Below, one piece after another: positions 1 to 64,000 of a DNA stretch of 64,000 nt. Each line of letters begins with the position of its first letter. The first letter of the stretch is position 1. Position numbers and translations under genes: made by a program. The stretch covers positions 4,163 through 68,162 of the forward strand of contig JAAELT010000366.1 in the NCBI GenBank assembly GCA_024226315.1, in the 5' to 3' direction. The notes under the pieces were generated by a model. The model saw only the letters and a program-made list of their open reading frames with translations. It was not told the origin of the DNA and did not search any database. Source of the DNA: a bacterium. Its GTDB lineage: Bacteria > Acidobacteriota > Thermoanaerobaculia > Multivoradales > J023.

Positions 1-2
1 AA

Positions 3-365
3 GTAACTTTGAAGCGTGTTGGGCAGCAACTCTTTGAGTCAAAACTCAGTGCTAGCAACACCCTTGCCCAGAGTATTCTCACGCTCTGCAAATCCTTCGA
101 CTGGCAGCGGGCAATTGGTCGATGTGCGGATCTAGATCGCCATCTACGCGAATTGATGAGTTCTGGAAACCTTACCCCTCGCGAACATGGAGACGTCGCA
201 GGAGCAATCGACGATCTTTCTATCATACGCGAGGCAGTGGAGGGGAGGATCGATATGGAGTCGAAAACGCCTCTTCCTCTTAGGCAGAGAAGGACGCTGC
301 AAGGTGTTTCGACTTTGCTTACAAAGATCGAAATCCGCATTGCCAGTTCGCGGAGGGAAATCTAA
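3..365 (+). CDS. Hypothetical protein, C-terminal part (frame open to left window edge)
   Basis: No in-frame stop before position 9; stop overlaps the next ATG (TAATG at 363-367); AT-richer than the rest of the window. Confidence 0.6.
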   Translation, partial: VTLKRVGQQLFESKLSASNTLAQSILTLCKSFDWQRAIGRCADLDRHLRELMSSGNLTPREHGDVAGAIDDLSIIREAVEGRIDMESKTPLPLRQRRTLQGVSTLLTKIEIRIASSRREI

Positions 366-2953
366 TGGTTAAGCTGTCCTTTTTGGATGAGGTTCTTTCT
401 GCGACGCGTGATGGGGAAACGAGTTGGCATGTTACCGCCGCCGAGAATGCCTTCCGCGGGAGCTATAACGACTTCATTATTAGAGTTACAAAATCAACTA
501 TTCCATCTGAAGGGAATCGTTTTCTCGTTCACGTCAGAGATAGTAATGCCTTGCCGGTCGGGCAGCTGTCTGTCGGGCAAGCCGATCCTGGGTATGAGAC
601 CTTAGATTTGTTGTTCGATGAAGTATCTGCCAAGCTGTCAGCAGCAGCGACGACCGTAGGAGTCGTAGAGGCTCATGGGTTCGTAGAGTTGGCCAGCGAC
701 TGGCGCTTGCCTTCGATTCCGCCGCCGACCCGTGACTTCACCGGCCGCGCCGATGAGCTCGAGGAGCTGCTCAAGGCAGTCCGTGAGCATGGCGGAGCGA
801 TGGTCTACGGTGTCCGGGGTCTGGGAGGGGTCGGCAAGACGGAGCTCTGTCTCAAGCTTGTCGAACAGATGGGCACCGAGTACCCCGATGGTCACGTGTT
901 GGTTGAGCTGGACGGCGCAAGCGATCATCCTCTGAGCAGCGCAGAGGCGATGGCTCAGGTGATCCGCGCCTACGAGCCGGAGGTGCGGCTGCCCGAGTCG
1001 GAGGACGACCTGCGCCGGCTGTACCACCAAGTCTTGAAGGGCCGACGTGCCATTTTGCTACTGGACGACGCTGTTGGGGACGAGCAGGTGGAGCCGCTGC
1101 TGCCCCATACCGGCTGCTTGACGATAGTGACGTCGCGCCGGCGCTTCGCTTTGCCGAGGCTGCACAGGCTAGATCTTGACGCCTTGACCCTAGAGGAGGC
1201 CCAGGAGCTGCTGCTGAGCCTCGCGCCCCGGCTGGGTGCAGATGCGGATCAGATAGCGGAGCTGCTGGGCCGGCTGCCGCTGGCGCTGCGGCTGGCGGGT
1301 AGCGCTTTCGCCGAGCGGCCCGACCTTGAGCCCGGACGGTTCCTAGAGCGGCTCGAGCGCCGGGATGAACGCGTGGGGCTGGTGGAGGCTGCGGTCAGCT
1401 TCAACTACGAAGCCTTGGAGTCCGAATATCGGCGCCTTTGGAGGGCGCTGGCGGTGTTTCCCGTTGACTTCGACGTTGCTGGCGTCGCCGCCGTATGGGC
1501 GATGGAAGCGGACGCCGCAAGTGGAGTCCTCGGTGGCGCCCTGTACCCGGTGAGCCTAGTGGAGTGGCGCGGCGGGCGGTGGCGTCTTCACAGTTTGGCG
1601 TGCGACTTCGCCAGTAGCCGACTGACGGAGGAAGAACGGCATACTGCGGCTCGGCGGCACGCTGGCCATTACGTCGGGGTGCTGAGGGAGGCCGATCGGC
1701 TTTACAAAGAGGGCGGCGCCAGAATTCTAGAGGGCTTAGCGCTGTTCGACACGGAGTGGGGCAACATTCAGACAGGTCAATTCTGGGCGGCGGCGCACGC
1801 CGACAGCAATCGCGAGGCAGCAGAGCAATGCAATAGCTATCCGCATGCGGGCTTCTACTGTCTGAATCTGCGCCTCCATTCCGCCCAGTGGATCCGCTGG
1901 CTTGAGGCTGGCAGGTCTGCAGCTGCATCCCTTGGTGACCGGCGCCGCGAAGGAGGACATCTGAGCAATCTGGGTCTGGCCCACTATCGCCTTGGTAAGG
2001 TTCAGAAGGCGATCGACTTCTACGAGCGAGGGCTTGCTATCGACCGTGAGATCGGCGACCGGCGCGGCCAAGCTGACGCGCTAGGAAACCTCGGCGTGGT
2101 GTACGCCAACGTAGGGGAGGTGGAGAAGGCGATTGGCTACCTTGAGCAGGCGCTGGTCATCGCTCGCGAGATCAGCGACCGGCGCGGCGAGGGCAACACT
2201 CTGGGCAACCTGGGTAGCGCCTACGCAGTCCTCGGAGACGCTGAGAAGGCGATCGAATACTACGAGCAGCAGCGCGTCATCGCTCGCGAGATCGGCGACC
2301 GGCGCGGCGAGGGGACCTTTCTGGGCAACCTGGGCATGGCCTACGCCGATCTCGGGGAAATGAAGAAGACGATTAGTTACCTTGAGCAGGCGCTGCTCAT
2401 AGCTCGCGAGATTGGCGACCGGCGAGGCGAGGGCAACGTTGTGAACGGCCTGGGCTCAGCCTACATCCATCTGGGTGAGGTGGACAAGGCGATTGGTTAC
2501 CTTAAGCAGGCTTTGGTCATCGCTCGCGAGATTGGCGACCGGCGCGGCGAGGGCAACGCTTTGGGTAACCTGGGGCTGGCCTACAGGAACCTGGGGGAGG
2601 CGATGAAGGCGATCAGCTTCCACGAGCAAACATTGGTCATCGCTCGCGAGATCGACGACCGGCTCAGCGAAGGCAACGCCCTTGGTAGCCTAGGCCAGGC
2701 ATACGCCGCCCTAGGAGAGGTGGAGAAGGCGATCGATTTTTATAGGCAGCGGCTAGTGATCGCTCGCGAAATCGGCGACCGGCGCGGCGAGGGTATCGAT
2801 CTGAACAACCTAGGCGCGGCCTATGTCAGCTTGGGGGAAGTGGATAAAGCGATTCCGTTGCTGCAACAGGCGCTTGAAATCGGACGGGCAATCAAGAATC
2901 CGAAGATCATCAGAGTCACTTCACAGCAGCTCGCCCAACTACGAGATTCCTGA
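365..2953 (+). CDS. NLR-like STAND protein: unknown N-terminal domain + NB-ARC + TPR array
   Basis: Walker A GLGGVGKT, Walker B LLLLDDA, TIVTSR, GRLPLAL, LHSL(MHD-like), followed by about nine 40-aa TPR units (IGDRRGEG..LGNLG.AY). Confidence 0.92.
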   Translation: MVKLSFLDEVLSATRDGETSWHVTAAENAFRGSYNDFIIRVTKSTIPSEGNRFLVHVRDSNALPVGQLSVGQADPGYETLDLLFDEVSAKLSAAATTVGVVEAHGFVELASDWRLPSIPPPTRDFTGRADELEELLKAVREHGGAMVYGVRGLGGVGKTELCLKLVEQMGTEYPDGHVLVELDGASDHPLSSAEAMAQVIRAYEPEVRLPESEDDLRRLYHQVLKGRRAILLLDDAVGDEQVEPLLPHTGCLTIVTSRRRFALPRLHRLDLDALTLEEAQELLLSLAPRLGADADQIAELLGRLPLALRLAGSAFAERPDLEPGRFLERLERRDERVGLVEAAVSFNYEALESEYRRLWRALAVFPVDFDVAGVAAVWAMEADAASGVLGGALYPVSLVEWRGGRWRLHSLACDFASSRLTEEERHTAARRHAGHYVGVLREADRLYKEGGARILEGLALFDTEWGNIQTGQFWAAAHADSNREAAEQCNSYPHAGFYCLNLRLHSAQWIRWLEAGRSAAASLGDRRREGGHLSNLGLAHYRLGKVQKAIDFYERGLAIDREIGDRRGQADALGNLGVVYANVGEVEKAIGYLEQALVIAREISDRRGEGNTLGNLGSAYAVLGDAEKAIEYYEQQRVIAREIGDRRGEGTFLGNLGMAYADLGEMKKTISYLEQALLIAREIGDRRGEGNVVNGLGSAYIHLGEVDKAIGYLKQALVIAREIGDRRGEGNALGNLGLAYRNLGEAMKAISFHEQTLVIAREIDDRLSEGNALGSLGQAYAALGEVEKAIDFYRQRLVIAREIGDRRGEGIDLNNLGAAYVSLGEVDKAIPLLQQALEIGRAIKNPKIIRVTSQQLAQLRDS
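1921..2900 (+). repeat. 120-bp-period tandem repeats encoding TPR units
   Basis: cgctcgcgagat(c/t)ggcgaccggcg-like blocks recur at 2041, 2161, 2281, 2401, 2521, 2641 and 2761. Confidence 0.9.
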
Positions 2954-2972
2954 GTATAGGCGCTGCCCTGCA

Positions 2973-5741
2973 ATGAATGAGTACCTACTCCAGACGCTCT
3001 CGCCGGGCGGCTTCGAAGAGCTGGCCGTCAGGATCTGCCACGAGATTCTGGGCTTTGGCACCATCTCCTTCAGTTCCGGGCCGGACGGCGGCCGGGACGC
3101 GTTCTTCGAGGGCACCGCCCAACGCTACCCCAGCGAGGTCGAGCCATGGGCTGGGAAGTTCGTCATCCAGGCCAAGCACACCGAGAGAGCCGACGCGAGC
3201 TGCTCGGATTCTGACTTCACCAGGATCCTGAAGACTGAAGCTCCGAAGGTCGCTGCGTTGCGCCAAGCGGGCCGGTGCGACAACTACCTGCTCTTCACCA
3301 ACCGCAAGCTCGGGGCTGTCATCGAGGGGAAGCTCGTCAAGGAGCTGCGGCAGGAGACCGGAGTCGGCAATGTCGCGATCCTCGGCAGGGAGACGATCAC
3401 CAGCTACCTCGACGGCGCATCAGAGATCGCCGAGGCGATGGGACTCCAGGTATCACCCTTCGTGGCGGGGCTACCGTCGATCCCGCCGCCCACCCGTGAC
3501 TTCGCCGGCCGCACGGATGAGCTTGAGGAGCTGCGCAAGGCGGTCAGCGAGCATGGCGGAGCGATGATCTACGGCGTCCGGGGCCTTGGTGGGATCGGCA
3601 AGACGCAGCTCGGCCTCAAGCTGGTCGAGCTCGTGGGCGACGATTACCCCGACGGCCACATCCTGGTGGAGCTGGGCGGCGCGAGCGAGCACCCGATGAG
3701 CGCTGCGGATGCGATGGCCTCGGTGATCCGAGCCTACGAGCCGCAGGCGAAGCTGCCCGAGGCGGAGGAAGACCTGCACCGGCTGTACCACCAAGCGCTG
3801 AAGGACCGGCGGGTAATCCTGCTGCTGGACAACGCCGCCAGCGCTGAGCAAGTTGAGCCGGTGCTGCCCCACACCGGCTGCCTGACGCTGGTGACCTCGC
3901 GCAAGCGCTTCGCCTTGCCGAAGCTCCACCGGCTGGACCTCGACGCCCTGACGCCTGAGGCAGCCCGGGAGCTGCTGCTGAGCCTTGCGCCTCTGCTGGG
4001 TGACGAAGCGGAGCGGATCGCAGAGCTGCTGGGCCGGCTGCCTCTGGCGCTGCGGGTGGCAGGCGGCGCCTTCGCCGAGGATCCTTTCCTGGAGCCCGTG
4101 CAGTACGTTCACAAGCTTGAGGATCGGGACGAACGGGTGACCCTTGTTGAGGCAGCGATCGACTTCAACTACGGAGCCTTGGAGGCAGAGCTAAAGCAAC
4201 AGTGGCGGGCGCTAGCTATATTTCCAGGCGACTTCGACATTGCCGGCGTTGCCACCGTGTGGGCGGTGGAAGCCGACGCGGCAAGGAAAGTCCTCGGGAT
4301 TCTGTATCGGGCTGGCCTCGCGGAGAGGCGAGGCGGGCGCTGCCGCCTACATGATTTAGCCCGCGACTTCGCCGCCAGCCGTCTGCGGGATGGGGAACGG
4401 CGCACCGCGGCATTGCGGCATGCGGGTCACTACGTCGAAGTGCTAAGAGAGGCCGATCGGCTGTACACAGAGGGTGGCGACAGCATTCTGGAGGGCCTGG
4501 CTTTGTTCGACTTGGAGTGGGACAACCTCCGGGCCGGCCAGGCGTGGGCTCGTGCGAATGCCAACGTTGATCGCGAAGCCGCAGAGCACACCTACCTTTA
4601 TCCGACTGCTGGTGTTTTTTGTTTGTACCTACGCCTCCATCCCGCCGACTGGCGCCGCTGGCTGGAGGCTGCATACTCCGCAGCCGTAGCTCTTGACGAC
4701 CGGCGTGGTGAGGGAGTCGCTCTGGGCAACTTGGCCCTGACCTGCGCCGACCTAGGGGATGAAAGGAGGGCGATTAGTTACTGCAAGCAAGCACTCGTTA
4801 TCTATCGCGAGCTCGGGGAGCGCTGGAGCGAGGGCAACGCCCTGAACCACCTCGGTCTGTCCTATGCCCACCGCGGGGAGGAGGAGAAAGCAATTGGCTA
4901 CTACAAACAGGCACTCGCCGTGTCTCGACAGCTCGGGGATCGTCTCATTGAAAGTGCGGCACTTAGCTATCAGGGCCTAGCCTACGATCGCCTAGGCGAG
5001 GTCGGAAAAGCCGTTGCCTACTACGAGGGGGCGCTGGTTATTTCTCGTGAACTAGGGGACCGGCGGGGCGAGGCCGCACATCTAGGCAACTTAGGCTCCG
5101 CCTACCTTCAACTCGGGGATGTGGATAAAGGAATCGACCTCTGTGAGCAAGCGCTGGTCATTCTTCGAGGACTGGAGGACAGGCGGAGCGAGGGTGCTGC
5201 TGTGGGTACTTTGGGTCGGGCCTACGCCCAGATCGGCAAAGTGGACAAGGCGATCAAATACTTCAGGCAGGCGCTGGATGTTCATCGCGAGGTCGGTGAC
5301 GTTCGTAGCGAGGGCACTGCTCTAGACAACTTGGGCCGGGCCTACGTCGACTTGGGGGAGGTGGACGAGGCGCTGAGCTGCTTCGAACAGCAACTGGCCA
5401 TCTCTCAAGACATTGGGGATAAACGTGGCGAGGGCATTGCTCTCGGCAACCTAGGCTTGGCCTACAAGAACCGGGGAGAAACAAGAAGGGCGATCGGCTA
5501 TCTGAAGCAACAGCTGGCCATCGTATGTGAGATCGGCAACCGGCGCGCCGAGGCCAGCGCTCGGGGCAACCTGGGCTTAGCCTACGCTGACTTGGGGAAG
5601 ATGGACGAAGCGATCGCGCTCTTGGAGCAAGCGCTTGAGGTCGGGCAGGCGATCAAGAGTCCGGAGATCATCCAGATCACCTTAGGGCATCTTGAGCGGC
5701 TGCGGGATCCTGAGATTCAGCCGTCACTGGATGAGCGCTAG
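2973..5741 (+). CDS. NLR/Avs-like protein: Mrr-like restriction-endonuclease N-terminus + NB-ARC + TPR array
   Basis: N-terminal LSPGGFEEL...GPDGGRD...FVIQAKH (PD-(D/E)XK, Mrr-like); GLGGIGKT, LLLLDNA-type Walker B, LHDL; TPRs. Start moved to ATG 2973, after the upstream stop. Confidence 0.9.
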   Translation: MNEYLLQTLSPGGFEELAVRICHEILGFGTISFSSGPDGGRDAFFEGTAQRYPSEVEPWAGKFVIQAKHTERADASCSDSDFTRILKTEAPKVAALRQAGRCDNYLLFTNRKLGAVIEGKLVKELRQETGVGNVAILGRETITSYLDGASEIAEAMGLQVSPFVAGLPSIPPPTRDFAGRTDELEELRKAVSEHGGAMIYGVRGLGGIGKTQLGLKLVELVGDDYPDGHILVELGGASEHPMSAADAMASVIRAYEPQAKLPEAEEDLHRLYHQALKDRRVILLLDNAASAEQVEPVLPHTGCLTLVTSRKRFALPKLHRLDLDALTPEAARELLLSLAPLLGDEAERIAELLGRLPLALRVAGGAFAEDPFLEPVQYVHKLEDRDERVTLVEAAIDFNYGALEAELKQQWRALAIFPGDFDIAGVATVWAVEADAARKVLGILYRAGLAERRGGRCRLHDLARDFAASRLRDGERRTAALRHAGHYVEVLREADRLYTEGGDSILEGLALFDLEWDNLRAGQAWARANANVDREAAEHTYLYPTAGVFCLYLRLHPADWRRWLEAAYSAAVALDDRRGEGVALGNLALTCADLGDERRAISYCKQALVIYRELGERWSEGNALNHLGLSYAHRGEEEKAIGYYKQALAVSRQLGDRLIESAALSYQGLAYDRLGEVGKAVAYYEGALVISRELGDRRGEAAHLGNLGSAYLQLGDVDKGIDLCEQALVILRGLEDRRSEGAAVGTLGRAYAQIGKVDKAIKYFRQALDVHREVGDVRSEGTALDNLGRAYVDLGEVDEALSCFEQQLAISQDIGDKRGEGIALGNLGLAYKNRGETRRAIGYLKQQLAIVCEIGNRRAEASARGNLGLAYADLGKMDEAIALLEQALEVGQAIKSPEIIQITLGHLERLRDPEIQPSLDER

Positions 5742-5769
5742 AGTTCCTTGAACCCGGCACTATGAAGGT

Positions 5770-6363
5770 ATGGGACCCTCTACCCTACGCCTGATCCAAG
5801 GCAGCCACCCGGAGGTGAAGCTCGGTCCGCTGAAGGTGGTGGTCGCTTCACGAGAGCTGCCGCCGTTCGCGGTTCAGGCGGTGGTCGAAGAGGAAGATAC
5901 CTACCTGGTGCTGAGCGCCGCCCCGCAGGTGCGACCACCAAGGCAGCCCCTGATCCAGGTTCTGACCGAGGTACATGAGGCGGAACCCATCGTTCCTGGC
6001 AGCGTGGTCGTCCGCCACAGGCAGCCCCTCGCGCTCCTGGCCGTGGTGCATGACCTGGCGCGGGACCCCACCTGGAAGGAGACCTGGATCGCCGAGGCCC
6101 TCGACGGGGTGCTCCGAGAGGCGGAACAGAGGCGGCTCCGGTCGCTGGCTGTTCCAGTCCTGGGCACAGTCCACGGCAGGCTACCGTTGAGCAGGGGCCT
6201 CGAGCTGATCCGCCACGCTGTCAGGCGATCTGCACCGGAGTGCCTTGAACGGCTCTGGCTGGTAGTGCCGGAGCACACGTTGGGTTCGGTTGCGTCGGGG
6301 TTGAGGTTGGCGGAAGCGAGCGAGGATCTACCGGCCGAGCCACTCGAGCACCCGCCGCGGTAG
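5770..6363 (+). CDS. Macro-domain-like protein
   Basis: PGSVVV, ALDGVLREAEQRRLRSLAVPVLGT..G match the macrodomain C-terminal pattern; the N-terminal NAAN motif is absent. Confidence 0.65.
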   Translation: MGPSTLRLIQGSHPEVKLGPLKVVVASRELPPFAVQAVVEEEDTYLVLSAAPQVRPPRQPLIQVLTEVHEAEPIVPGSVVVRHRQPLALLAVVHDLARDPTWKETWIAEALDGVLREAEQRRLRSLAVPVLGTVHGRLPLSRGLELIRHAVRRSAPECLERLWLVVPEHTLGSVASGLRLAEASEDLPAEPLEHPPR

Positions 6364-6843
6364 AGCGTCACGGTTGCCGCGCGTCACCGTCCAGAGCTCC
6401 GCGCCTCGAAGCCCGCGGACCTCGCCGATGAAGCCGCCACCGCGCTCGGCGACGGTGATCACCAGCGGGATCGATGAGTCGAGCAACCGGCGCATGGCGG
6501 AGACGAACGCTGCCGAGTGGCACTCCATCTTCCCGACCTCATCGATCAGGAAGACCTCGGCATCCGCCGGCGCGGCCAGCGACCGCTCCACCAGCGCGTC
6601 GATCGCCGCCACGTCGACCCCGTAGCGGCTCACCCGTTCCGGGCCTGGGTGGTCGACATCGGCGATGCTGCGCGTCCAGCCGTCGAAGGTCACGGCGCGG
6701 AAGCTTCGGCGCCGGCCATGCTCGCGCACCTCTTCGGTGTAGAAGCCACCCAGGCGTTCGCGGCCGAGGGCCTCAGCCACCCTGCGGATGACGGTGGTCT
6801 TGCCCACTCCAGGCCGGCCGGTGATGAGGAGCACGGTGGTCAT
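6328..6843 (-). CDS. NTPase_1 (THEP1-like) nucleoside triphosphatase
   Basis: ITGRPGVGKTT, GGFYTEEVRE, YGVD, FLIDEVGKME. Confidence 0.92.
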   Translation of the reverse strand: MTTVLLITGRPGVGKTTVIRRVAEALGRERLGGFYTEEVREHGRRRSFRAVTFDGWTRSIADVDHPGPERVSRYGVDVAAIDALVERSLAAPADAEVFLIDEVGKMECHSAAFVSAMRRLLDSSIPLVITVAERGGGFIGEVRGLRGAELWTVTRGNRDALPRRVLEWLGR

Positions 6844-6973
6844 ACTGCCCAGCCTACCTTGGTCGGTCAGCCGAGCTCGCAGCGGCCGATGACGGTTTAC
6901 GGACGCCGAGAACGCTGCGTGCTTTCACCCCTTCTTGTCCCCAGTTTCCTCCGAGGCTGTACCATGAGCTGGC

Positions 6974-7330
6974 ATGTCGCACCTGAGCACGAAACAACTC
7001 GAAGACTTGCGTCTCCGCCTGCTCGACGCAAAATCGTCGGCGAAGATCCTCCTGGCTCAGGGCGCACCCGGCACGGAGCCGGTCGAGGCCAGCGGAAAGA
7101 CCATCGGGCGCCTGACTCGGATGGACGCGCTTCAGGTGCAGGCCATGGCGCAGATGAGCCGGCACCAACTCGATATCCGGCTGAAGCAGATCGAAGCGTC
7201 GCTCACCGAGTGGGAGGCCGGCAAGTATGGCGTCTGCCGCCATTGCAAAGGCTCGATTGGTGTCAAGCGACTGGAAGCGCTGCCGGAGGCGCCGTTTTGC
7301 CTCGCGTGTCAGGAGAGCTTCGAGGTCTGA
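6974..7330 (+). CDS. TraR/DksA C4-type zinc-finger protein
   Basis: IGRLTRMDALQ coiled-coil tip; YGVCRHC...RLEALPEAPFCLAC. Confidence 0.92.
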   Translation: MSHLSTKQLEDLRLRLLDAKSSAKILLAQGAPGTEPVEASGKTIGRLTRMDALQVQAMAQMSRHQLDIRLKQIEASLTEWEAGKYGVCRHCKGSIGVKRLEALPEAPFCLACQESFEV

Positions 7331-7459
7331 GAGGGAGAGAGAGAAGCAGCCGCGAGCGACTCCCCAGCGTTGGGATCCTCCGCATGCTCGCCCGGCGCCG
7401 ATGCCGCGAAGGTACTGTCTTGGGCAGCGTCGCGTTGAGGGTAACATCTGGCCGTTGCC

Positions 7460-7916
7460 ATGAAGACCGCAAAGATCCTTCTCGCAGCCGTCCTCCTTGC
7501 TGCCGCCGTCTATGCCTTCGGCCGCTTTTTTCTCTCCCAGCTCACCACCGGCGCCGTGTCCTCCGGGCCCCGCTGGGGTGATCCTGGCGCCGCCGCCCGA
7601 CGTCGTCATAGAGGAGCGCGGCGAGCTCGACCGGGCCCAGGCGGCGCGCGAGCTTGCCGGCGTGCTGGTTCGCCGCGGCGGCGAGCCTAGGCTGGGCATC
7701 CACTTCAGGAACGCCGGTCAGGAGCTCTATTGGATCGCTGATCGCAGCGAACCGGGAGCGCCGGTCCTCCTCGAGCGATCCGGCGGTGCCGCTGGGACCC
7801 GCCTTGAAACGCGTTGGCAGGGGGCGCTCGGCGAACGGCTGGCCTGGGCCGAGGAGCACGGGACCTTCGACGCGCCGGGCCTGCCACCCGGCGAGCGTCA
7901 GAATCTCTACCACTGA
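7460..7916 (+). pseudogene. Membrane-anchored hypothetical protein split by a 1-nt frameshift (or sequencing error)
   Basis: Signal-like MKTAKILLAAVLLAAAVY frame and a protein-like downstream frame join if one C is removed from gggccccgct at ~7565-7574. Confidence 0.55.
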
Positions 7917-8160
7917 GACCACTCCGATGGCGAGACGCTTGCACCACAAGCGGCGTCTTCAGGGGCGAGCGGGAGGTCGGCGCCCAAGCCTACTGCCGGT
8001 CAACCGCGGTACGGATAGTGGAGCGCTCGTAGCGGCCGGTGGTGGTTGAGAGTCGCCGAACGTCGAAATTCCCGTTACTACTCCGTTACTAGCTCAAGGG
8101 AAGCCTGGCGCTCCGCAGGTGAGCAGGAGCTACAAGTCATTTGATATCATCTACTTACGA

Positions 8161-8219
8161 TGGAGCCGACGGGCGGACTTGAACCGCCGACCTGCTGATT
8201 ACGAATCAGTTACTCTGCC
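8161..8219 (-). tRNA. tRNA-Thr(CGT) 3' fragment (att-like remnant, not a full gene)
   Basis: Reverse complement ...ctgatt-CGT-aatcagcaggtcggcggttcaagtccgcccgtcggctcca has the anticodon arm, T arm and CCA; the 5' acceptor strand is replaced by HNH coding sequence. Confidence 0.85.
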
Positions 8220-8623
8220 TCTGTTCCGTTGATCGCTCTCCAGGACACCTCATACCGCTCAGCGAGCTCGCCGAGGTCAATTCCGCGTTCCTCCTCAAAC
8301 GTCAGTCGACCCACATCATGGAATCGCAGGTGGCACTTCCGACACTGCGGGATCAGATCGTCCGCCGTTCCACCGGCACCGCGACTGGTGACGTGGCTCG
8401 GGTCCGAAGGCGCCGGCGCAGCGCATGTCGCGCAGCTCAGTCCGCGGATCCAGTCCGCCTTGGGACCAAACTGGCGCTCCCGAAGGCGAGCCAGGCGCTT
8501 CTCATTCCGCGGCGGGAGCGGACAGCGCCTGTCCGAGAGAGCACTGCTTGGCGATTGCGCCCGCAGCGGCGAGCGCCTGCGCAACCGTGCCTTGCGCTCA
8601 AGAGATGCCGTTCGCTTCATCAT
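8210..8623 (-). CDS. HNH/zinc-finger nuclease (DUF968-like)
   Basis: WIRGLSCATC...DPSHVTSRGAGG...LIPQCRKCH..FH. Confidence 0.8.
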   Translation of the reverse strand: MMKRTASLERKARLRRRSPLRAQSPSSALSDRRCPLPPRNEKRLARLRERQFGPKADWIRGLSCATCAAPAPSDPSHVTSRGAGGTADDLIPQCRKCHLRFHDVGRLTFEEERGIDLGELAERYEVSWRAINGTEAE

Positions 8624-8642
8624 GCCAGCAGGGAGCGGAGCC

Positions 8643-9248
8643 TTACCACTCCAGATCCCTCACCCCGGCCACATGCTCCCCGGCGCCAAGACCCCGGAGG
8701 TACTCGTCCGTCGTCGCCAGATTTCGATGCCCGAGCTGCCGCTGAATGTGCGGCAGCGCGACGCCCCTCCTCAGCAGATGCACGGCATGGCTGTGACGAA
8801 GACCATGGGGATGGATGCGCTTCTCGAGCGGACTCCGGTCTGCCAGCCGGTGGAGCATGAGCTGGACGTACCTCGGCGCCAGAGCCTTGACGCGGGGCTC
8901 ACCGCCCACCTTCGAGAACGTGCAGAAGACCGGCTGCCGGCCGTTGATCCCGAGACGCTCGCGCGTATCCATCCAGCGGGAAAGGTGAGCCTGAGCATGC
9001 ACGTTGATGCCGACGAGTCGCTGGCGGCCGCCTTTGCCACAGCGGACGTTGATCTCGCCCGCCTCGAGGTCGACGTCGCGGGGCGCGAGCGCCAGCGACT
9101 CGGCCAGGCGGATGCCTGAGAAATACAAGACGGCGATGAGCGCCCGGTTTCTGATTCCGCTGGGGGCACGGCTGCTGGCGGTGGCGATCAGCGTCTGGAC
9201 TTCATTGGGCGAGAGGATGTCGATGGGGCGGAGTCGTGGGCGGGGCAT
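8643..9248 (-). CDS. Short tyrosine recombinase (catalytic domain only, FimB/FimE-like size)
   Basis: SGIRLAE (R), GKGG (K), HPHGLRH (HxxR), LGH, TTDEY (Y); 201 aa, with no core-binding or arm-binding N-terminal domain. Confidence 0.93.
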   Translation of the reverse strand: MPRPRLRPIDILSPNEVQTLIATASSRAPSGIRNRALIAVLYFSGIRLAESLALAPRDVDLEAGEINVRCGKGGRQRLVGINVHAQAHLSRWMDTRERLGINGRQPVFCTFSKVGGEPRVKALAPRYVQLMLHRLADRSPLEKRIHPHGLRHSHAVHLLRRGVALPHIQRQLGHRNLATTDEYLRGLGAGEHVAGVRDLEW

Positions 9249-9300
9249 GGCGAGCTCTCCAGGATCGAGGGCAGTTCTCGAGAGGATCGGTGAGGCTCCT

Positions 9301-9520
9301 CTCCTGATCCGAGGGATCCGCAGGATCCCTTCACCGTAGACCTCACTCCACTCCTCTGGCGACCACCAGCCACCTGGCGCTCGTCGATCACCGCCGACGT
9401 TCCCCGCCGCCCCGCGCTCGTTCGCGTGAGGGAGCGCAGCGAATTCCCCACAGGCCGCGGAGCGGCCGAGGAGAAGAAGCGGAGAGCCCGACCCCGCGAA
9501 GCGGGGTCACGCCCAAATGC
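9301..9520 (-). repeat. Leading-region repeat copy 1 (full), upstream of the recombinase
   Basis: Core agggatcc-gca-ggatccct at 9312-9330; middle ctcctctggcgaccac..gctcgtcgatcaccgcc; distal gaggaga..agcggagagcccgaccccg..ggggtcacgcccaa. Confidence 0.9.
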
Positions 9521-9720
9521 CTCCGCTCCGCCCTCCCTCCCTCCACATCCCCCTCTTCCTGCTCCGCCTCGCGGTGCCGTCCCCCTACAACACCTAAGAG
9601 CCAAGAGACCCCTCCGCGGACCGGCCCCACCGAGATCCCGAGCGCGCGCAACGGAGGGCACGCCGAGAACCTCGCCTCCCGCACAGGACGTTGCTACCGT
9701 GGGCACTTGGTGACGGGCCG

Positions 9721-10050
9721 CTACGTCGAGATACGCTGTTGAACCCACCGGTTGAACCCGGCCGGAAGAAGGGAATCCGCAGACAGCTCACCGGGGGTGA
9801 CTACATCCCAATGGCGCAGATCGAGAGCGACATCAGACTTGAGGGCATGCTCGACCCGCAGGGCGAGCTTCCACGCCTCGCCGCTGTCGGTGAAGGTCCT
9901 CTGGTGGACGTATTCTCGGGTGGGCTCGGGATTGCGCTCGAAGTGGCCCTCATCGTTGAGCACGAAGGCTGCGGTTCTAGCGATGACCCGGAAGAGGCCG
10001 CCGACGGGACGGACATCGAGGCGTTGGCGAAGGTGCATGACGGCGTTCAT
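9721..10050 (-). CDS. Hypothetical protein
   Basis: Protein-like 109-aa ORF immediately downstream of repeat copy 2, in backbone orientation. Confidence 0.65.
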   Translation of the reverse strand: MNAVMHLRQRLDVRPVGGLFRVIARTAAFVLNDEGHFERNPEPTREYVHQRTFTDSGEAWKLALRVEHALKSDVALDLRHWDVVTPGELSADSLLPAGFNRWVQQRIST

Positions 10051-10100
10051 TGGCTGGTGAGAGTTGGAGGTGATCGATGACCAGCGGATGCCGGCCGCTG

Positions 10101-10246
10101 TTTCCTGATCCGAGGGATCCGCAGGATCCCTTCAATGGAGACCTCACTCAACTCCTCTGGCGACCACGGCCGCCCGGTGCTCGCCGGGATCGTCGACGTG
10201 CCGCCCGCCACGCGCTCGTCCGCGTGAGCGGGGGCACGCCCAAATG
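10101..10246 (-). repeat. Leading-region repeat copy 2 (internally deleted)
   Basis: Core at 10113-10131 and the terminal gggggcacgcccaaatg are present; the central hairpin block is missing. Confidence 0.88.
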
Positions 10247-10313
10247 CCTTCCATCTTGGGGCCGCCTGGTGTCACTTCCGTTTCCCCGGCCCACCCGCAT
10301 ACGGCCGCCTTTG

Positions 10314-10811
10314 CTACGAAGCGTCCTCCTGGCCTGCGAGAAACGCCACCGTGGATTCTGAAGCAGAAGCACCGAAGGGGGCATAGAGCTCGACCGGGAT
10401 CCCGAGCCGCCCGAGGTGGCGATACAGCAGCGGACCCACCTCGCGCCACCGGAGCTGGCCGTAGCCGCAGCCGAGAGCCGGGACGGCGAGCGATTGCAGA
10501 CCCCAGTCCTCGCAGTGCGCCTCCAGGGCCTCGAGGCCGGCGACGATGTCGGCAAGCCGGGAGGCGTGGCGCCAGTGGCCCTTGGTGGGGAAGTTGAGGA
10601 TCCAAGGCAGCCGCGAGGACTCGAAGACGTACGGCTCGCCGAGACGGACTTCGCGCCTCAGGCATCGCGCCCGGTAGTCCTCGAACATGCCGGGAAACCG
10701 CCGCTTGAACTCGAGCGCGATCCCCTTGCCCATGACGCCCACGCAGTTGACGGCGTTGACGAGCGTCTGCGCGTTCGAATCGAAGAGATTGCCACTTCGC
10801 AGCTTGATCAT
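10314..10811 (-). CDS. Stand-alone DarG-like macrodomain (ADP-ribosyl glycohydrolase)
   Basis: GNLF..AQTLVNAVNCVGVMGKGIALEFK..FP, ILNFPTKGHWR..S, SLAVPALGCG.G.L.W; AGGAGG RBS before ATG 10811. Confidence 0.9.
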   Translation of the reverse strand: MIKLRSGNLFDSNAQTLVNAVNCVGVMGKGIALEFKRRFPGMFEDYRARCLRREVRLGEPYVFESSRLPWILNFPTKGHWRHASRLADIVAGLEALEAHCEDWGLQSLAVPALGCGYGQLRWREVGPLLYRHLGRLGIPVELYAPFGASASESTVAFLAGQEDAS

Positions 10812-10859
10812 GAGTGCCTCCTGATGAGCTCGGATGATCGGCGTGATCGCCCAGGAATG

Positions 10860-10878
10860 AGGGATCCGCAGGATGCCT
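10860..10878 (-). repeat. Leading-region repeat copy 3 (core only, one mismatch)
   Basis: agggatcc-gca-ggatgcct about 50 bp upstream of the macrodomain start. Confidence 0.8.
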
Positions 10879-10893
10879 CTCGCAGCTCGAAGC

Positions 10894-11085
10894 TCACGAC
10901 GCCACCTCGGGAGAAAGCTCCGCGAAGATCTCGTCTTCGCGCCGGCACTCGCCCGGAGTGCAGCCAGCGTCCTCGCAGTCGCCACAGATCGCCCCAGCCG
11001 GTCCGATGGCGATCTCCGGACAGTGCTCACAACAGCACGTCCGGTAGGCCACCACGTCAGGGCTGAGCAGGTATTCAGTGCTCAT
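10894..11085 (-). CDS. Small acidic Cys-rich hypothetical protein
   Basis: 63 aa, CCCEHC..CGDC..C..C; start coupled to the upstream stop (ATGA) with a GAGGTGG RBS. Confidence 0.65.
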   Translation of the reverse strand: MSTEYLLSPDVVAYRTCCCEHCPEIAIGPAGAICGDCEDAGCTPGECRREDEIFAELSPEVAS

Positions 11086-11354
11086 GAGGCCACCTCGCGA
11101 GCGACAACACCGCCTGGGCCTGGGTGACGCTCGTTCCTAGGCCCCAAATCTACCCGCGCAGCGTGCTTTCCAGCACGTCGCAGCAGGCGTGCCGCCTGGC
11201 CGCCGTGGACCGCGATGTGGAAGACGTTCGCGCCTTCGGGGTCGCCGAGATTCATGCGCCGGCAGATCTCCGCCGCATGGCGGGCATGGTCCTCGATAGA
11301 AGCGCCGCTCTCGAGCTCGACGTCGATCGAGAAGAAGACGGTGTAGGTGCTCAT
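11082..11354 (-). CDS. Hypothetical protein
   Basis: 90-aa ORF directly downstream of repeat copy 4, with GAGGAG upstream. Confidence 0.65.
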   Translation of the reverse strand: MSTYTVFFSIDVELESGASIEDHARHAAEICRRMNLGDPEGANVFHIAVHGGQAARLLRRAGKHAARVDLGPRNERHPGPGGVVAREVAS

Positions 11355-11389
11355 CGGTCTCTGAAGCTCCTCTAATCTGGGTTCCTCTC

Positions 11390-11600
11390 CTCATCCGAGG
11401 GATCCGCAGGATCCCTTCATCCAACCGCCTCTCCGCTCCTCTGGCGACGCTTACCGTTCGGCGCTCGTCGATCGCCGCCGGCGTCCCACCTGGCTCGCGC
11501 TCGTGCGCGTGAGGGAGCGCAGCGGAATCCCCGCAGGCCGCGTAGCGGCCGAGGAGATGCAGCGGAGAGCCCGACCCCCGAAGGGGGGCACGCCCAAATG
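11390..11600 (-). repeat. Leading-region repeat copy 4 (full)
   Basis: Core at 11398-11416; distal gaggagatgcagcggagagcccgacccccgaaggggggcacgcccaaatg. Confidence 0.9.
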
Positions 11601-11731
11601 TCTTCATTCCGCGTGTCGCGTCCTGACGACCACCACCACCTCGCGCTCATCGATCACCGCCGACGTCCCCATCCGTCCCGCACCGCGGCGACACTTCAGC
11701 AAAGCGTAGTAAGTGGTAGCTTTGCCTTCGA

Positions 11732-12490
11732 GTGATGGACATCAGTACTTGGCGACGAGAGCATCGCGGACCTTTCCGCTCCCACCAGCTGGGCGACGGG
11801 GAGGGCTACGAGCTCACCAACGGCCATCCCGTGCCGTGCCTTCCCCCCACCCCCTTCAAAGCCGGACTTCGGCTTTCAGTGGCTCAGATGCTCGGCGCCG
11901 ATCCTGCTGTCGAGTGGGCCGCGACAGGATTGGGTTTCTCGCCGGATCCAATGACGCTGCGCGCACCTGACATCATGGTCTGGATCCGCGCCCAAAGTCC
12001 CGGCGCGCCCGAGCCGCCGGCTCTCTCGAAAAAAGACCGTCTGCGGATCTCGACGGCCTTGCTCCTGAACACGGATCCGGCGGTGGAGTGGGCCGGCACA
12101 GCCGCGGAGCTCACCGCTGGCCCGAGAGCTCTCACGCAGGATGACTCGGGCAAACCGGACTGGATTACCCAACCGCCGCTGATGGCTGTCGAGTTGGTTG
12201 AGGAGGGTCGTGACGAAGGCGATCTCGAACAGAAGATCCACGAACTGATCGAGGGTGGCGTCCGCGCCCTGTGGGTGGCGCGTTACGCTGGGCCGCGCCG
12301 GGTGGAGGTTCACGCTCCAGGCCAATCGCCCCGCAGCGTGGCCGTCGAGCGAAACTTGACCGCCTCGGGGATCCTCAGTTGCCCCATTCCGGCGCTGGCC
12401 TTCTTCGACCGCAACGTAGCTCTCGAGCAGGTTCTTCGCCGTGAGCTCGAGATTCGTGGTGAAGGCGACAGCCGAGCAGTCGACGCTTGA
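11732..12490 (+). CDS. Uma2-family endonuclease
   Basis: YELTNGHPV, LRAPDI, PPLMAVE, LEQKIHELIEGGVRALWV; carries an internal duplication. Confidence 0.85.
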   Translation: MMDISTWRREHRGPFRSHQLGDGEGYELTNGHPVPCLPPTPFKAGLRLSVAQMLGADPAVEWAATGLGFSPDPMTLRAPDIMVWIRAQSPGAPEPPALSKKDRLRISTALLLNTDPAVEWAGTAAELTAGPRALTQDDSGKPDWITQPPLMAVELVEEGRDEGDLEQKIHELIEGGVRALWVARYAGPRRVEVHAPGQSPRSVAVERNLTASGILSCPIPALAFFDRNVALEQVLRRELEIRGEGDSRAVDA

Positions 12491-12614
12491 GGAGGTTCAT
12501 TCTCCGACCGGTCTCGTGACCACGACCACCAGGCCCTCGTCAACAGAGAAGGGCATCGAGCGCCGCAGGAGCGGCCAGCTCGGTGAGGCCGCTCCCGGCG
12601 TCAAGGCGAGGTGA

Positions 12615-12866
12615 TCACGCAGCTCCCGCGTGGGCGCGGCTCAGCTTGGCATGAAGCGCATCAGGAGCCAGGTCGGCGCCGTTGGGCCAGCAGATCGCGC
12701 CGAACTCGTCGATCGCCACCTGGGAGAACAGATCCTCGTCCTTCAAAGGCTCGAAGACCGGACCGAAGAGGCGATCCTCGAGATTGACCTCGCCGCGGAC
12801 GCCGCCTGAAAACTCGACCCGGAGGCTGTAGTGGGGAAGCGGCTCGACTCGGGTGGCCCTGGCCAT
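12615..12866 (-). CDS. DUF2442 protein
   Basis: VEPLPHYSLRVEFS.G..G.V, FEPLKD..LF..V, ICWPNGADLAPD.L. Confidence 0.85.
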   Translation of the reverse strand: MARATRVEPLPHYSLRVEFSGGVRGEVNLEDRLFGPVFEPLKDEDLFSQVAIDEFGAICWPNGADLAPDALHAKLSRAHAGAA

Positions 12867-12876
12867 TCGCGTGCGA

Positions 12877-13113
12877 TCAGAGGCGATCCCGCTCCTCGGG
12901 CTCCACATCTGGCGCCTTCGCCAAGACGGCTAGGAGCTTCTCGCGGCTGCCGCGCTCGGCCCGTTCCTGAAGGTAGTCGACGGTCTTGAGCGTGGCGACC
13001 TTCTCGGCAACGGCCGTCGCAATGAACTGGTCCATCGAGACGCCCTCCTGGGTGGCGACGGCGGCCGCCTGCTCGCGGAGTGACTCGGAAAGATGGACGC
13101 TTACTTTGCTCAT
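12877..13113 (-). CDS. Ribbon-helix-helix (HicB-like) antitoxin
   Basis: VSVHLSESLREQAAAVATQEGVSMDQFIATAVAEK; overlaps the PIN gene stop. Confidence 0.85.
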   Translation of the reverse strand: MSKVSVHLSESLREQAAAVATQEGVSMDQFIATAVAEKVATLKTVDYLQERAERGSREKLLAVLAKAPDVEPEERDRL

Positions 13114-13544
13114 GGGATGACTCCTATCTCTTGGAGGAGCTTCTTGGGTGTGACGACGGCGATTCCGAACTTCTCCGATCCTCCGAAGTCTTTCCGATTG
13201 TACGTCACGATGTGGCTGCACTGCGCCTTGACGGCCAATTCCAGGATGAGCTCGTCCTTGGGATCCCGGAGGTACGGTCGCCAGAGGAAGAAGATCTCGT
13301 GTTGTGAGGCGAGAGCGCACAGAGCGTCGACCAAGTCACCCACGTCCTCAGGAGTCAGACCGATTTGCTCGTGCTGCCGCAGTAGGACATCTTCGTACTC
13401 GAGCACGAGGGGGACCGAGATGTGGACCTCGAAGAGGCCCGTGCCGGCGAGGGAAACGAGCTTCGATGCAGCGCCGCGCTGGGAGCGCTGCGCCGAGACG
13501 AAAACGTTGGTGTCTATGACGATCTGAGGTGGTGAATTTGGCAT
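13110..13544 (-). CDS. PIN-domain (VapC-like) toxin
   Basis: IVIDTNV, EYE.VL, LRDPKDELILELA, IVTYN.KDF. Confidence 0.93.
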   Translation of the reverse strand: MPNSPPQIVIDTNVFVSAQRSQRGAASKLVSLAGTGLFEVHISVPLVLEYEDVLLRQHEQIGLTPEDVGDLVDALCALASQHEIFFLWRPYLRDPKDELILELAVKAQCSHIVTYNRKDFGGSEKFGIAVVTPKKLLQEIGVIP

Positions 13545-13607
13545 CGGCCTTCCGTCGCCGAGCAGTGTAGCTCAGGATCTGCCTGAGCTCTGAGTGTCCC
13601 CGTTCGA

Positions 13608-13818
13608 GATCCAAGGGATCCGCAGGATCCCTTCACATCGACCGGTCTCCACTCCTCCGGCGACCACCGCCACCTGGCGCTCGTCGATCACCGCCGGGCG
13701 TCCTCGCCCCGCCCGGCGCTCGCCTAGCGTCAGGGATCAAAGCGGAACACCCGCAGGGAACGTAGCGAGCGAGGAGATGAAGCGGCGAGCCCGACCCCGC
13801 GCCAGCGGGGGACGCCCA
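13608..13818 (-). repeat. Leading-region repeat copy 5 (full), upstream of the PIN TA operon
   Basis: Core at 13614-13632; same middle and distal blocks as copies 1 and 4. Confidence 0.9.
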
Positions 13819-13869
13819 GAGATTCCGCCTCCTCCCCGCCGCCCAAGCCCTCCAACCAGGAGAGCAAAG

Positions 13870-14166
13870 CTAGTTGACGTCGAGCGGTTCCACCGTTCCG
13901 TCGCTCCGTAGCAAGAAGTTTCCTGACCGCCCTTTGACCTCGATCTCCGGTAAGCAGTTGCAGACTCCCGTCTCGGCCATGAGAGCGCACCATTCAGGGT
14001 GCCAGGACATCACGACCGTGATTTCCTCATCCTTGAGTAGCTCAGAGTCGATCGCGTCCAACAGAAGCCACTTGTCGTGTCCGATGCGTCGCCTGCACTC
14101 CTCATCACTCGGCGCCTCGACCTCGCCCTGCCACCTCGGATCCAGCTCCCACGGCCAGCGCTTCAT
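13870..14166 (-). CDS. Hypothetical protein (H..WC...CNC.P possible metal-binding motif)
   Basis: 98 aa starting MKRWPWELDP; ATG overlaps the stop of the upstream BID-like gene. Confidence 0.7.
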   Translation of the reverse strand: MKRWPWELDPRWQGEVEAPSDEECRRRIGHDKWLLLDAIDSELLKDEEITVVMSWHPEWCALMAETGVCNCLPEIEVKGRSGNFLLRSDGTVEPLDVN

Positions 14167-15497
14167 ACCGCCACACTCCTTCCCGCCGACTCTACCAGCC
14201 TGCGCGCCACCGCCACCGCTGCCAGAGCCCCCTGCATCTGCGGAGGCGTCAAACGCCGCAGAATATGCCCAGGCGCATACTGAAACAGAGCCGCCACCCG
14301 CTGAGCCTCCGCCCGCACCGCCGACTTCGCCAGCGCCCGGGCATCGAGCCCGGCAAACTTCCCCGCCGCCGCCCGCAACGGCTCGAGGAACCGCTGCTCC
14401 GCGTCCCTGAGCTCCTCGACCATCTTCCTCCGGCCCGGCTGCAGCAGCGGCCGTACCTCGTCCAACCCGAGACCCTCCATGTGCCGCCCGAGATCCGCGA
14501 GAAGCCTCTCCCGGCTCGGATACGCCGCCTGCAGCTCGCGATTGCGAGCCTGCAGCCGTTGGAGCCGGCGCGCCCCCTCGAGCTCGCCGAGGATGCTCTC
14601 CCGCCGATCGAGCGCGGTCGAAGCAAGACCTGAGTTGTGCCAGGCCAGATCGAGCGCCCGCTTGCGCTGCGGCGTATTCCCGAGCCAAGGCAGGCGCCGC
14701 CCCCGCAGCTCGCCGAAGGCAGCGGGACCCTCGCCGAAACGCTCGATCGTCGCCCGCCTCCCTTGCCGACGGATGCTCGCCTCGAACGCCTCGATCGCAG
14801 ACCCCGGATCGCGGTAGATCCGATGGATCGACTCGTAGAGCTCGGCCCGCACCTCCGGGATCTTCTCGAGCCTCGCCTGCAGCTCGTAGACGTTGCCGCC
14901 GAATGCCATGTGTTGTCGCAGCCCGACCAGACGGCGACCTTCAGCATCGAGCTGGTCGAGGCGGCGCACCGCGGCGAGATCCTGGCCGAATCGCTGCAAC
15001 TGAGTTGGCCGCGGACCCGTGGCGCGCGTAGCGAGACGCCGGGCGATCTCTGGCAACCGTCGCTCGATCTGATCGAGTTCTGGCGTGGGAGCCGTGAAGA
15101 AGTCCTTGCGGGCCGAGAGCTGCCGCCGGGCAATCGGCATCGCGCTGTCGATGGCCGCCCTGGGATCTGGAGGCTCGAGCTCACGAGCGAGATCGAGGAT
15201 CCTGCGCTCGAGGTGCCGCTCCCGGACGCGGACTGGCTCCGGGGAGTCGGTGAGCTCGAGAGGAAGCTGCGCACGACGGAGCAGCCGCTCGCCGAGCTCG
15301 TTCAGGGTCAGATCGCTCCTCGCGGCGAGGATCGCGGCCTCGGGTGAGTCGGGCCGCAGACGCTCGGCAGTCCTCTGGATCCGCGTCTCGAGTGCCTGAA
15401 GCTGTTCCAGGTTCCCGGTGTGCCACTCGTGAAGATAGCTCTGCTCCAGCAGATCGGTCCGCAGCTGCGCTTCGAGCTCGCTTCGGTCCGCACTCAT
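14163..15497 (-). CDS. BID-like-domain protein 1, homologous to the relaxase C-terminus (putative T4SS substrate)
   Basis: IYRDPGSA...GPAAFGELRGRRLPWLGNTPQRKRA and ILRRLTPPQ align with the relaxase's IYRDPAAA...TPESFGRLNGRRVL..PTRARIEA and LLRRLTPPQ. Confidence 0.8.
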   Translation of the reverse strand: MSADRSELEAQLRTDLLEQSYLHEWHTGNLEQLQALETRIQRTAERLRPDSPEAAILAARSDLTLNELGERLLRRAQLPLELTDSPEPVRVRERHLERRILDLARELEPPDPRAAIDSAMPIARRQLSARKDFFTAPTPELDQIERRLPEIARRLATRATGPRPTQLQRFGQDLAAVRRLDQLDAEGRRLVGLRQHMAFGGNVYELQARLEKIPEVRAELYESIHRIYRDPGSAIEAFEASIRRQGRRATIERFGEGPAAFGELRGRRLPWLGNTPQRKRALDLAWHNSGLASTALDRRESILGELEGARRLQRLQARNRELQAAYPSRERLLADLGRHMEGLGLDEVRPLLQPGRRKMVEELRDAEQRFLEPLRAAAGKFAGLDARALAKSAVRAEAQRVAALFQYAPGHILRRLTPPQMQGALAAVAVARRLVESAGRSVAV

Positions 15498-15507
15498 TCA
15501 CCTGACC

Positions 15508-16872
15508 TCACACCGCCGCACTCCTCGCTACCGACGCCACGGCCCTGCGCGCCACCGCCACCGCCGCCAGAGCCCCCTGCATCTGAGGTGGAGTCAGACG
15601 CCGCAGGATATGCCGCGGCGCGTACGCAGCAGCCGTCCAACTCCTTCCTGCCGAATCAGGCTGAAACAGCGCCGCGACTCTCTGAGCCTCAGCCCGAACC
15701 GCCGGCTCCACCAGCCCCCGGGCATCGAGCTCGGTAAACTTCCCCGCAGCCGCCCGCAACGGCTCGAGAAACCGCCGCTCGGCCTGCCGCAGCTCCCCAA
15801 CAAGCTTCGCTTGGCCCGGCTGCAGCAGCGGCCGCACCTCGTCCATCCCGAGACCTTCCATATGACGCCCGAGATCCGCGAGAAGCCTCTCGCGACTCGG
15901 AAACGCCGCCTGAAGCTTGCGATTTCGAGATTGCCGCCGCTGGAGCCGGCGTGCCGCCGCCAGCTCGGCGTTCATACCCTCCCGGCGCGTGAGCGCCTTC
16001 GAAGCGAAGCCCCAGTTGTGCCAGACCAGATCGAGAGCCCGCTTGCGCTGCGGCGTATTCCCGAGCCAGCCCAGGTGCCGCCCCCGCAGCTCGCCGAAGG
16101 CCCCGGGATTCCCGCCGAAACGCTCGATCGTCGCCCGCCTCCCCTGCCGACGGATGCTCGCCTCGAACGCCTCGATCGCAGACCCCGGATCGCGGTAGAT
16201 CTCATGGACCGACTCGTAGAGCTCGGCCCGCACCTCCGGGATCTTCTCGAGCCTCGCCTGCAGCTCGTAGACGTTGCCAGCGGCGACCAGGTGCTGGCGC
16301 AGCTCCACGAGCCGGCGACCCTTGATGTCGAGAAGCTGGAGGCGACGGAGATCCGAGAGCACCTCGCGGACACGCTCGCGGCGATCCGGCCGTGGCTCGC
16401 GGGCGAGACGCCCGAGGCTGGGCGCGATCTCGTCGAGGCGCTGTGAGACCTCATCGAGGTGCGGAGCCGGTCCGGCAAAGCGCGACCGCTGATCCTCGAT
16501 ATGCCGGTCGGCAACAGGCCTTGCCTCAGCTACAGCCAACCACGGATCTGAAGGCTGGAGCTCGCGCGCGAGATCGAGGATCCTGTTCTCGAGATGCCGC
16601 ACCTGCACCTGCACTACCTCCGGCGCGCGAGCAGCATCCAACGGAAACTCCGTACGCCTGAGAAGACGCACGGCGAGCTCGTCCAGGCTCAGCTCGCGCC
16701 GCGCGGCACGGATCGCAACCTCCGGCGCATCGGGCCGCAACCGCCTGGCCGTCTCCTGGATCCGCGCCTCGAGCTCCTGGAGCCGCTCGACGTTCGCGGA
16801 GACCGACAGCCTGTCCTGGCTCGCGAGATCCCTCAGCAGCTCGATCTCGCGCCGAGCATCGCTGAATCCCAC
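15508..16872 (-). CDS. BID-like-domain protein 2 (paralogue)
   Basis: Full-length similarity to 14163-15497. Start uncertain: GTG 16872 chosen because TTG 16905 lies inside a repeat. Confidence 0.78.
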   Translation of the reverse strand: MGFSDARREIELLRDLASQDRLSVSANVERLQELEARIQETARRLRPDAPEVAIRAARRELSLDELAVRLLRRTEFPLDAARAPEVVQVQVRHLENRILDLARELQPSDPWLAVAEARPVADRHIEDQRSRFAGPAPHLDEVSQRLDEIAPSLGRLAREPRPDRRERVREVLSDLRRLQLLDIKGRRLVELRQHLVAAGNVYELQARLEKIPEVRAELYESVHEIYRDPGSAIEAFEASIRRQGRRATIERFGGNPGAFGELRGRHLGWLGNTPQRKRALDLVWHNWGFASKALTRREGMNAELAAARRLQRRQSRNRKLQAAFPSRERLLADLGRHMEGLGMDEVRPLLQPGQAKLVGELRQAERRFLEPLRAAAGKFTELDARGLVEPAVRAEAQRVAALFQPDSAGRSWTAAAYAPRHILRRLTPPQMQGALAAVAVARRAVASVARSAAV

Positions 16873-16890
16873 GCCGCCCCGCGCTCGGGA

Positions 16891-16985
16891 AGCGTCAGGG
16901 ATCAAAGCGGAACCCCCGCAGGGAGCGTAGCGAGCGAGGAGATGTAGCGGCGAGCCCGACCCCGCGCCAGCGGGGTGACGCCCAA
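16891..16985 (-). repeat. Leading-region repeat copy 6 (distal half)
   Basis: agcgtcagggatcaaagcggaac..cgcaggga.cgtagcgagcgaggagatg.agcggcgagcccgaccccgcgccagcgggg, near-identical to ~13726-13818. Confidence 0.88.
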
Positions 16986-17030
16986 GTCTTCCGAATTCCG
17001 CTCTGCCTCTTCATCCCCGTTCTCCCGCTC

Positions 17031-18383
17031 TCAGCCGCCGCTCACCCTCAGGCTCTTAGAGACCATCCTCTTGCCCACCCTCACAGCAGCCACGACCACC
17101 CCCAACTGCGGAGCACTCATCCGTCTCAAGATATGCCCCGGAGCGCTCTTGAAATGCAGCCTGGCAATCTGAGACGCCATCTCAGACACAGAACCCTTCC
17201 CAGGGCCGACCTGCCTCGCCACCTCGAGCAAGGGCCCGAGCACCTGCTGCTCTTGCGCCCGCAGATCCCGCACCATCTTGATCTCCCGATTCCCCAAAGT
17301 GACCCACAGATCATGCATCTCGAGCCCCTCCATCTCCTGCCCGAGCCGAACCAGAAGCGTTTCCCTGCTCGGAAACGCCTCGCGCAGCTCGCGGCCCTCA
17401 GCCATCCTCTCCATGTACTCCCGCGCCGAGGACAAGTCAGACCCGAACTCCGCCCGCCGCGCCCACTCGCCCCGCAGCACCTCCGCCTTGCTGCGAGCAA
17501 AGAGCCGCGCCCGCTGCCGATCACCCGTCTCCCACCCCAGGACACTACGCCCCCGCAGCTCACCGAACGACTCCGGGTGCGTCTCGATCAACTCAGCCGC
17601 CACCAGGTCCCCCTCCTCGAGCACGTACCCCTCCATCGCCTCGAGAGCCTCCTGAGGCTGACTGAAGATCTGCTCGACGTTCTCCTTCAAGACCTGCTTC
17701 GCGGTCCGCACCCGCTCGAGCTGGCCCCGCAGCTCATAGACGTTGCCTCCGAAGAGCAGCTCGGCCTTCCCTTCAGCACTGAGGCGCGCCTGTTGCTCGA
17801 GCTGCTCGATCCGGCCCAAATCCCTTACCAGCCGAACCACTCGCTGCACCTGCGTCGGCCGTGGTCCCCGAAACCGACTCTCCACCCGCCCGGCCAGGCG
17901 AGGAAGCCGCTCCCTGACCTCAGGCGACACCTCGAGCGTGGGCCGCAAGTCATGCCGCCTCAGCCCCCGTCCCTCAGCGCGCAGCACCACATCTTCAGAA
18001 GCGCTCTGCACCGGCAGCGCCGGATCCCGAGGATCCGCGACTCGTGCCAGATCCATGATCTCCGCCTCCAAGTACCTCGCCCGCGTCATCGCCGCCTCGC
18101 CGCTGTAGTCCGGATCCACCGGAAACCGCGCCCGCTCCACCAGCTTCGGCCCGATCCGATCAAACGCCACCCGAGCCTCGGCTTCGGCGATCGCCTCCTC
18201 AGGAGCCCGCGCCAGCTGGGACGCCATCTCCCGAATCTCCACCTCGAGCTCCGCGACCGCCTCGACGTCGACCACCTCATGATGGGCGTATTCCCGCCGC
18301 GCAACCGCCGTCTCGAGCCTGCGCTCCAGCCGATACCTTTCAATCGGCTCGAGGTTCGCTGCTTCCCGTTCGATCCAGGGCAC
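17031..18383 (-). CDS. BID-like-domain protein 3 (divergent paralogue)
   Basis: GGNVYEL, IFSQPQEA, HPESFGELRGRSVLG..T..RQRA, FPSRE.LL, APGHILRRMSAPQ. Confidence 0.8.
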   Translation of the reverse strand: MPWIEREAANLEPIERYRLERRLETAVARREYAHHEVVDVEAVAELEVEIREMASQLARAPEEAIAEAEARVAFDRIGPKLVERARFPVDPDYSGEAAMTRARYLEAEIMDLARVADPRDPALPVQSASEDVVLRAEGRGLRRHDLRPTLEVSPEVRERLPRLAGRVESRFRGPRPTQVQRVVRLVRDLGRIEQLEQQARLSAEGKAELLFGGNVYELRGQLERVRTAKQVLKENVEQIFSQPQEALEAMEGYVLEEGDLVAAELIETHPESFGELRGRSVLGWETGDRQRARLFARSKAEVLRGEWARRAEFGSDLSSAREYMERMAEGRELREAFPSRETLLVRLGQEMEGLEMHDLWVTLGNREIKMVRDLRAQEQQVLGPLLEVARQVGPGKGSVSEMASQIARLHFKSAPGHILRRMSAPQLGVVVAAVRVGKRMVSKSLRVSGG

Positions 18384-18394
18384 GCCTCAACCCC

Positions 18395-18814
18395 CTAGAG
18401 CGGGATGTCGTCGTCTTCCGGCTCAGGAGCGCCGTCTGAAGCCGGCGCCGCTTCCTCATCGACCTTGGCCGCCAAAGCGTGCTCGGTCGCCGACCCCAGC
18501 ATCTGGAAACCCCGGCAGAAGATCTCGGTGCGATGCCGCCTCTCGCCCGTCTCCCGATCCTCCCAGGAGCGAGTCTGGATCCGCCCCTCGACATAGACCT
18601 GCCGGCCGCGCCTCAAGTACTGCCGCGCAACCTCCGCCTGGCGCCCGAAACACACCACGTTGTGCCACTCGGTCGCCTCCTGCCGGTTGCCGTCGCGGCC
18701 CCGCCACCGGTGATGGGTGGCCAGCGAGAAGCTCGCCACCGGCGTGCCGGTGCTCGTCGAACGCAGCACCGGGTCGCTCCCGAGATTGCCGACCAGAATC
18801 GCCTTGTTGATCAT
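18395..18814 (-). CDS. ssb: Single-stranded DNA-binding protein
   Basis: MINKAILVGNLG.DP, TEWHNVV.FG, G.QVYVEGRIQTRSW, acidic tail DDDIPL; AGGAG RBS. Confidence 0.96.
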   Translation of the reverse strand: MINKAILVGNLGSDPVLRSTSTGTPVASFSLATHHRWRGRDGNRQEATEWHNVVCFGRQAEVARQYLRRGRQVYVEGRIQTRSWEDRETGERRHRTEIFCRGFQMLGSATEHALAAKVDEEAAPASDGAPEPEDDDIPL

Positions 18815-19090
18815 CGCCTCAGCTCCTTTCTCGATCGGTTGTTTGCCACACGCCGGGAAGACCCCGACCTCCCACCGGACACCGCCCGCTCCAACGTCGC
18901 CACTCACCAGGCGCCTGAGCACGAGCCGCCCGATCGGCAGCTCGAGCGCGGCGCCCCAGGTCCCGCAGAGGCCGAGCCAGGTCGCAAACGGCAGCGACGA
19001 GCGCGCCGCTGCCGCACGCCACCGGCGCTCGACCCAACCGGAAACCTCGACGACGATCCGAGCCATGGCGATGCCCCCACAGGCGCACCC

Positions 19091-22000
19091 CTAGGACAGC
19101 CGCCGCTCCCCACGCAGACGCCAGGCGGCGATTCCCCCGAGGACGACCACGAAGATGGCGAGACCCCACGGCGAAAGCACGGGGATGTCGACCACACCCA
19201 AGCCCCCACTGAGCTCGGTCACGGTGGGATCATTCGGCTCCGGGGTGGCAGGATCGTCGGTGAGGACAGTGGGGAAGTGGGGACTCTCGATCCGGCCCTG
19301 GGCCTGCACCTCGCTCAACCCACCTGCCTCCACCACCTCCACCGCGTAGAAGATCAGCATCTCGCCGCGCGGTTCAAGCGAGCTTCTCTCCACCACAAAC
19401 GAACCATCCCCCTCGATCACGTGCGAGCCTTCCGAGGAGGCACTGCCCTCGAGATACCTCGTGTGCGGATCGAGATCGACCGAGTACGTCAATTCAAGCG
19501 CCGCAGCCTTCCCCACGTTGCGGACGGCGACGTCGTACTCGATGACCACACCGTCGACACCGTAGGGCCCGCCGTCGACGATCCAGTCCGTCTTCTCAGC
19601 GACGATCTCCGGCTCACCGACCGGCGGTGGCAGGACCGCCACGATCGGAGTCGTCTCGATGGCGAGATTGTTCGTAGGGTCGAGATCCTCGCCGCCCGAG
19701 CCGTCGTCCAGCACCGACGCGACGTTCTCGAGCTCCCGGCGGTCAATGACGTCCGCTGAGAGCACGAAACCGATCACGAACACCTGCGCCGGCGCGCCCG
19801 CGGCCACGTTGCCCACCGCGAGCGAGCAGGTCGTCTCGCCACACCCCCACTCCGGACCGCTCGCCACCGCGCTGAAGCTCGTCAGGTCCGGAATCACGTC
19901 GTTGATCACGACGCCCGTGGCGTCCTGGTTGCCGGCGTTGGAGACGGCGATCGTGTAGAGCACCAGACCGTCCGGCTTGATCGCCGTCCCGCCATCGTCC
20001 TTGACCACCGTCAGGTCCGGACCGGTGCCGCCTGTGCCTACGCGCAATGGCGTGGCCTCACTCGCGGAGTTGTCCGCCGGATCGAGATCGGCACCGTTGG
20101 CACCGTCGTCGCTCGCGGTGACGGCGTTTGCGATCTCGCGCACGCCTGCTGAGACGGGCGAGTCGACGAGAAACGCGATTTCGAAGCTCGGGGGCGGATC
20201 GCCGACGTCGAGCGCACCGACTGAGAACGTACAGGCGGATCCCGGAACGACCTCGGCACACACCCACCCCGGATCGCTCGCTGAGCTCTCGAATACCACG
20301 TGATCGGGGACGATGTTCTCGAGGACGACACCCGCAGCGCCTCTGTTGCCGACGTTCTCGACGCTCACCGTGTAGGTCACGACCTCACCCGCGCTGGTCA
20401 TGGCGCCGCCATCGTCCAGCGTGCCGACCAGATCGGGCCCTGAGCCCGAGCCCGAGCTGATGGGCGTCGACTCCGTGTCGCTGTTGTCGGCGGGGTCGAG
20501 ATCCGCTCCGCCGGAGCCGTCGTCGGCCACGGTCGCGGTGTTCGAAATCTTGGTGACTCCAGCTGCCAACGGGTCGTTGACCACGAACGTGATGCCGACA
20601 CTGAGCGCCACAGCACCCACATCCACGCCACCAACGCCGAGCGTGCAGGTACCAGCCGTGCAGCTCCAGCCCGGCGTGCTGGCTGGACTGTTGAACGAAG
20701 CGTTCGCCGGGACGGCGTCCGTGATGACCACCCCCGAGGCGTGCTGGTTGCCCACGTTCTCGACCGTGAGCGTGTAGCCCACGCTCTCGCCGGCGCCGAC
20801 GCTGACGCCGGCGTCATCCTTGACGAGGACCAGATCCGGGCCGGTGCCGCCGCCAGGACCTGATGAGATCGGCGTGGTCACGGAGGCGGTGTTGTTCGAC
20901 AGGTCGGGATCCACTCCGCCGGTGCCGTCGTCGGAGGTCGTGGCGGTGTTGAGAATCGCCGTCACTCCCGCCGCCAGAGGTGAGTCGACCGTGACCGCGA
21001 ACTGAATGTCCTGCGGCGAAGATCCCGCCCGCAGCACCGGAATGAAGAACGTGCAGGTCGATCCCGGGCCGCCGTCAGGACAGCTCCAGCCGACGTCGCT
21101 GGCCAGAGTGTCGAAGCGGGTGTGATCCGGCACCACGTCGGTCACCTCCACGCCCGAGGCGTCCTGGTTGCCCAGGTTCTCAACCGACAGCGTGTAGACG
21201 ACGGTGTCACCCGCGTCGGCGGTGACCCCGCCGTCGCTCTTGACCACTGCCAAGTCGGGTGCGGTGCCGCCTCCCGGACCCGTGCCGAGGGGCGTCGAGT
21301 CCGTGGCGGTGTTGTTCGAAAGGTCGGGGTCGACGCCGCCCGAGCCGTCGTCGGAGGCAGAAGCGGTGTTGGTGATATCGCTCACGCCGGCGGCGAGCGG
21401 TGAGTCGACCGTCACCGCGAACTGGACGCTCGGCGCCGAGGTGGCCGCGGCCACGGTGCCGAGGAGTAGCGTGCAGGTCGATCCGGCACCCGTGCCCGCG
21501 CAGCTCCAGCCTGCCTCACTGGCGGCGGCCTCGAAGCGGGTGTTCTGCGGCACGGTCTCGGTCAAGAGGACACCGGAGGCATCCTGGTTGCCCAGGTTCT
21601 GAACCGACAACCTGTAGACGATGGCCTCGCCGGCGTTCGCGGTAATCCCGCCGTCGGTCTTGGAGAGAGCCAGGTCGGGTGCCGTACCGCCTCCCGGACC
21701 CGTGCCGAGGGGCGTTGAGTCCGTGGCGGTGTTGCTCGAGGGGTCGGGGTCGACGCCGCCCGAGCCGTCGTCGGAGGCAGAAGCGGTGTTGGTGATCTCG
21801 GTGACCCCTGCAGCGACGGGCGAGTCTACGTCCACAGCGAAGAGGAAGTTCGAGGGAGCCGCGCCCGCGGCTAGCAGCGGCACGCTCAGCGTGCAGGTCG
21901 AGCCCGCGACCGCACCCGAGCAACTCCAGGCACCGTCGCTCGATACCGCGTTGAACCCCGCGTGCGCGGGCACCGTCTCCGTGACCGTCACGCCCGAAGC

Positions 22001-23776
22001 ATCCTGGTTGCCCAGGTTTTGAAGCGACAGCGTGTAGACGACCGTCTCGCCGGCGTCGACCGTGACGCCACCGTCGGTCTTGGCCAACGCCAGGTCCGGT
22101 GCCGTACCGCCTCCCGGACCCGTGCCGAGCGGCGTCGAGTCCGTGGCGGTGTTGTCGGCGAGGTCGAGGTCGACGCCACCGGTGCCGTCGTCTGAGACCG
22201 TGGCGGTGTTGGTGATCGCGGTGATCCCCGCCCCTACCGGCGAGATCACGTCGAATGCAATCACCGGCTGCTGAGGCGGCGCTCCGGCAGCGACGTCGCC
22301 TACCAGCAGCGTGCAGGTGTCCGCGGCACAGCTCCAGCCTGGGGAGCTCGCGCTAGCTGAGAACCTCGCGTTCGCCGGGACCGTGTCGGTGATGATCACC
22401 CCCGCGGCGTCCTGACTACCCGTGTTCGAGAGCGTCAGCGTGTAGGACACCGATCCGCCGGCATCGGTCGTCACGCCGCCGTCGTCTTTGGACAGCACCA
22501 GGTCAGGTCCCGTGCCCCCGCCGAAGTCGATTGGCGTCACCTCGGACGCCGCGTTGTCCGCGCTTACCAAGTCCGGCCCCACGGTCCCATCGTCGGTGAC
22601 CATCGCGGAGTTGGTGATCGCAGTGACTCCCGCAGCCAGCGGGTCATCGACCCGGAAGCCGATGGTGACGACCCTCGGCGGTTCGACCACCCGCACCGTG
22701 CCCGCCGCCAGCGAGCAGCTACCGCCCGAGCAGCTCCAGCCAGCCGAGCTCATCGAAGGGTCGAAGCTGGTCTCAGCCGGTACCGCGTCTGAGAGCACCA
22801 CGCCGGCCGCATCCTGCGTGCCCACGTTGTCGACGCTCAGCGTGTAGACCACCGTCTGGCCCGCGCCGACGCTTGCTACGCCGTCGTCCTTGGTCAAGCG
22901 CAAATCGACGCCGGTCGCGGGCGAGTCGATCGGCGTCGTGTCGGTAGCGGTGTTGCTCGAGGGATCGAGGTCGGGCTCCGAGGCGCCGTCGTCTGAGACG
23001 ACAACAGTGTTGCTGATCTCGGTCACGCCCGCCGCCAGCGGCAAGTCGACAGCAAAGGCGATGTCGAAGCTCCTCGGCGCATCGAGCACACCGATGAAAC
23101 CCACCGCCAGCGAGCAGCTTCCCGCGGAACACGCCCACCCCGGATCGCTCTCGGCAGAGCTGAAGGTGGTATTCGTTGGCACGACGTCTGAGAGCACCAC
23201 GCCACCCGTGTCCTGGGTTCCCTCGTTCGAGACGGTGATCGTGTAGACGACCACGTCGCCCGCGCCAGCCAACGCGCCGCCGTCGGTCTTGGTGACCACC
23301 AGGTCAGGTCCCGTTTCCGGGCTGAACGGCGTGACGTCGAAGGCGAAGTTGTTCGAGGGATCGAGGTCGAGGCCCGAGGAGCCGTCGTCGCCCACGAGCG
23401 AGATGTTGCGGATCGCCTGAGCCGCCACCGGCAGCGGCGAGTCGACGTCGAAGCCGATCAGGAACGTCTGAGCCGGTGCGCCACCGGCCACGGCCGCGAG
23501 CGACAGGAAGCAGCTCACCAGCGGATTCGAGCAGCTCCAGGCCGGATCGCTCACGGCCGCGTTGAAGGTCACGTTCGCTGGCGCTACATCCCTCAGCAGC
23601 ACGCCGGTCGCGGTGCCGCCGGCGTTTTCCACCGTGATGGCGTAGATCACGGTATCGCCGGGAGTGGCGACCACTCCCCCGTCGTCCTTGGTCACGATCA
23701 GATCGGGCGGTTGCGCTGCGGTGGCTGCGGCGATGAGCAGGCAGAGGAATGTCGAAAGCAGGAATCTTCGGGTCAT
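19091..23776 (-). CDS. Giant DUF11-repeat surface protein with signal peptide and IPTL-CTERM-like sorting signal
   Basis: About ten ~140-aa repeats (PDL...K.DGG..G..V.YT.V.N.G..DA.GV.L.D.VP, W.C...C); C-terminal IPVLSPWGLAIFVVVLGGIAAWRLR. Confidence 0.9.
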   Translation of the reverse strand: MTRRFLLSTFLCLLIAAATAAQPPDLIVTKDDGGVVATPGDTVIYAITVENAGGTATGVLLRDVAPANVTFNAAVSDPAWSCSNPLVSCFLSLAAVAGGAPAQTFLIGFDVDSPLPVAAQAIRNISLVGDDGSSGLDLDPSNNFAFDVTPFSPETGPDLVVTKTDGGALAGAGDVVVYTITVSNEGTQDTGGVVLSDVVPTNTTFSSAESDPGWACSAGSCSLAVGFIGVLDAPRSFDIAFAVDLPLAAGVTEISNTVVVSDDGASEPDLDPSSNTATDTTPIDSPATGVDLRLTKDDGVASVGAGQTVVYTLSVDNVGTQDAAGVVLSDAVPAETSFDPSMSSAGWSCSGGSCSLAAGTVRVVEPPRVVTIGFRVDDPLAAGVTAITNSAMVTDDGTVGPDLVSADNAASEVTPIDFGGGTGPDLVLSKDDGGVTTDAGGSVSYTLTLSNTGSQDAAGVIITDTVPANARFSASASSPGWSCAADTCTLLVGDVAAGAPPQQPVIAFDVISPVGAGITAITNTATVSDDGTGGVDLDLADNTATDSTPLGTGPGGGTAPDLALAKTDGGVTVDAGETVVYTLSLQNLGNQDASGVTVTETVPAHAGFNAVSSDGAWSCSGAVAGSTCTLSVPLLAAGAAPSNFLFAVDVDSPVAAGVTEITNTASASDDGSGGVDPDPSSNTATDSTPLGTGPGGGTAPDLALSKTDGGITANAGEAIVYRLSVQNLGNQDASGVLLTETVPQNTRFEAAASEAGWSCAGTGAGSTCTLLLGTVAAATSAPSVQFAVTVDSPLAAGVSDITNTASASDDGSGGVDPDLSNNTATDSTPLGTGPGGGTAPDLAVVKSDGGVTADAGDTVVYTLSVENLGNQDASGVEVTDVVPDHTRFDTLASDVGWSCPDGGPGSTCTFFIPVLRAGSSPQDIQFAVTVDSPLAAGVTAILNTATTSDDGTGGVDPDLSNNTASVTTPISSGPGGGTGPDLVLVKDDAGVSVGAGESVGYTLTVENVGNQHASGVVITDAVPANASFNSPASTPGWSCTAGTCTLGVGGVDVGAVALSVGITFVVNDPLAAGVTKISNTATVADDGSGGADLDPADNSDTESTPISSGSGSGPDLVGTLDDGGAMTSAGEVVTYTVSVENVGNRGAAGVVLENIVPDHVVFESSASDPGWVCAEVVPGSACTFSVGALDVGDPPPSFEIAFLVDSPVSAGVREIANAVTASDDGANGADLDPADNSASEATPLRVGTGGTGPDLTVVKDDGGTAIKPDGLVLYTIAVSNAGNQDATGVVINDVIPDLTSFSAVASGPEWGCGETTCSLAVGNVAAGAPAQVFVIGFVLSADVIDRRELENVASVLDDGSGGEDLDPTNNLAIETTPIVAVLPPPVGEPEIVAEKTDWIVDGGPYGVDGVVIEYDVAVRNVGKAAALELTYSVDLDPHTRYLEGSASSEGSHVIEGDGSFVVERSSLEPRGEMLIFYAVEVVEAGGLSEVQAQGRIESPHFPTVLTDDPATPEPNDPTVTELSGGLGVVDIPVLSPWGLAIFVVVLGGIAAWRLRGERRLS

Positions 23777-23795
23777 GGCGGGGTCCTCCGGACGA

Positions 23796-24974
23796 TCAGG
23801 AATAGGGCTCGGCGAACGTCAGGTCGCCGGTCAGGAACACGTTGAAAGCGGTACCGGCACGGATCCGCACCGTGGGCGGGATCGAGCCGTTGCGACGCAG
23901 GATCTCGGCGGAGGCTCGTTCGAGCTCGCGCGAGGCGCCGCCGATAGCGAGCTCCCCGGCTGAGAGCCCGAGCTCGTTACCCCCGGGCTGCGCCGCCTCG
24001 AAGCCGGCGCTCAGGAGCGACAGCAGCAGGGCGTTGCCGAAGATCCGCGCGGTGTGGTGGTCGACCCGGTCGTTCAGGCCGCTGCGACCCTGGGCGTCGA
24101 CCGCCGGTAGGTCGGAGACGTCGATCGCGGAACCATCAGGCAGCAGGAAACGGATCCAGACGACCGCAAGGCGGTTCTGGCCGATCTCGAGACCGGAGTC
24201 ATAAGCGCCGACGAGCTTGGTGCCGCGAGGCAGGAGAAGGTGGCGATAGTTGAGCGAGTCGCGGACGTCGCTCGAGATGTGCGCCAGGACCTGGCCGGGG
24301 AGATCGGAGTTGATCTCGGTCAGGAGCTGTGCGCGGATGACCGTCCCCTGCCGGAGCAGGAACGGTCCGGCTGGAGCCTGAAGGCGCGCCTGTCGGTGGT
24401 GCGTCGCAGGAGCCTTGCGGGAGGCGGTCTCCGGCGTGCCGGGCCCGAGCGTCTCCTGGAGCCTCTCGAGCGAACCTGCCGAGAGGGTCGTGGGCGGGTT
24501 TCGAAGCAACTCGCCGAGGGCCCGGTTGTGCTCCTCGAAGTCCGCGAAGACCGAGCTCAGATCCGAGGTCGGCGAGCCGGGAGATCGCCGAGCCAGACCT
24601 GGCGGCTGCCGGCGGCGCGAGTAGGCGATCGGCTCTGAGAAGGCCCGCTTGACGCGGTCTGAGATCTCAGATTCAGGTGGCGGTAGCGTCTCTGGAGGCT
24701 CCGGCCGGCCCAGAAACGGGCCGAGGTCCGGCTCGAAGATCGGCGGTGGCGCGGACTCCGCCTCGGGAAGATCCTCGAGCAGCTCGCGCGGCGGCTGAAG
24801 GCTGCCCGTGTCGATGGCGGGCTCGGGCCGAACGATCGGACCCTCGGAGCTGCGGGTCAGCAAGAAGGTGACGATGCCGAGGGTGAGGACAACGACTGCA
24901 CTCGCCACCACGATGCGTCGCTTGTTGAAGCCGGAGGTCGCAGGGACGGGCCGGGACAGTACCGGACGCTTCAT
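23796..24974 (-). CDS. trbI: T4SS TrbI/VirB10
   Basis: GTVIRAQLLTEINSDLPG, GQNRLAVVW, G.SGLNDRVDHH, IPPTVRIRAG; N-terminal TM and Pro-rich linker. Confidence 0.95.
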   Translation of the reverse strand: MKRPVLSRPVPATSGFNKRRIVVASAVVVLTLGIVTFLLTRSSEGPIVRPEPAIDTGSLQPPRELLEDLPEAESAPPPIFEPDLGPFLGRPEPPETLPPPESEISDRVKRAFSEPIAYSRRRQPPGLARRSPGSPTSDLSSVFADFEEHNRALGELLRNPPTTLSAGSLERLQETLGPGTPETASRKAPATHHRQARLQAPAGPFLLRQGTVIRAQLLTEINSDLPGQVLAHISSDVRDSLNYRHLLLPRGTKLVGAYDSGLEIGQNRLAVVWIRFLLPDGSAIDVSDLPAVDAQGRSGLNDRVDHHTARIFGNALLLSLLSAGFEAAQPGGNELGLSAGELAIGGASRELERASAEILRRNGSIPPTVRIRAGTAFNVFLTGDLTFAEPYS

Positions 24975-25957
24975 TGAAGCGCCTCGTTGATCAGGTGCAG
25001 GCGAGCCTGTCCATCGCCGTGCGGCAGCACCAGCACCAGGTGCTCCGCGACCCTCGGGACGACGAGCAGCGACGGATCGGTGGCCGCGGGAGAGAAGTTG
25101 ACGATCGCGTCCTCACCACCCGTGACCTCGAAGATCGCCGGCAGGTCTCGGGCGCCCTCAGGCAGCTTGATGTAGGTGCGAACGCCGTCGTCGAAGACAG
25201 CCGCCGGCCGCCAGGGAAAGCGCGGTGAGCGCTTGAGAGGATTCCTCGAGCGGTGAGGGCGGACGTTGTAGCGCCAGTTGAGGTCTTCGATGCCGTCAGC
25301 AGCGGCGAGGCGGGTCGGAGCCGGCTTCTTCGAATCTTCGGCCAACGCGTCGGCCTGCAGCGCCCGCAGCTGCGCTCGCGTGGTCCAGCGCCGCAGCAGA
25401 TCGTCGGGGTAGTAGAAGCTCAGCTGGCGGTGGTAGGGACGCTGCGGGTTGGGATCCCTGGCGCCCGAATCCGTGCAGGGCGGTAGCTCCAGGAGGACGT
25501 CGTAGAAGCGCCGGTCGGTGGTGATGACGAGGTTGGTGGTCTTGTTGCAGGTGTCGCCCAGCTCGAAGTCGACCATCGGCCGCACGCCAACGATCGGAGT
25601 CGAGCCGCCGGGCCCAGTGGAGAGCTCGAAGGTCTGCCAGTGCTGAGCGTCCCCGGTCACAACGTCGAGGACGATCTCGCCCTCCTCGAGCACGATCTCG
25701 CAGATCCTCAGCGGCGCGCAGACGAGCGCGGGCTGCCGGTGGCCGAAGGGAAAGCGCTCGACCGTTCCTTCGTAGATGATCTGGGTGGTTGCGGTGTGGC
25801 CGCTGTGGCCGTAGTCGACAGTGGCGTCGCGGACGGAGGAGGAGACGCTCGACTCACCCTCGGCCTCCTCGGTCCAGGTCACAGCACCCTCTACTGGCAC
25901 CGCTGGGATCAGGGGCAGGCAACAGGCGAAGAGCAGAGCGAAACGGCGCGAGGTCAT
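24971..25957 (-). CDS. trbG: T4SS TrbG/VirB9
   Basis: Signal peptide; CAPLRICEIVLEEGE, TNLVITTDRRFY, LNWRY, PAAVFDDGVRTYI. Confidence 0.93.
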   Translation of the reverse strand: MTSRRFALLFACCLPLIPAVPVEGAVTWTEEAEGESSVSSSVRDATVDYGHSGHTATTQIIYEGTVERFPFGHRQPALVCAPLRICEIVLEEGEIVLDVVTGDAQHWQTFELSTGPGGSTPIVGVRPMVDFELGDTCNKTTNLVITTDRRFYDVLLELPPCTDSGARDPNPQRPYHRQLSFYYPDDLLRRWTTRAQLRALQADALAEDSKKPAPTRLAAADGIEDLNWRYNVRPHRSRNPLKRSPRFPWRPAAVFDDGVRTYIKLPEGARDLPAIFEVTGGEDAIVNFSPAATDPSLLVVPRVAEHLVLVLPHGDGQARLHLINEALQ

Positions 25958-26652
25958 CGGGGATCTCCTTCGAGTTGGTCGCTGGTCTTCGACCAGGTGA
26001 GGTTGGTGACGTAGAGCCCGAGCGGGTTCTGGGCGCTGATCGACGCCCGCTTGCGAGCCGGCACGAGCTCGACCTCGAGCACCGCGGTCCACGAGGTCCG
26101 GGAGAGCTGGCGCGCGTGCGCCCGGGTGGTCTCGGTCTCGGTCCACTGGATCTGCCAGGAAGATTCCGACAGCGGCAGGAGCGAGAGGATGTGGACCTCG
26201 CGGTAGACCGAAAGAGCCAGGCGCCGGGGATCGTTCACGGGGTCTGAGAAGTAGCGGTCGAGCGTGGTGCGCACGGGTCGGGTGGCGTGCACCAGGGCGC
26301 GGCTGCGGTTTCGAAAGAGCGCCCGCCGATCGGCGACGACGGTGCGCAGATCGATCAGGAACTCGCTCAGCTCGTGGCGGATGTAGAGCTCGGGATCCTT
26401 GGTCTGGCGCGCCGGGCCGGCGTAGACCGTGCGGCCGAGGGGATCGACCTCGACGACGTGCACCAGCACCCGGCGGTGAGCCGCCTGCTGGACGAGACCG
26501 GCGACGAGAATGGCGATGACCGCCAGCGCGGCATAGAACGCCACCTGCCACGAGCGGGCGGTGTCGGCCAGGCGGATGAAAGGAGCGTCGAAGACGCGGC
26601 CCTGCTCCAGACCAGCGAGCGCGGTCCCGGCCAGCTCGGAGCGCTCGCTCAC
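25954..26652 (-). CDS. trbF: T4SS TrbF/VirB8
   Basis: N-terminal TM, HVVEVD..G, SWQIQWTE, NPLGLYV. Confidence 0.92.
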   Translation of the reverse strand: MSERSELAGTALAGLEQGRVFDAPFIRLADTARSWQVAFYAALAVIAILVAGLVQQAAHRRVLVHVVEVDPLGRTVYAGPARQTKDPELYIRHELSEFLIDLRTVVADRRALFRNRSRALVHATRPVRTTLDRYFSDPVNDPRRLALSVYREVHILSLLPLSESSWQIQWTETETTRAHARQLSRTSWTAVLEVELVPARKRASISAQNPLGLYVTNLTWSKTSDQLEGDPR

Positions 26653-27677
26653 TTCAGACCCTCAGCGATCCCGGGCGTCCACAGGTGGATGAACTCGCTG
26701 GCCACCTTCATCGGAAGCCGGATCGAGAGCAGCGCCCAGGCGAGAGAGGTCGCCGTGATGCGCAGCACGAAGACGAAGATCTCATCCTGCTGGAAGGCCG
26801 AAATCTGCTCCAGCTCGGCGGCCCAGGTGGCGGCGAAGCCCGCGCCCAGGTCGACGAAGAAGAGCAGCAGCATGTACTCGATCCCGAACTTCGCGGCGTA
26901 GCGGATGTAGTTGTCCGCCAGGCCGGCTGTAAGGCGAAAGCCCGAGAAGGCGAAAGGAATGGGCCCGAGCACTGCCAGCAGGTGACCCTCGACAGTGAGC
27001 ATCAGGGCGCGCAGCGCAATCGCCAGCATCGAGGCGAGCGTGGCCACGACGAAGACGATGTAGAGGAGCGTGAACGGCCCCATCACGACTGTCGTGTTGA
27101 ACAGGAAGAGCTTGGGCGAGAGGAAGATCTGCAGCAGGCCGAAGGCGGTGGCGGCGAGCACGTCGGGCTCGATGCCGTTTTCGAGCCCGGTAGCGGACTT
27201 GCCGAGACCGATGAAGAGCGTCATCGGCGCAACGCCCATGCGGGGCCAGAACCACAGCGTGAGGGCGAGGAAGATAAGGATCAGAAGCTGACGCGCCACG
27301 GCCTGGCCGAGCGGGAATGGCGTCTGCCCGATCGCCCCGAGCAAGGTGCGGTATCCGACGTAGGCGACCTGCAAGATGAGGCAGAGCCCGAAGATGCCGA
27401 GAGCGGCCCCCGGCGGATCGGCTCCGAGCAGGAAGACCACCCACTCATCGCTCGCCTCCTGGAGACTCGTGACGATCTGTCCAAAGAAGCCTGTACTCTG
27501 GGCGCGAGCCGGCAGCGCGAGGAACACGAGCGCCAGGGCGCTGCCGAGCCAGGACAGGGTGCGCAGCGAGGTTCGCTCGCGGAGCCGGGCCAGACGGCGG
27601 CAGGCACTGCGCGCGAGCGGATGCTCAGCCGCGCGGCGCACAGCGGCGAGGGGACGGCGGAAGATGCGAGGACTCAT
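26649..27677 (-). CDS. trbL: T4SS TrbL/VirB6
   Basis: Polytopic membrane protein in the expected operon position; E.HLLAVLGPI.FAFSG..LT...A.NY. Confidence 0.85.
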   Translation of the reverse strand: MSPRIFRRPLAAVRRAAEHPLARSACRRLARLRERTSLRTLSWLGSALALVFLALPARAQSTGFFGQIVTSLQEASDEWVVFLLGADPPGAALGIFGLCLILQVAYVGYRTLLGAIGQTPFPLGQAVARQLLILIFLALTLWFWPRMGVAPMTLFIGLGKSATGLENGIEPDVLAATAFGLLQIFLSPKLFLFNTTVVMGPFTLLYIVFVVATLASMLAIALRALMLTVEGHLLAVLGPIPFAFSGFRLTAGLADNYIRYAAKFGIEYMLLLFFVDLGAGFAATWAAELEQISAFQQDEIFVFVLRITATSLAWALLSIRLPMKVASEFIHLWTPGIAEGLK

Positions 27678-27688
27678 GGCCAACCCCC

Positions 27689-28558
27689 TCAGAAGGTCTG
27701 AACCCACCAGGGAAACGGATCGATGCCGCTCTCGCCCGTGTGCTCCGGCACGAGCTCTCCAAACTCCCCGAGGAGGGCTTCGGCGAGCTCCTCAGCAGCC
27801 CGGCTCTGCGAAGCCAGGAGCTGCATGTCGCTGTTGAGCCGATGTGCGCCGAGCGTGCCCGCGGTCATGGCGAGCGCCTCCTGGCTTTGCCGCAACGCCA
27901 CGAGTTGCTCAGCGGACAGCGCGGCGAGGGAGGTCTGAAGCTCGAGTGTCTGCTGCTGGCCCTCGGCCAGCGGCACCTGCTCCTTGAGCTGCTGGAGGTG
28001 CATCTGGCTGGCCAGCAGGTCCGCCTGGTCCTCGGCCATGGCGGCGAGCGACTGGCGCACCGCCTGGAGCGTGCGCGCGGATTGGTAGCGTGCGTACTCG
28101 AGCGGCGCGCCGAAGTGGTAGGTCCCCGCCTCGCTCTGGACCTGGAGCGAAGCGCCGGCTGCCATCTCGCTGAAGGCGCGCCACCCGGGGAAGGTGATGT
28201 CGAACTCGTAGGTGACGTTCTCGAGCGAGTGGGACAGCGCCTGGTACTGACCCTGAAGGCTGTCGAACTGCTTCAGCAGCTCGGCCTGCACCTCCAGGAA
28301 CTCGAGTACCTCCTCGCGGTACGGGATCTCCTCGAGCTTGAGGACGGTGTAGAACCAGTAGTCGAGCTCCTGGATCTGGTTGGCGATCATGATCGCCCGC
28401 TGGGCGATCTCGAACAGACGCTTCAGGTAGTCGAGAATCGACTGGATGAGGTTGCTGTAGTCGAAAACGGGGATAGCGGCGGCGCTCATCGGCGGCGGTC
28501 CGACGAACGAGAGGCCGAGAAAGGCCACGAGAGAGAGAGAGAGAAGACGACGTTTCAT
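27689..28558 (-). CDS. trbJ: T4SS TrbJ/VirB5
   Basis: Signal peptide, IPVFDYSNLIQ, Gln-rich helices, AEGQQQ.L; operon position. Confidence 0.85.
   Translation of the reverse strand: MKRRLLSLSLVAFLGLSFVGPPPMSAAAIPVFDYSNLIQSILDYLKRLFEIAQRAIMIANQIQELDYWFYTVLKLEEIPYREEVLEFLEVQAELLKQFDSLQGQYQALSHSLENVTYEFDITFPGWRAFSEMAAGASLQVQSEAGTYHFGAPLEYARYQSARTLQAVRQSLAAMAEDQADLLASQMHLQQLKEQVPLAEGQQQTLELQTSLAALSAEQLVALRQSQEALAMTAGTLGAHRLNSDMQLLASQSRAAEELAEALLGEFGELVPEHTGESGIDPFPWWVQTF
28529..28544. repeat. (GA)8 / (TC)8 microsatellite in the trbJ signal-peptide coding region
   Basis: aaggccac-gagagagagagagaga-agacg. Confidence 0.9.
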
Positions 28559-28580
28559 GCTGGACTCCTCGGTGAACGGT

Positions 28581-28880
28581 TCAAGGTTCGATGACGATCG
28601 GGAACGGGCTGGCCAGCTCGCCGTACCAGGAGGCGACGCTGCGCACGGCAGCGCAGTTGACGGCGGCAGGACACCTCGCGGTGCAGGTGGCGAGCGCCTG
28701 GACCCACAGCTCCGGCTGGCGGGTCCGGAGGTCGTCCCAGTAGAAGTCGAGGTACTCCTCGCGCAGCTGCTCCTGGTCGCAGAGTCGCTCCAGGTGGCGG
28801 CCGGCCTCCGGGTGACCGGTTCCATCGCACGCGACGAGCGCAAACACGAGTAGGTAGTGGAGGAAGCGGTGTGGTCTCAT
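28581..28880 (-). CDS. Small lipoprotein, candidate entry-exclusion protein
   Basis: Lipobox LVA-C; Cys-containing; lies between trbE and trbJ. Function inferred from position only. Confidence 0.65.
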   Translation of the reverse strand: MRPHRFLHYLLVFALVACDGTGHPEAGRHLERLCDQEQLREEYLDFYWDDLRTRQPELWVQALATCTARCPAAVNCAAVRSVASWYGELASPFPIVIEP

Positions 28881-31363
28881 GCAGCGGCTCCTGTCTCAGA
28901 GGTGGCGAGACGCTGAGCGCACTCGCTGAGGCCCAGCTCTTCGAGGTAGTGACGAAACCAGCCGTCGCCCAGGCGCGCCCGGCGCTCGGCGGCGAGTTGG
29001 TACATCTGGAAGACCGTCTTGCCCTGGCGAGGCGTCAGCAGGGCCAGAGCGAGAGGATCGAGAGCGAGCTCGAACAGCCGGCTGCCGCTCGGCGTGCTGT
29101 GGAGGTAATGGCGGCGCGGCTCCGCGGCCGCCAAGAGCTCGATCTCCTTCGCATTGAGCCCGAGTCGGGCATAGAGGTCACGCGACCCCGGGTCCGTGGC
29201 GTGCGGGTCCGGCAGGAAGATCCTGCTGGCGCAGGAGTCGAGGACCACCTTGGCGTTGGCCGCGGCGACAACCTCCTGCGGGCTCTGGGTGACCAGCCAG
29301 ACGCCGGCGTTGAGCTTGGCGAGGCGCCTGAGCCACGAGTCGATCCGGGCCGCGAAGCTGGTATCGAGAAGCGGCAGCCAGGCCTCTTCGATGAAGACGT
29401 GCGAGGGACGGCCCTCGCGCAGGCGCTGCTCGATGCGGTGGAAGAGGTAGAGCATCACCGGGATGGCGATCGTCCGGTCGCTCGAACGCATCAGGTGGGT
29501 CATCTCGAAGACCTGGAGGCGCCCGGTGGCGAGGCCGTCGGCCGAGGCGTCGAGCAGGTGCCCGTGGGCACCGTGGGCCGTATAGGGCCGGAGCGCCGCC
29601 TTGACCTCGTCGAGCTGGGTGTAGCTGCGCAGCAGCGTCAGCGTGCGCTGCTCGGCGGGCTCGCGGGCGAGCAGCTCGAGCGCCTGCTGGAGATCGCGCT
29701 CGAGATGGGGACCGTGCTCGACGGACTGGAGCTGCAGCAGCTGCAGCAGCCAGGTCAGCGCCCACTGAAGCTCCGCGGGCTCGTCGACCTGGGCCAGCGG
29801 CTGGAAGTGGATGTCGCCGCCCTCGCCGGCAATGTCGTAGTGACGGCCCGAGCAGGCGAGGGTCAGGAACGCGGAGGAGTAGTCGACGTCGAAGAGGAAG
29901 ACCTGGGAGTCGGCCCAGCGCAGGGCCTGCAGAGCGAGCAGCCCGAGAAGCACGCTCTTACCCGCCCGGGTCATGCCCAGGATCAGCCCGTGCGGCACGT
30001 TGTTGTGGATCAGGTGGAGACGGTAGGGCGTGGTCTCCTCGGTGATCGCCCAGAGGATGGGCGGCGAGTCAGGGGGATAGAGCGCCGACGGACAATAGGC
30101 GGCCCCGAGATGGGGCGAGGTGGTGCCGAGCAGGTCGGCGATGTTGCGCAGGCTGATCAGCGGCAGGCGCACGTTGTGGCGTCCGTGCGGCGGCAGACTG
30201 CCGATGAAGGCGGCCGCGGCGTTGAGCGTCTCGACCGAAGCGGGGAAGCCCTGGGCCGAGAAGCGCTCGACCAGGTGGCGGGCCTTCTCATCGGCCCCGC
30301 GGAAGGTCGGATCCGTGACCACGAAGCTCCAGCTGTAGGCGGCGTAGCGGGTCGAGCCGGAGGAGATCTCCCGCACCGCGTCCGCGGCGTCCCGGGCCAT
30401 GTCGCCCGCATGAGCGTCGGCAAAGACCTCCGCCGTGGCGCTCCGCGTCAGCCCCCGACCCTTGTTGAACCACAGCAGGCGGTGGCGGGCGAGCAGGCTC
30501 TCGCCCACCCGGCGCGACAGCGGGTAGATGCGGTGCGACGAGCGGCAGGGGAAGGCGACGGAGTGGAAGACCTCGAAGGCGTCCGAGCGCGGCGCCGAAG
30601 GGAACCCGGTGACCGCGACGACGCGGAGGTTCCGGTCCCCGATCCGCGGATGAAAACCGCCGGTGAAGCTCTCGTTGACCAGCAGGTCGCGCAGCGCGAC
30701 GCCCGAGGGAACCGCCACCGGATGGAGCTGGCCGGTCAGGCAGCACCTGAGGTGGCTGGCGAGCTCGGGCGTCGAGAGCGGCGTCATCTCGAACACCCGG
30801 CCGAGCTGCTGCTCCAGGCGCTCGACGTCCTGCCGGAACGAGTCGAAGCTGCGCCGCCAGTCGTGGGACTGCGTCGGTCCGGGCTGGTCGATGAAGAAGC
30901 TGTAGGTGCGGTCGTAGACCGGCGGCGGCGGGGAGTAGGTGGCGATCAGGACCTGGCGGCTGATGAAGTTGTGGCCGGCGGCGCTGAAGCGCCGCCGCCG
31001 CTCGTCGTCGAGCTGCGAGCTGACGGCCTCGGGAAAAGCGCCGGCCGGCGGATAGTCGGGCGCCGGGACGCGCAGCACGTCGAAATTCAGGAGCCACTGA
31101 TCTACCAGCGGCATGAAGGCTTGATTGACGGTGCGCCCGATCTCGACCAGCCGCCCTTCGGTGCACGACATGTGGTCCGGACAGCCGACGCTCCAGGCGG
31201 TCGACAGCGAGCCGTCGACGTTGAGGAGCGTGCGGTCGTCCGAAAGCGGCAGGCCCCAGAGCAGGTGGTCCGCGAAGCCCGGCTCGCCCGCGGGCGAAGT
31301 GAGGCGATCGACGAGGCGATTGAGCCCCAGGCCGACGAAGAGAGCGAGGATCGAGGTCCACAT
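28877..31363 (-). CDS. trbE: T4SS ATPase TrbE/VirB4
   Basis: HGLILGMTRAGKS, FQPL, FIEEAW, WLRRLAKLN..V..VTQS, SRIFLP. Confidence 0.95.
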   Translation of the reverse strand: MWTSILALFVGLGLNRLVDRLTSPAGEPGFADHLLWGLPLSDDRTLLNVDGSLSTAWSVGCPDHMSCTEGRLVEIGRTVNQAFMPLVDQWLLNFDVLRVPAPDYPPAGAFPEAVSSQLDDERRRRFSAAGHNFISRQVLIATYSPPPPVYDRTYSFFIDQPGPTQSHDWRRSFDSFRQDVERLEQQLGRVFEMTPLSTPELASHLRCCLTGQLHPVAVPSGVALRDLLVNESFTGGFHPRIGDRNLRVVAVTGFPSAPRSDAFEVFHSVAFPCRSSHRIYPLSRRVGESLLARHRLLWFNKGRGLTRSATAEVFADAHAGDMARDAADAVREISSGSTRYAAYSWSFVVTDPTFRGADEKARHLVERFSAQGFPASVETLNAAAAFIGSLPPHGRHNVRLPLISLRNIADLLGTTSPHLGAAYCPSALYPPDSPPILWAITEETTPYRLHLIHNNVPHGLILGMTRAGKSVLLGLLALQALRWADSQVFLFDVDYSSAFLTLACSGRHYDIAGEGGDIHFQPLAQVDEPAELQWALTWLLQLLQLQSVEHGPHLERDLQQALELLAREPAEQRTLTLLRSYTQLDEVKAALRPYTAHGAHGHLLDASADGLATGRLQVFEMTHLMRSSDRTIAIPVMLYLFHRIEQRLREGRPSHVFIEEAWLPLLDTSFAARIDSWLRRLAKLNAGVWLVTQSPQEVVAAANAKVVLDSCASRIFLPDPHATDPGSRDLYARLGLNAKEIELLAAAEPRRHYLHSTPSGSRLFELALDPLALALLTPRQGKTVFQMYQLAAERRARLGDGWFRHYLEELGLSECAQRLATSETGAAA

Positions 31364-31371
31364 GGCCGTGG

Positions 31372-31689
31372 TCAGAGCCGAGGAAGACAGGAGCGCGGGC
31401 GGAAGCCACGGGCCGGCAGCAGGGTGCCGCGGGCCGGGTAGAAACGCCGGTAGGCGAGCGACGCTGCGAAGATCCGCAGCGCCAGAGGATCCTTGGCGGT
31501 AAGGCGCGCGAGCATCGGGTGGGCCAGCAGCAGGGTCAGGACGGCGTAGACGAGGACGACCCTGGAAGCGCCGAAGGCGACGAACAGGCCGAGCAGAAAG
31601 GCGAGCTCAGCCACCAGCACGTCGAACGGAACGCTCAAGAACAACGGCGGCCGCAGCAGGCTCTGGTGGATGCGGCGCTCGCGAGCCAT
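31372..31689 (-). CDS. trbD: T4SS TrbD/VirB3
   Basis: IHQSLLRPPLFLSVP, two TMs, AKDP. Confidence 0.9.
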   Translation of the reverse strand: MARERRIHQSLLRPPLFLSVPFDVLVAELAFLLGLFVAFGASRVVLVYAVLTLLLAHPMLARLTAKDPLALRIFAASLAYRRFYPARGTLLPARGFRPRSCLPRL

Positions 31690-32009
31690 CAGTAGGTGGC
31701 CCCCACGAAGCCGAGGGCGTCGACGATGTTGGTGGCGCCGAGCACGATGGCCGTGCCCAGGAGATAGAAGAAGCCACGTTCGCCCTTGTCCTCGGCGCGC
31801 TTCTTCCACAGGTACATGCCGAAGAAGGCGAGCACCACGATCGAGACCAGGCGCCCGATGTCGCCGGTGAGCCAGTCGATGACGGTCTGGATGGGACCGG
31901 TGAAGTTGGCGAGGCTGGACGTATTGCCCGCGAAGAGGCTCGGAGCGTGGAGGAGACACACGCAGAGAAGGAAGAGGAGCGTGAGGTGCTTGGCGAAGCG
32001 GTCGGGCAT
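31689..32009 (-). CDS. trbC: Pilin TrbC/VirB2
   Basis: Signal peptide, PIQTVIDWLTG..G, two hydrophobic helices. Confidence 0.9.
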   Translation of the reverse strand: MPDRFAKHLTLLFLLCVCLLHAPSLFAGNTSSLANFTGPIQTVIDWLTGDIGRLVSIVVLAFFGMYLWKKRAEDKGERGFFYLLGTAIVLGATNIVDALGFVGATY

Positions 32010-32021
32010 CGGAGTTCTCCC

Positions 32022-32987
32022 TTACAGGCTGGTGATCGGTTCGATGACGTACTGGTGGTGATCGGTGAGCTGGCCAGCCAGCCGGTGGATGGCTGCGATG
32101 CGAGGCGTACTCGAGCCCCGGCGCAGCTCGATGACGACGTCGACGGCGCCGGCGATGTCGGGCCGCAGGCTGGCGCTGCCGGCGCGGGGATGGCGCCGTG
32201 CCAGCCGCTCGAGGCGCAGCAGAGCGCCGTGCACGTCGTCGGCGTGGAGGGTGGCGAACCCTCCCCGGTGGCCGGTCGACCAGGCATCGATCAGGTCGAG
32301 GGCCTCGCCGCTGCGAACCTCACCGACGACCAGCCGGTCGGGATTGAGGCGCAGGGCGTTGGCTACCAGCTCCTGAAGCGTGTAGCCGGTGGCCTCGGTG
32401 CGCAGACACAGATGGTCGTCGGAGGAGACGCTGATCTCTCGCACGTCTTCGAGACACAGCAGGCGCTCGCTCGGGAAGAGGTCGGCGACGAGCTTGAGGA
32501 GCGAGTTGAGGAGAGACGTCTTGCCGGTGCTGGTGCCGCCGATGATCAGGACGTTGAGCACCTCGCGAAGGACTCGGTCGAGGAGCAGTTGCTCCTGCTC
32601 TGGCGAGGCGATGAAGTCGCTCAGGGTGAAGATCTCGGGAGCGTGGACGCGGATCGAGAAGCTCGGACGCGCGGCGACCGGCGGCAGCACGGCGTGGATG
32701 CGCGCCCGATGGAAGGGCGCGTCGCCGGGAAAGCGTCCGGCAAAGAACGCGGTGCCGGGAGTCAGGGAATCGCCCTGGGAGTCGGCGAGCAGATGTAGGA
32801 CGGAGCGAATGGTCTCGGGCGGCAGCGTGCAGTCAGTCTCCTCTGGACCGGCGTGGGTCCGCAGTCGCACCCTGCCGTCCGCGTTGCAGTGGATGTCGGT
32901 CACCTCGTCGCGCTCGAAGGCGTCAAGGATCGCGCCCGAGAGGTGGCGCGCGAGGTGGCGCGCGAGGGGTGTGGTAGCTGAAGGCAT
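32022..32987 (-). CDS. trbB: T4SS ATPase TrbB/VirB11
   Basis: GGTSTGKTS, LEDVREI, ALRLNPDRLVVGEVR, TGHRGGFATLHA. Start approximate. Confidence 0.95.
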   Translation of the reverse strand: MPSATTPLARHLARHLSGAILDAFERDEVTDIHCNADGRVRLRTHAGPEETDCTLPPETIRSVLHLLADSQGDSLTPGTAFFAGRFPGDAPFHRARIHAVLPPVAARPSFSIRVHAPEIFTLSDFIASPEQEQLLLDRVLREVLNVLIIGGTSTGKTSLLNSLLKLVADLFPSERLLCLEDVREISVSSDDHLCLRTEATGYTLQELVANALRLNPDRLVVGEVRSGEALDLIDAWSTGHRGGFATLHADDVHGALLRLERLARRHPRAGSASLRPDIAGAVDVVIELRRGSSTPRIAAIHRLAGQLTDHHQYVIEPITSL

Positions 32988-33862
32988 CTCAGAGATCCGC
33001 CAACGAAGAGTCGGTTGGGTGGTTCGCTGAGTTAGAAGGTCCCATGAAGACGCCGCAGCTGTCAATCGAATAAGCCGAATATATTGATCTGATCAGTTCA
33101 ATCCATAGATGCAGCACCGCTCTCGGATCGAAGAGCCTCGGACTGAGGGTCGCTGTAGTAGGGAGGGATCGTAGGTGGTCGACGCGATGTTGCTGGCGAT
33201 CGGCCGCAGCGAGGAAGTTGCGTCACCTAGCCGGGCAGGTCCGCTCCACCGAGCTACCGCAGACCTTGCTCGGCTACCGCGTTGCTTGACGGAGCTTCGA
33301 CGCGGGGTGAAGGGCCGTCCGCCCGGCTCCGGCTGCCGGAGGTCGGCTTACAGGGGTTACCTGCTTGGATTTCCCCCGAGGGAGCATTCAGACGAATGGA
33401 CAAAGGATCAGGCCCTGTCCGAACAGGTTTTCAAGTGCGGCTGTGGGAATCGTGGCGAGGCGCCCCGCCTCACCTCATTTCAGATAGGGAGTGGCAGACA
33501 CGCCAGAGTCCACGGACCAGTCCGGGAGCTTGGCTCGAGGCCTCCAAGAAGCAGTAGTCTGCGGGAGTTCTGTGGGACAATCCAGGCCGAAATGGCAGCA
33601 CGCCCCCTTAAGGCAACGGCAAGACACAACGAGCTGGCTCAAAGGTGTCGTCCCCTTGCTCGAGCAGCTGACCCCGTGCTCGTGGTCATCATCCGGCGAA
33701 GCACAGGTCACGACGGCAATACCTGGATCCAGCGGCCCGGTATACTTATGGTGCCGAATGGTAGCTGATCCCAGCGTCGAGGCTGGGAGCGGGAGTAGTG
33801 AGGGCTCGCAGACAAGAGAAGAGGCAGCGTCGCCCAAGGATTGCAAGGAGGGATAATCTGCG

Positions 33863-35917
33863 ATGCCTGAGAATCATCTAGTCGACGTCGTGATCATTGC
33901 GGCGATGGAAGACGAGCTCAAGGAGCTGCGCAAGATCGCTTCGAGTAGCCCGGGCGAGAAGTGGTCGAATCACACGGACGCATCTGGGTACCCATATTTT
34001 CGTCGCTCCTTCGAGCACGAGGCCGGCGGGCTCCTGAGCGTGGTGGCAGCAAGCGCCTCGGGTCAGGGGGAGGCCGCTGCCACGGCGGTGGCGGGCCGCC
34101 TGATCCACGAATTCCATCCTCGCTGCCTGGCGATGAGCGGAATCTGTGCGGGCCGCCGCGGAAAAGTCTTCCTCGGCGACGTGATCGTGGCCAGCAAGGT
34201 CTTCAAGTACGACGGCGGCAAACTGATCGCCCGGCGCGATGCCGGAGGCCACCGCGTCGAGGAGGTCCTCCAGGAGATCGACGCCTATTCGCTCGATCCC
34301 AGGTGGCGGAAGTACCTGGAGCTCTGTCCGAAGGCGTGGAGCGAAGAGATCGCGCGCGATCGTCCTCTTTCCTGCGACTACCAGCTGCGCTGGCTGCTGT
34401 ATCGCCTCGCCGATGGTGAGGATCCCAGGAGCCACCCCGGGCGCCGGGCGCATTGTCCCGACTTCACCGAGACCGTCGATCGGGGCCGGAGCCTGAAGTT
34501 TCTCAGCAAGAAGGGTCTGCGGCTCATCGGGAAAGGCCGGGACCACGTCGCGGATCTCCGAGTCCGTTACCCCGACGGGCTCGAGCCGGATCCCGAGTTC
34601 AAGATCCGACTCGGGGATCTGGGTTCCGGCACCAGGGTGATCGCGGATGAGGAGATCTTCGAGACTCTAAAGAGACAGAACCGAACCACCCTCGGGCTGG
34701 AAATGGAAGCGCACGCCATCGGGTTCATTGCCGAGATCGAGCGGTTACATCACGTAATCGTCATCAAAGGGGTCCAGGACTACGCCGACGAGGGCAAGAA
34801 CGATCATTTCCGCCGCTTCGCGGCGCGCGCTTCGGCCGACCTGCTAATCCGTTTCCTGCGCCGTCACCTTCCGATGCCAGCCGAGCGGATTGTGGTCGAC
34901 GGCACTTCGCACCGGTCGAAGATCCTCGGTAGGCCGGCCCCGGGCCGCCCCTATCACGAGGCCTTCTATGTGGCCCGAAAGCAAGAAGAAGGAGAAGTGG
35001 TCTATGCTCTGAAGGGACTCCGGCCGGCATTGGTTTGGGGCCCGAAAGGTATCGGTAAGACTTGGTTCCTGCACGCGGTCCGGAGTCAGCTGCTTGCCCT
35101 GGAGTGGCAGGTGTACCTGTTCCCGATCGATCTCGTGGAGAAGCGATTCAAACGCTCCCTGCTGGACTTCCTGCAGTGTCTTTCCCGCCGGCTTGTTGAC
35201 CTCGTAGGGGGCGACTGGGAGCGGGCGGAGACTCTATGGGCGCAAGCCGAGAGCATCGGCGAGACCAGGGCTTTCGACGAGGTCTTGGAGCACCACGTCC
35301 TGCCGCGCGTGGTCGAAGTCCTCGTTCTGGTCATGGATCGGATCGACGACGTCTTGCGGTACGATTTCAGTGACGGCTTCTTCGTCACTCTGAAGCACAT
35401 CTTCGAGCGCGGCAGCTCACCACTGTGGTCGAAGCTGCGGCTGATTGGAGCGGTGTCGACGACGCCGACACGTTTGAGCGAGCAGATCGACAAGTCCCCG
35501 TTCAACAATGCGCGGCAGGTCCCGCTCAGCGACTTCAATCAGGACCAGCTCCGCCGGCTGGCGTGGATCTACGGTCTCGAATTCTCGGTGGAAGATCTCC
35601 GCCAGCTCGAGCACTGGGTGCGGGGCCAGCCGCTGCTTGCCAACTTGGCGATGGATGAGGCGGTACGTCGCGGGGAGAGCCTCAGCCAGCTACTGCTGGA
35701 TCCTGACCGCTTGTTTGGCCATCATCTCCAGAGCCTGAAACGCCAGCTGAAGGCAGAGCGTCCTGAGCTGCTCGAGGCTCTGATGTCGATACATCGCGAT
35801 CCCCTGTGCTCGATCGACCCTGAACTGCTCGACGAGCTCAGACGAGGTGGATTGGTGGATATCGACGGCAACGAGTGCCGTCTTCGCTGCCATCTTTATC
35901 AGAGTCTCATTCGCTGA
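33863..35917 (+). CDS. PNP/MTA-SAH nucleosidase domain + AAA_35-type STAND ATPase
   Basis: IIAAMEDE, MSGICAG, LGDVIVA, GLEMEA, VIKGVQDYAD..K.D; then FYVAR, GPKGIGKT, LVLVMDRID, SPFN, W..GQP.L. Confidence 0.88.
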   Translation: MPENHLVDVVIIAAMEDELKELRKIASSSPGEKWSNHTDASGYPYFRRSFEHEAGGLLSVVAASASGQGEAAATAVAGRLIHEFHPRCLAMSGICAGRRGKVFLGDVIVASKVFKYDGGKLIARRDAGGHRVEEVLQEIDAYSLDPRWRKYLELCPKAWSEEIARDRPLSCDYQLRWLLYRLADGEDPRSHPGRRAHCPDFTETVDRGRSLKFLSKKGLRLIGKGRDHVADLRVRYPDGLEPDPEFKIRLGDLGSGTRVIADEEIFETLKRQNRTTLGLEMEAHAIGFIAEIERLHHVIVIKGVQDYADEGKNDHFRRFAARASADLLIRFLRRHLPMPAERIVVDGTSHRSKILGRPAPGRPYHEAFYVARKQEEGEVVYALKGLRPALVWGPKGIGKTWFLHAVRSQLLALEWQVYLFPIDLVEKRFKRSLLDFLQCLSRRLVDLVGGDWERAETLWAQAESIGETRAFDEVLEHHVLPRVVEVLVLVMDRIDDVLRYDFSDGFFVTLKHIFERGSSPLWSKLRLIGAVSTTPTRLSEQIDKSPFNNARQVPLSDFNQDQLRRLAWIYGLEFSVEDLRQLEHWVRGQPLLANLAMDEAVRRGESLSQLLLDPDRLFGHHLQSLKRQLKAERPELLEALMSIHRDPLCSIDPELLDELRRGGLVDIDGNECRLRCHLYQSLIR

Positions 35918-35929
35918 AGTCAAATTGGT

Positions 35930-38900
35930 ATGGAGAAGAAGCTGCAGAGTGAGGGCACGCTCGGTCCCGACGATCTCTACATCGAGCGGCCGACCGACAA
36001 CCAGCTGCACGGCTGGCTAACGGAAGGCCGTGTCTGCTACGTAGTCGGCAGTCGACGGGCCGGAAAATCGAGCCTCGCGAAGAGGATGATCTGGCGTTTG
36101 GAGGAGCAAGGCTACCGCGGTTGCAAGATCGACTTCGACAAGGGGAGCGTCGATGCCAAGAGTGAAGAGGAGTGGTATCGGGGTCTGGTGCTCGACGTCG
36201 GTAAATCCTTACTACACTGGCGGTACGACCAGTCGCTGAACTGGTGGCACGAGCATGCCCTAGTTACCCCTTTGCCGCGCTGGGGCCTCTTTCTCGAGGA
36301 AGCGATCCCGGCGTCCTGCGCCGAGGAGGTGGTTATCTTCTTCGACGAGCTCGAAGCCGTGAGGCGGGTGGAGAAATCCCTCGGAACCCGGCCGGGCCTG
36401 ATCCTCGACGACTTCCTGCTGGCGATCCGGGCCCTTTGCAACGAGCGCAGCACCAGCGCGGGGCTCAGACGCCTGCACTTCTGCTTCTTGGGAACCCTCG
36501 CGCCGGCGGATCTCATTGCCGACGCGAGCCGTTCGGACTTCAACGTCGCCGAGCCCATCTATCTTGAGGACTTCAGCCTGGCAGAGTGCAAGGCGTTCTT
36601 GCCGCCGCTCGAGAAAGTCAGCGACAAGCCCTGGGCGCTGCTGAAGTCGATCTTCCAGTGGACCGAGGGGCATCCGTCGATGACCCAGAAGCTGGTCAAG
36701 ATCCTGACCGAGCAGACCGAGCCAGGCCAAGCCAATCGCGCTCTTCTGGCCGAGCTGATCAAAAGTGAATTCCTGCGCAGCGGGCGTCAGGACGATTTCA
36801 GTCTGAGCTACGCTGAAACACGGATGTCGGAGGATGAACGTAACGCGAGTGTTGTCGAGAAGCTGGAGCTTTACCAGGATGTGCTGCGGGCGCCGGTCGA
36901 CCTCCGGCCTGGCGACCCGGTCCAGCTGGCGTTGCGCCTCGCCGGGATCGCTGCCCAGCGCCGGGACGAAGACTTCGACGAGCTGGTACTCAGCCGGCGG
37001 AACCGGATCTTTGAGCGGGTCTTCGATCGCGTCTGGCTGCAGAAAGTGCGCTCGACGCCGCGTCCACCGATCGCTCGGCTGGAGACGCGGGCAGCCGAGG
37101 AGCCCGTGGTGTCTAGCCCCGGACTAGAGCGGATGACGCGCATCGTCGACCAGCTCTTCTGCGAAGCTGAGACGGCGCAGTTCGGGCCCTTCGAGCGCCT
37201 GGGCCAGGGCGCCGAGCTGCTCGCGGGAATGCTCTTTCAGTTTTCGCTCCAGGATGAGGCGAGCCTCAAGACCGCTAACCTGGTGATCTTCCACGGCCTG
37301 GGCGAGCTCGGCGGCGAAATGTGGGAACAGGAGGTCCGGTCGCTGGCGCGGCTGTCGGCGCGATCTCACGAAAGCCTGCCGCGAATCCTAATGGGCGGCA
37401 AGGAGCCGGAGCGCAACCTCGCGTTCATCGTCACCGAGGCGGCGTACCACACGCTCGACGAGCCCGGGGCGATCGAGTTTCTGCGCCGCAACAGGCTCGA
37501 AGGCGTCCGCCAGTTCATGCTTCTCGCCGACGCCCTGAGCTTGATGCACGGCAACGGCATCCAGCACCGCAATCTCTGGGCCGGAGCCGTCGAAGTGCTG
37601 GACACCGAAAGCCTGAGACTGCGCTTGTCCCGATTCGAGATGACGTCCCTGGTCTCCAATCTGCTGCGCCGGGTCGGCGCCGGCCAAGAGCCCAGAGACT
37701 CGGTGCAGCGCTTCTTCGAGAGCCAGGGCAGGTACGCTCTGGCCTGCGCTCCTCCGGAGCGCCTGGCCTTGCTCTACCCCGACCGCGTTCCGGTCGCCGG
37801 AACCCGAAACCACCCGCGGGCAGTCGCCGATACCCGGGAGGATGCGCGCGCCGACGTGTTCGGTCTCGCGGTCCTCGCCTACCAGTGGCTCGTGGAGGCT
37901 CTCCCCGGAGATTTGGTCGAAGCGGCCTTTCCGGCCTCCGGCTATGACCATGACACCCGGTGCCGGCTCGACGAGACGATGCGCCACCGGATCGAAGCTG
38001 TACGCCTGCCTCAGGCTCTGCGGGTCTTGTTGCTCGAGATGCTGGAGTTCGAGCGCCTCGACAAGCGGCCGACCTCGGCTCGAGTGGTCGAGGACCTTCA
38101 CCGCAACTGGGAGGAGATAACGGACTTCTGGGCCACCACCAGCGAGCTACCCCACGTGTTGGCCTGCATACCCCGCGAGACCGGAGCGGTGCTCCGCAAC
38201 CGCAGCCTGATGAGCCACGACACCGAGAGCCGAGCCGGGATCGTGGAGCTGCTCTTCGTGATCTCGGACGATCTGCGGAATGGCGTGATCACTTACTCGC
38301 CGGAAGGCGCCGCGCCCTACCTGGCAACGTCGGACCCACGGCTGAAAGAGGCCCACTACGCGATCATCGGTCGCCACTCCGCCTACTTCTGCGAGTTCTT
38401 CGAAAGCCGCAAACCCTGGCAGGAGGGAAGCGGTGGTCTGGTGCTCGAACAGGTCCTCATCGCACGCTACGTCGTACCACGCGAGCGCGTCGGGCGGCTC
38501 GACAACAATCCGCTGCGCAAACGCTTGCCGCCCATCGAGCTGCTGCCCATCCATGCCAAGAAGCTGCAGCGGCCCGAGATGACCGCCGATCACCCTTCGT
38601 GGAAGCCGCTGTTGCGCTCGATCGAGCGTGCCGACGCGCCTCCATGGCACATCAACTTCGGGATGGCGCTCGACTGGCTGCTGAAGCTCCAGAAGGTGGA
38701 AATCGACGCCCGCTGTTACGCCGTGGAAGTGGACGATCAGATTGTGACCTACGATGAGACCCGTGACAAGTACCGCATTCACAACGACGATCTGTTCGAC
38801 CTCTATGCCGAGAAGAGCCGCCTACGAGCAAGCGATTTCTTTCAAAAGCTGTGGGATTCCGAGCGCCAGCCGATGTTGGTGCAGCCCGACGAGCAAGGCA

Positions 38901-40738
38901 AGCCGGGTCGCAACCGCTACCTCCATCGCGTCGCCTTTTATCGCCGCTGGCGCGACCCCGGAGCCTTCGAGGTTGAATGGAAGAACCAGAGCGCCGCGAC
39001 GAACGAGAAGGCCTGGGTCCGGCCGCGGGACGATCATCATTCCGAAGCGCTGCTGCGCGAGCAGATGCGGGCTCGCCACCGCTTGCTCGAGATCCCGGCC
39101 CTCGTCGATCAGCTGGACAAACCGGTCACCATGGTCCACCAGTATCTGTCCTGGCCAGACGTCGGGGAGGGGCTCGAGGGCAACGCCCCTGAAGTGATCC
39201 AGGCCCTGCTCAGCACGCTGCCTTTCTTCGCCATCCAGGGACCGCCGGGCACCGGCAAGACCGAGGTGGCCTCCCGCGCCATCGCCCACAGCCTGTGGCG
39301 GGACCGCAGCCTGCGCATCCTGGTGTCTGCCCAATCGCACTTCGCCCTCGACAATCTCGCCGAACGCATCCTGAAACGCGTCGGGGAGCTGGGTTTGAGC
39401 GACGACGTGCAAATCCTGCGGGTGGCGTCGAAGCACGCCAAGCCGAGCGAAGTGATGGCAGAGTACAGGCTTTCCAAGCAGGTTCCGAAGCGCATCCGGG
39501 AGATCGAGAACAATTGCAGGAGCCAGATCGAGAGGCTGGCCGGCATGCCGGAGAATCAGACGAAGGTGGAGGTTCTCGAGGAGTGGCGCAAAGAGGTCCG
39601 AGAGTCCGACTTCGAGATCCGCAGCCGGATCCGGCGCGGCGCCAATCTGGTCTTCGTCACGTGCGGCAGCGCAACGGACCGCCATCTCGTGACCGGCGTC
39701 GATTTCGATGCCTTCGATTGGGTTTTCGTCGAGGAGGCGGCGAAAGCTTGGCCCACCGAGCTCGCCATGCCACTCGTCCACGGCATTCGGTGGGCCCTGA
39801 TCGGAGACCACAAACAGCTGAAGGCCTTTCGCCGGATGGACGTGGAACGGATCCTCGCCGCCTGTGCCCAGAAGCCCAAGAGCGATCTCCGCGAACACGG
39901 CGAGCGGCAAGTAGAGTACGTCAGGGTCTTCGATCTTTTCAAGAGCCTGTTCGACGACGACGATTCCCGGGAGATCCAAGGATTCCAGCGCAAGGAACGG
40001 CCCTTTAGGATGCTCGAGTGGCAGTTCCGAATGCGCCCCGAGATCGCCGCGGTGGTCAGCGAAGCCTTTTACGACGGCAAACTCAAGACCCACCGCAAGG
40101 CGGCGGAGCGCGAGCACGGCCTGACCTCTCCTCCCTGGCTGGTAGACCAGGCCCTGGTCTGGCTCGACACCAGCACCCACAGCGACCGCTGGGAAGGGCC
40201 GCGCGAGAACAAGCTGGAAGTGCGCCTAGTCCGGGCTCTGGTCCAGCAGCTGTGGGAAGGCTCCGGGCGAGACGAGAAACTGCCTGAGCGGCTCACGATC
40301 CTGTCTCCTTACACCGCCCAGCTCGAACGTCTGAAGGGAGAAATCGACCGCCGCTTCCTCGATTGTCTGCACACCCTGGATTCTTTCCAGGGCCGCGAAG
40401 CCGACATCGTGATCGTCTCGCTGGTTCGCTGCAATGGCGCCTCGCGAGACAGCCCCATCGCGCGCCTGGGCTTTCTCACTGAGCACAATAGGGTCAACGT
40501 CCTCTTCTCGCGTGCCCGCGTGTTGCTGATCCTCGTGGGCAGCTACGATCACTTCGCGGCCGAAGACGCGAAGGACGAAGACGACGAGCTCTTCGACGCC
40601 AGCGCGCGCCGGGCCTTCTGGCCAGTGGTCTGCGAGCAGGTGCGGCGCCATGGAAAGATCCTGCGCGTCGATGGGGAGACCAATCTCCTGTCCGGCACCG
40701 GTCGGCGGCCCGATGGGGCTTCTGGAACCTCGCCATGA
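35930..40738 (+). CDS. AAA_35 STAND ATPase + degenerate Ser/Thr kinase fold + UPF1/DNA2-like SF1 helicase (MkoA-like with added STAND)
   Basis: LYIERPTD, GSRRAGKSS, VIFFDELE, WTEGHP; kinase-fold MHGNGIQHRNL, APPE, ADVFGL, KRPT; helicase QGPPGTGKT, VEEAAK, GDHKQL, QFRM, DSFQGREAD, RVNVLFSRAR. Confidence 0.88.
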   Translation: MEKKLQSEGTLGPDDLYIERPTDNQLHGWLTEGRVCYVVGSRRAGKSSLAKRMIWRLEEQGYRGCKIDFDKGSVDAKSEEEWYRGLVLDVGKSLLHWRYDQSLNWWHEHALVTPLPRWGLFLEEAIPASCAEEVVIFFDELEAVRRVEKSLGTRPGLILDDFLLAIRALCNERSTSAGLRRLHFCFLGTLAPADLIADASRSDFNVAEPIYLEDFSLAECKAFLPPLEKVSDKPWALLKSIFQWTEGHPSMTQKLVKILTEQTEPGQANRALLAELIKSEFLRSGRQDDFSLSYAETRMSEDERNASVVEKLELYQDVLRAPVDLRPGDPVQLALRLAGIAAQRRDEDFDELVLSRRNRIFERVFDRVWLQKVRSTPRPPIARLETRAAEEPVVSSPGLERMTRIVDQLFCEAETAQFGPFERLGQGAELLAGMLFQFSLQDEASLKTANLVIFHGLGELGGEMWEQEVRSLARLSARSHESLPRILMGGKEPERNLAFIVTEAAYHTLDEPGAIEFLRRNRLEGVRQFMLLADALSLMHGNGIQHRNLWAGAVEVLDTESLRLRLSRFEMTSLVSNLLRRVGAGQEPRDSVQRFFESQGRYALACAPPERLALLYPDRVPVAGTRNHPRAVADTREDARADVFGLAVLAYQWLVEALPGDLVEAAFPASGYDHDTRCRLDETMRHRIEAVRLPQALRVLLLEMLEFERLDKRPTSARVVEDLHRNWEEITDFWATTSELPHVLACIPRETGAVLRNRSLMSHDTESRAGIVELLFVISDDLRNGVITYSPEGAAPYLATSDPRLKEAHYAIIGRHSAYFCEFFESRKPWQEGSGGLVLEQVLIARYVVPRERVGRLDNNPLRKRLPPIELLPIHAKKLQRPEMTADHPSWKPLLRSIERADAPPWHINFGMALDWLLKLQKVEIDARCYAVEVDDQIVTYDETRDKYRIHNDDLFDLYAEKSRLRASDFFQKLWDSERQPMLVQPDEQGKPGRNRYLHRVAFYRRWRDPGAFEVEWKNQSAATNEKAWVRPRDDHHSEALLREQMRARHRLLEIPALVDQLDKPVTMVHQYLSWPDVGEGLEGNAPEVIQALLSTLPFFAIQGPPGTGKTEVASRAIAHSLWRDRSLRILVSAQSHFALDNLAERILKRVGELGLSDDVQILRVASKHAKPSEVMAEYRLSKQVPKRIREIENNCRSQIERLAGMPENQTKVEVLEEWRKEVRESDFEIRSRIRRGANLVFVTCGSATDRHLVTGVDFDAFDWVFVEEAAKAWPTELAMPLVHGIRWALIGDHKQLKAFRRMDVERILAACAQKPKSDLREHGERQVEYVRVFDLFKSLFDDDDSREIQGFQRKERPFRMLEWQFRMRPEIAAVVSEAFYDGKLKTHRKAAEREHGLTSPPWLVDQALVWLDTSTHSDRWEGPRENKLEVRLVRALVQQLWEGSGRDEKLPERLTILSPYTAQLERLKGEIDRRFLDCLHTLDSFQGREADIVIVSLVRCNGASRDSPIARLGFLTEHNRVNVLFSRARVLLILVGSYDHFAAEDAKDEDDELFDASARRAFWPVVCEQVRRHGKILRVDGETNLLSGTGRRPDGASGTSP

Positions 40739-43700
40739 CCCATCGTGTTGTCGAGATCTTCCTGCCGTGCGAGGTGTTCGACGTCGAAGTCGTGCTGGCG
40801 CCGGACGCAACCCTGTCGCCCCTCGAGCTGTTGGCCCTCAAGGCGCTGAACGGCGGCGTCGAGCGGTTCGAAGAACTCTCGGACCTCTTCGGCATGGGGC
40901 AGCGCCCCACCCTGACTCTCGTCTTCGACCTGTGGCGAGCAGGTCTGCTTTCGATCGATCTGGCGAGGAACCAGCTGCAGCTGGTCAATGCCGTCAGAGA
41001 GCGGCTCGAAAACGGGGAGCTGGAGGACTTGAGCGCCTGCCGACGCGTCCAGCGGTCGGTCGGCCTGATGCAAGAGCTGATCTCTGGCAACATTCTGCCG
41101 TTGCTCGAGTTGCCCCGACAGGTGCGCGGCGGCTACGTCAGCCCCGAAAGCTATCCCTATGGCTCCTTCCGGCGAGCCCCGCGCGCCGAGATGCTCGACG
41201 TGCTTAGCCGGCTCGCCACCCGCTTGGAAGAAGCCCACCCAATGAAGGTACTCGGCTTCCATTTGAAGAGCGATAGCCTGGTGGTCGATACTCCGGGCCG
41301 CAGGCGGCTTCTGCGCGCCTTCGTTGAATGCCGGCGGTCGCGCTCCGGACGCCTGACGTTTCGCCTCGTGGAGCCGGCGGAGCTCTCGGGCAAAACGCGT
41401 CAAGACATCGAGGGCCGTCTTTCTGTCATGGCAGAGGACATGGCGGACGAGCTCTTCTTCAAGAACCTGCGCCAGGGCGCCGAAGTCGAGAGCTCGGGGG
41501 TCGCGGCGCGGCGCCAGCCGGTCGCGGGCTTGCGGCTGGCCCTCGGCGAGCTGGACTCGATCGACGATCCCGGCGAGATCGATACCCATCACGAGAAGCT
41601 CCTCGAGCATGCCGTCGGCGTCCAGGATCTGCTGCGACGACGGCATCTGGAGCGGGCCCGGGTCCAGATGTTGGTGCATACCGAGAAGATCAAAACGCAG
41701 GTCCACAGCGACATCAGCGTGGCGAAAAAACAGCTAGTGCTGGGAATCCCGCGGCCGCACTATCACCGCAACGCGCCTTGGGTAGCGATCGTGCGCAGGC
41801 TGCTGAAGCAGCGGGACAACGGCCCGGTCAAGGTCTTCTTCTATTGGGGGGCGCAGCCGGACGACGAGCTGGAGAGCGGGCTCTCGAATCTTTTCGAGGA
41901 TCTGGGGCGGGAAGGCCGGTTCTTCTGGAGCAGCTTCTCGGCCTGTTCGCGGAGCTTCTTCCTCGTCCGCGACATGGACCTGGTGGTGACCGGCAACGCC
42001 GACGTGCTGACCGGCTCGCCGTCGAAGGAAGAAACGCTATTGTGCCTGCGCCTTCGTGCCCGGGAAGGCGAGGTCTCTTGCCAGGCGGCGCTCGACCTCC
42101 TGGACCACGTCTACCGCACCTTTCCGAATTACGAAGCGGCGCGGCAGATTCTCACGCTGCCGGAAGAGGGCTGGCCGCCGGCGCCGAGTGAAGGTGCGCC
42201 GCGGGAAGTCGAGCTGCCGCGGGAGCCCGACCTCGAGGAGGTCTCCGAGGTCTATGCCAGGGCGCTGCTCTCCGGCTGGAAGGAGGATTGGCGAAACGCC
42301 GCCGAGGTGCTCTTCGATCGCCACGAGCACAGTGAGGAAACGGCGACGCTGGTCTCGCAGGGCGAGCAGAGAGACCGATTGCTGGAGCTGGCGGAGTCCG
42401 CGAAGCAAAGGGTGGTCATCGCTTCCGGCGAGCTGTCAGAGGCGGCGCTCGACGACAACCTCTTCGCCGCTCTCGGCAAGGCGAAGTCGGCGCAAGCCAG
42501 CATCCAGTTGCTCTACGGCCAGGTCCGCCGGCACGAACAGGCGGCGGGGTCTCGCCTGCGGAAGCTCGCCAAACAGCATCTCGGAGAGCGCAAGGTCCAC
42601 CAGGGGCGGGTTCTGGGCGGACTGGCGATCATGGATGACACAGTCATGCTGAGCAGCATGCACTTCCTGGCCAACAGCAGAGTCTCCGCCGGCCTTCGCA
42701 AATCCCGCGAGTGGGGGATCGTTGCGCGCAGCAGAGAGGCGGCCGACACGGCCATTGGCAAGCTCACCGAGCTTGGCGTCCCGCCTACGGCCTCCACCCG
42801 GATGATGCCGGAGCGCGCCGTGGACAAGAGACGGTCGGAGGTTCCGTTGCGCTCGCGGCTCTATGGCGACCTCCGGGAGCTGGTGGAGAATCTCGCAAGG
42901 GCCGGTGCCGACCTGGAGGCTGCCGTCGGTGCCGATCCGGGGAAGGCACTCGCGCTCGAGCCACGTCGGGCGTGTTCGAAGATCCTCGGCCATTGGTTGG
43001 AGGACCCGGCCTCGAAGAACCAGCACGCCTTGCCGTGGCTGCTCAGAGAGTTGCCCCATCTCAGGCCGATCCTCCTCGCCGGGTATCTGGAACACGGTCT
43101 CTTGGGTCCCGGGGAGACGGTGCAGCACCTAGCCGAGCTCACTGCGCGTCACTGGCAGGAAGGGAGCTTTCACGAAGCGGCGGTGCTGCTTGCGGACCTC
43201 GGAGAGCTGGACGCGCCGCCGGCGGCTCTGCCGCCACTGTGGCTGGCGATGTTGGCGGCGCAAGCCGGCGACGCCTCGTGGCTGGCGAGCCATCTGCTCG
43301 ATCTGGCCGAACGCGAGCTCTCCGGTCCGCAGCGTGTCGGGGTCGCCGCGGTGGCCTGCCTGGCCGTGACTGAGGGGGTCGAGGAGGCCACACTGGCGCT
43401 GCTTGAGCTCGCGCCACGGTTGCCGCCGCCGTTGGCGCGGTGGTCCGCTGCGATCCTCTCGTATTACTCCTGCACCGGGAATCCGATCCCGCAACGCGGC
43501 TTCATCGAGCACGAAGCAGCCGCGCACCGTGCCCAGGAGGCGCGTCGACACGTGGAGCAGACTTTTGAGGAGATGGCGGAGCTCGACCTGCACACTGAGT
43601 TGGCGTCGGCGGCTTGGTCGCGGCTCCTCGACGTGAGCTGTGAGCTCGGACGATGCCTCGCCGACGCCCAGGCCTCGCGCCCCGATGCCGCGGTGATGCG

Positions 43701-44043
43701 CGTGAGTGGGTTGAAACGAGAAGGTCTCGAGCGTCTGATCAAGGGCACCATACGTGGCATGCGGAGCCAAGTGCGCGAGAAGGGGCATTTCATGGAGATG
43801 GACATCAATAACATGCTCGCCGCCACGCGCCGGCTGATCGATGCCACGGAGACTTGGACGGCGGAGGAGGAAGCGTCGCAGCATGCCGAGCAAACCGCGG
43901 CTCTGAGGCCGGAGCTCGACGTCCTGGTCGAGGAGCTGCGGTCTACGCGCCCGCAGCTCGGGGAGCTCGCAGAGAGCCGCGAGGAGAGCGTCGAAGGTCC
44001 CGTGCTGCGGCTCCTGCTCGACCGACTCTCTTTTCTGACCTGA
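40735..44043 (+). CDS. Large protein with N-terminal wHTH-like region and two degenerate PLD-like domains (MkoB-like)
   Basis: DISVAKKQLVLGIP..VKVFFYWG..FLVRD..VVTGN and AESAKQRVVIASGEL..IQLLYG..LAIMDD..MLSSMHFL..REWGIV; HxK residues absent. Confidence 0.7.
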   Translation: MTHRVVEIFLPCEVFDVEVVLAPDATLSPLELLALKALNGGVERFEELSDLFGMGQRPTLTLVFDLWRAGLLSIDLARNQLQLVNAVRERLENGELEDLSACRRVQRSVGLMQELISGNILPLLELPRQVRGGYVSPESYPYGSFRRAPRAEMLDVLSRLATRLEEAHPMKVLGFHLKSDSLVVDTPGRRRLLRAFVECRRSRSGRLTFRLVEPAELSGKTRQDIEGRLSVMAEDMADELFFKNLRQGAEVESSGVAARRQPVAGLRLALGELDSIDDPGEIDTHHEKLLEHAVGVQDLLRRRHLERARVQMLVHTEKIKTQVHSDISVAKKQLVLGIPRPHYHRNAPWVAIVRRLLKQRDNGPVKVFFYWGAQPDDELESGLSNLFEDLGREGRFFWSSFSACSRSFFLVRDMDLVVTGNADVLTGSPSKEETLLCLRLRAREGEVSCQAALDLLDHVYRTFPNYEAARQILTLPEEGWPPAPSEGAPREVELPREPDLEEVSEVYARALLSGWKEDWRNAAEVLFDRHEHSEETATLVSQGEQRDRLLELAESAKQRVVIASGELSEAALDDNLFAALGKAKSAQASIQLLYGQVRRHEQAAGSRLRKLAKQHLGERKVHQGRVLGGLAIMDDTVMLSSMHFLANSRVSAGLRKSREWGIVARSREAADTAIGKLTELGVPPTASTRMMPERAVDKRRSEVPLRSRLYGDLRELVENLARAGADLEAAVGADPGKALALEPRRACSKILGHWLEDPASKNQHALPWLLRELPHLRPILLAGYLEHGLLGPGETVQHLAELTARHWQEGSFHEAAVLLADLGELDAPPAALPPLWLAMLAAQAGDASWLASHLLDLAERELSGPQRVGVAAVACLAVTEGVEEATLALLELAPRLPPPLARWSAAILSYYSCTGNPIPQRGFIEHEAAAHRAQEARRHVEQTFEEMAELDLHTELASAAWSRLLDVSCELGRCLADAQASRPDAAVMRVSGLKREGLERLIKGTIRGMRSQVREKGHFMEMDINNMLAATRRLIDATETWTAEEEASQHAEQTAALRPELDVLVEELRSTRPQLGELAESREESVEGPVLRLLLDRLSFLT

Positions 44044-44054
44044 GGAGGAGCACC

Positions 44055-45998
44055 GTGGAGCTACCAGCCGGCTTTCTTCGTGGATGGTGCGAGTCCTGGA
44101 GGTACCCGTCGATCTGGATCGCGCGCTGTCGGGAGCGCAAGCAGGGCTCGACGTCACTTACCTCGGAGGGTGCGCGGCGAAGCCTGATCGAGCACCACGC
44201 AATGCCGGCTTCCGCCGAACAGGTCTTCGCGGAGATTCTCGAGAGAGGAGAATTCGACGCGACCTCTGAGCTCCTACAACACGAGCCTTTCCAGAGCGCG
44301 TTGTCACCGGAGTCCAGCCTCGGCGCCCTGGAGGAGGATTTGCAGACGCGCCGCCAAGAAACGGCGGAGTCGCTAGAAGCGTCATGGCAGCTGGCGTGGG
44401 GGCGCGCCAAGCGGCTGCGACTCTCGACGACCGCTCGCGAGCTGGGGCTGGTGAGCGAACAGGTCCCCGAGTGGAGTGAACTCGAAGCGCTGAACTCGTC
44501 GAGCGCTGGCGCGGCCCGGCAAGAACTGATGGACTTTCGCGAGAAACTGGCCCACCTCGAGCGGCAGCTCACCGAAGCGTTAGGCGAGAGGATCCGCGAG
44601 GCTCGAGAAACGGCGGACGGCAGCTTCCCCGAGGAGCGACTGGCGGCGGCCGAACGCTCCCTCGAGCAGGGGAACGACGAGGTGGCGGAGTATCTGCTCT
44701 ACCCGCCGGCCGTTATCGAGCTGACCGAGGTTCCGGACATCGAGCGCGCGCCCAGTTGGTTTTGGGGAATGTCCGACTCCCACGCCGCCATCGCCCAGCA
44801 GCTGCTGGGCGGCACGACCGCATCCCCGGGGGCGGTTGATCACTGGGCGCCGCCGAGCGGGGACCGTTGGGGGCCGCTCTTGCTCCGACGTCTGCAACTG
44901 CTTCTCGAAGTTCAGGCTGAGGACGCGTCGTCGGCGTTTGCCGTTTTCTGCCAGGCCTTGACCGGCTTTCTTTTCGGCGAGGCAGTCGAGGCGCCCGAGG
45001 TGGAGCTCCGGGACGGTTTCTTCTCGAGTCGCCTCGAGGCTGCGAGTTCGCCTTGGCTGCCAGCCCTGGCGGCGCGACATGGGCGCGACCTCCCCATCGC
45101 CATGCCCGACCCGGCCGCCGGAACGCCATCCAACCTCGACGACCTCCGCAACCTGGTCCTGGTGTTCGATCCTCGCGAGAGCGTCTCTTTGCCGCGAGGC
45201 GCCCTGCCCGTCACGCCGGATCTCCTCTTTCGCCTCATGCCCAGGCCGGGAAAACGTGCGATCTTCTTTTATTCCGAGATCGGCTACCGGATTCCGTTCG
45301 ACCAGGCGCTACCGCGCAAGTTGCCGGTCGCAAGCGCCATTGGGCGATCGGTACCGGAGAGCGACCGGTTGGCGGAGCGCTATCTGGTCCGAGGTGGGCC
45401 ACGCGAAATCACTTTCACCACGGCCATTCGTCTGGTCTCCACGTTCTTGAAGATCCTGGGGCTGGAGCGCGAGCAGCTCGAGCGGATGATCTTCTACGCG
45501 AATGGGCGAGCCGACTTCCTGCGCGAAATCCTTCGTGGGATCTTGTCACGCATGCCTCACAGAAGCCGGTTCGGATGCCGCCTGACCGAGCGGCTCATCG
45601 AAGAGACCTGGGCCGATCCCCAACTACAGCAGCGACTCGTAGAACTGGTTCTCAGCCCCCTGGAGCGATTGCTGGTTCCGCGGCTGGTGCTCGGTTCACT
45701 TCTTTTCGATTATTCGACCTCGAGTCGAGAACCCGGGCCGTTCTCCGCCGATATCCAGAGCACCCTCGATGCCATCGGCATCTGGACCGAAGAGCTGCAG
45801 GATCCCCAATGCATCAAGGAGGCTCTAACGGATCTCGAAAGATTGGGAATTCTGCAGCAGGTTAGTGACGAGATGTTCCGCTTTGCTGCCAGAGGTCTCG
45901 AGAGACTGATCCTCAGAACGCTCTCTCCGGATCTGGAAGCCTATATTGGACGGGCAGTCGAGGAACTTAAGGCTGAGAATACCGGCACGACGAGCTGA
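44055..45998 (+). CDS. Hypothetical protein: coiled-coil + STAND-like lid/wHTH without a P-loop
   Basis: GAGGAG RBS + GTG 44055; IFYANGRADFLREIL (lid-like) and ALTDLERLGIL (wHTH-like); no Walker A seen. Confidence 0.65.
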   Translation: MELPAGFLRGWCESWRYPSIWIARCRERKQGSTSLTSEGARRSLIEHHAMPASAEQVFAEILERGEFDATSELLQHEPFQSALSPESSLGALEEDLQTRRQETAESLEASWQLAWGRAKRLRLSTTARELGLVSEQVPEWSELEALNSSSAGAARQELMDFREKLAHLERQLTEALGERIREARETADGSFPEERLAAAERSLEQGNDEVAEYLLYPPAVIELTEVPDIERAPSWFWGMSDSHAAIAQQLLGGTTASPGAVDHWAPPSGDRWGPLLLRRLQLLLEVQAEDASSAFAVFCQALTGFLFGEAVEAPEVELRDGFFSSRLEAASSPWLPALAARHGRDLPIAMPDPAAGTPSNLDDLRNLVLVFDPRESVSLPRGALPVTPDLLFRLMPRPGKRAIFFYSEIGYRIPFDQALPRKLPVASAIGRSVPESDRLAERYLVRGGPREITFTTAIRLVSTFLKILGLEREQLERMIFYANGRADFLREILRGILSRMPHRSRFGCRLTERLIEETWADPQLQQRLVELVLSPLERLLVPRLVLGSLLFDYSTSSREPGPFSADIQSTLDAIGIWTEELQDPQCIKEALTDLERLGILQQVSDEMFRFAARGLERLILRTLSPDLEAYIGRAVEELKAENTGTTS

Positions 45999-46198
45999 GC
46001 GTCGTTGGTCAACGGCCGGATGGCTGAGCGCAGTACCAGCGCTGGCTCGTTCTCGTCGAAGTCAGCGGGGGTGAAGGATCGGCAATCCGGATCGATGTAG
46101 CTCTTGGCCAAGAACTCGACATCGCTGAACTCGTCCGAGATTCTGGCGATCGCGGTGCGGTGGTCGTCGTGGATCCAGGAGTGATGGGGAGTCGGCAT
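45941..46198 (-). pseudogene. Probable truncated gene (N-terminal remnant)
   Basis: Protein-like start (FLAKSYIDPDC...PADFDENEP) that runs convergently 58 bp into the previous gene. Confidence 0.4.
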
Positions 46199-46318
46199 TG
46201 GACGCTCCAAGGCATCGGGATGTACCGGTGAACACTAAGCGGCGGCGATTCTCTGCGCTCTTCCGTCGAAGCCGATGGGCGGGAGTTGGCGTCTGGCGCG
46301 GGCCGCCGAGCGGCGGAC

Positions 46319-49300
46319 TCACGGGCCAAGGACAACGCGGCGAGCACGGTCCTGGTCTCTGATCTCCGGCGAGAGCTTCTTGAGTACCGCAGCAGCGAGG
46401 GAGGTCGCGCTGAGGATGAGACGAAGCTGAGGCGGCGTCAGGCGCCTCAGGAGCTTCCTGGGAGTCGCGTGATAGAGCGCGGAGAGATTGGACGCCAAGC
46501 GAAGAACCGTCTTTCGAGATCGGCCGGAAGTCCGGGCTACGCGGAATGTTTCGAGCGCGCTTCGAAGCGGTGCGAGATGGATCTCGTCGGCGCGCTGGAG
46601 AGCGCGTAGGGTGGTGAGGTGTCGCGGGGCCAGCCGGCCCTCCAGCTGAGCGAGATCGATTCCCGCGGCGTGGCGACGGAGGCTGCCGAGCAGCTCGTCG
46701 CGATCAGGCGCGAGAGCGCCGCGCTGGCGGGAGATGTCGAGTCCCTGGACACGAAAGCGATCGGCTTTCTCGAACGCCTCGCGCAGCTCCATGAGCTGAG
46801 ACCGCCGATCGAGGCCGATGGCTCCCACCCGAGGCGCGACGTCGAGGGCTTCGATTCGGGCCCGAGTGGGTTGGGCGAGGACCCGGCGACCGTTCAGGCG
46901 CCCGAAACTCTCGGGCGTCTCGGCAAGACGCCGGTAGGTCGCGGCTGGTCCGATGTCACCAGTGTGTTGGTCGAGGAGCTGACGAGCGGCGGCCGGATCA
47001 CGGTAGATGCGCGCGAGGTATTGCCGGAGATCACGCGGCGGTTGCTCCAGCCCACGGATGGATCGCTCGAGGTCAGGGAGGCTGCCATGATGCGGCAAGT
47101 CGCGACGCATCTGCGCGACCTCTTTGGATCGGGCATCGAGATCATCCCACTGCTCCAGCCGGTCCAACGCCACCTGCAGGTTACCGAGGCGCACGGGCGT
47201 CAGCTCGGCCGAGGGCTCGCTATCCAGAATCCAAGAGTCATCAGGAGCCCACTCAGCGGCGAGAGGAGCGTCCGGTGTCAGAGACTCTGCGTGAATGGGC
47301 CGGTAGTCCCTGGCGAGGTCCTTTCGCGGCTCCCGAGCCAGCACCCGTTGCAGTTGATCGTCGGAGGCGAACGTCTCCTGATCGACGTAGAGCGCGAGCT
47401 GGTGCCGATGGCGGGTGAGGGCGACATAGGACAGGTTGCGATCGAAGCCCCGGTCGGCCAGGACGTACGCCCGGTCGACGGTGGCTCCCTGAGCTTTGTG
47501 CACGGTGGCCGCGTATCCGTGGTCGAGGCGGTCGTAGGCCCGCGGATCGAGCGCGACAGTACGGCCGGAGTCAAGGCGGATACGTAGGCGCCGCGGCTCC
47601 GCCTTGAGCAGCGTGCCGAGGGCACCGTTCTTGACTCCCTCACCCTGCCCCTCGAGGGTGCGGACAGACCGGCCGCTGTGATCGTTGCGCAGGAACAGCA
47701 CCCGGTCCCCGGCCGCGAACTCGCGGCCGTTAAGTCGCACGCCCGGGCCGAGCTCGCCGGCGCCGCGGCGGGTTTCGCGGATTCGCTCGTTGAGCAGGCG
47801 GACGTCGGCTTTGCGATGGGCGAGGATGAGACTCGACTGATCCGGCGCCAGGTAACGGTCCTCGAAGTAGCGCATGACGAGCGCCTCTCGTGCCTGCTCG
47901 GGGTCGGTATGCCACTGGACGGCGCCGCGCTCGGCATAGGCGGCGAGAGCGGGCTCGAGGCGGCCATCGGCGAGGTGCTCGGAGGCTTCGCGTTGCCACT
48001 CGTCTGCCTGCCGGCGGATGATGTCGACGCGGGCGGCGCCGTGCTGCTCGATGAGGCCGCGGAAGGCGTCGCCGGGGCCGATGGCCTTGAGCTGATCCGG
48101 ATCGCCGACCAGGATCACCTTGGCGCCGCGGGCCTGGGCGTGTTCGAGGACGCGCCACGTCTGCCGGACGTCGATCATGCCAGCCTCGTCGACCAGGAGA
48201 ACATCGCGGGTGGTGAGCTCTTCCCGGCCCTGCTTCCAGCCGAGTTCGTATGACGCAAGGGTGCGGGCCTCGATACCGGCCTCGGCGGCCAGCCCCTCGG
48301 CGGCCTTGCCGGCGAGGGCGGCGCCTCGGACGCGGTAGCCCGCCTCGTGGTAGGCGTCGGCGACGGCGCGGGTGAGGCGGGTCTTACCGGCGCCGGCGCG
48401 GCCGACGACGAGCGCCAGGTCCTGGCGGCTGGCGGCGTGAAGCACCGCGTCCCGCTGCTCGCGGGAGAGGTGGTGAGCGAAGCGCTCCTCGAGCAGCGTC
48501 GCGACGTGGTCGCTCGGCAGCCGGAGCTGGTCGCGGGCGGCGAGACGATCGCCGGCGGCGAACATTCCCCGCTCGGCGTCGAGGTAGTCGTGGGTCGCGA
48601 AGCGCACCTCGCCGCGGGGCCCGGTCCCCACCGTCACAACCTGGTCGGAGGCCAGCGACCGGCGCAGCAGTGCGTCACCGTCGAGGTCTCGGTCGCTCAG
48701 GCGGCGCAGGTCGTCTTCGCTCCAGGTGGCCCGCTGAGCGGCCAGGTGGCGCACCAGGTTCTCGGCTCGGGCTTCGAGAGGCACAGCCGGCGTGACGTCC
48801 GGACGTCCGAACGGACGCTCGAGCTTCGGGCGGTGCGAGTGTCGCTGGCGATACGCTCGAAGCGTCTCGCCGTAGCGATCCGCCAGGCGGGGGCCACTGA
48901 GCGTGTCATCGACGCGGGCCAGGCCGGCCCGCTCGTGACCGTCAGAGACGTTGACGCCGCCTCCGCGCTTCGCGGGCTCGAGCCGAAGGCCGCGCCGGGC
49001 CAGCCGCGCTTCCAGGTCCTCCCAGCCCACCGCCTTCTGAAAGTCCTCAAGCGCGGCCAAAGCAACCCGCCGGGCAAACGGCTTCTCGACCTCCCGGCGC
49101 TGCAGGCGGACACCGTTTGCCCTTCGCTGTTCGAGGCGCAGGTCGCGCCGCGTCGGCACGACCCGGAGCCCGAGCTCGCGCTCCAGCTCGCGCGCCGCGT
49201 CCTGTTTCTTGAAGACGTCCCAGCCCGGCTTCCAGACCCGAGTGTCCGGACCGACCCGGTTCACGGCAATGTGGATGTGCTGGTGGGCACGGTCGCGATG

Positions 49301-49663
49301 CAGCGCGATAAACGCCTGGTGCTCGGTGAGCCCGAGACGCTCGAGCATGTGATCGGCGACGTGTTCCCACTGCTCGCGCGACAGGTGCTCGTCAGGGGCG
49401 AGCGAGGCGCCGAAGTGGTAGACAGGCTGCTTCACGCGGACGTTCTGATTGGCCCACGCGCGCATCCACAAAGCCGCATGCTCGGGCTCCTCGACAGGGA
49501 GATTGCGGGTGGCGGTCCAGGCGACGCGATCCGCAGCTTCGGCCGCGAGCTCGAGGTCTTCGCGCTTGCCGTGCATGAGATAGGCGATGACGCCACCGAA
49601 GCCCGAGCCCAGACCGGTCCGGCGGCCGGTGGAGAGCTGCTGGCCGCCGTTGAACGGGATCAT
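46319..49663 (-). CDS. traA: Conjugative relaxase: MOBP-type domain + RecD-like helicase + BID-like C-terminus
   Basis: FGGVIAYL, VYHFGASL, HRDRAHQHIHIAVNRV; VGRAGAGKT, LVDEAGM, GDPDQL, HGYAATVHKAQGATVD, YVALTRHR. Confidence 0.93.
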   Translation of the reverse strand: MIPFNGGQQLSTGRRTGLGSGFGGVIAYLMHGKREDLELAAEAADRVAWTATRNLPVEEPEHAALWMRAWANQNVRVKQPVYHFGASLAPDEHLSREQWEHVADHMLERLGLTEHQAFIALHRDRAHQHIHIAVNRVGPDTRVWKPGWDVFKKQDAARELERELGLRVVPTRRDLRLEQRRANGVRLQRREVEKPFARRVALAALEDFQKAVGWEDLEARLARRGLRLEPAKRGGGVNVSDGHERAGLARVDDTLSGPRLADRYGETLRAYRQRHSHRPKLERPFGRPDVTPAVPLEARAENLVRHLAAQRATWSEDDLRRLSDRDLDGDALLRRSLASDQVVTVGTGPRGEVRFATHDYLDAERGMFAAGDRLAARDQLRLPSDHVATLLEERFAHHLSREQRDAVLHAASRQDLALVVGRAGAGKTRLTRAVADAYHEAGYRVRGAALAGKAAEGLAAEAGIEARTLASYELGWKQGREELTTRDVLLVDEAGMIDVRQTWRVLEHAQARGAKVILVGDPDQLKAIGPGDAFRGLIEQHGAARVDIIRRQADEWQREASEHLADGRLEPALAAYAERGAVQWHTDPEQAREALVMRYFEDRYLAPDQSSLILAHRKADVRLLNERIRETRRGAGELGPGVRLNGREFAAGDRVLFLRNDHSGRSVRTLEGQGEGVKNGALGTLLKAEPRRLRIRLDSGRTVALDPRAYDRLDHGYAATVHKAQGATVDRAYVLADRGFDRNLSYVALTRHRHQLALYVDQETFASDDQLQRVLAREPRKDLARDYRPIHAESLTPDAPLAAEWAPDDSWILDSEPSAELTPVRLGNLQVALDRLEQWDDLDARSKEVAQMRRDLPHHGSLPDLERSIRGLEQPPRDLRQYLARIYRDPAAARQLLDQHTGDIGPAATYRRLAETPESFGRLNGRRVLAQPTRARIEALDVAPRVGAIGLDRRSQLMELREAFEKADRFRVQGLDISRQRGALAPDRDELLGSLRRHAAGIDLAQLEGRLAPRHLTTLRALQRADEIHLAPLRSALETFRVARTSGRSRKTVLRLASNLSALYHATPRKLLRRLTPPQLRLILSATSLAAAVLKKLSPEIRDQDRARRVVLGP

Positions 49664-50484
49664 CGGGAAACCTCGCGGCGCCGCTGGCGATACTGGCGAA
49701 GCGTCTCGCCATAGCGATCCGCGAGTCGCGGACCACTGAGCGAGGAGTGGACCCGGGCCAAACCGATTCGCTCGCGGCCATCGGTCACCTGCGCCCCGGC
49801 TCCGGACGGCTCTACTCTCAGGCCGTGAGGGGCAAGTCGGGCTTCCAGGTCCTCCCAGCAGGTCGCCAGCTGAAAGTCCTCGAGCGCCGCGACGGCGACG
49901 CGCCGAGCAAAGGACTTCTCCTTCCGGCGTTCGGGGCGATAGTGGTTCGCCTGAAGGCGCAGATCGCGTCGCGTCGGCACGCGACGCAGTCCGAGCTCGC
50001 GTTCCAACGCTCGCATAATGTCCTGCCGCTTGAATGCGTCCCATCCTGGCTTCCAGACGCGAGCGTCGGGGTCCACGCGGTTGACTACGATGTGCAGCCG
50101 GTCGTTCTCGCCGTCCAGCCGCAGGGCGATGAAAGCCTGATGCTCGTCCAGCCCGAGGTGCTTGAGCCTCCGATCGAGGAGGTAGTCCCATTGCTCATGC
50201 GGAAGGTGCTCCTCAGCAGCGAGTGAGACCCCGAAGTGGTAGACGGGCCACTTGACGCGAGCATTCTGATTCGCCCAGGCACGCATCCAGAGCGCGGCTT
50301 GATCGGGCTCCTCGACCAAGAGGTTGCGGGTGATGGTCCAGGCAGTGCGATTCGCACGATCGCCTGCGCTCTCGCGACGCCGGTGGCGCCCGCGCACGAC
50401 CTCGTCGATCACCGCCGCGAAGTTAGAGGCGAGGCCGGTCCGGCGACCGGCGGGACCTTTACGGCCTCCGCAGAAGGTGATCAA
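49660..50484 (-). CDS. Relaxase-domain paralogue lacking the catalytic Tyr and two His residues
   Basis: Colinear with the N-terminus of the downstream relaxase, but IAYL is IDEV and LHRDRAHQHIH is LRLDGENDRLH. Confidence 0.85.
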   Translation of the reverse strand: MITFCGGRKGPAGRRTGLASNFAAVIDEVVRGRHRRRESAGDRANRTAWTITRNLLVEEPDQAALWMRAWANQNARVKWPVYHFGVSLAAEEHLPHEQWDYLLDRRLKHLGLDEHQAFIALRLDGENDRLHIVVNRVDPDARVWKPGWDAFKRQDIMRALERELGLRRVPTRRDLRLQANHYRPERRKEKSFARRVAVAALEDFQLATCWEDLEARLAPHGLRVEPSGAGAQVTDGRERIGLARVHSSLSGPRLADRYGETLRQYRQRRREVSR

Positions 50485-50822
50485 CGGGATGCCTCCCCAA
50501 CGGCGAACGAGACCTCGATCAGGATGCCCTGAACCTCCGCGAGACGGTCGAGCACCGTCTCAGCGTGAGGGAGGTCGCTGCGCTGATCCATCCGGTGGAG
50601 AACGTGGCTGTGCTGGTTGAGATTGTTGCCGACGCGACTGAGTTGGTTGATGAGCTCCTGGGCAACGAGATTACGGCGACGGCGCGCGGGTGGGACGCCG
50701 AGCGCTGCGGCGCGGACGAGCGCGCTGACGGTGATCCCGCGCTCCAGGGCGCGGTCCCTGAGGAGCCGGTGGTCTTCGGCCTTGAAGCGGACCGAGACGA
50801 TCTTGTCGAGCTCTATGGACAT
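50481..50822 (-). CDS. mobC: Mobilization protein MobC (RHH relaxosome accessory)
   Basis: VSVRF......L..RA...GITVSALVR; LSRVGNNLNQ. Confidence 0.93.
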   Translation of the reverse strand: MSIELDKIVSVRFKAEDHRLLRDRALERGITVSALVRAAALGVPPARRRRNLVAQELINQLSRVGNNLNQHSHVLHRMDQRSDLPHAETVLDRLAEVQGILIEVSFAVGEASR

Positions 50823-50899
50823 GAGATGCGTCTTCTGCTCTCCGGGGCTCTTGGAGCGCGCAAGCGCGGAAAAGCCGGGCCTTTGGAGCGCGGAGCACG

Positions 50900-51020
50900 G
50901 AAAAGGTGGCCACCGGTGTATGACACCGGTTCTGCTCGCTCCGGCTCCCTGAAGTATGGAGAGTCAGGGAGGGGATTGCAACACAGAACGTTCCGAAAAT
51001 TGAACCTTATAGTTCAATTC
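50900..51020. other. Candidate oriT / mobC promoter region
   Basis: Three 8-bp inverted repeats: accggtgt/acaccggt (50912-50930), ctccctga/tcagggag (50945-50971), aattgaac/gttcaatt (50998-51019), directly upstream of mobC. Confidence 0.55.
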
Positions 51021-51048
51021 GCAGCGACTGACGGTGTTGGAACGGGCG

Positions 51049-51405
51049 TCAGCTCTTGCTGACTCTGGCAAGCGCCTGGAGCTCGCGAGCGATCTCTTTG
51101 AGGCGGCGGCTGCTCGTCGGCTTGGGATTGAGCTGGCGCTCGAGGTCGGCGAAAGAGGCGTCGAGTGCGATCAAGATGAGCCAGAGTTGGTCGGCACCGG
51201 GCGTGGCTTCGCATCGTTCCCAGCGGGAGACCTGGGTGCCGGCATGGGGCTTCTTGCCCATGCGCTGGGCCACCTCGCTCTCGGTCAGACCGCGGTCCTT
51301 CCGGAGCTGCTTCAGCGCCTCCGCCAGCCGACGCCGGAGAGTCTCTTTGTCAGGTAGGGACATGGGCTCCTCCTTGAGCGATGAGAGGATGTCATCATAA
51401 GACAC
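51049..51405 (-). CDS. XRE-family HTH regulator
   Basis: ALKQLRKDRGLTESEVAQRMG...QVSRWER....P. Start may be ATG 51363. Confidence 0.88.
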   Translation of the reverse strand: MSYDDILSSLKEEPMSLPDKETLRRRLAEALKQLRKDRGLTESEVAQRMGKKPHAGTQVSRWERCEATPGADQLWLILIALDASFADLERQLNPKPTSSRRLKEIARELQALARVSKS

Positions 51406-51566
51406 CTTCCGAGGCGGGGGCCTGGGTGTGGTGGCTTCCCGGTGACTTTCTCGCGCTCTTCCTCTATAGATCCTGAAGATCGGAGCCGTGCCCTTGAACC
51501 GCTACGCTAGTAGCGCTTGGGTCCAACTGTCAATAGTGTCAGTGATGACTTCTGTACCTTGGCGCT

Positions 51567-51764
51567 ATGGGCATCAAGGACATACCTACCGAAGGGCCGC
51601 GTGGCGGCAAGACGACAGTGACGAAGCGGGGACTCATCCGGACGGTGGTCTATCTGCATCAGGACGAGCGCAGGGCGCTAAAGCTGGCCGCGGCGGAGAG
51701 AGACGTGCCCGCGAGCGAGATCATGCGAGAAGCGCTGCGCAGACACCTGGGGATCGAAGACTGA
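51567..51764 (+). CDS. Ribbon-helix-helix (CopG-like) regulator
   Basis: RTVVYL...ERRALK.AAAE...PASEIMREAL; divergent from the XRE gene. Confidence 0.85.
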   Translation: MGIKDIPTEGPRGGKTTVTKRGLIRTVVYLHQDERRALKLAAAERDVPASEIMREALRRHLGIED

Positions 51765-52025
51765 GGCAGTGGATCCTCGACCACCCGGTCCGCGATCATC
51801 TTCGCCGGCCGAGAGGACCGCGGCGGTCATCTGAAGTCATCCGAGCGCTCCGCGCGTCGCCGACTGGCAACTAGCGGCACGGTCGCCTGGCTTCGGCCGC
51901 GGGGCATCAGAGCGGCCGGCCACTCAGCCTCCTGTGGTCACAGCCTGGTAACAGTCGGCGAGGAATCGATCTCCGGAACTGGCTGGGGAAACCGCCGTAA
52001 GTCATTGAATTTGAAAGCTTTAAAG

Positions 52026-52101
52026 TGGTGCCCAGGGGCGGAATTGAACCACCGACACCCTGATTTTCAGTCAGGTGCTCTACCGACTGAGCTACCTGGG
52101 C
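52026..52101 (-). tRNA. tRNA-Phe(GAA)
   Basis: Reverse complement gcccaggtagctcagtcggtagagcacctgact-GAA-aatcagggtgtcggtggttcaattccgcccctgggcacca; 76 nt with CCA. Confidence 0.97.
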
Positions 52102-52281
52102 ACAGGTAGGGACCGAGTTTTTACCAGCACCACCGGTCCGACGTCAAGATGGTTCGGCCCTACTCGCTTCATCTGTGCCGGCCGACATTCGGCCTGCACC
52201 GGTCAACCACAGAACTCTTGCCTCTCGCGTTAATCATTCGGGATGTCGAGCTCGACGTCATGTTCGCCCTTGCGCGGCGAT

Positions 52282-53367
52282 TCATCCGCCCAACTTCACC
52301 TCTCTCATACCCTCCGTCGTCCAGCCGTTTTCCGTGATCGTGGCTTTCAGGTGAGCCTGGTACTCGGGCATCAGCTTCTGACCGGTCGGGTCGAAGCGCT
52401 CGAAGTAGGTGACCAGGTTCAGGCTCGCCTCCTTCACCCACGGCATCTCCTGGGCCAAAGCCAGCAACTTGGCGAAGCTCTGCTGAAGGGACCCCGAATC
52501 CGCTAGCCGGTAGGCGTGCTGCATGCGGAAGTAGGGACTGTCGTAGAACTCGATCTCGGCGCGTTGCCAGAATTCCTCCGCCTGGGTGCTGTCGCTGAGC
52601 CCGCGGCCGATCTCGACGGCCATCACCGGCGAGGATAGGACGCCGGTCTCGCGAGCGAAGAGGTTCGCGAACATCTCGGCCACCGCCGACGATCCCGCGC
52701 TATCCGAGCCACTTCCCCGGGCCATCAACCTCGAATAGATTTCGTGGGCCTCCTCCCGGCCATCGGTCATGTGCAGGGCGTCGGCCAGCACGGTCTGGAA
52801 GTGCGTGTCGTCGGGGCGAGCGTCGGCCGCTTGGCGCGCCCACGCTACGGCGGTGCCGGCGCGGGTCAACCCGAGGAACACCTTGGCGAAAGCGGCGCAG
52901 TGCTCGGCCTGGCATTCGTCGGCCGCGGACGGCGGCTCTGATGTTTCCAAGAGCTCCAGCGCAACATCGGGGCGCCGAGTGGCGACCAGGTAGTTGGCGG
53001 TCTGCCATGCGGTCATGCTGGCTCGGACCATGCTGTAGATCAGGTCGAAGAAGATCTTGCGGTGATCCCAGGGGGACCGCACCCCGCGCCACTCCGCGAA
53101 GGTCCCGCCCAGGCCCTCGTGGGGCTTCATCACCTGGTGGGTTTCCGGATGCTTGATGTCGAGATGGAAGTCCCGCAGCCCGGCGACGACGTCGAAGCGG
53201 CGGACGGCCTGTTCCCATTCCCGGTCGAACCGGCGATGGATCTCGGGATCGCCCGCGCCCGGAGGATCGTCGGCTTCCTGGCCGCGGTGAGCCGCGGTCG
53301 CGGGGCGGGCGGCGGAGACGTTGCCGGGAGGTGTTTGTTTGCCGAACAGTTTCTTCAACCAACTCAT
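52282..53367 (-). CDS. Hypothetical helical/TPR-like protein
   Basis: 361 aa; AVAWARQAADARPDD..FQTVLADAL TPR-like segment. Confidence 0.75.
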   Translation of the reverse strand: MSWLKKLFGKQTPPGNVSAARPATAAHRGQEADDPPGAGDPEIHRRFDREWEQAVRRFDVVAGLRDFHLDIKHPETHQVMKPHEGLGGTFAEWRGVRSPWDHRKIFFDLIYSMVRASMTAWQTANYLVATRRPDVALELLETSEPPSAADECQAEHCAAFAKVFLGLTRAGTAVAWARQAADARPDDTHFQTVLADALHMTDGREEAHEIYSRLMARGSGSDSAGSSAVAEMFANLFARETGVLSSPVMAVEIGRGLSDSTQAEEFWQRAEIEFYDSPYFRMQHAYRLADSGSLQQSFAKLLALAQEMPWVKEASLNLVTYFERFDPTGQKLMPEYQAHLKATITENGWTTEGMREVKLGG

Positions 53368-53601
53368 GGTGGATCCTCTGGATGGGTGTCGGAGACCGGA
53401 CTCCCTTCAGGCGGAATCGCGACGTGGTTTCCCTCAGGGAGCACGACCCTGACACCTGGTCGCGATCGTTATGTGGATCGTAATGTTCGAGCCGTCAAAT
53501 GTGGGGCCAGGGCGGCGTCCGCGGGAGCAACGATCGTTTGTGCCCGCGTTGCCCGGCGCCGCTCGGGTTGCCAGCAAAGTTGATACCAAGGAGCGAGACC
53601 G

Positions 53602-53805
53602 ATGACTCAGATCGCAATTCTCCAGGACCTCGTAACCAGTCTTGACCTCTACCTGCCGTGGCTCCTACCCACATTGGAGACGATCGAGCTGGCGGTGCCT
53701 TCGACCGCCCGACTCTTGATCTGCGTGCCCCTGATCGCCTGGTTCGCCGTGCTCCGGCAGCGTCACGCGACCTCGCCCGCGCAGCTCCATCGGGTCTTGA
53801 TGTAG
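53602..53805 (+). CDS. Small membrane protein
   Basis: AAGGAG RBS; one hydrophobic helix. Confidence 0.45.
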   Translation: MTQIAILQDLVTSLDLYLPWLLPTLETIELAVPSTARLLICVPLIAWFAVLRQRHATSPAQLHRVLM

Positions 53806-53994
53806 ACCCTCACGGGGCGGCGCCTCAGTCCAGATAGCCGAGAGCCCGGAGCCGCTCGCGCAGCTCGGGATCCGTCGTGCCGTGACCGGCGCCTCGCCGA
53901 GCATCTTGCCGCGGAGCCGGCGCCCGTGCCGGCGAGAAGTGGCCACGGGGAAAGTATAGACGCGTGCCCCGGGTTGATCATTTCAGGCCGTCAA

Positions 53995-55830
53995 CTATTG
54001 CTGACCTGGCGTGTAGACGTCTTGGTCGAGACCGTCGGTGCCGTTGTTGACGGCGCTCGTGCCGCCGACACCGGCTGGCCCGATCGTGAACGTGTTGTCA
54101 GCGACGGTGCAGCCGGAGCAGACGTTGAGGACGATACCGATGCTCGCGCCACCACCACCGCCGCCGCCGTCGCCGCCTCTGCCGCCGTCTCCCCCGTAGC
54201 TGCCATGGCCGCCCGTGCCGGCGGCGGCCTGATCCTGGACTCTGGGGCCGCCGTCTCCCCTGGCACCGCCATCGCCTCCCAGTCCGCCTGGCGGTCCGGC
54301 GCCTCCCTGGCCGCCGCCGACAGCGAGGAGGTGGTTGTCGGTGACGGCCATGTCGGTGCAGCCATCGAGCCACAGCGCGAAGGAGCCGCCGCCTCCCGAG
54401 CCGCCCATCCCGCCGTCCCCGCCACAGCCGGCGCCTCCACCGCCACCGCCGGACGATCCGTATCTCTCGGTCATGAAGATACCGCCGTCACCGCCACCGC
54501 CACCACCACCGCCGCCGGAGGTGCCGTCTGGGCCCTGGCTACCGTCACCGCCGTCGGCGGGCAGGTATCTCGCCTGCTGAATCTGGAAGCCGCCGCCACC
54601 ACTCCCGCTGGGTCCTGGCCCGCCGTGCACACCTGGCGCTCCGGGAGCACCGTCCTCGGTGGGATGCCCGCCGTCGCCGCCGGCACCGCCACCGCCCTGG
54701 CCCGGGTTGCCGTCTTCGCCGAAGCCGTCTTCGCCGTAGCCGCCCACGCCGCCGTCGCCGCCGTAATGGTCGTCACAGCCCCAGCCGCCAGCACCCGCCG
54801 CTGGTGGCTCGGAACAGCGGTTGAAAGAATCGCAACCCGGATTCCCGTCCCCGCCGTCGGCCCCTGGGGAACCCGGGGCGCCGGCCTGGCCGTCCGCTCC
54901 GTCACTGCCTTCGCCGGCCTCCAGGACGCATCGCCGAATGGTGACGTTGCTGCAGCGGTCGAAGTGTGCGGCGTAGGCAGAAGCTCCGGACGCGGTGGCC
55001 GGGGCGCCGCGTATTGTCAAGTGATCCAGGATCAGGTTGTCCTGCTCGACGCAGATGACCCCATCGCTAGATGCATCGACCGCCACTTCGTTGACGTCGG
55101 AGCGGCTCCATCCACCGCTCCTCGAGTAGCCGCCGAAGAGGCTGATGCCGCTCTCCAGGATGAGATCCTCGGCATAGGCGCCGGCGGAGACGTAGACGTG
55201 CTCCAGTGCTCCGGCGGATGCGGCAACGATCGCGTCCTGGATGGAGCTCAGCGGTTCGTTCCAGGTCCCGGGCGCTCCCGGTGCGCCGTCGGTCGCGACG
55301 AAGACGGCTGAGGCCGCATCGCCGTCGATGCCGTCGCAATTTGTGTCGACGAAGGTGTCGTCGGGAAGGTCGCCAGCGTCGGGGTGGACATTCTCGTCGG
55401 TGTCATCACAGTCGCTCGCATCCGGGACATAGCCCGGGGGCGGATCGCAGGCTTCCACCGCGGTGAACGGATCGCCGTAGCCGTCGTCGTCGAGGTCGGC
55501 ACAGAACGTCGTCGTGGCGCCTTCGTCGATCGAGCCGTTGCAGTTGTCGTCGTCGCCGTCGCAGAATTCGGGCGAGATCGTGGCTGTCCAGGTGCCGCAG
55601 GTCGTTCCGGACTCGAAGCCGTCGGCGAAGATCAGATCGGTCTCGTACAACAGCTTCCAGATCTCCGAGAGCTCCAGCCCGGCGGCCAGAAGCTCTTCGA
55701 GAGTCAAGAAGTCGAGCGCTTCCTGGGTGATCGCTTCCTCCGGTTCGGCGAACGCCGGGAAGACTCCAGCGGCGATCCCGAAAAAAACCAGCAAGACAAC
55801 CGACGCCAAGACGGTCCGTACTCCGCTCAT
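53995..55830 (-). CDS. Secreted protein with MopE-like Cys/Asp repeats, beta-helix region and Gly-rich (PGRS-like) tract
   Basis: Signal peptide; EFCDGDDDNCNGSIDE, D.DDDGYGD, DCDD; PLSSIQDAI; long GGxGG runs; LIFADGFESG near the N-terminus. Confidence 0.85.
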   Translation of the reverse strand: MSGVRTVLASVVLLVFFGIAAGVFPAFAEPEEAITQEALDFLTLEELLAAGLELSEIWKLLYETDLIFADGFESGTTCGTWTATISPEFCDGDDDNCNGSIDEGATTTFCADLDDDGYGDPFTAVEACDPPPGYVPDASDCDDTDENVHPDAGDLPDDTFVDTNCDGIDGDAASAVFVATDGAPGAPGTWNEPLSSIQDAIVAASAGALEHVYVSAGAYAEDLILESGISLFGGYSRSGGWSRSDVNEVAVDASSDGVICVEQDNLILDHLTIRGAPATASGASAYAAHFDRCSNVTIRRCVLEAGEGSDGADGQAGAPGSPGADGGDGNPGCDSFNRCSEPPAAGAGGWGCDDHYGGDGGVGGYGEDGFGEDGNPGQGGGGAGGDGGHPTEDGAPGAPGVHGGPGPSGSGGGGFQIQQARYLPADGGDGSQGPDGTSGGGGGGGGGDGGIFMTERYGSSGGGGGGAGCGGDGGMGGSGGGGSFALWLDGCTDMAVTDNHLLAVGGGQGGAGPPGGLGGDGGARGDGGPRVQDQAAAGTGGHGSYGGDGGRGGDGGGGGGGASIGIVLNVCSGCTVADNTFTIGPAGVGGTSAVNNGTDGLDQDVYTPGQQ

Positions 55831-55981
55831 GATCTCCTCCCGCGCCAAGATCTGATCCCCCAACGTCGAGGATCTCCCAGACCCCGCGTTTCGACAACCG
55901 CCGCAAGGGTGGACCGGTACCGCCCGCGCGGGTGGGGAGGTCCCGGCGCGGGTGACGCGATGCATGGCGTATTATGCGGGG

Positions 55982-57475
55982 ATGAGAACATCTATTCGTT
56001 CGTCTCTGACCCACGCCATGATTTCGACGGCCTTGATCTCGGTGGCTTTGCTCTCGACGGTGCTCGGGTCGGCCGCCCATGGCCAGTGGTCCGACGATCC
56101 GGCGGCCAACCTGGTGATCGCGGACCGCACAGGAGAGCAGGTGCAGGCCAAGGTGGTGCCCACGGCCGACGGCGGTTGCTACGTCAGCTGGTTCGACAAC
56201 GCCACCGGCGGCTATGACGTGTACCTGCAACGGCTGGACGCGGCGGGCAACGAGCAGTGGGCTCACAACGGGGTGCTGGTGGCCGATCGCGGCTTCAGCT
56301 CGACCCAGGACTACGGCCTTGCCGTCGACACGGCGGGCAACGCCCTGCTGGCGTTCCGCGACGACAGCGGCGCCAACGTCCAGGTCGCGGCCGCCAAGGT
56401 CGACCCGGCCGGCAACTTGCTCTGGGGCCCCGGTGGCGTTCAAGTGACCGCGACCTCCGATTTCGTCGCGGCCCCGAAGATCGCCGGCACCAGCGACGGC
56501 AACGTCGTCGTGGCATGGACTCAGGGCGCCGACGCCGTCGCTCACAAGCTCGACCCGAACGGAGCGCCGTTCTGGGGCTCGGCGGTGACCCTGACTCCGG
56601 CGAGTGGCAGCTTCGCTGTCAGCGACCTCCAGGCCGCGGACTCGGGCAACGTGATCCTGTCGTGGGTCCACTCCGTCAGTGGTCCCGGCCCTCGCCATCT
56701 GTGGGCTCAGAAGCTGGCGTCGGCTGACGGCGCCTCCCTGTGGCCGGCGTCCCACGTCAAGGTCTATGACGCCGCCGGGGGCTCGCTGCAGTTCGGCAAC
56801 TTCCCGTCGTTCATCAGTGACGGCAGCGGCGGTGCCGTCTTCGCCTGGTACACGAGTAGCCCCACCTTGCAGTGCCGGGCCCAGCGCATCCTGGCAAACG
56901 GCACGGAAGCCTTCGCCCACAACGGCGTCGAGGCGTCGACGGAAGCCACCCGGTTGCGCGTCAGCCCGGCCGCCGCCTGGGATCCGGTGGCACAGGAGAT
57001 CTTCCTGTTCTGGACCGAGCTGAACAACCTGCAAAGCCAGTTCGGCCTCTACGGTCAGAAGCTCGACGCCGCCGGCGCCCGCCAGTGGAGCGACAGCGGC
57101 AAGGAGCTGGTGCCCCTCGGACCGGAGGAGGTCAGCCAGGTCCGGGCGATCCGATTGCTCCCTTCCGGTGGCGGCGCCACGGTCGCCTGGGCCGAGACCG
57201 TCGCCTTCGGCAACCAGCCCATCCACGCGACCCGCGTCGACGGCGACGGCGACTTCGTGTGGTCCCCGGCCATCGTCGATCTCGCCACCTCCGCCACCGG
57301 TACCTCGCGTCTGGCGGCGGCTTCCAGCCAGCAGGGTTTCGGCATCTTCGCCTGGTCTGACGGAGCGACCGGCACCCGCGACGTCCTGGCCCAGAACCTC
57401 AACGCCGACGGTACCCTCGGTGCCAACCAGATCTTCGCGGATGGCTTCGAGTCGGGCGATACCTCGGCCTGGTAG
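55982..57475 (+). CDS. Secreted repeat (beta-propeller-like) protein with C-terminal IFADGFESGDTSAW
   Basis: Signal peptide; repeated DG.GG..V.W / YLQRLDAAGN..W...GV units. Confidence 0.85.
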   Translation: MRTSIRSSLTHAMISTALISVALLSTVLGSAAHGQWSDDPAANLVIADRTGEQVQAKVVPTADGGCYVSWFDNATGGYDVYLQRLDAAGNEQWAHNGVLVADRGFSSTQDYGLAVDTAGNALLAFRDDSGANVQVAAAKVDPAGNLLWGPGGVQVTATSDFVAAPKIAGTSDGNVVVAWTQGADAVAHKLDPNGAPFWGSAVTLTPASGSFAVSDLQAADSGNVILSWVHSVSGPGPRHLWAQKLASADGASLWPASHVKVYDAAGGSLQFGNFPSFISDGSGGAVFAWYTSSPTLQCRAQRILANGTEAFAHNGVEASTEATRLRVSPAAAWDPVAQEIFLFWTELNNLQSQFGLYGQKLDAAGARQWSDSGKELVPLGPEEVSQVRAIRLLPSGGGATVAWAETVAFGNQPIHATRVDGDGDFVWSPAIVDLATSATGTSRLAAASSQQGFGIFAWSDGATGTRDVLAQNLNADGTLGANQIFADGFESGDTSAW

Positions 57476-57508
57476 AGCGATCGGCCAGGCATGGTAGGCT
57501 GAGGCGAA

Positions 57509-57865
57509 ATGGACGAGCTGACGGCGACGACCCGAGCCCTGGCCGACGCTACGCGGCGGACGGTGCTGGAGCTACTGCGCGACGGCGGCCAGTCGGTGAG
57601 CGACCTGGCGCGGCATTTCTCGATGAGTCGTCCGGCGGTGTCGAAGCACTTGGCGATCCTGCGCGACTCGGGGCTGGTGAGCGCACGGCGCGAAGGGCGC
57701 CAGCAGATCTACGAGCTCGACGCGGCGAAGCTGGAGCCGGTCCGGGAGTGGCTGGCAGGTCTCTGTGCCGACGACGGCGACGAAGATAGCGACCAGGGCG
57801 AGCCGGCGCCAACTCGTCCGTCGCGTCGTCCGACCCGCCGCCAGGGTACCTGGCGGAGCTGGTAA
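57509..57865 (+). CDS. ArsR/SmtB-family regulator
   Basis: ALADATRRTVLELL, SRPAVSKHLAIL..SGLV..RREGR..IY.L. Confidence 0.93.
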   Translation: MDELTATTRALADATRRTVLELLRDGGQSVSDLARHFSMSRPAVSKHLAILRDSGLVSARREGRQQIYELDAAKLEPVREWLAGLCADDGDEDSDQGEPAPTRPSRRPTRRQGTWRSW

Positions 57866-57890
57866 CCGCTCGTGTTGGCGGCTCTTCGGC

Positions 57891-60245
57891 TCAGCCGAAG
57901 GCCGGGCCGAAGCGCCGGAGCTCTTCGGCCCATGCCGCGAGCAGCTCGGACCGCTCGTCGAGCACCTCGAGCGCGCGCGCGTGCGGCGTGGCGCGGCGAG
58001 CGTGCTCAGCGTAGAGCTCGGCCTGCCGGAGCCAGTCCCTGCGCCCGACGGTGGGGCGCGGCAGCTTCGCCGGCACGCCCTGGCCGAGCAACAGCACGTC
58101 GATCCCCTCGGCTCCCCAGAGTGGATCGGGGGTCTCGACGCGGACTTCCTGGTAGGACAGGGGGCCGCGCTCGCGGAAGGCGTCGAGCAGCTCGGCGTGG
58201 AGCGAGACGTCGACGTCGCTCCGGCAACAGCGCCAGAACGGCGAGTCGAGGCGGCGGTTGAAGCGGAAGTGAATCGCCAGGAACCAGCGCAGGTAGTCCC
58301 AGAAATCACCCACGCGCCGGTTGAGCAGTGCTGGCACGCCGCGCTCGTCGTGGCGGACGGGCAGGGATTGCAAGAGCATGCCGATCTGCCGGATCAACAT
58401 GTGGAGCGCGGTCGACTCGAGCGGTTCGACGAAGCCGTAGGCATTGCCCATGGCCACCACGTTGCGGCGCCAGAAGTGCTCGTGGCGGCCTGCTCGAAAT
58501 TCGATCAACCGGGGCTCTCCCATACCCGGGTTGGCGCGCCGCATTTCGCGCTCGGCCTCGTCGGGGCTGGCGAATTCCGAGCAGAAGACGTAGCCGCGGT
58601 GGTCGGCGTCGCGCTGTGGCGTCGACCAGCACCAGCCGGCGCTCATCGTCTCGGCCAGGGTAAAAGGTGCAACCTTGCCGTCATGTGGCACCGTTGCGAC
58701 CAACGCCCGGTCGGTGAACAGGCTCTGTCGGTAGTCGAGGAACGGCGAGCCCAGGGCCCGTTCCAGCAGCAGTGAGCGGAAGCCCGAGCAGTCGATGTAG
58801 AGGTCGAAGGCGAAACGGCGGCCGTCGTCCGCCACCAGCGACGTCACCGACTCGCCGTCCTCCGCCGTCTCGACCTCCGAGATCCGCGCGTCGACGGCCG
58901 TGACGCCTCGATCCCGAGCCGTCTGCCTCAGATAGCGTACGAAGCGTTCGTTGTCCAGATGGTAGGCGACGTCGACGCCCAGGCTCGAACGCCAGGCTTC
59001 GCCTTCCCGGTGGAGGGGTAGGGCGCCGGCCGACATCATCAGCGACCAGGGCGAGCAGCGCCGGACGTCGCCGTCCCAGACCGCGGGCTCCAGCACGTGG
59101 ACGGGGCCGAAGGGGTAGTGAAAGGTGCCCGGGCCCCAATCGAAGCGGATGTCGAGCTTGAAGGTCGGCCGGACTTGCGCGTAGAGCTCGTGGACGTCGA
59201 GGCCGAGGTCGACGTGAAGGAACTGAGGCATCAATGGCGTGGTGGCCTCGCCGACGCCGATGACCGGCAGCTGACTCGACTCGATCAGGGTCACGTGCAG
59301 GGCCGGAAATCTCCGGCGCAGGGCCAGGGCGGTGAGGTAGCCGGCGGTGCCCCCGCCGACGATGCCTACCGACGCGACCAATTCGTCGTCGTCCGTCGCA
59401 ATCGCGCGGCGAGGGGCACGCCGGTGGATCTCGATCAGCTCGCGTCGCGCGGAACCGGCCAACGCCGACTCTTCCACGTCCGGAGGAGTCCGTTCAGCGG
59501 CGCACAACGGACATGCGGCGGCGATCGACACCGGATAGCTTAGCTCCTTGCCCGAACCACGGGTGAGCAACCGAACCGAGGTCAGCTGGCGAGGCCGGCC
59601 CCGGGGTGAGAGCACCGCGCGCGCTTCGAGAGCGACCGCTCGCGCCGCTCGCTCGAACGTCGCGGCGCTCGCCGTACCGGTTCGAAAGCTCACCAATGCT
59701 GCCAGCAGCTCGGATTCGTCGAGCTTCAGCGCGCGGAAGCTGGCGATCTGGGCGCAGGCGAAGCACGGACTCGCTCCGGGGACCACCGTCGGCCCGATCC
59801 TGATGCCGTCGGGATCGACGGTGACGAACAGGCAGGGCACACCGGCTCGCAGGCAAGCGCCCTGGATCTCGAACAGCGCCTCGTAGGACGCTTCTTCGAG
59901 CGCGCAGATCACCAGATCGGGCGGCGGATCGAGATCGCCGTCCGTGAGCCTTTCGAGGCGCCGCGCGGTGAGAAGCTCTGCAATGCGGCGGGCGGCGACG
60001 CCGGAGCCGAGAACCAGCGGCCAGGTCCTGGTGTTCGCCGCGGCGAGCTGACCGTCGCTTACGCCCGCGATGCCCGGGGCAGGTCTCACGGGTGCAGCCA
60101 GGTCGCGCGGCCCGACGTCCTCGAGGTCGGCGTCGCGCATCAGGGCGACGCCGCGACGGCCGCGCACCAGCAGCCTCCCGTCGCCCAGACGCGCGACCTG
60201 CAGCGCCGCGCTCGATGGGACCTTCGGGTTGGGAGGCTTCGGCAT
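57891..60245 (-). CDS. Flavin-dependent tryptophan-halogenase-family enzyme fused to an N-terminal ocin-ThiF/TOMM scaffold-like domain
   Basis: N-terminal IGPTVVPGASPCFAC...CPLC; then IVGGGTAGY, IGVGEAT, TFKLDI (catalytic Lys), DLYIDCSGF, GWCWSTP, GNAYGFVEPLESTA. Confidence 0.9.
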   Translation of the reverse strand: MPKPPNPKVPSSAALQVARLGDGRLLVRGRRGVALMRDADLEDVGPRDLAAPVRPAPGIAGVSDGQLAAANTRTWPLVLGSGVAARRIAELLTARRLERLTDGDLDPPPDLVICALEEASYEALFEIQGACLRAGVPCLFVTVDPDGIRIGPTVVPGASPCFACAQIASFRALKLDESELLAALVSFRTGTASAATFERAARAVALEARAVLSPRGRPRQLTSVRLLTRGSGKELSYPVSIAAACPLCAAERTPPDVEESALAGSARRELIEIHRRAPRRAIATDDDELVASVGIVGGGTAGYLTALALRRRFPALHVTLIESSQLPVIGVGEATTPLMPQFLHVDLGLDVHELYAQVRPTFKLDIRFDWGPGTFHYPFGPVHVLEPAVWDGDVRRCSPWSLMMSAGALPLHREGEAWRSSLGVDVAYHLDNERFVRYLRQTARDRGVTAVDARISEVETAEDGESVTSLVADDGRRFAFDLYIDCSGFRSLLLERALGSPFLDYRQSLFTDRALVATVPHDGKVAPFTLAETMSAGWCWSTPQRDADHRGYVFCSEFASPDEAEREMRRANPGMGEPRLIEFRAGRHEHFWRRNVVAMGNAYGFVEPLESTALHMLIRQIGMLLQSLPVRHDERGVPALLNRRVGDFWDYLRWFLAIHFRFNRRLDSPFWRCCRSDVDVSLHAELLDAFRERGPLSYQEVRVETPDPLWGAEGIDVLLLGQGVPAKLPRPTVGRRDWLRQAELYAEHARRATPHARALEVLDERSELLAAWAEELRRFGPAFG

Positions 60246-60437
60246 GCGCCTAATCTACCCTCCGGCCTCGACGAAGAGCGTCTCGCCTTCCGGTAAGCTG
60301 CGCCCGGGCGAATCGACCTGCGCGACGTGCGGGTGCAGCTGATCGACGAGGGTTCGGGTCGAGGTCGCTGACGATCTGTCGAGATTCTTTGCTGGTACGT
60401 GGTAACGTTTCCGGTTCTGACTCGGGGGAGATCCAAG

Positions 60438-61565
60438 ATGGCGTCAACCAGAAGCTTCGGTCTGGCGGTCCTCGCGCTCGGGCTGAGTCTCGCCCTGCTC
60501 GGCGCTTGCGCAACGGATCCGGAGACCACCGCGGAAGCGGAGCCGATAGCGGTCGAGCCGGTGGAGGAAGGCATCTTGGTGCGCGTGGAGCCCGTGCGCG
60601 CCGAGCCGATGTCGGCACTCTATTCCACCAGTGCCACCCTACGGGCCTACCAGCGGGCCACGGTCACCGCGCGCACCCGCGGGGTGGTTCGTAGGCTGGT
60701 GGTCGAGGAAGGAGCGCGGGTCGCCGCCGGGCAGGCCCTGGCCCATCTCGAGGACGACGAGCAGAAGATCGCCGCCGAGCGCGACCACGCCACGCTCGAG
60801 ACCCGACAATGGGAGTTCGAGCGCGCCGAGAAGCTCTACCTCCAGACGCTGGTGAGCGAGGAGGCCTTCGAGACCGCTCGGCGCGAGAAGCGCGACGCCG
60901 AACAGGCGGCGGCGCTGGCCGAGCTCGAGCTCTCCCGGACGGTCGTCCGCGCGCCGTTTCGCGGCGTGGTGCTGAGGCGCCACCTCGACGTCGGCAACTC
61001 CGTGTCGGACGGTACGCCGGTCTACGATCTGGCTGATGTCGACCGTCTGCTTGCGGACGTCAACGTCCCCGAGCGGCACGTCGGACGCCTGGAGGCCCGG
61101 CAGGCGGTGCGGCTCACCGTCGACGCCACCAGCGAGATGGTCGAGGCTGTGATCGAGCGCATCGCGCCGGCGGTCGACGTCGAGACCGGCACTGTCAGGG
61201 TCACCCTGACATTGGCCGGCACCGAGATCCTGCGCCCCGGCTCCTTCGTGCGCGTCGACATCGTCACCGACACCCATCCGGAAGCCCTGGTGGTGCCGCG
61301 CTCGGCGCTGATGGCCGAGGGACGCCGCTGGATGCTCTACGCGGTCGACGACGACGGAGCCAGGGTTCGGCAGGTCCAGGTGAGCCTGGGGTTCGAGGAC
61401 GGCGACCGGGTGGAGGTCCTCGGTGCCGACGGCGCGGCGGCCCTCGCCCCCGGCCGGCGGGTGGTGGTCGCGGGGGTCGGCGCGCTGTCCGACGGTGCCG
61501 CGATCGAGATCGATCCGGGCTCCGGTCCGGGCGGCTCGAGCGAATCGGGCGATGTCGCTCCCTGA
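60438..61565 (+). CDS. RND efflux membrane-fusion (periplasmic adaptor) lipoprotein
   Basis: Lipobox LGA-C; VEEGARV..GQ.LA.L, VRAPFRGVV, LRPGSFV, ALVVPRSAL. Confidence 0.93.
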   Translation: MASTRSFGLAVLALGLSLALLGACATDPETTAEAEPIAVEPVEEGILVRVEPVRAEPMSALYSTSATLRAYQRATVTARTRGVVRRLVVEEGARVAAGQALAHLEDDEQKIAAERDHATLETRQWEFERAEKLYLQTLVSEEAFETARREKRDAEQAAALAELELSRTVVRAPFRGVVLRRHLDVGNSVSDGTPVYDLADVDRLLADVNVPERHVGRLEARQAVRLTVDATSEMVEAVIERIAPAVDVETGTVRVTLTLAGTEILRPGSFVRVDIVTDTHPEALVVPRSALMAEGRRWMLYAVDDDGARVRQVQVSLGFEDGDRVEVLGADGAAALAPGRRVVVAGVGALSDGAAIEIDPGSGPGGSSESGDVAP

Positions 61566-64000
61566 AGCGTCGGTTCGCCGGCCCGTGACCGTGCTGATGA
61601 CGGTCCTGGCGGTCGCCATTTTCGGCTCGCTCGCCTCCCGGGGGCTGCCCGTCGAATTGCTGCCCGACATCTCGTATCCGACGGTCACGGTACAGATCGA
61701 CTACCCCGACGCGGCGCCGGTGACGGTGGAGCAGTTCGTGACCCGGCCGGTGGAGGAGGCAGTGGGCGTGATCCCGGGGGTGCGCGAGATGCGCTCGGTG
61801 TCGCGTTCCGGGCGCTCGGAGGTCATCCTGGAGTTCGAATGGGACCAGGAGATGGACTACGCCGCTCTCGAGGTGCGGGAGAAGCTCGGCTCGGTGCAGC
61901 TGCCTCGCGACGTCGAGCCGTCGCGGGTGCTGCGTTTCGACCCCGCGCTCGACCCGATCGTCCGCCTGGCATTGTCCGGCGAGCGCCCGCTCGACGAGCT
62001 GCGCCAGCTCGCCGACCGCTGGCTCAAGCAGCGCTTCGAAGCGGTGGGTGGCGTGGCTGCCGCGCGGGTGCGCGGCGGTCTCGATCCGGAAATCGTGGTC
62101 GAGGCCGATGAGGATCGGCTGGCGGCGCTGGGCCTCACCCTGGGCGATCTGGCGGAAGCATTGGAGGCCGAGAACGTCAACCAGCCGGGCGGCACGCTGC
62201 GCGATTTCAACGCCCTGTACCTGGTACGGACGCTGCACGAGTTCGACGATCTGGAGGAGCTGCGCCGTACCGTGGTGCGGGAGCTGCCAGCCGGCCGGGT
62301 GCGGCTGGAAGACGTGGCGACAGTGCGCCGCGGCCACCTGGATCGCGAGGAGATCTCGCGGCTGGGCGGCCGGGAGGTCGTGGAACTGGCCCTGCACCGC
62401 GAGGGCTCGGCCAATACCGTCGAGGTTGCCGCCAACGTGCGCGGTGAGCTCGAGTCCCTGGCCGCCGAGCTGCCCGCGGACCTCGAGCTGACATTGCTGT
62501 CTGATCAGTCGCGCTACATCGTCGAGGCGGTCGCCCAGGTCAAGTCGGCCGTGCTGCTGGGCGGCCTGCTGGCCATGGTGGTGCTGTACTTTTTTCTGCG
62601 TGACTTCTCCTCCACCGTGATCATCGCGCTGGCGATCCCGGTGTCGGTGGTGGCGACCTTCCTGCCCATGCAACAGGCGGGCGTGAGCCTGAACATCATG
62701 TCGCTCGGCGGTCTGGCGCTGGGCATCGGCATGCTCGTGGATAGCTCGATCGTGGTGCTCGAGGCGATCGACCGGCACCGTGCGAGCGGCACCTCACGCC
62801 GCCGAGCGTCGGTCGCCGGCGCGGTCGAGGTGGCCTCGGCCGTCACCGCCTCGATCCTGACTACTGTGTGCGTCTTCCTGCCGATAATCTTCGTTCGCGG
62901 GGTGGCCGGGGAGCTGTTCCGCGATCAGGCCCTGACCGTCTGCTTCTCGCTCCTCACCTCGCTGGCGGTGGCGTTGACAGTGATCCCGGCACTGGCCGCC
63001 ATCGACCCCGCTCGGCGCTCGGCGCTGGACTCCGGAGCGGCCGCCGAGGCACCACCCTGGACCGTGCGATTGGGACGCTATCGGCTCTTGCCGATCGGTG
63101 ACGGCAGGAGTCTGGGCAGCCGGGTGTGGACGGTGCTGGCATTTCTGCCTCGCTTTCTCCTGCTGCTGATCTGGATCCTCGCAACCAGCCTTGGAGCGGT
63201 GGTCGAGCGTGTGTTCTATTGGCTGACCGCGCCGCTCAACGCCGGTGTCGAGGGCCTGCGGCGGGCCTACCCGGGCGGTTTGGAGGCAGCTTTGAAACGC
63301 CGTTGGATGGTCCTGGTGGCAGCCGTGATCCTGCTCGCCGGTTCGATCTTCGTCGCCCGGCGCTTCGGCACCGAGTTGGTGGGCGATCTCTCCCAGGGCG
63401 AGTTCGCTTTCCAACTGCACCTCGACGAAGGTACCCCGCTCGCGATCACCGGCGAGGCGGTCGGCAATCTCGAGGCGGCCTTCGTGGAGGATCCCCGGTT
63501 CCAGCGAGTGTTCTCGGTCATCGGCAGCCTGCCGTCGACCGCGTCGGGGCGGCGCACCCTGGGGGAGAACCTGGCGCAGGTCGACTTCGTGCTGGCGGCT
63601 GGTGCGGGCGCCGACGCCCAGGCTCTGGCGGTGGAGCGGGTGCGCGCCTCTCTCGACCGCTTGCCGCGTTTCGAAGCGGAGCTGCTGCACCCGGCGGTGC
63701 TGGCGGTCGAGCCGCCGGTGGCGGTGCGGCTGTTCACCGATGACCTCGAGCTGCTCGATCGCTGGGCCGCGAAGGTCAAGGCGGAGATCGCCGGCCTCGA
63801 CGGGGTGGCGGACGTCGGCACCACCGCCGAGCCTGGCAACCCGGAAGTGCAGATCGCCCTCGATCGTGACCGGGCCTCTTCGTTGGGGCTCACCGCCGCC
63901 GAGGTGGCGACCGCCCTGCGCCGCAAGATTGGCGGCGAGGTCGTCGGCCAGTTTCGCGAGGGCGAAGAGCGTCTCGACATCCGCCTGAGGTCCCAGGAGG
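61552..64000 (+). CDS. RND efflux permease (AcrB/AcrD/AcrF family), cut by the window edge
   Basis: MSLPEASVRRPVTVLM, LPVELLPDISYPTV, SLNIMSLGGLALGIGMLVDSSIVVLE. Confidence 0.93.
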   Translation, partial: MSLPEASVRRPVTVLMTVLAVAIFGSLASRGLPVELLPDISYPTVTVQIDYPDAAPVTVEQFVTRPVEEAVGVIPGVREMRSVSRSGRSEVILEFEWDQEMDYAALEVREKLGSVQLPRDVEPSRVLRFDPALDPIVRLALSGERPLDELRQLADRWLKQRFEAVGGVAAARVRGGLDPEIVVEADEDRLAALGLTLGDLAEALEAENVNQPGGTLRDFNALYLVRTLHEFDDLEELRRTVVRELPAGRVRLEDVATVRRGHLDREEISRLGGREVVELALHREGSANTVEVAANVRGELESLAAELPADLELTLLSDQSRYIVEAVAQVKSAVLLGGLLAMVVLYFFLRDFSSTVIIALAIPVSVVATFLPMQQAGVSLNIMSLGGLALGIGMLVDSSIVVLEAIDRHRASGTSRRRASVAGAVEVASAVTASILTTVCVFLPIIFVRGVAGELFRDQALTVCFSLLTSLAVALTVIPALAAIDPARRSALDSGAAAEAPPWTVRLGRYRLLPIGDGRSLGSRVWTVLAFLPRFLLLLIWILATSLGAVVERVFYWLTAPLNAGVEGLRRAYPGGLEAALKRRWMVLVAAVILLAGSIFVARRFGTELVGDLSQGEFAFQLHLDEGTPLAITGEAVGNLEAAFVEDPRFQRVFSVIGSLPSTASGRRTLGENLAQVDFVLAAGAGADAQALAVERVRASLDRLPRFEAELLHPAVLAVEPPVAVRLFTDDLELLDRWAAKVKAEIAGLDGVADVGTTAEPGNPEVQIALDRDRASSLGLTAAEVATALRRKIGGEVVGQFREGEERLDIRLRSQE

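Follow-up and report, generated by a model that had tools for sequence, protein, structure and literature searches.

BID-type export signals have been described for alphaproteobacterial relaxases, for toxins and for Bartonella effectors in the parts of two reports that bear on this work (PMC6509941, PMC5675462). The same parts set out the concept of a relaxase signal that is recruited repeatedly, and they describe proteins other than relaxases that bear a BID signal of relaxase origin and are passed on by conjugation: VbhT (PMC5675462) and PezT/Zeta-BID (PMC6509941). A third report describes plasmid proteins, SSB and PsiB among them, that conjugative T4SSs transfer (PMC8406263). Here we analyzed a 64,000-nucleotide stretch of DNA (hereafter, the window) from an apparently acidobacterial genome, in which three neighboring genes, P1, P2 and P3, can be compared with each of these systems.

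Like VbhT of the Bartonella schoenbuchensis plasmid pVbh and the rhizobial PezT/Zeta-BID proteins, as portrayed in those excerpts, P1-P3 are non-relaxase proteins encoded beside a conjugative T4SS, with a relaxase-type BID-like signal and a basic tail. However, VbhT, PezT and Zeta-BID carry toxin domains (FIC, PezT/Zeta) and are paired with antitoxins, whereas the N-terminal domain of P1-P3 matches no family, and neither an N-terminal toxin domain nor a cognate antitoxin gene was found for them. VbhT and its cognate relaxase have BID domains that are nearly identical, whereas the module of P1-P3 is only 25-29% identical to the relaxase of the element and occupies an old, separate branch. The hosts also differ, being Alphaproteobacteria for VbhT and PezT and apparently Acidobacteriota here, where the T4SS is Trb-type.

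Bartonella Beps, in the account drawn from PMC6509941, resemble P1-P3 in having a BID-like segment with a positive tail, in expanding by tandem duplication and in diversifying their payload on a conserved signal. Beps, however, belong to a pathogen, target its host, are mostly FIC-OB-BID proteins and are exported by VirB/VirD4, whereas P1-P3 belong to a conjugative element of an environmental bacterium, have an unrelated N-domain and have a BID-like segment that scores below the Pfam cut-off. The SSB, PsiB and ParA/B proteins of the F-like plasmid pED208, in the portion of PMC8406263 concerned, are element-encoded, non-enzymatic establishment proteins that are associated with ssb and sent with the DNA, as P1-P3 would be; P1-P3 share no sequence similarity with these co-transferred plasmid proteins. 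Our literature search returned no report on BID domains in Acidobacteriota, and additional BID proteins, relatives perhaps among them, are tabulated in the supplements of PMC5675462. A search on intracellular Bep delivery together with integrative and conjugative elements returned general papers only.

Three paralogous genes at the end of a Trb operon

The three ORFs of about 450 aa reported in a first-pass annotation of this DNA were recovered, all on the minus strand, at 14163-15497 (P1; P0001, 444 aa), 15508-16905 (P2; P0002, 465 aa, with a TTG start) and 17031-18383 (P3; P0003, 450 aa). Our protein collection also holds P2 in a 454-aa form (P0007), with a calculated start 11 codons further in. 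P1 and P2 are 10 nt apart and P2 and P3 about 125 nt apart, with no small partner gene in either intergenic gap. All three reading frames are intact and have a coding-like GC3 of 0.79-0.80. P1 is 66% identical to P2 over 429 aa and 34% identical to P3 over 442 aa. The dN/dS ratio between P1 and P2 is 0.45, with pN/pS at ~0.2-0.4 in windows of the post-BID region and ~0.6-0.7 in windows of the N-domain. P1, P2 and P3 are real genes under constraint. A scan of positions 13400-19300 returned no promoter-like site and one terminator-like site, inside P2, versus 2.0 expected by chance. Among listed sequencing runs no RNA run matched, and the single DNA run that did contained a small share of the sequence words.

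An ssb gene (18395-19066, minus strand) immediately precedes P3 in their common operon and has a Pfam match to PF00436 at residues 86-190, following an 85-aa N-terminal extension; P3 starts 11 nt past the ssb stop. At its C-terminus the ssb product has an acidic tip, DDDIPL, and SSBs usually bind their partners through such a tip. Between trbI and ssb lies a gene for a 1561-aa DUF11-repeat surface protein with an IPTL-CTERM-like tail (19091-23776, minus strand); this ORF, which adjoins the cluster, is not the relaxase. The Trb (P-type) T4SS itself spans 23796-33065 on the minus strand and comprises TrbB/VirB11, TrbC pilin, TrbE/VirB4, TrbJ, TrbL, VirB8-like, VirB9-like and TrbI/VirB10 genes. 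The paralogues belong to the T4SS operon and stand at its end, after ssb. A NikA/MobC-like relaxosome accessory gene (50481-50822, minus strand) lies upstream of the relaxase gene, and a tyrosine recombinase (integrase) gene (8643-9248, minus strand) lies at the end of the element. The integrase is 86% identical over 205 aa (tblastx) to that of a second element in the genome, on contig C632.

The same arrangement, with a family gene after ssb, is seen again on C632 and on an independent contig, L020, with one copy on each. In the C632 element, ssb and the family gene directly follow TraG, so that the family gene lies two genes downstream of TraG. We found no coupling protein gene or remnant in the window or in the whole of its contig, C366. 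Because C366 lacks a coupling protein, any export would need TraG in trans, from C632, C265 or C98.

A C-terminal module shared with the relaxase of the element

The window also contains a MOBQ/TraA-like relaxase-helicase ORF (46319-50191, minus strand; identified by Pfam and alignment), 28 kb from the paralogue cluster. Pfam assigns it a MobA/VirD2 nuclease domain (PF03432, 102 bits) at residues 224-342 and AAA_30 at 574-762, and the Met that precedes MIPFNGG, near 49663, is its likely true start. Its architecture of MobA/VirD2 nuclease, RecD-like helicase and BID-like C-terminus is that of TraA-type MOBQ relaxases such as the rhizobial, pAtC58-like TraA. The paralogues have the C-terminus in common with such relaxases, whereas the nuclease and helicase are missing from them.

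The C-terminal module of the relaxase comprises residues 994-1278 (nt 46358-47212). As the first-pass annotation had claimed, the last ~280 aa of the paralogues align colinearly with the relaxase C-terminus: relaxase residues 999-1257 align with P1 164-422 (29% identity, E 2e-22) and residues 1009-1256 with P3 189-427 (25% identity, E 2e-12). Every motif listed there is visible in the relaxase/P1 alignment, where RIYRDP is present in both proteins and where PESFGRLNGRR is paired with PAAFGELRGRR, PDRDELLGSLRRHAAG with PSRERLLADLGRHMEG, LAPLRSA with LEPLRAA, and LLRRLTPPQL with ILRRLTPPQM. The absence of relaxase and helicase domains from P1-P3 also held: Pfam reports neither and returns no match to PF03432, and the sole family that it reports is BID (PF17841), below cut-off.

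A profile of the full-length family (A1) recovered the module at relaxase C-termini, with PF03432 in 8/19 of the matches that were scanned with Pfam. P0035, P0042, P0044 and P0045, all short and with a module of the relaxase type, were considered as independent 'signal-only' genes and are not counted as such; P0042 is probably a cut relaxase, as it is a frame on contig C634 that runs to the contig end.

A BID-like segment within the module

As judged from profile searches, the shared module contains a putative BID-like segment, at 14655-14849 in P1 (positions 12-79 of the 97 in the PF17841 profile), 16036-16230 in P2 and 17472-17714 in P3, all on the minus strand and all matched by PF17841. 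The protein-level scores of 23.1 (P1), 25.7 (P2) and 24.4 bits (P3), at E 1e-5 to 1e-4, do not reach the cut-off of 29.5; in six-frame searches the paralogues scored 26.5-28.8 bits, with P3 at 28.8. PF17841 matched 13/18 family members at E<=0.01, and a six-frame search of control genomes matched 0/14. These E-values and the matches across 13/18 members argue for homology to BID. A second profile, NF033856, matched only P3, at 18 bits, short of its cut-off of 45. Among the remote matches to A1, 3/19 exceeded the PF17841 cut-off (P0058, 54.9 bits; P0066, 35.7; P0059, 30.8).

When compared with PDB, the full-length A1 profile returned no BID chain, only designed coiled coils and weak noise. We also used a profile of the BID region (A4), made from the three window segments and 22 remote A1 matches hand-picked for short length. 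The best of its six PDB matches were the Bartonella BID structures 4yk2 (E 2.9e-5) and 4yk3 (E 1.2e-4), with a third, 4yk1, at 0.3. Because A4 was built mostly from chosen remote matches, this link to solved BID structures is transitive rather than direct. Together with the charge of the tail, the sub-threshold PF17841 matches and the A4 matches support the BID-type C-terminal module with a basic tail that had been proposed for these proteins.

Rhizobial TraA has two BID domains, according to the passage concerned in PMC5675462, whereas a single BID-like segment is detectable here. Comparing the N, BID and post-BID regions with one another by hhalign gave probabilities of at most 0.4 and hence no support for a second BID, and isolated N and C regions matched nothing in Pfam better than E 0.014.

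Basic tail and family-specific N-terminal domain

In P1, a family-specific N-terminal domain (residues ~1-165) is followed by the BID-like segment (217-281), a conserved post-BID region and a basic RRLTPPQ tail, with about 120 residues between the BID-like segment and the tail. The tail consists of the RRLTPPQ end and an amphipathic stretch. Over the last 30 aa the net charge is +3 in P1, +4 in P2 and +6 in P3, and it is positive (+2 to +6) in 25/25 family members; the tails of ten relaxase-type modules carry +1 to +6.

An HMM of the N-terminal ~165 aa found only family members among 172 stored sequences, did not find the domain in the stored relaxases, and matched members from other samples at E 1e-18 to 1e-70. 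The domain evolves fast and is probably helical, and the sole amino acids invariant in it are I, A, P and R, none of them catalytic-type. Isolated N-regions had no Pfam match better than E 0.06, and full-length proteins had no NCBIfam match covering the N-region.

History of the family

We built a tree of 39 C-modules, 25 of them from the ~450-aa family (members of 405-465 aa). The family forms one side of a branch with SH-aLRT 99, apart from all relaxase modules, and the window relaxase groups with other relaxases, being 53% identical to P0047 versus 25-29% to the paralogues. Forcing P1, P2, P3 and the relaxase into one clade, a grouping chosen after the tree had been seen, was rejected (p-AU 2.5e-49). 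The tree thus speaks against the earlier proposal that the element independently evolved these proteins by duplicating the signal of its own relaxase.

P3 pairs with P0029, a protein from elsewhere (SH-aLRT 99), and forcing P1, P2 and P3 into one clade gave p-AU 0.023. From these relationships, the family is a separate, older branch in which P3 represents a divergent subfamily that split early, and local duplication is confined to P1 and P2, as a recent tandem event. The BID-like segments of P1 and P2 are 93% identical in nucleotides, with a pS of 0.09, which indicates gene conversion there. P0008/P0009 and P0010/P0022 are likely tandem pairs, judged only from their equally long contigs.

The C-module found no tblastn match among 72,556 plasmid records. 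A pattern search of genome contigs for related loci gave 33 matches and no relative; two loci on genome contigs that match back-translated RRLTPPQMQ lack tblastn similarity and were set aside as chance. The corresponding search of metagenome contigs gave one locus, L020. These ~450-aa, cytoplasmic, two-part proteins make up a small and previously undescribed family.

Possible functions of P1-P3

Since these non-enzymatic paralogues carry the BID-type export tail of the relaxase, we favor, at roughly an even chance, the reading that they are T4SS-translocated passenger proteins that would enter recipients during mating. The coupling-protein binding, translocation and recipient activity that we infer would proceed as follows. 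The paralogues would be co-transcribed with ssb, an IncP-type TraG/VirD4 coupling protein would recognize their C-module in the same way as that of the relaxase, and they would leave the donor by the Trb T4SS and reach the recipient alongside the relaxase-DNA complex. Once there, the N-domain would bind rather than catalyze, probably to protect or establish the single strand as it enters or to counter a recipient function. Diversification of a payload on a conserved export signal fits the fast-evolving N-domain and the homogenized BID segment.

The same C-module could also serve on the donor side. The paralogues have the whole docking module of the relaxase, their element is without its own TraG, and at least three further relaxase/TraG sets (C632, C265 and C98) are present in the genome, together with 14 matches to the family profile; P1-P3 might thus be regulators or decoys that bind coupling protein without useful transfer, tuning or blocking their own or co-resident elements (fertility inhibition or competition), and three copies would increase the dose. 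We consider this unlikely, as a conserved single-copy partner of ssb, just downstream of TraG on C632 and again after ssb on L020, would be odd for an inhibitor of self-transfer, and a pure decoy needs no conserved 165-aa N-domain of the kind found in the family and in no stored relaxase.

Tight operon coupling of ssb and a family gene, seen in 3/3 contexts, could instead point to adaptors for the donor relaxosome or for ssDNA handling, in which the N-domain would offer a binding site for SSB, DNA or a part of the relaxosome and the C-module would tether this cargo to the coupling protein, their own passage through the channel being optional. The acidic tip of the ssb product and the full-length pI of 9.3-11.3 in 23/25 family members agree with such a role, but P3 is acidic overall (pI 6.2) and neither Pfam nor NCBIfam identified a DNA-binding or SSB-binding motif in the paralogues. 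No datum separates this reading, which we rate as quite unlikely, from true translocation.

That P1-P3 are functionless, decaying fragments of duplicated relaxase genes is highly improbable and contradicted by the intact frames in the window, the length of the 25 tree members (405-465 aa), the conservation of the N-domain in other samples, a dN/dS below 1, the monophyly of the family apart from relaxase modules and the conserved ssb synteny, even though their C-terminal 280 aa are relaxase-like and broken or partial copies do exist in the genome on C305 (with TAG stops), C487 and C200.

What is demonstrated for these genes is the homology of their module, along with their intactness, the selection on them, their synteny and the history of the family. 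The passenger reading can be extended, speculatively and with little likelihood in our estimate, to a novel class of non-enzymatic 'first-wave' passengers outside Alphaproteobacteria: a BID-tailed carrier co-expressed with SSB would ride the relaxase route, and in the recipient its fast-diversifying N-domain would either bind and neutralize a factor of that cell or guide SSB onto the strand as it enters. Having tandem copies would then broaden the set of targets, while gene conversion would hold their export signals in step with a single coupling protein.

The idea of a relaxase-type export tail on passengers is known; our analysis extends it to probable passengers from a protein family and a bacterial phylum that are both new to it. 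Here the relaxase-tail principle is met in an apparently acidobacterial genome, on a payload without a toxin domain, with the family gene fixed beside ssb in three elements that are related, one of which has it in three copies. If transfer does take place, the module would provide Trb/TraG systems outside Alphaproteobacteria with an export tag that is compact and portable, P1-P3 would count as recipient-directed conjugation proteins of a new class, and the family would show payload and signal evolving at different rates. If transfer is absent, the family would instead suggest that co-resident elements compete at the coupling protein.

Three tandem paralogues combine a relaxase-type C-terminus with a distinct N-terminal domain

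Three consecutive minus-strand genes, P1 (14163-15497, 444 aa), P2 (15508-16905, 465 aa; present in the protein collection as a 454-aa form, P0007) and P3 (17031-18383, 450 aa), span 14163-18383 and have coding-like codon-position GC. Over their full length, P1 is 66% identical to P2 and 34% identical to P3. The first-pass annotation had described their C-terminal regions as colinear with that of the window relaxase, an observation that proved sound even though its interpretation held only in part: residues 999-1257 of the relaxase align with residues 164-422 of P1 (29% identity, E 2e-22), all of the motifs listed are present in this alignment, and P3 matches the relaxase at 25% identity (E 2e-12). 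As also claimed, P1-P3 lack any nuclease or helicase domain recognised by Pfam.

We found 18 proteins of this family in a 5.8-billion-protein collection, and adding a representative search gave about 25 full-length members (405-465 aa). Members share a conserved N-terminal region of ~165 aa (the N-domain; hmmsearch E 1e-18 to 1e-70), which no stored relaxase or other match contains (best non-family E 0.002, 172 sequences). Invariant positions in the N-domain hold only Ile, Ala, Pro or Arg, which makes an enzyme unlikely; the pI of this domain varies among members, from 5.0 to 11.4.

The shared region is likely related to BID domains

Sub-threshold and transitive matches make homology of the shared region to BID likely, as had been proposed, although P1-P3 did not reach the curated cut-offs. 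The BID family PF17841 scored 23-26 bits in P1-P3 (E 1e-5 to 1e-4), short of its 29.5-bit cut-off, and 18.5 bits in the window relaxase. Matches at E<=0.01 occurred in 13 of the 18 family members; none of 14 control genomes matched. With the NCBIfam BID model only P3 was matched (18 bits; cut-off 45). The full-length family profile recovered 226 sequences at E<=1e-3 from 1.84 billion representatives; among the 19 covered by a Pfam scan, eight carried a MobA/VirD2 nuclease, with the match to the shared module C-terminal in them, three reached the BID cut-off (54.9, 35.7 and 30.8 bits), seven had sub-threshold BID matches and four had no family. Against the PDB, a BID-region profile built from the three window segments and 22 short remote matches chosen by hand ranked Bartonella BID structures best (4yk2, E 2.9e-5; 4yk3, E 1.2e-4), followed by 4yk1 (E 0.3) and 4nps (E 0.46); the full-length profile retrieved no BID chain.

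The basic tail noted earlier was confirmed in 25/25 family members (net charge +2 to +6 in the final 30 residues), and the same stretch is +1 to +6 in 10/10 relaxase-type modules. Between BID-like segment and tail lie ~120 conserved residues with no family match and no resemblance to the BID segment.

The module was not copied from the window relaxase

According to the first-pass annotation, the element had duplicated its own relaxase signal. Our unrooted tree of 39 C-terminal modules, which excluded duplicates (P0007, P0026, C634p), fragments (P0023, P0033) and matches covering <240 model positions, placed 25 family rows on one side of a single branch (SH-aLRT 99), and the window relaxase among other relaxases (53% identical to the relaxase P0047). 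P1 and P2 are sisters (support 100), while P3 pairs with the family protein P0029 at the family base (support 99). Both constrained groups were chosen after tree inspection: forcing P1-P3 and the relaxase into one clade was 258 log-likelihood units worse (p-AU 2.5e-49), and forcing P1-P3 alone gave p-AU 0.023. The family modules branch apart from the window relaxase and the constraint is rejected; therefore, the module was not copied from that relaxase, and the proposed duplication is not supported. The fusion carrying the module is old, its direction not being given by an unrooted tree.

P1 and P2 differ with dS 0.50 and dN/dS 0.45. Across codons 210-300, the BID segment, their nucleotide identity is 93% and pS 0.09 (0.4-0.6 in the N-domain), which indicates a gene-conversion tract. 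Their pN/pS is ~0.6-0.7 in N-domain windows versus ~0.2-0.4 in post-BID windows.

Organization of the window element

The relaxase ORF (46319-50191, minus), preceded by a NikA-like gene, encodes a MobA/VirD2 nuclease together with a RecD/TraA-like AAA_30 helicase, and matches BID weakly. Its ~176-aa N-terminal extension (49663-50191, minus), rich in Arg/Pro/Gly/Ala, resembles non-coding sequence; translation probably begins at the Met before MIPFNGG, giving ~1114 aa, similar to P0047 (1112 aa). Upstream of P1-P3 on the same strand is a Trb/P-type T4SS (TrbI/VirB10, VirB9-like, VirB8-like, TrbL, TrbJ, TrbE/VirB4, TrbC pilin, TrbB/VirB11). Inside this operon, between trbI and ssb, lies a gene for a 1561-aa DUF11-repeat surface protein with an IPTL-CTERM-like tail (19091-23776, minus), which may be a mating adhesin; a DUF11/IPTL-CTERM arrangement also occurs at L020:5-2731, on an unrelated metagenome contig with an exosortase gene. 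The ssb gene (18395-19066, minus; PF00436, 124 bits) is just upstream of P3, with 11 nt between its stop and the P3 start. An ~85-aa N-terminal extension before its OB fold is conserved in L020:2743-3393 (54%, tblastx) and absent from the ssb of C632, another contig of this genome.

Just downstream of P1 are PIN (13110-13544) and DUF2442 (12615-12908) genes, and downstream of the paralogues also a Macro-domain gene and a tyrosine recombinase. Two NB-ARC/TPR STAND and two Macro-domain proteins flank the element (365-5741, plus; 5770-6363, plus; 10314-11030, minus).

Four large plus-strand genes (33863-45998) with AAA_35, STAND-like and helicase domains separate TrbB from the relaxase. Their products combine PNP_UDP_1 with AAA_35 (684 aa) and AAA_35 with an AAA_11/AAA_12 helicase (1602 aa), the remaining two (1102 and 714 aa) having no family; the block looks like a defence-type island at the traF-traG position of related elements. 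Although the element carries a relaxase and what looks like a complete Trb T4SS, it lacks an S26 TraF-like peptidase, and tblastn found neither a gene nor a remnant of the coupling protein TraG/VirD4 in the window or its contig. TraG genes of this genome are on contigs C632, C265 and C98; in the C632 and C265 elements, TraG and the S26 peptidase both directly follow the relaxase.

Distribution and related loci

In the 10.5-Mb genome (726 contigs) that contains the window, the family profile has 14 matches. C632 reads NikA, MOBQ relaxase (BID, 31.7 bits), S26 peptidase, TraG, ssb, the family gene P0012, an HTH gene and an integrase 86% identical to that of the window; L020 reads DUF11/IPTL-CTERM protein, ssb, family gene (46% identical) and exosortase. 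A family gene thus follows ssb in 3/3 readable contexts, in three copies (window) or one (C632, L020). The family profile matched 2/40 related genomes, both weak or relaxase-type matches, and, at E<=1e-10 with four candidates scored per genome, 0/400 other sampled genomes of the phylum; PF17841 was found in 1/400 sampled phylum genomes. Ribosomal protein L2 of this genome is 79-83% identical to its closest relatives, named Acidobacteriota or Thermoanaerobaculia.

Giant relaxases (G004:C260 and P0048; 3352-3510 aa) end in the same C-terminal module, besides having a single nuclease domain and three to four AAA_30 helicase modules. L017:5400-7127 (contig C468) is a single open frame joining a MOBQ relaxase, its BID above cut-off (29.7-33.7 bits), to the C-terminal part of an IS66 transposase; an IS element has probably inserted into the tail of the relaxase. 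On contig C634, the gene for a 548-aa double TIR-domain protein (L016:1216-2862) lies immediately downstream of a relaxase-type module whose frame reaches the contig end.

Candidate roles of P1-P3

Non-relaxase proteins that recruited a relaxase BID signal, VbhT and PezT/Zeta-BID, are described as transferred in conjugation (PMC5675462, PMC6509941), and transfer of plasmid SSB, PsiB and other proteins by conjugative T4SSs has been reported (PMC8406263). Because of these known transfers, we rank first the reading that P1-P3 would be T4SS-translocated passenger proteins, and give it an even chance. That they instead act as coupling-protein decoys or regulators ranks second and seems unlikely; a donor-side role as ssDNA/SSB adaptors, ranked third, is less likely still. 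Decay products, that is, relaxase fragments, are essentially excluded.

Our literature search found no paper linking BID domains with Acidobacteria. For P1-P3 as putative passengers, the closest known principle is relaxase-BID recruitment as in VbhT and PezT/Zeta-BID. Several features set P1-P3 apart from these and other known cases: the payload lacks a toxin domain; the module they have in common with relaxases is extended, at 280 aa; the family gene is in fixed pairing with ssb; the genes have expanded in tandem, with their signals homogenised; the system beside them is Trb-type; and the host is not alphaproteobacterial.
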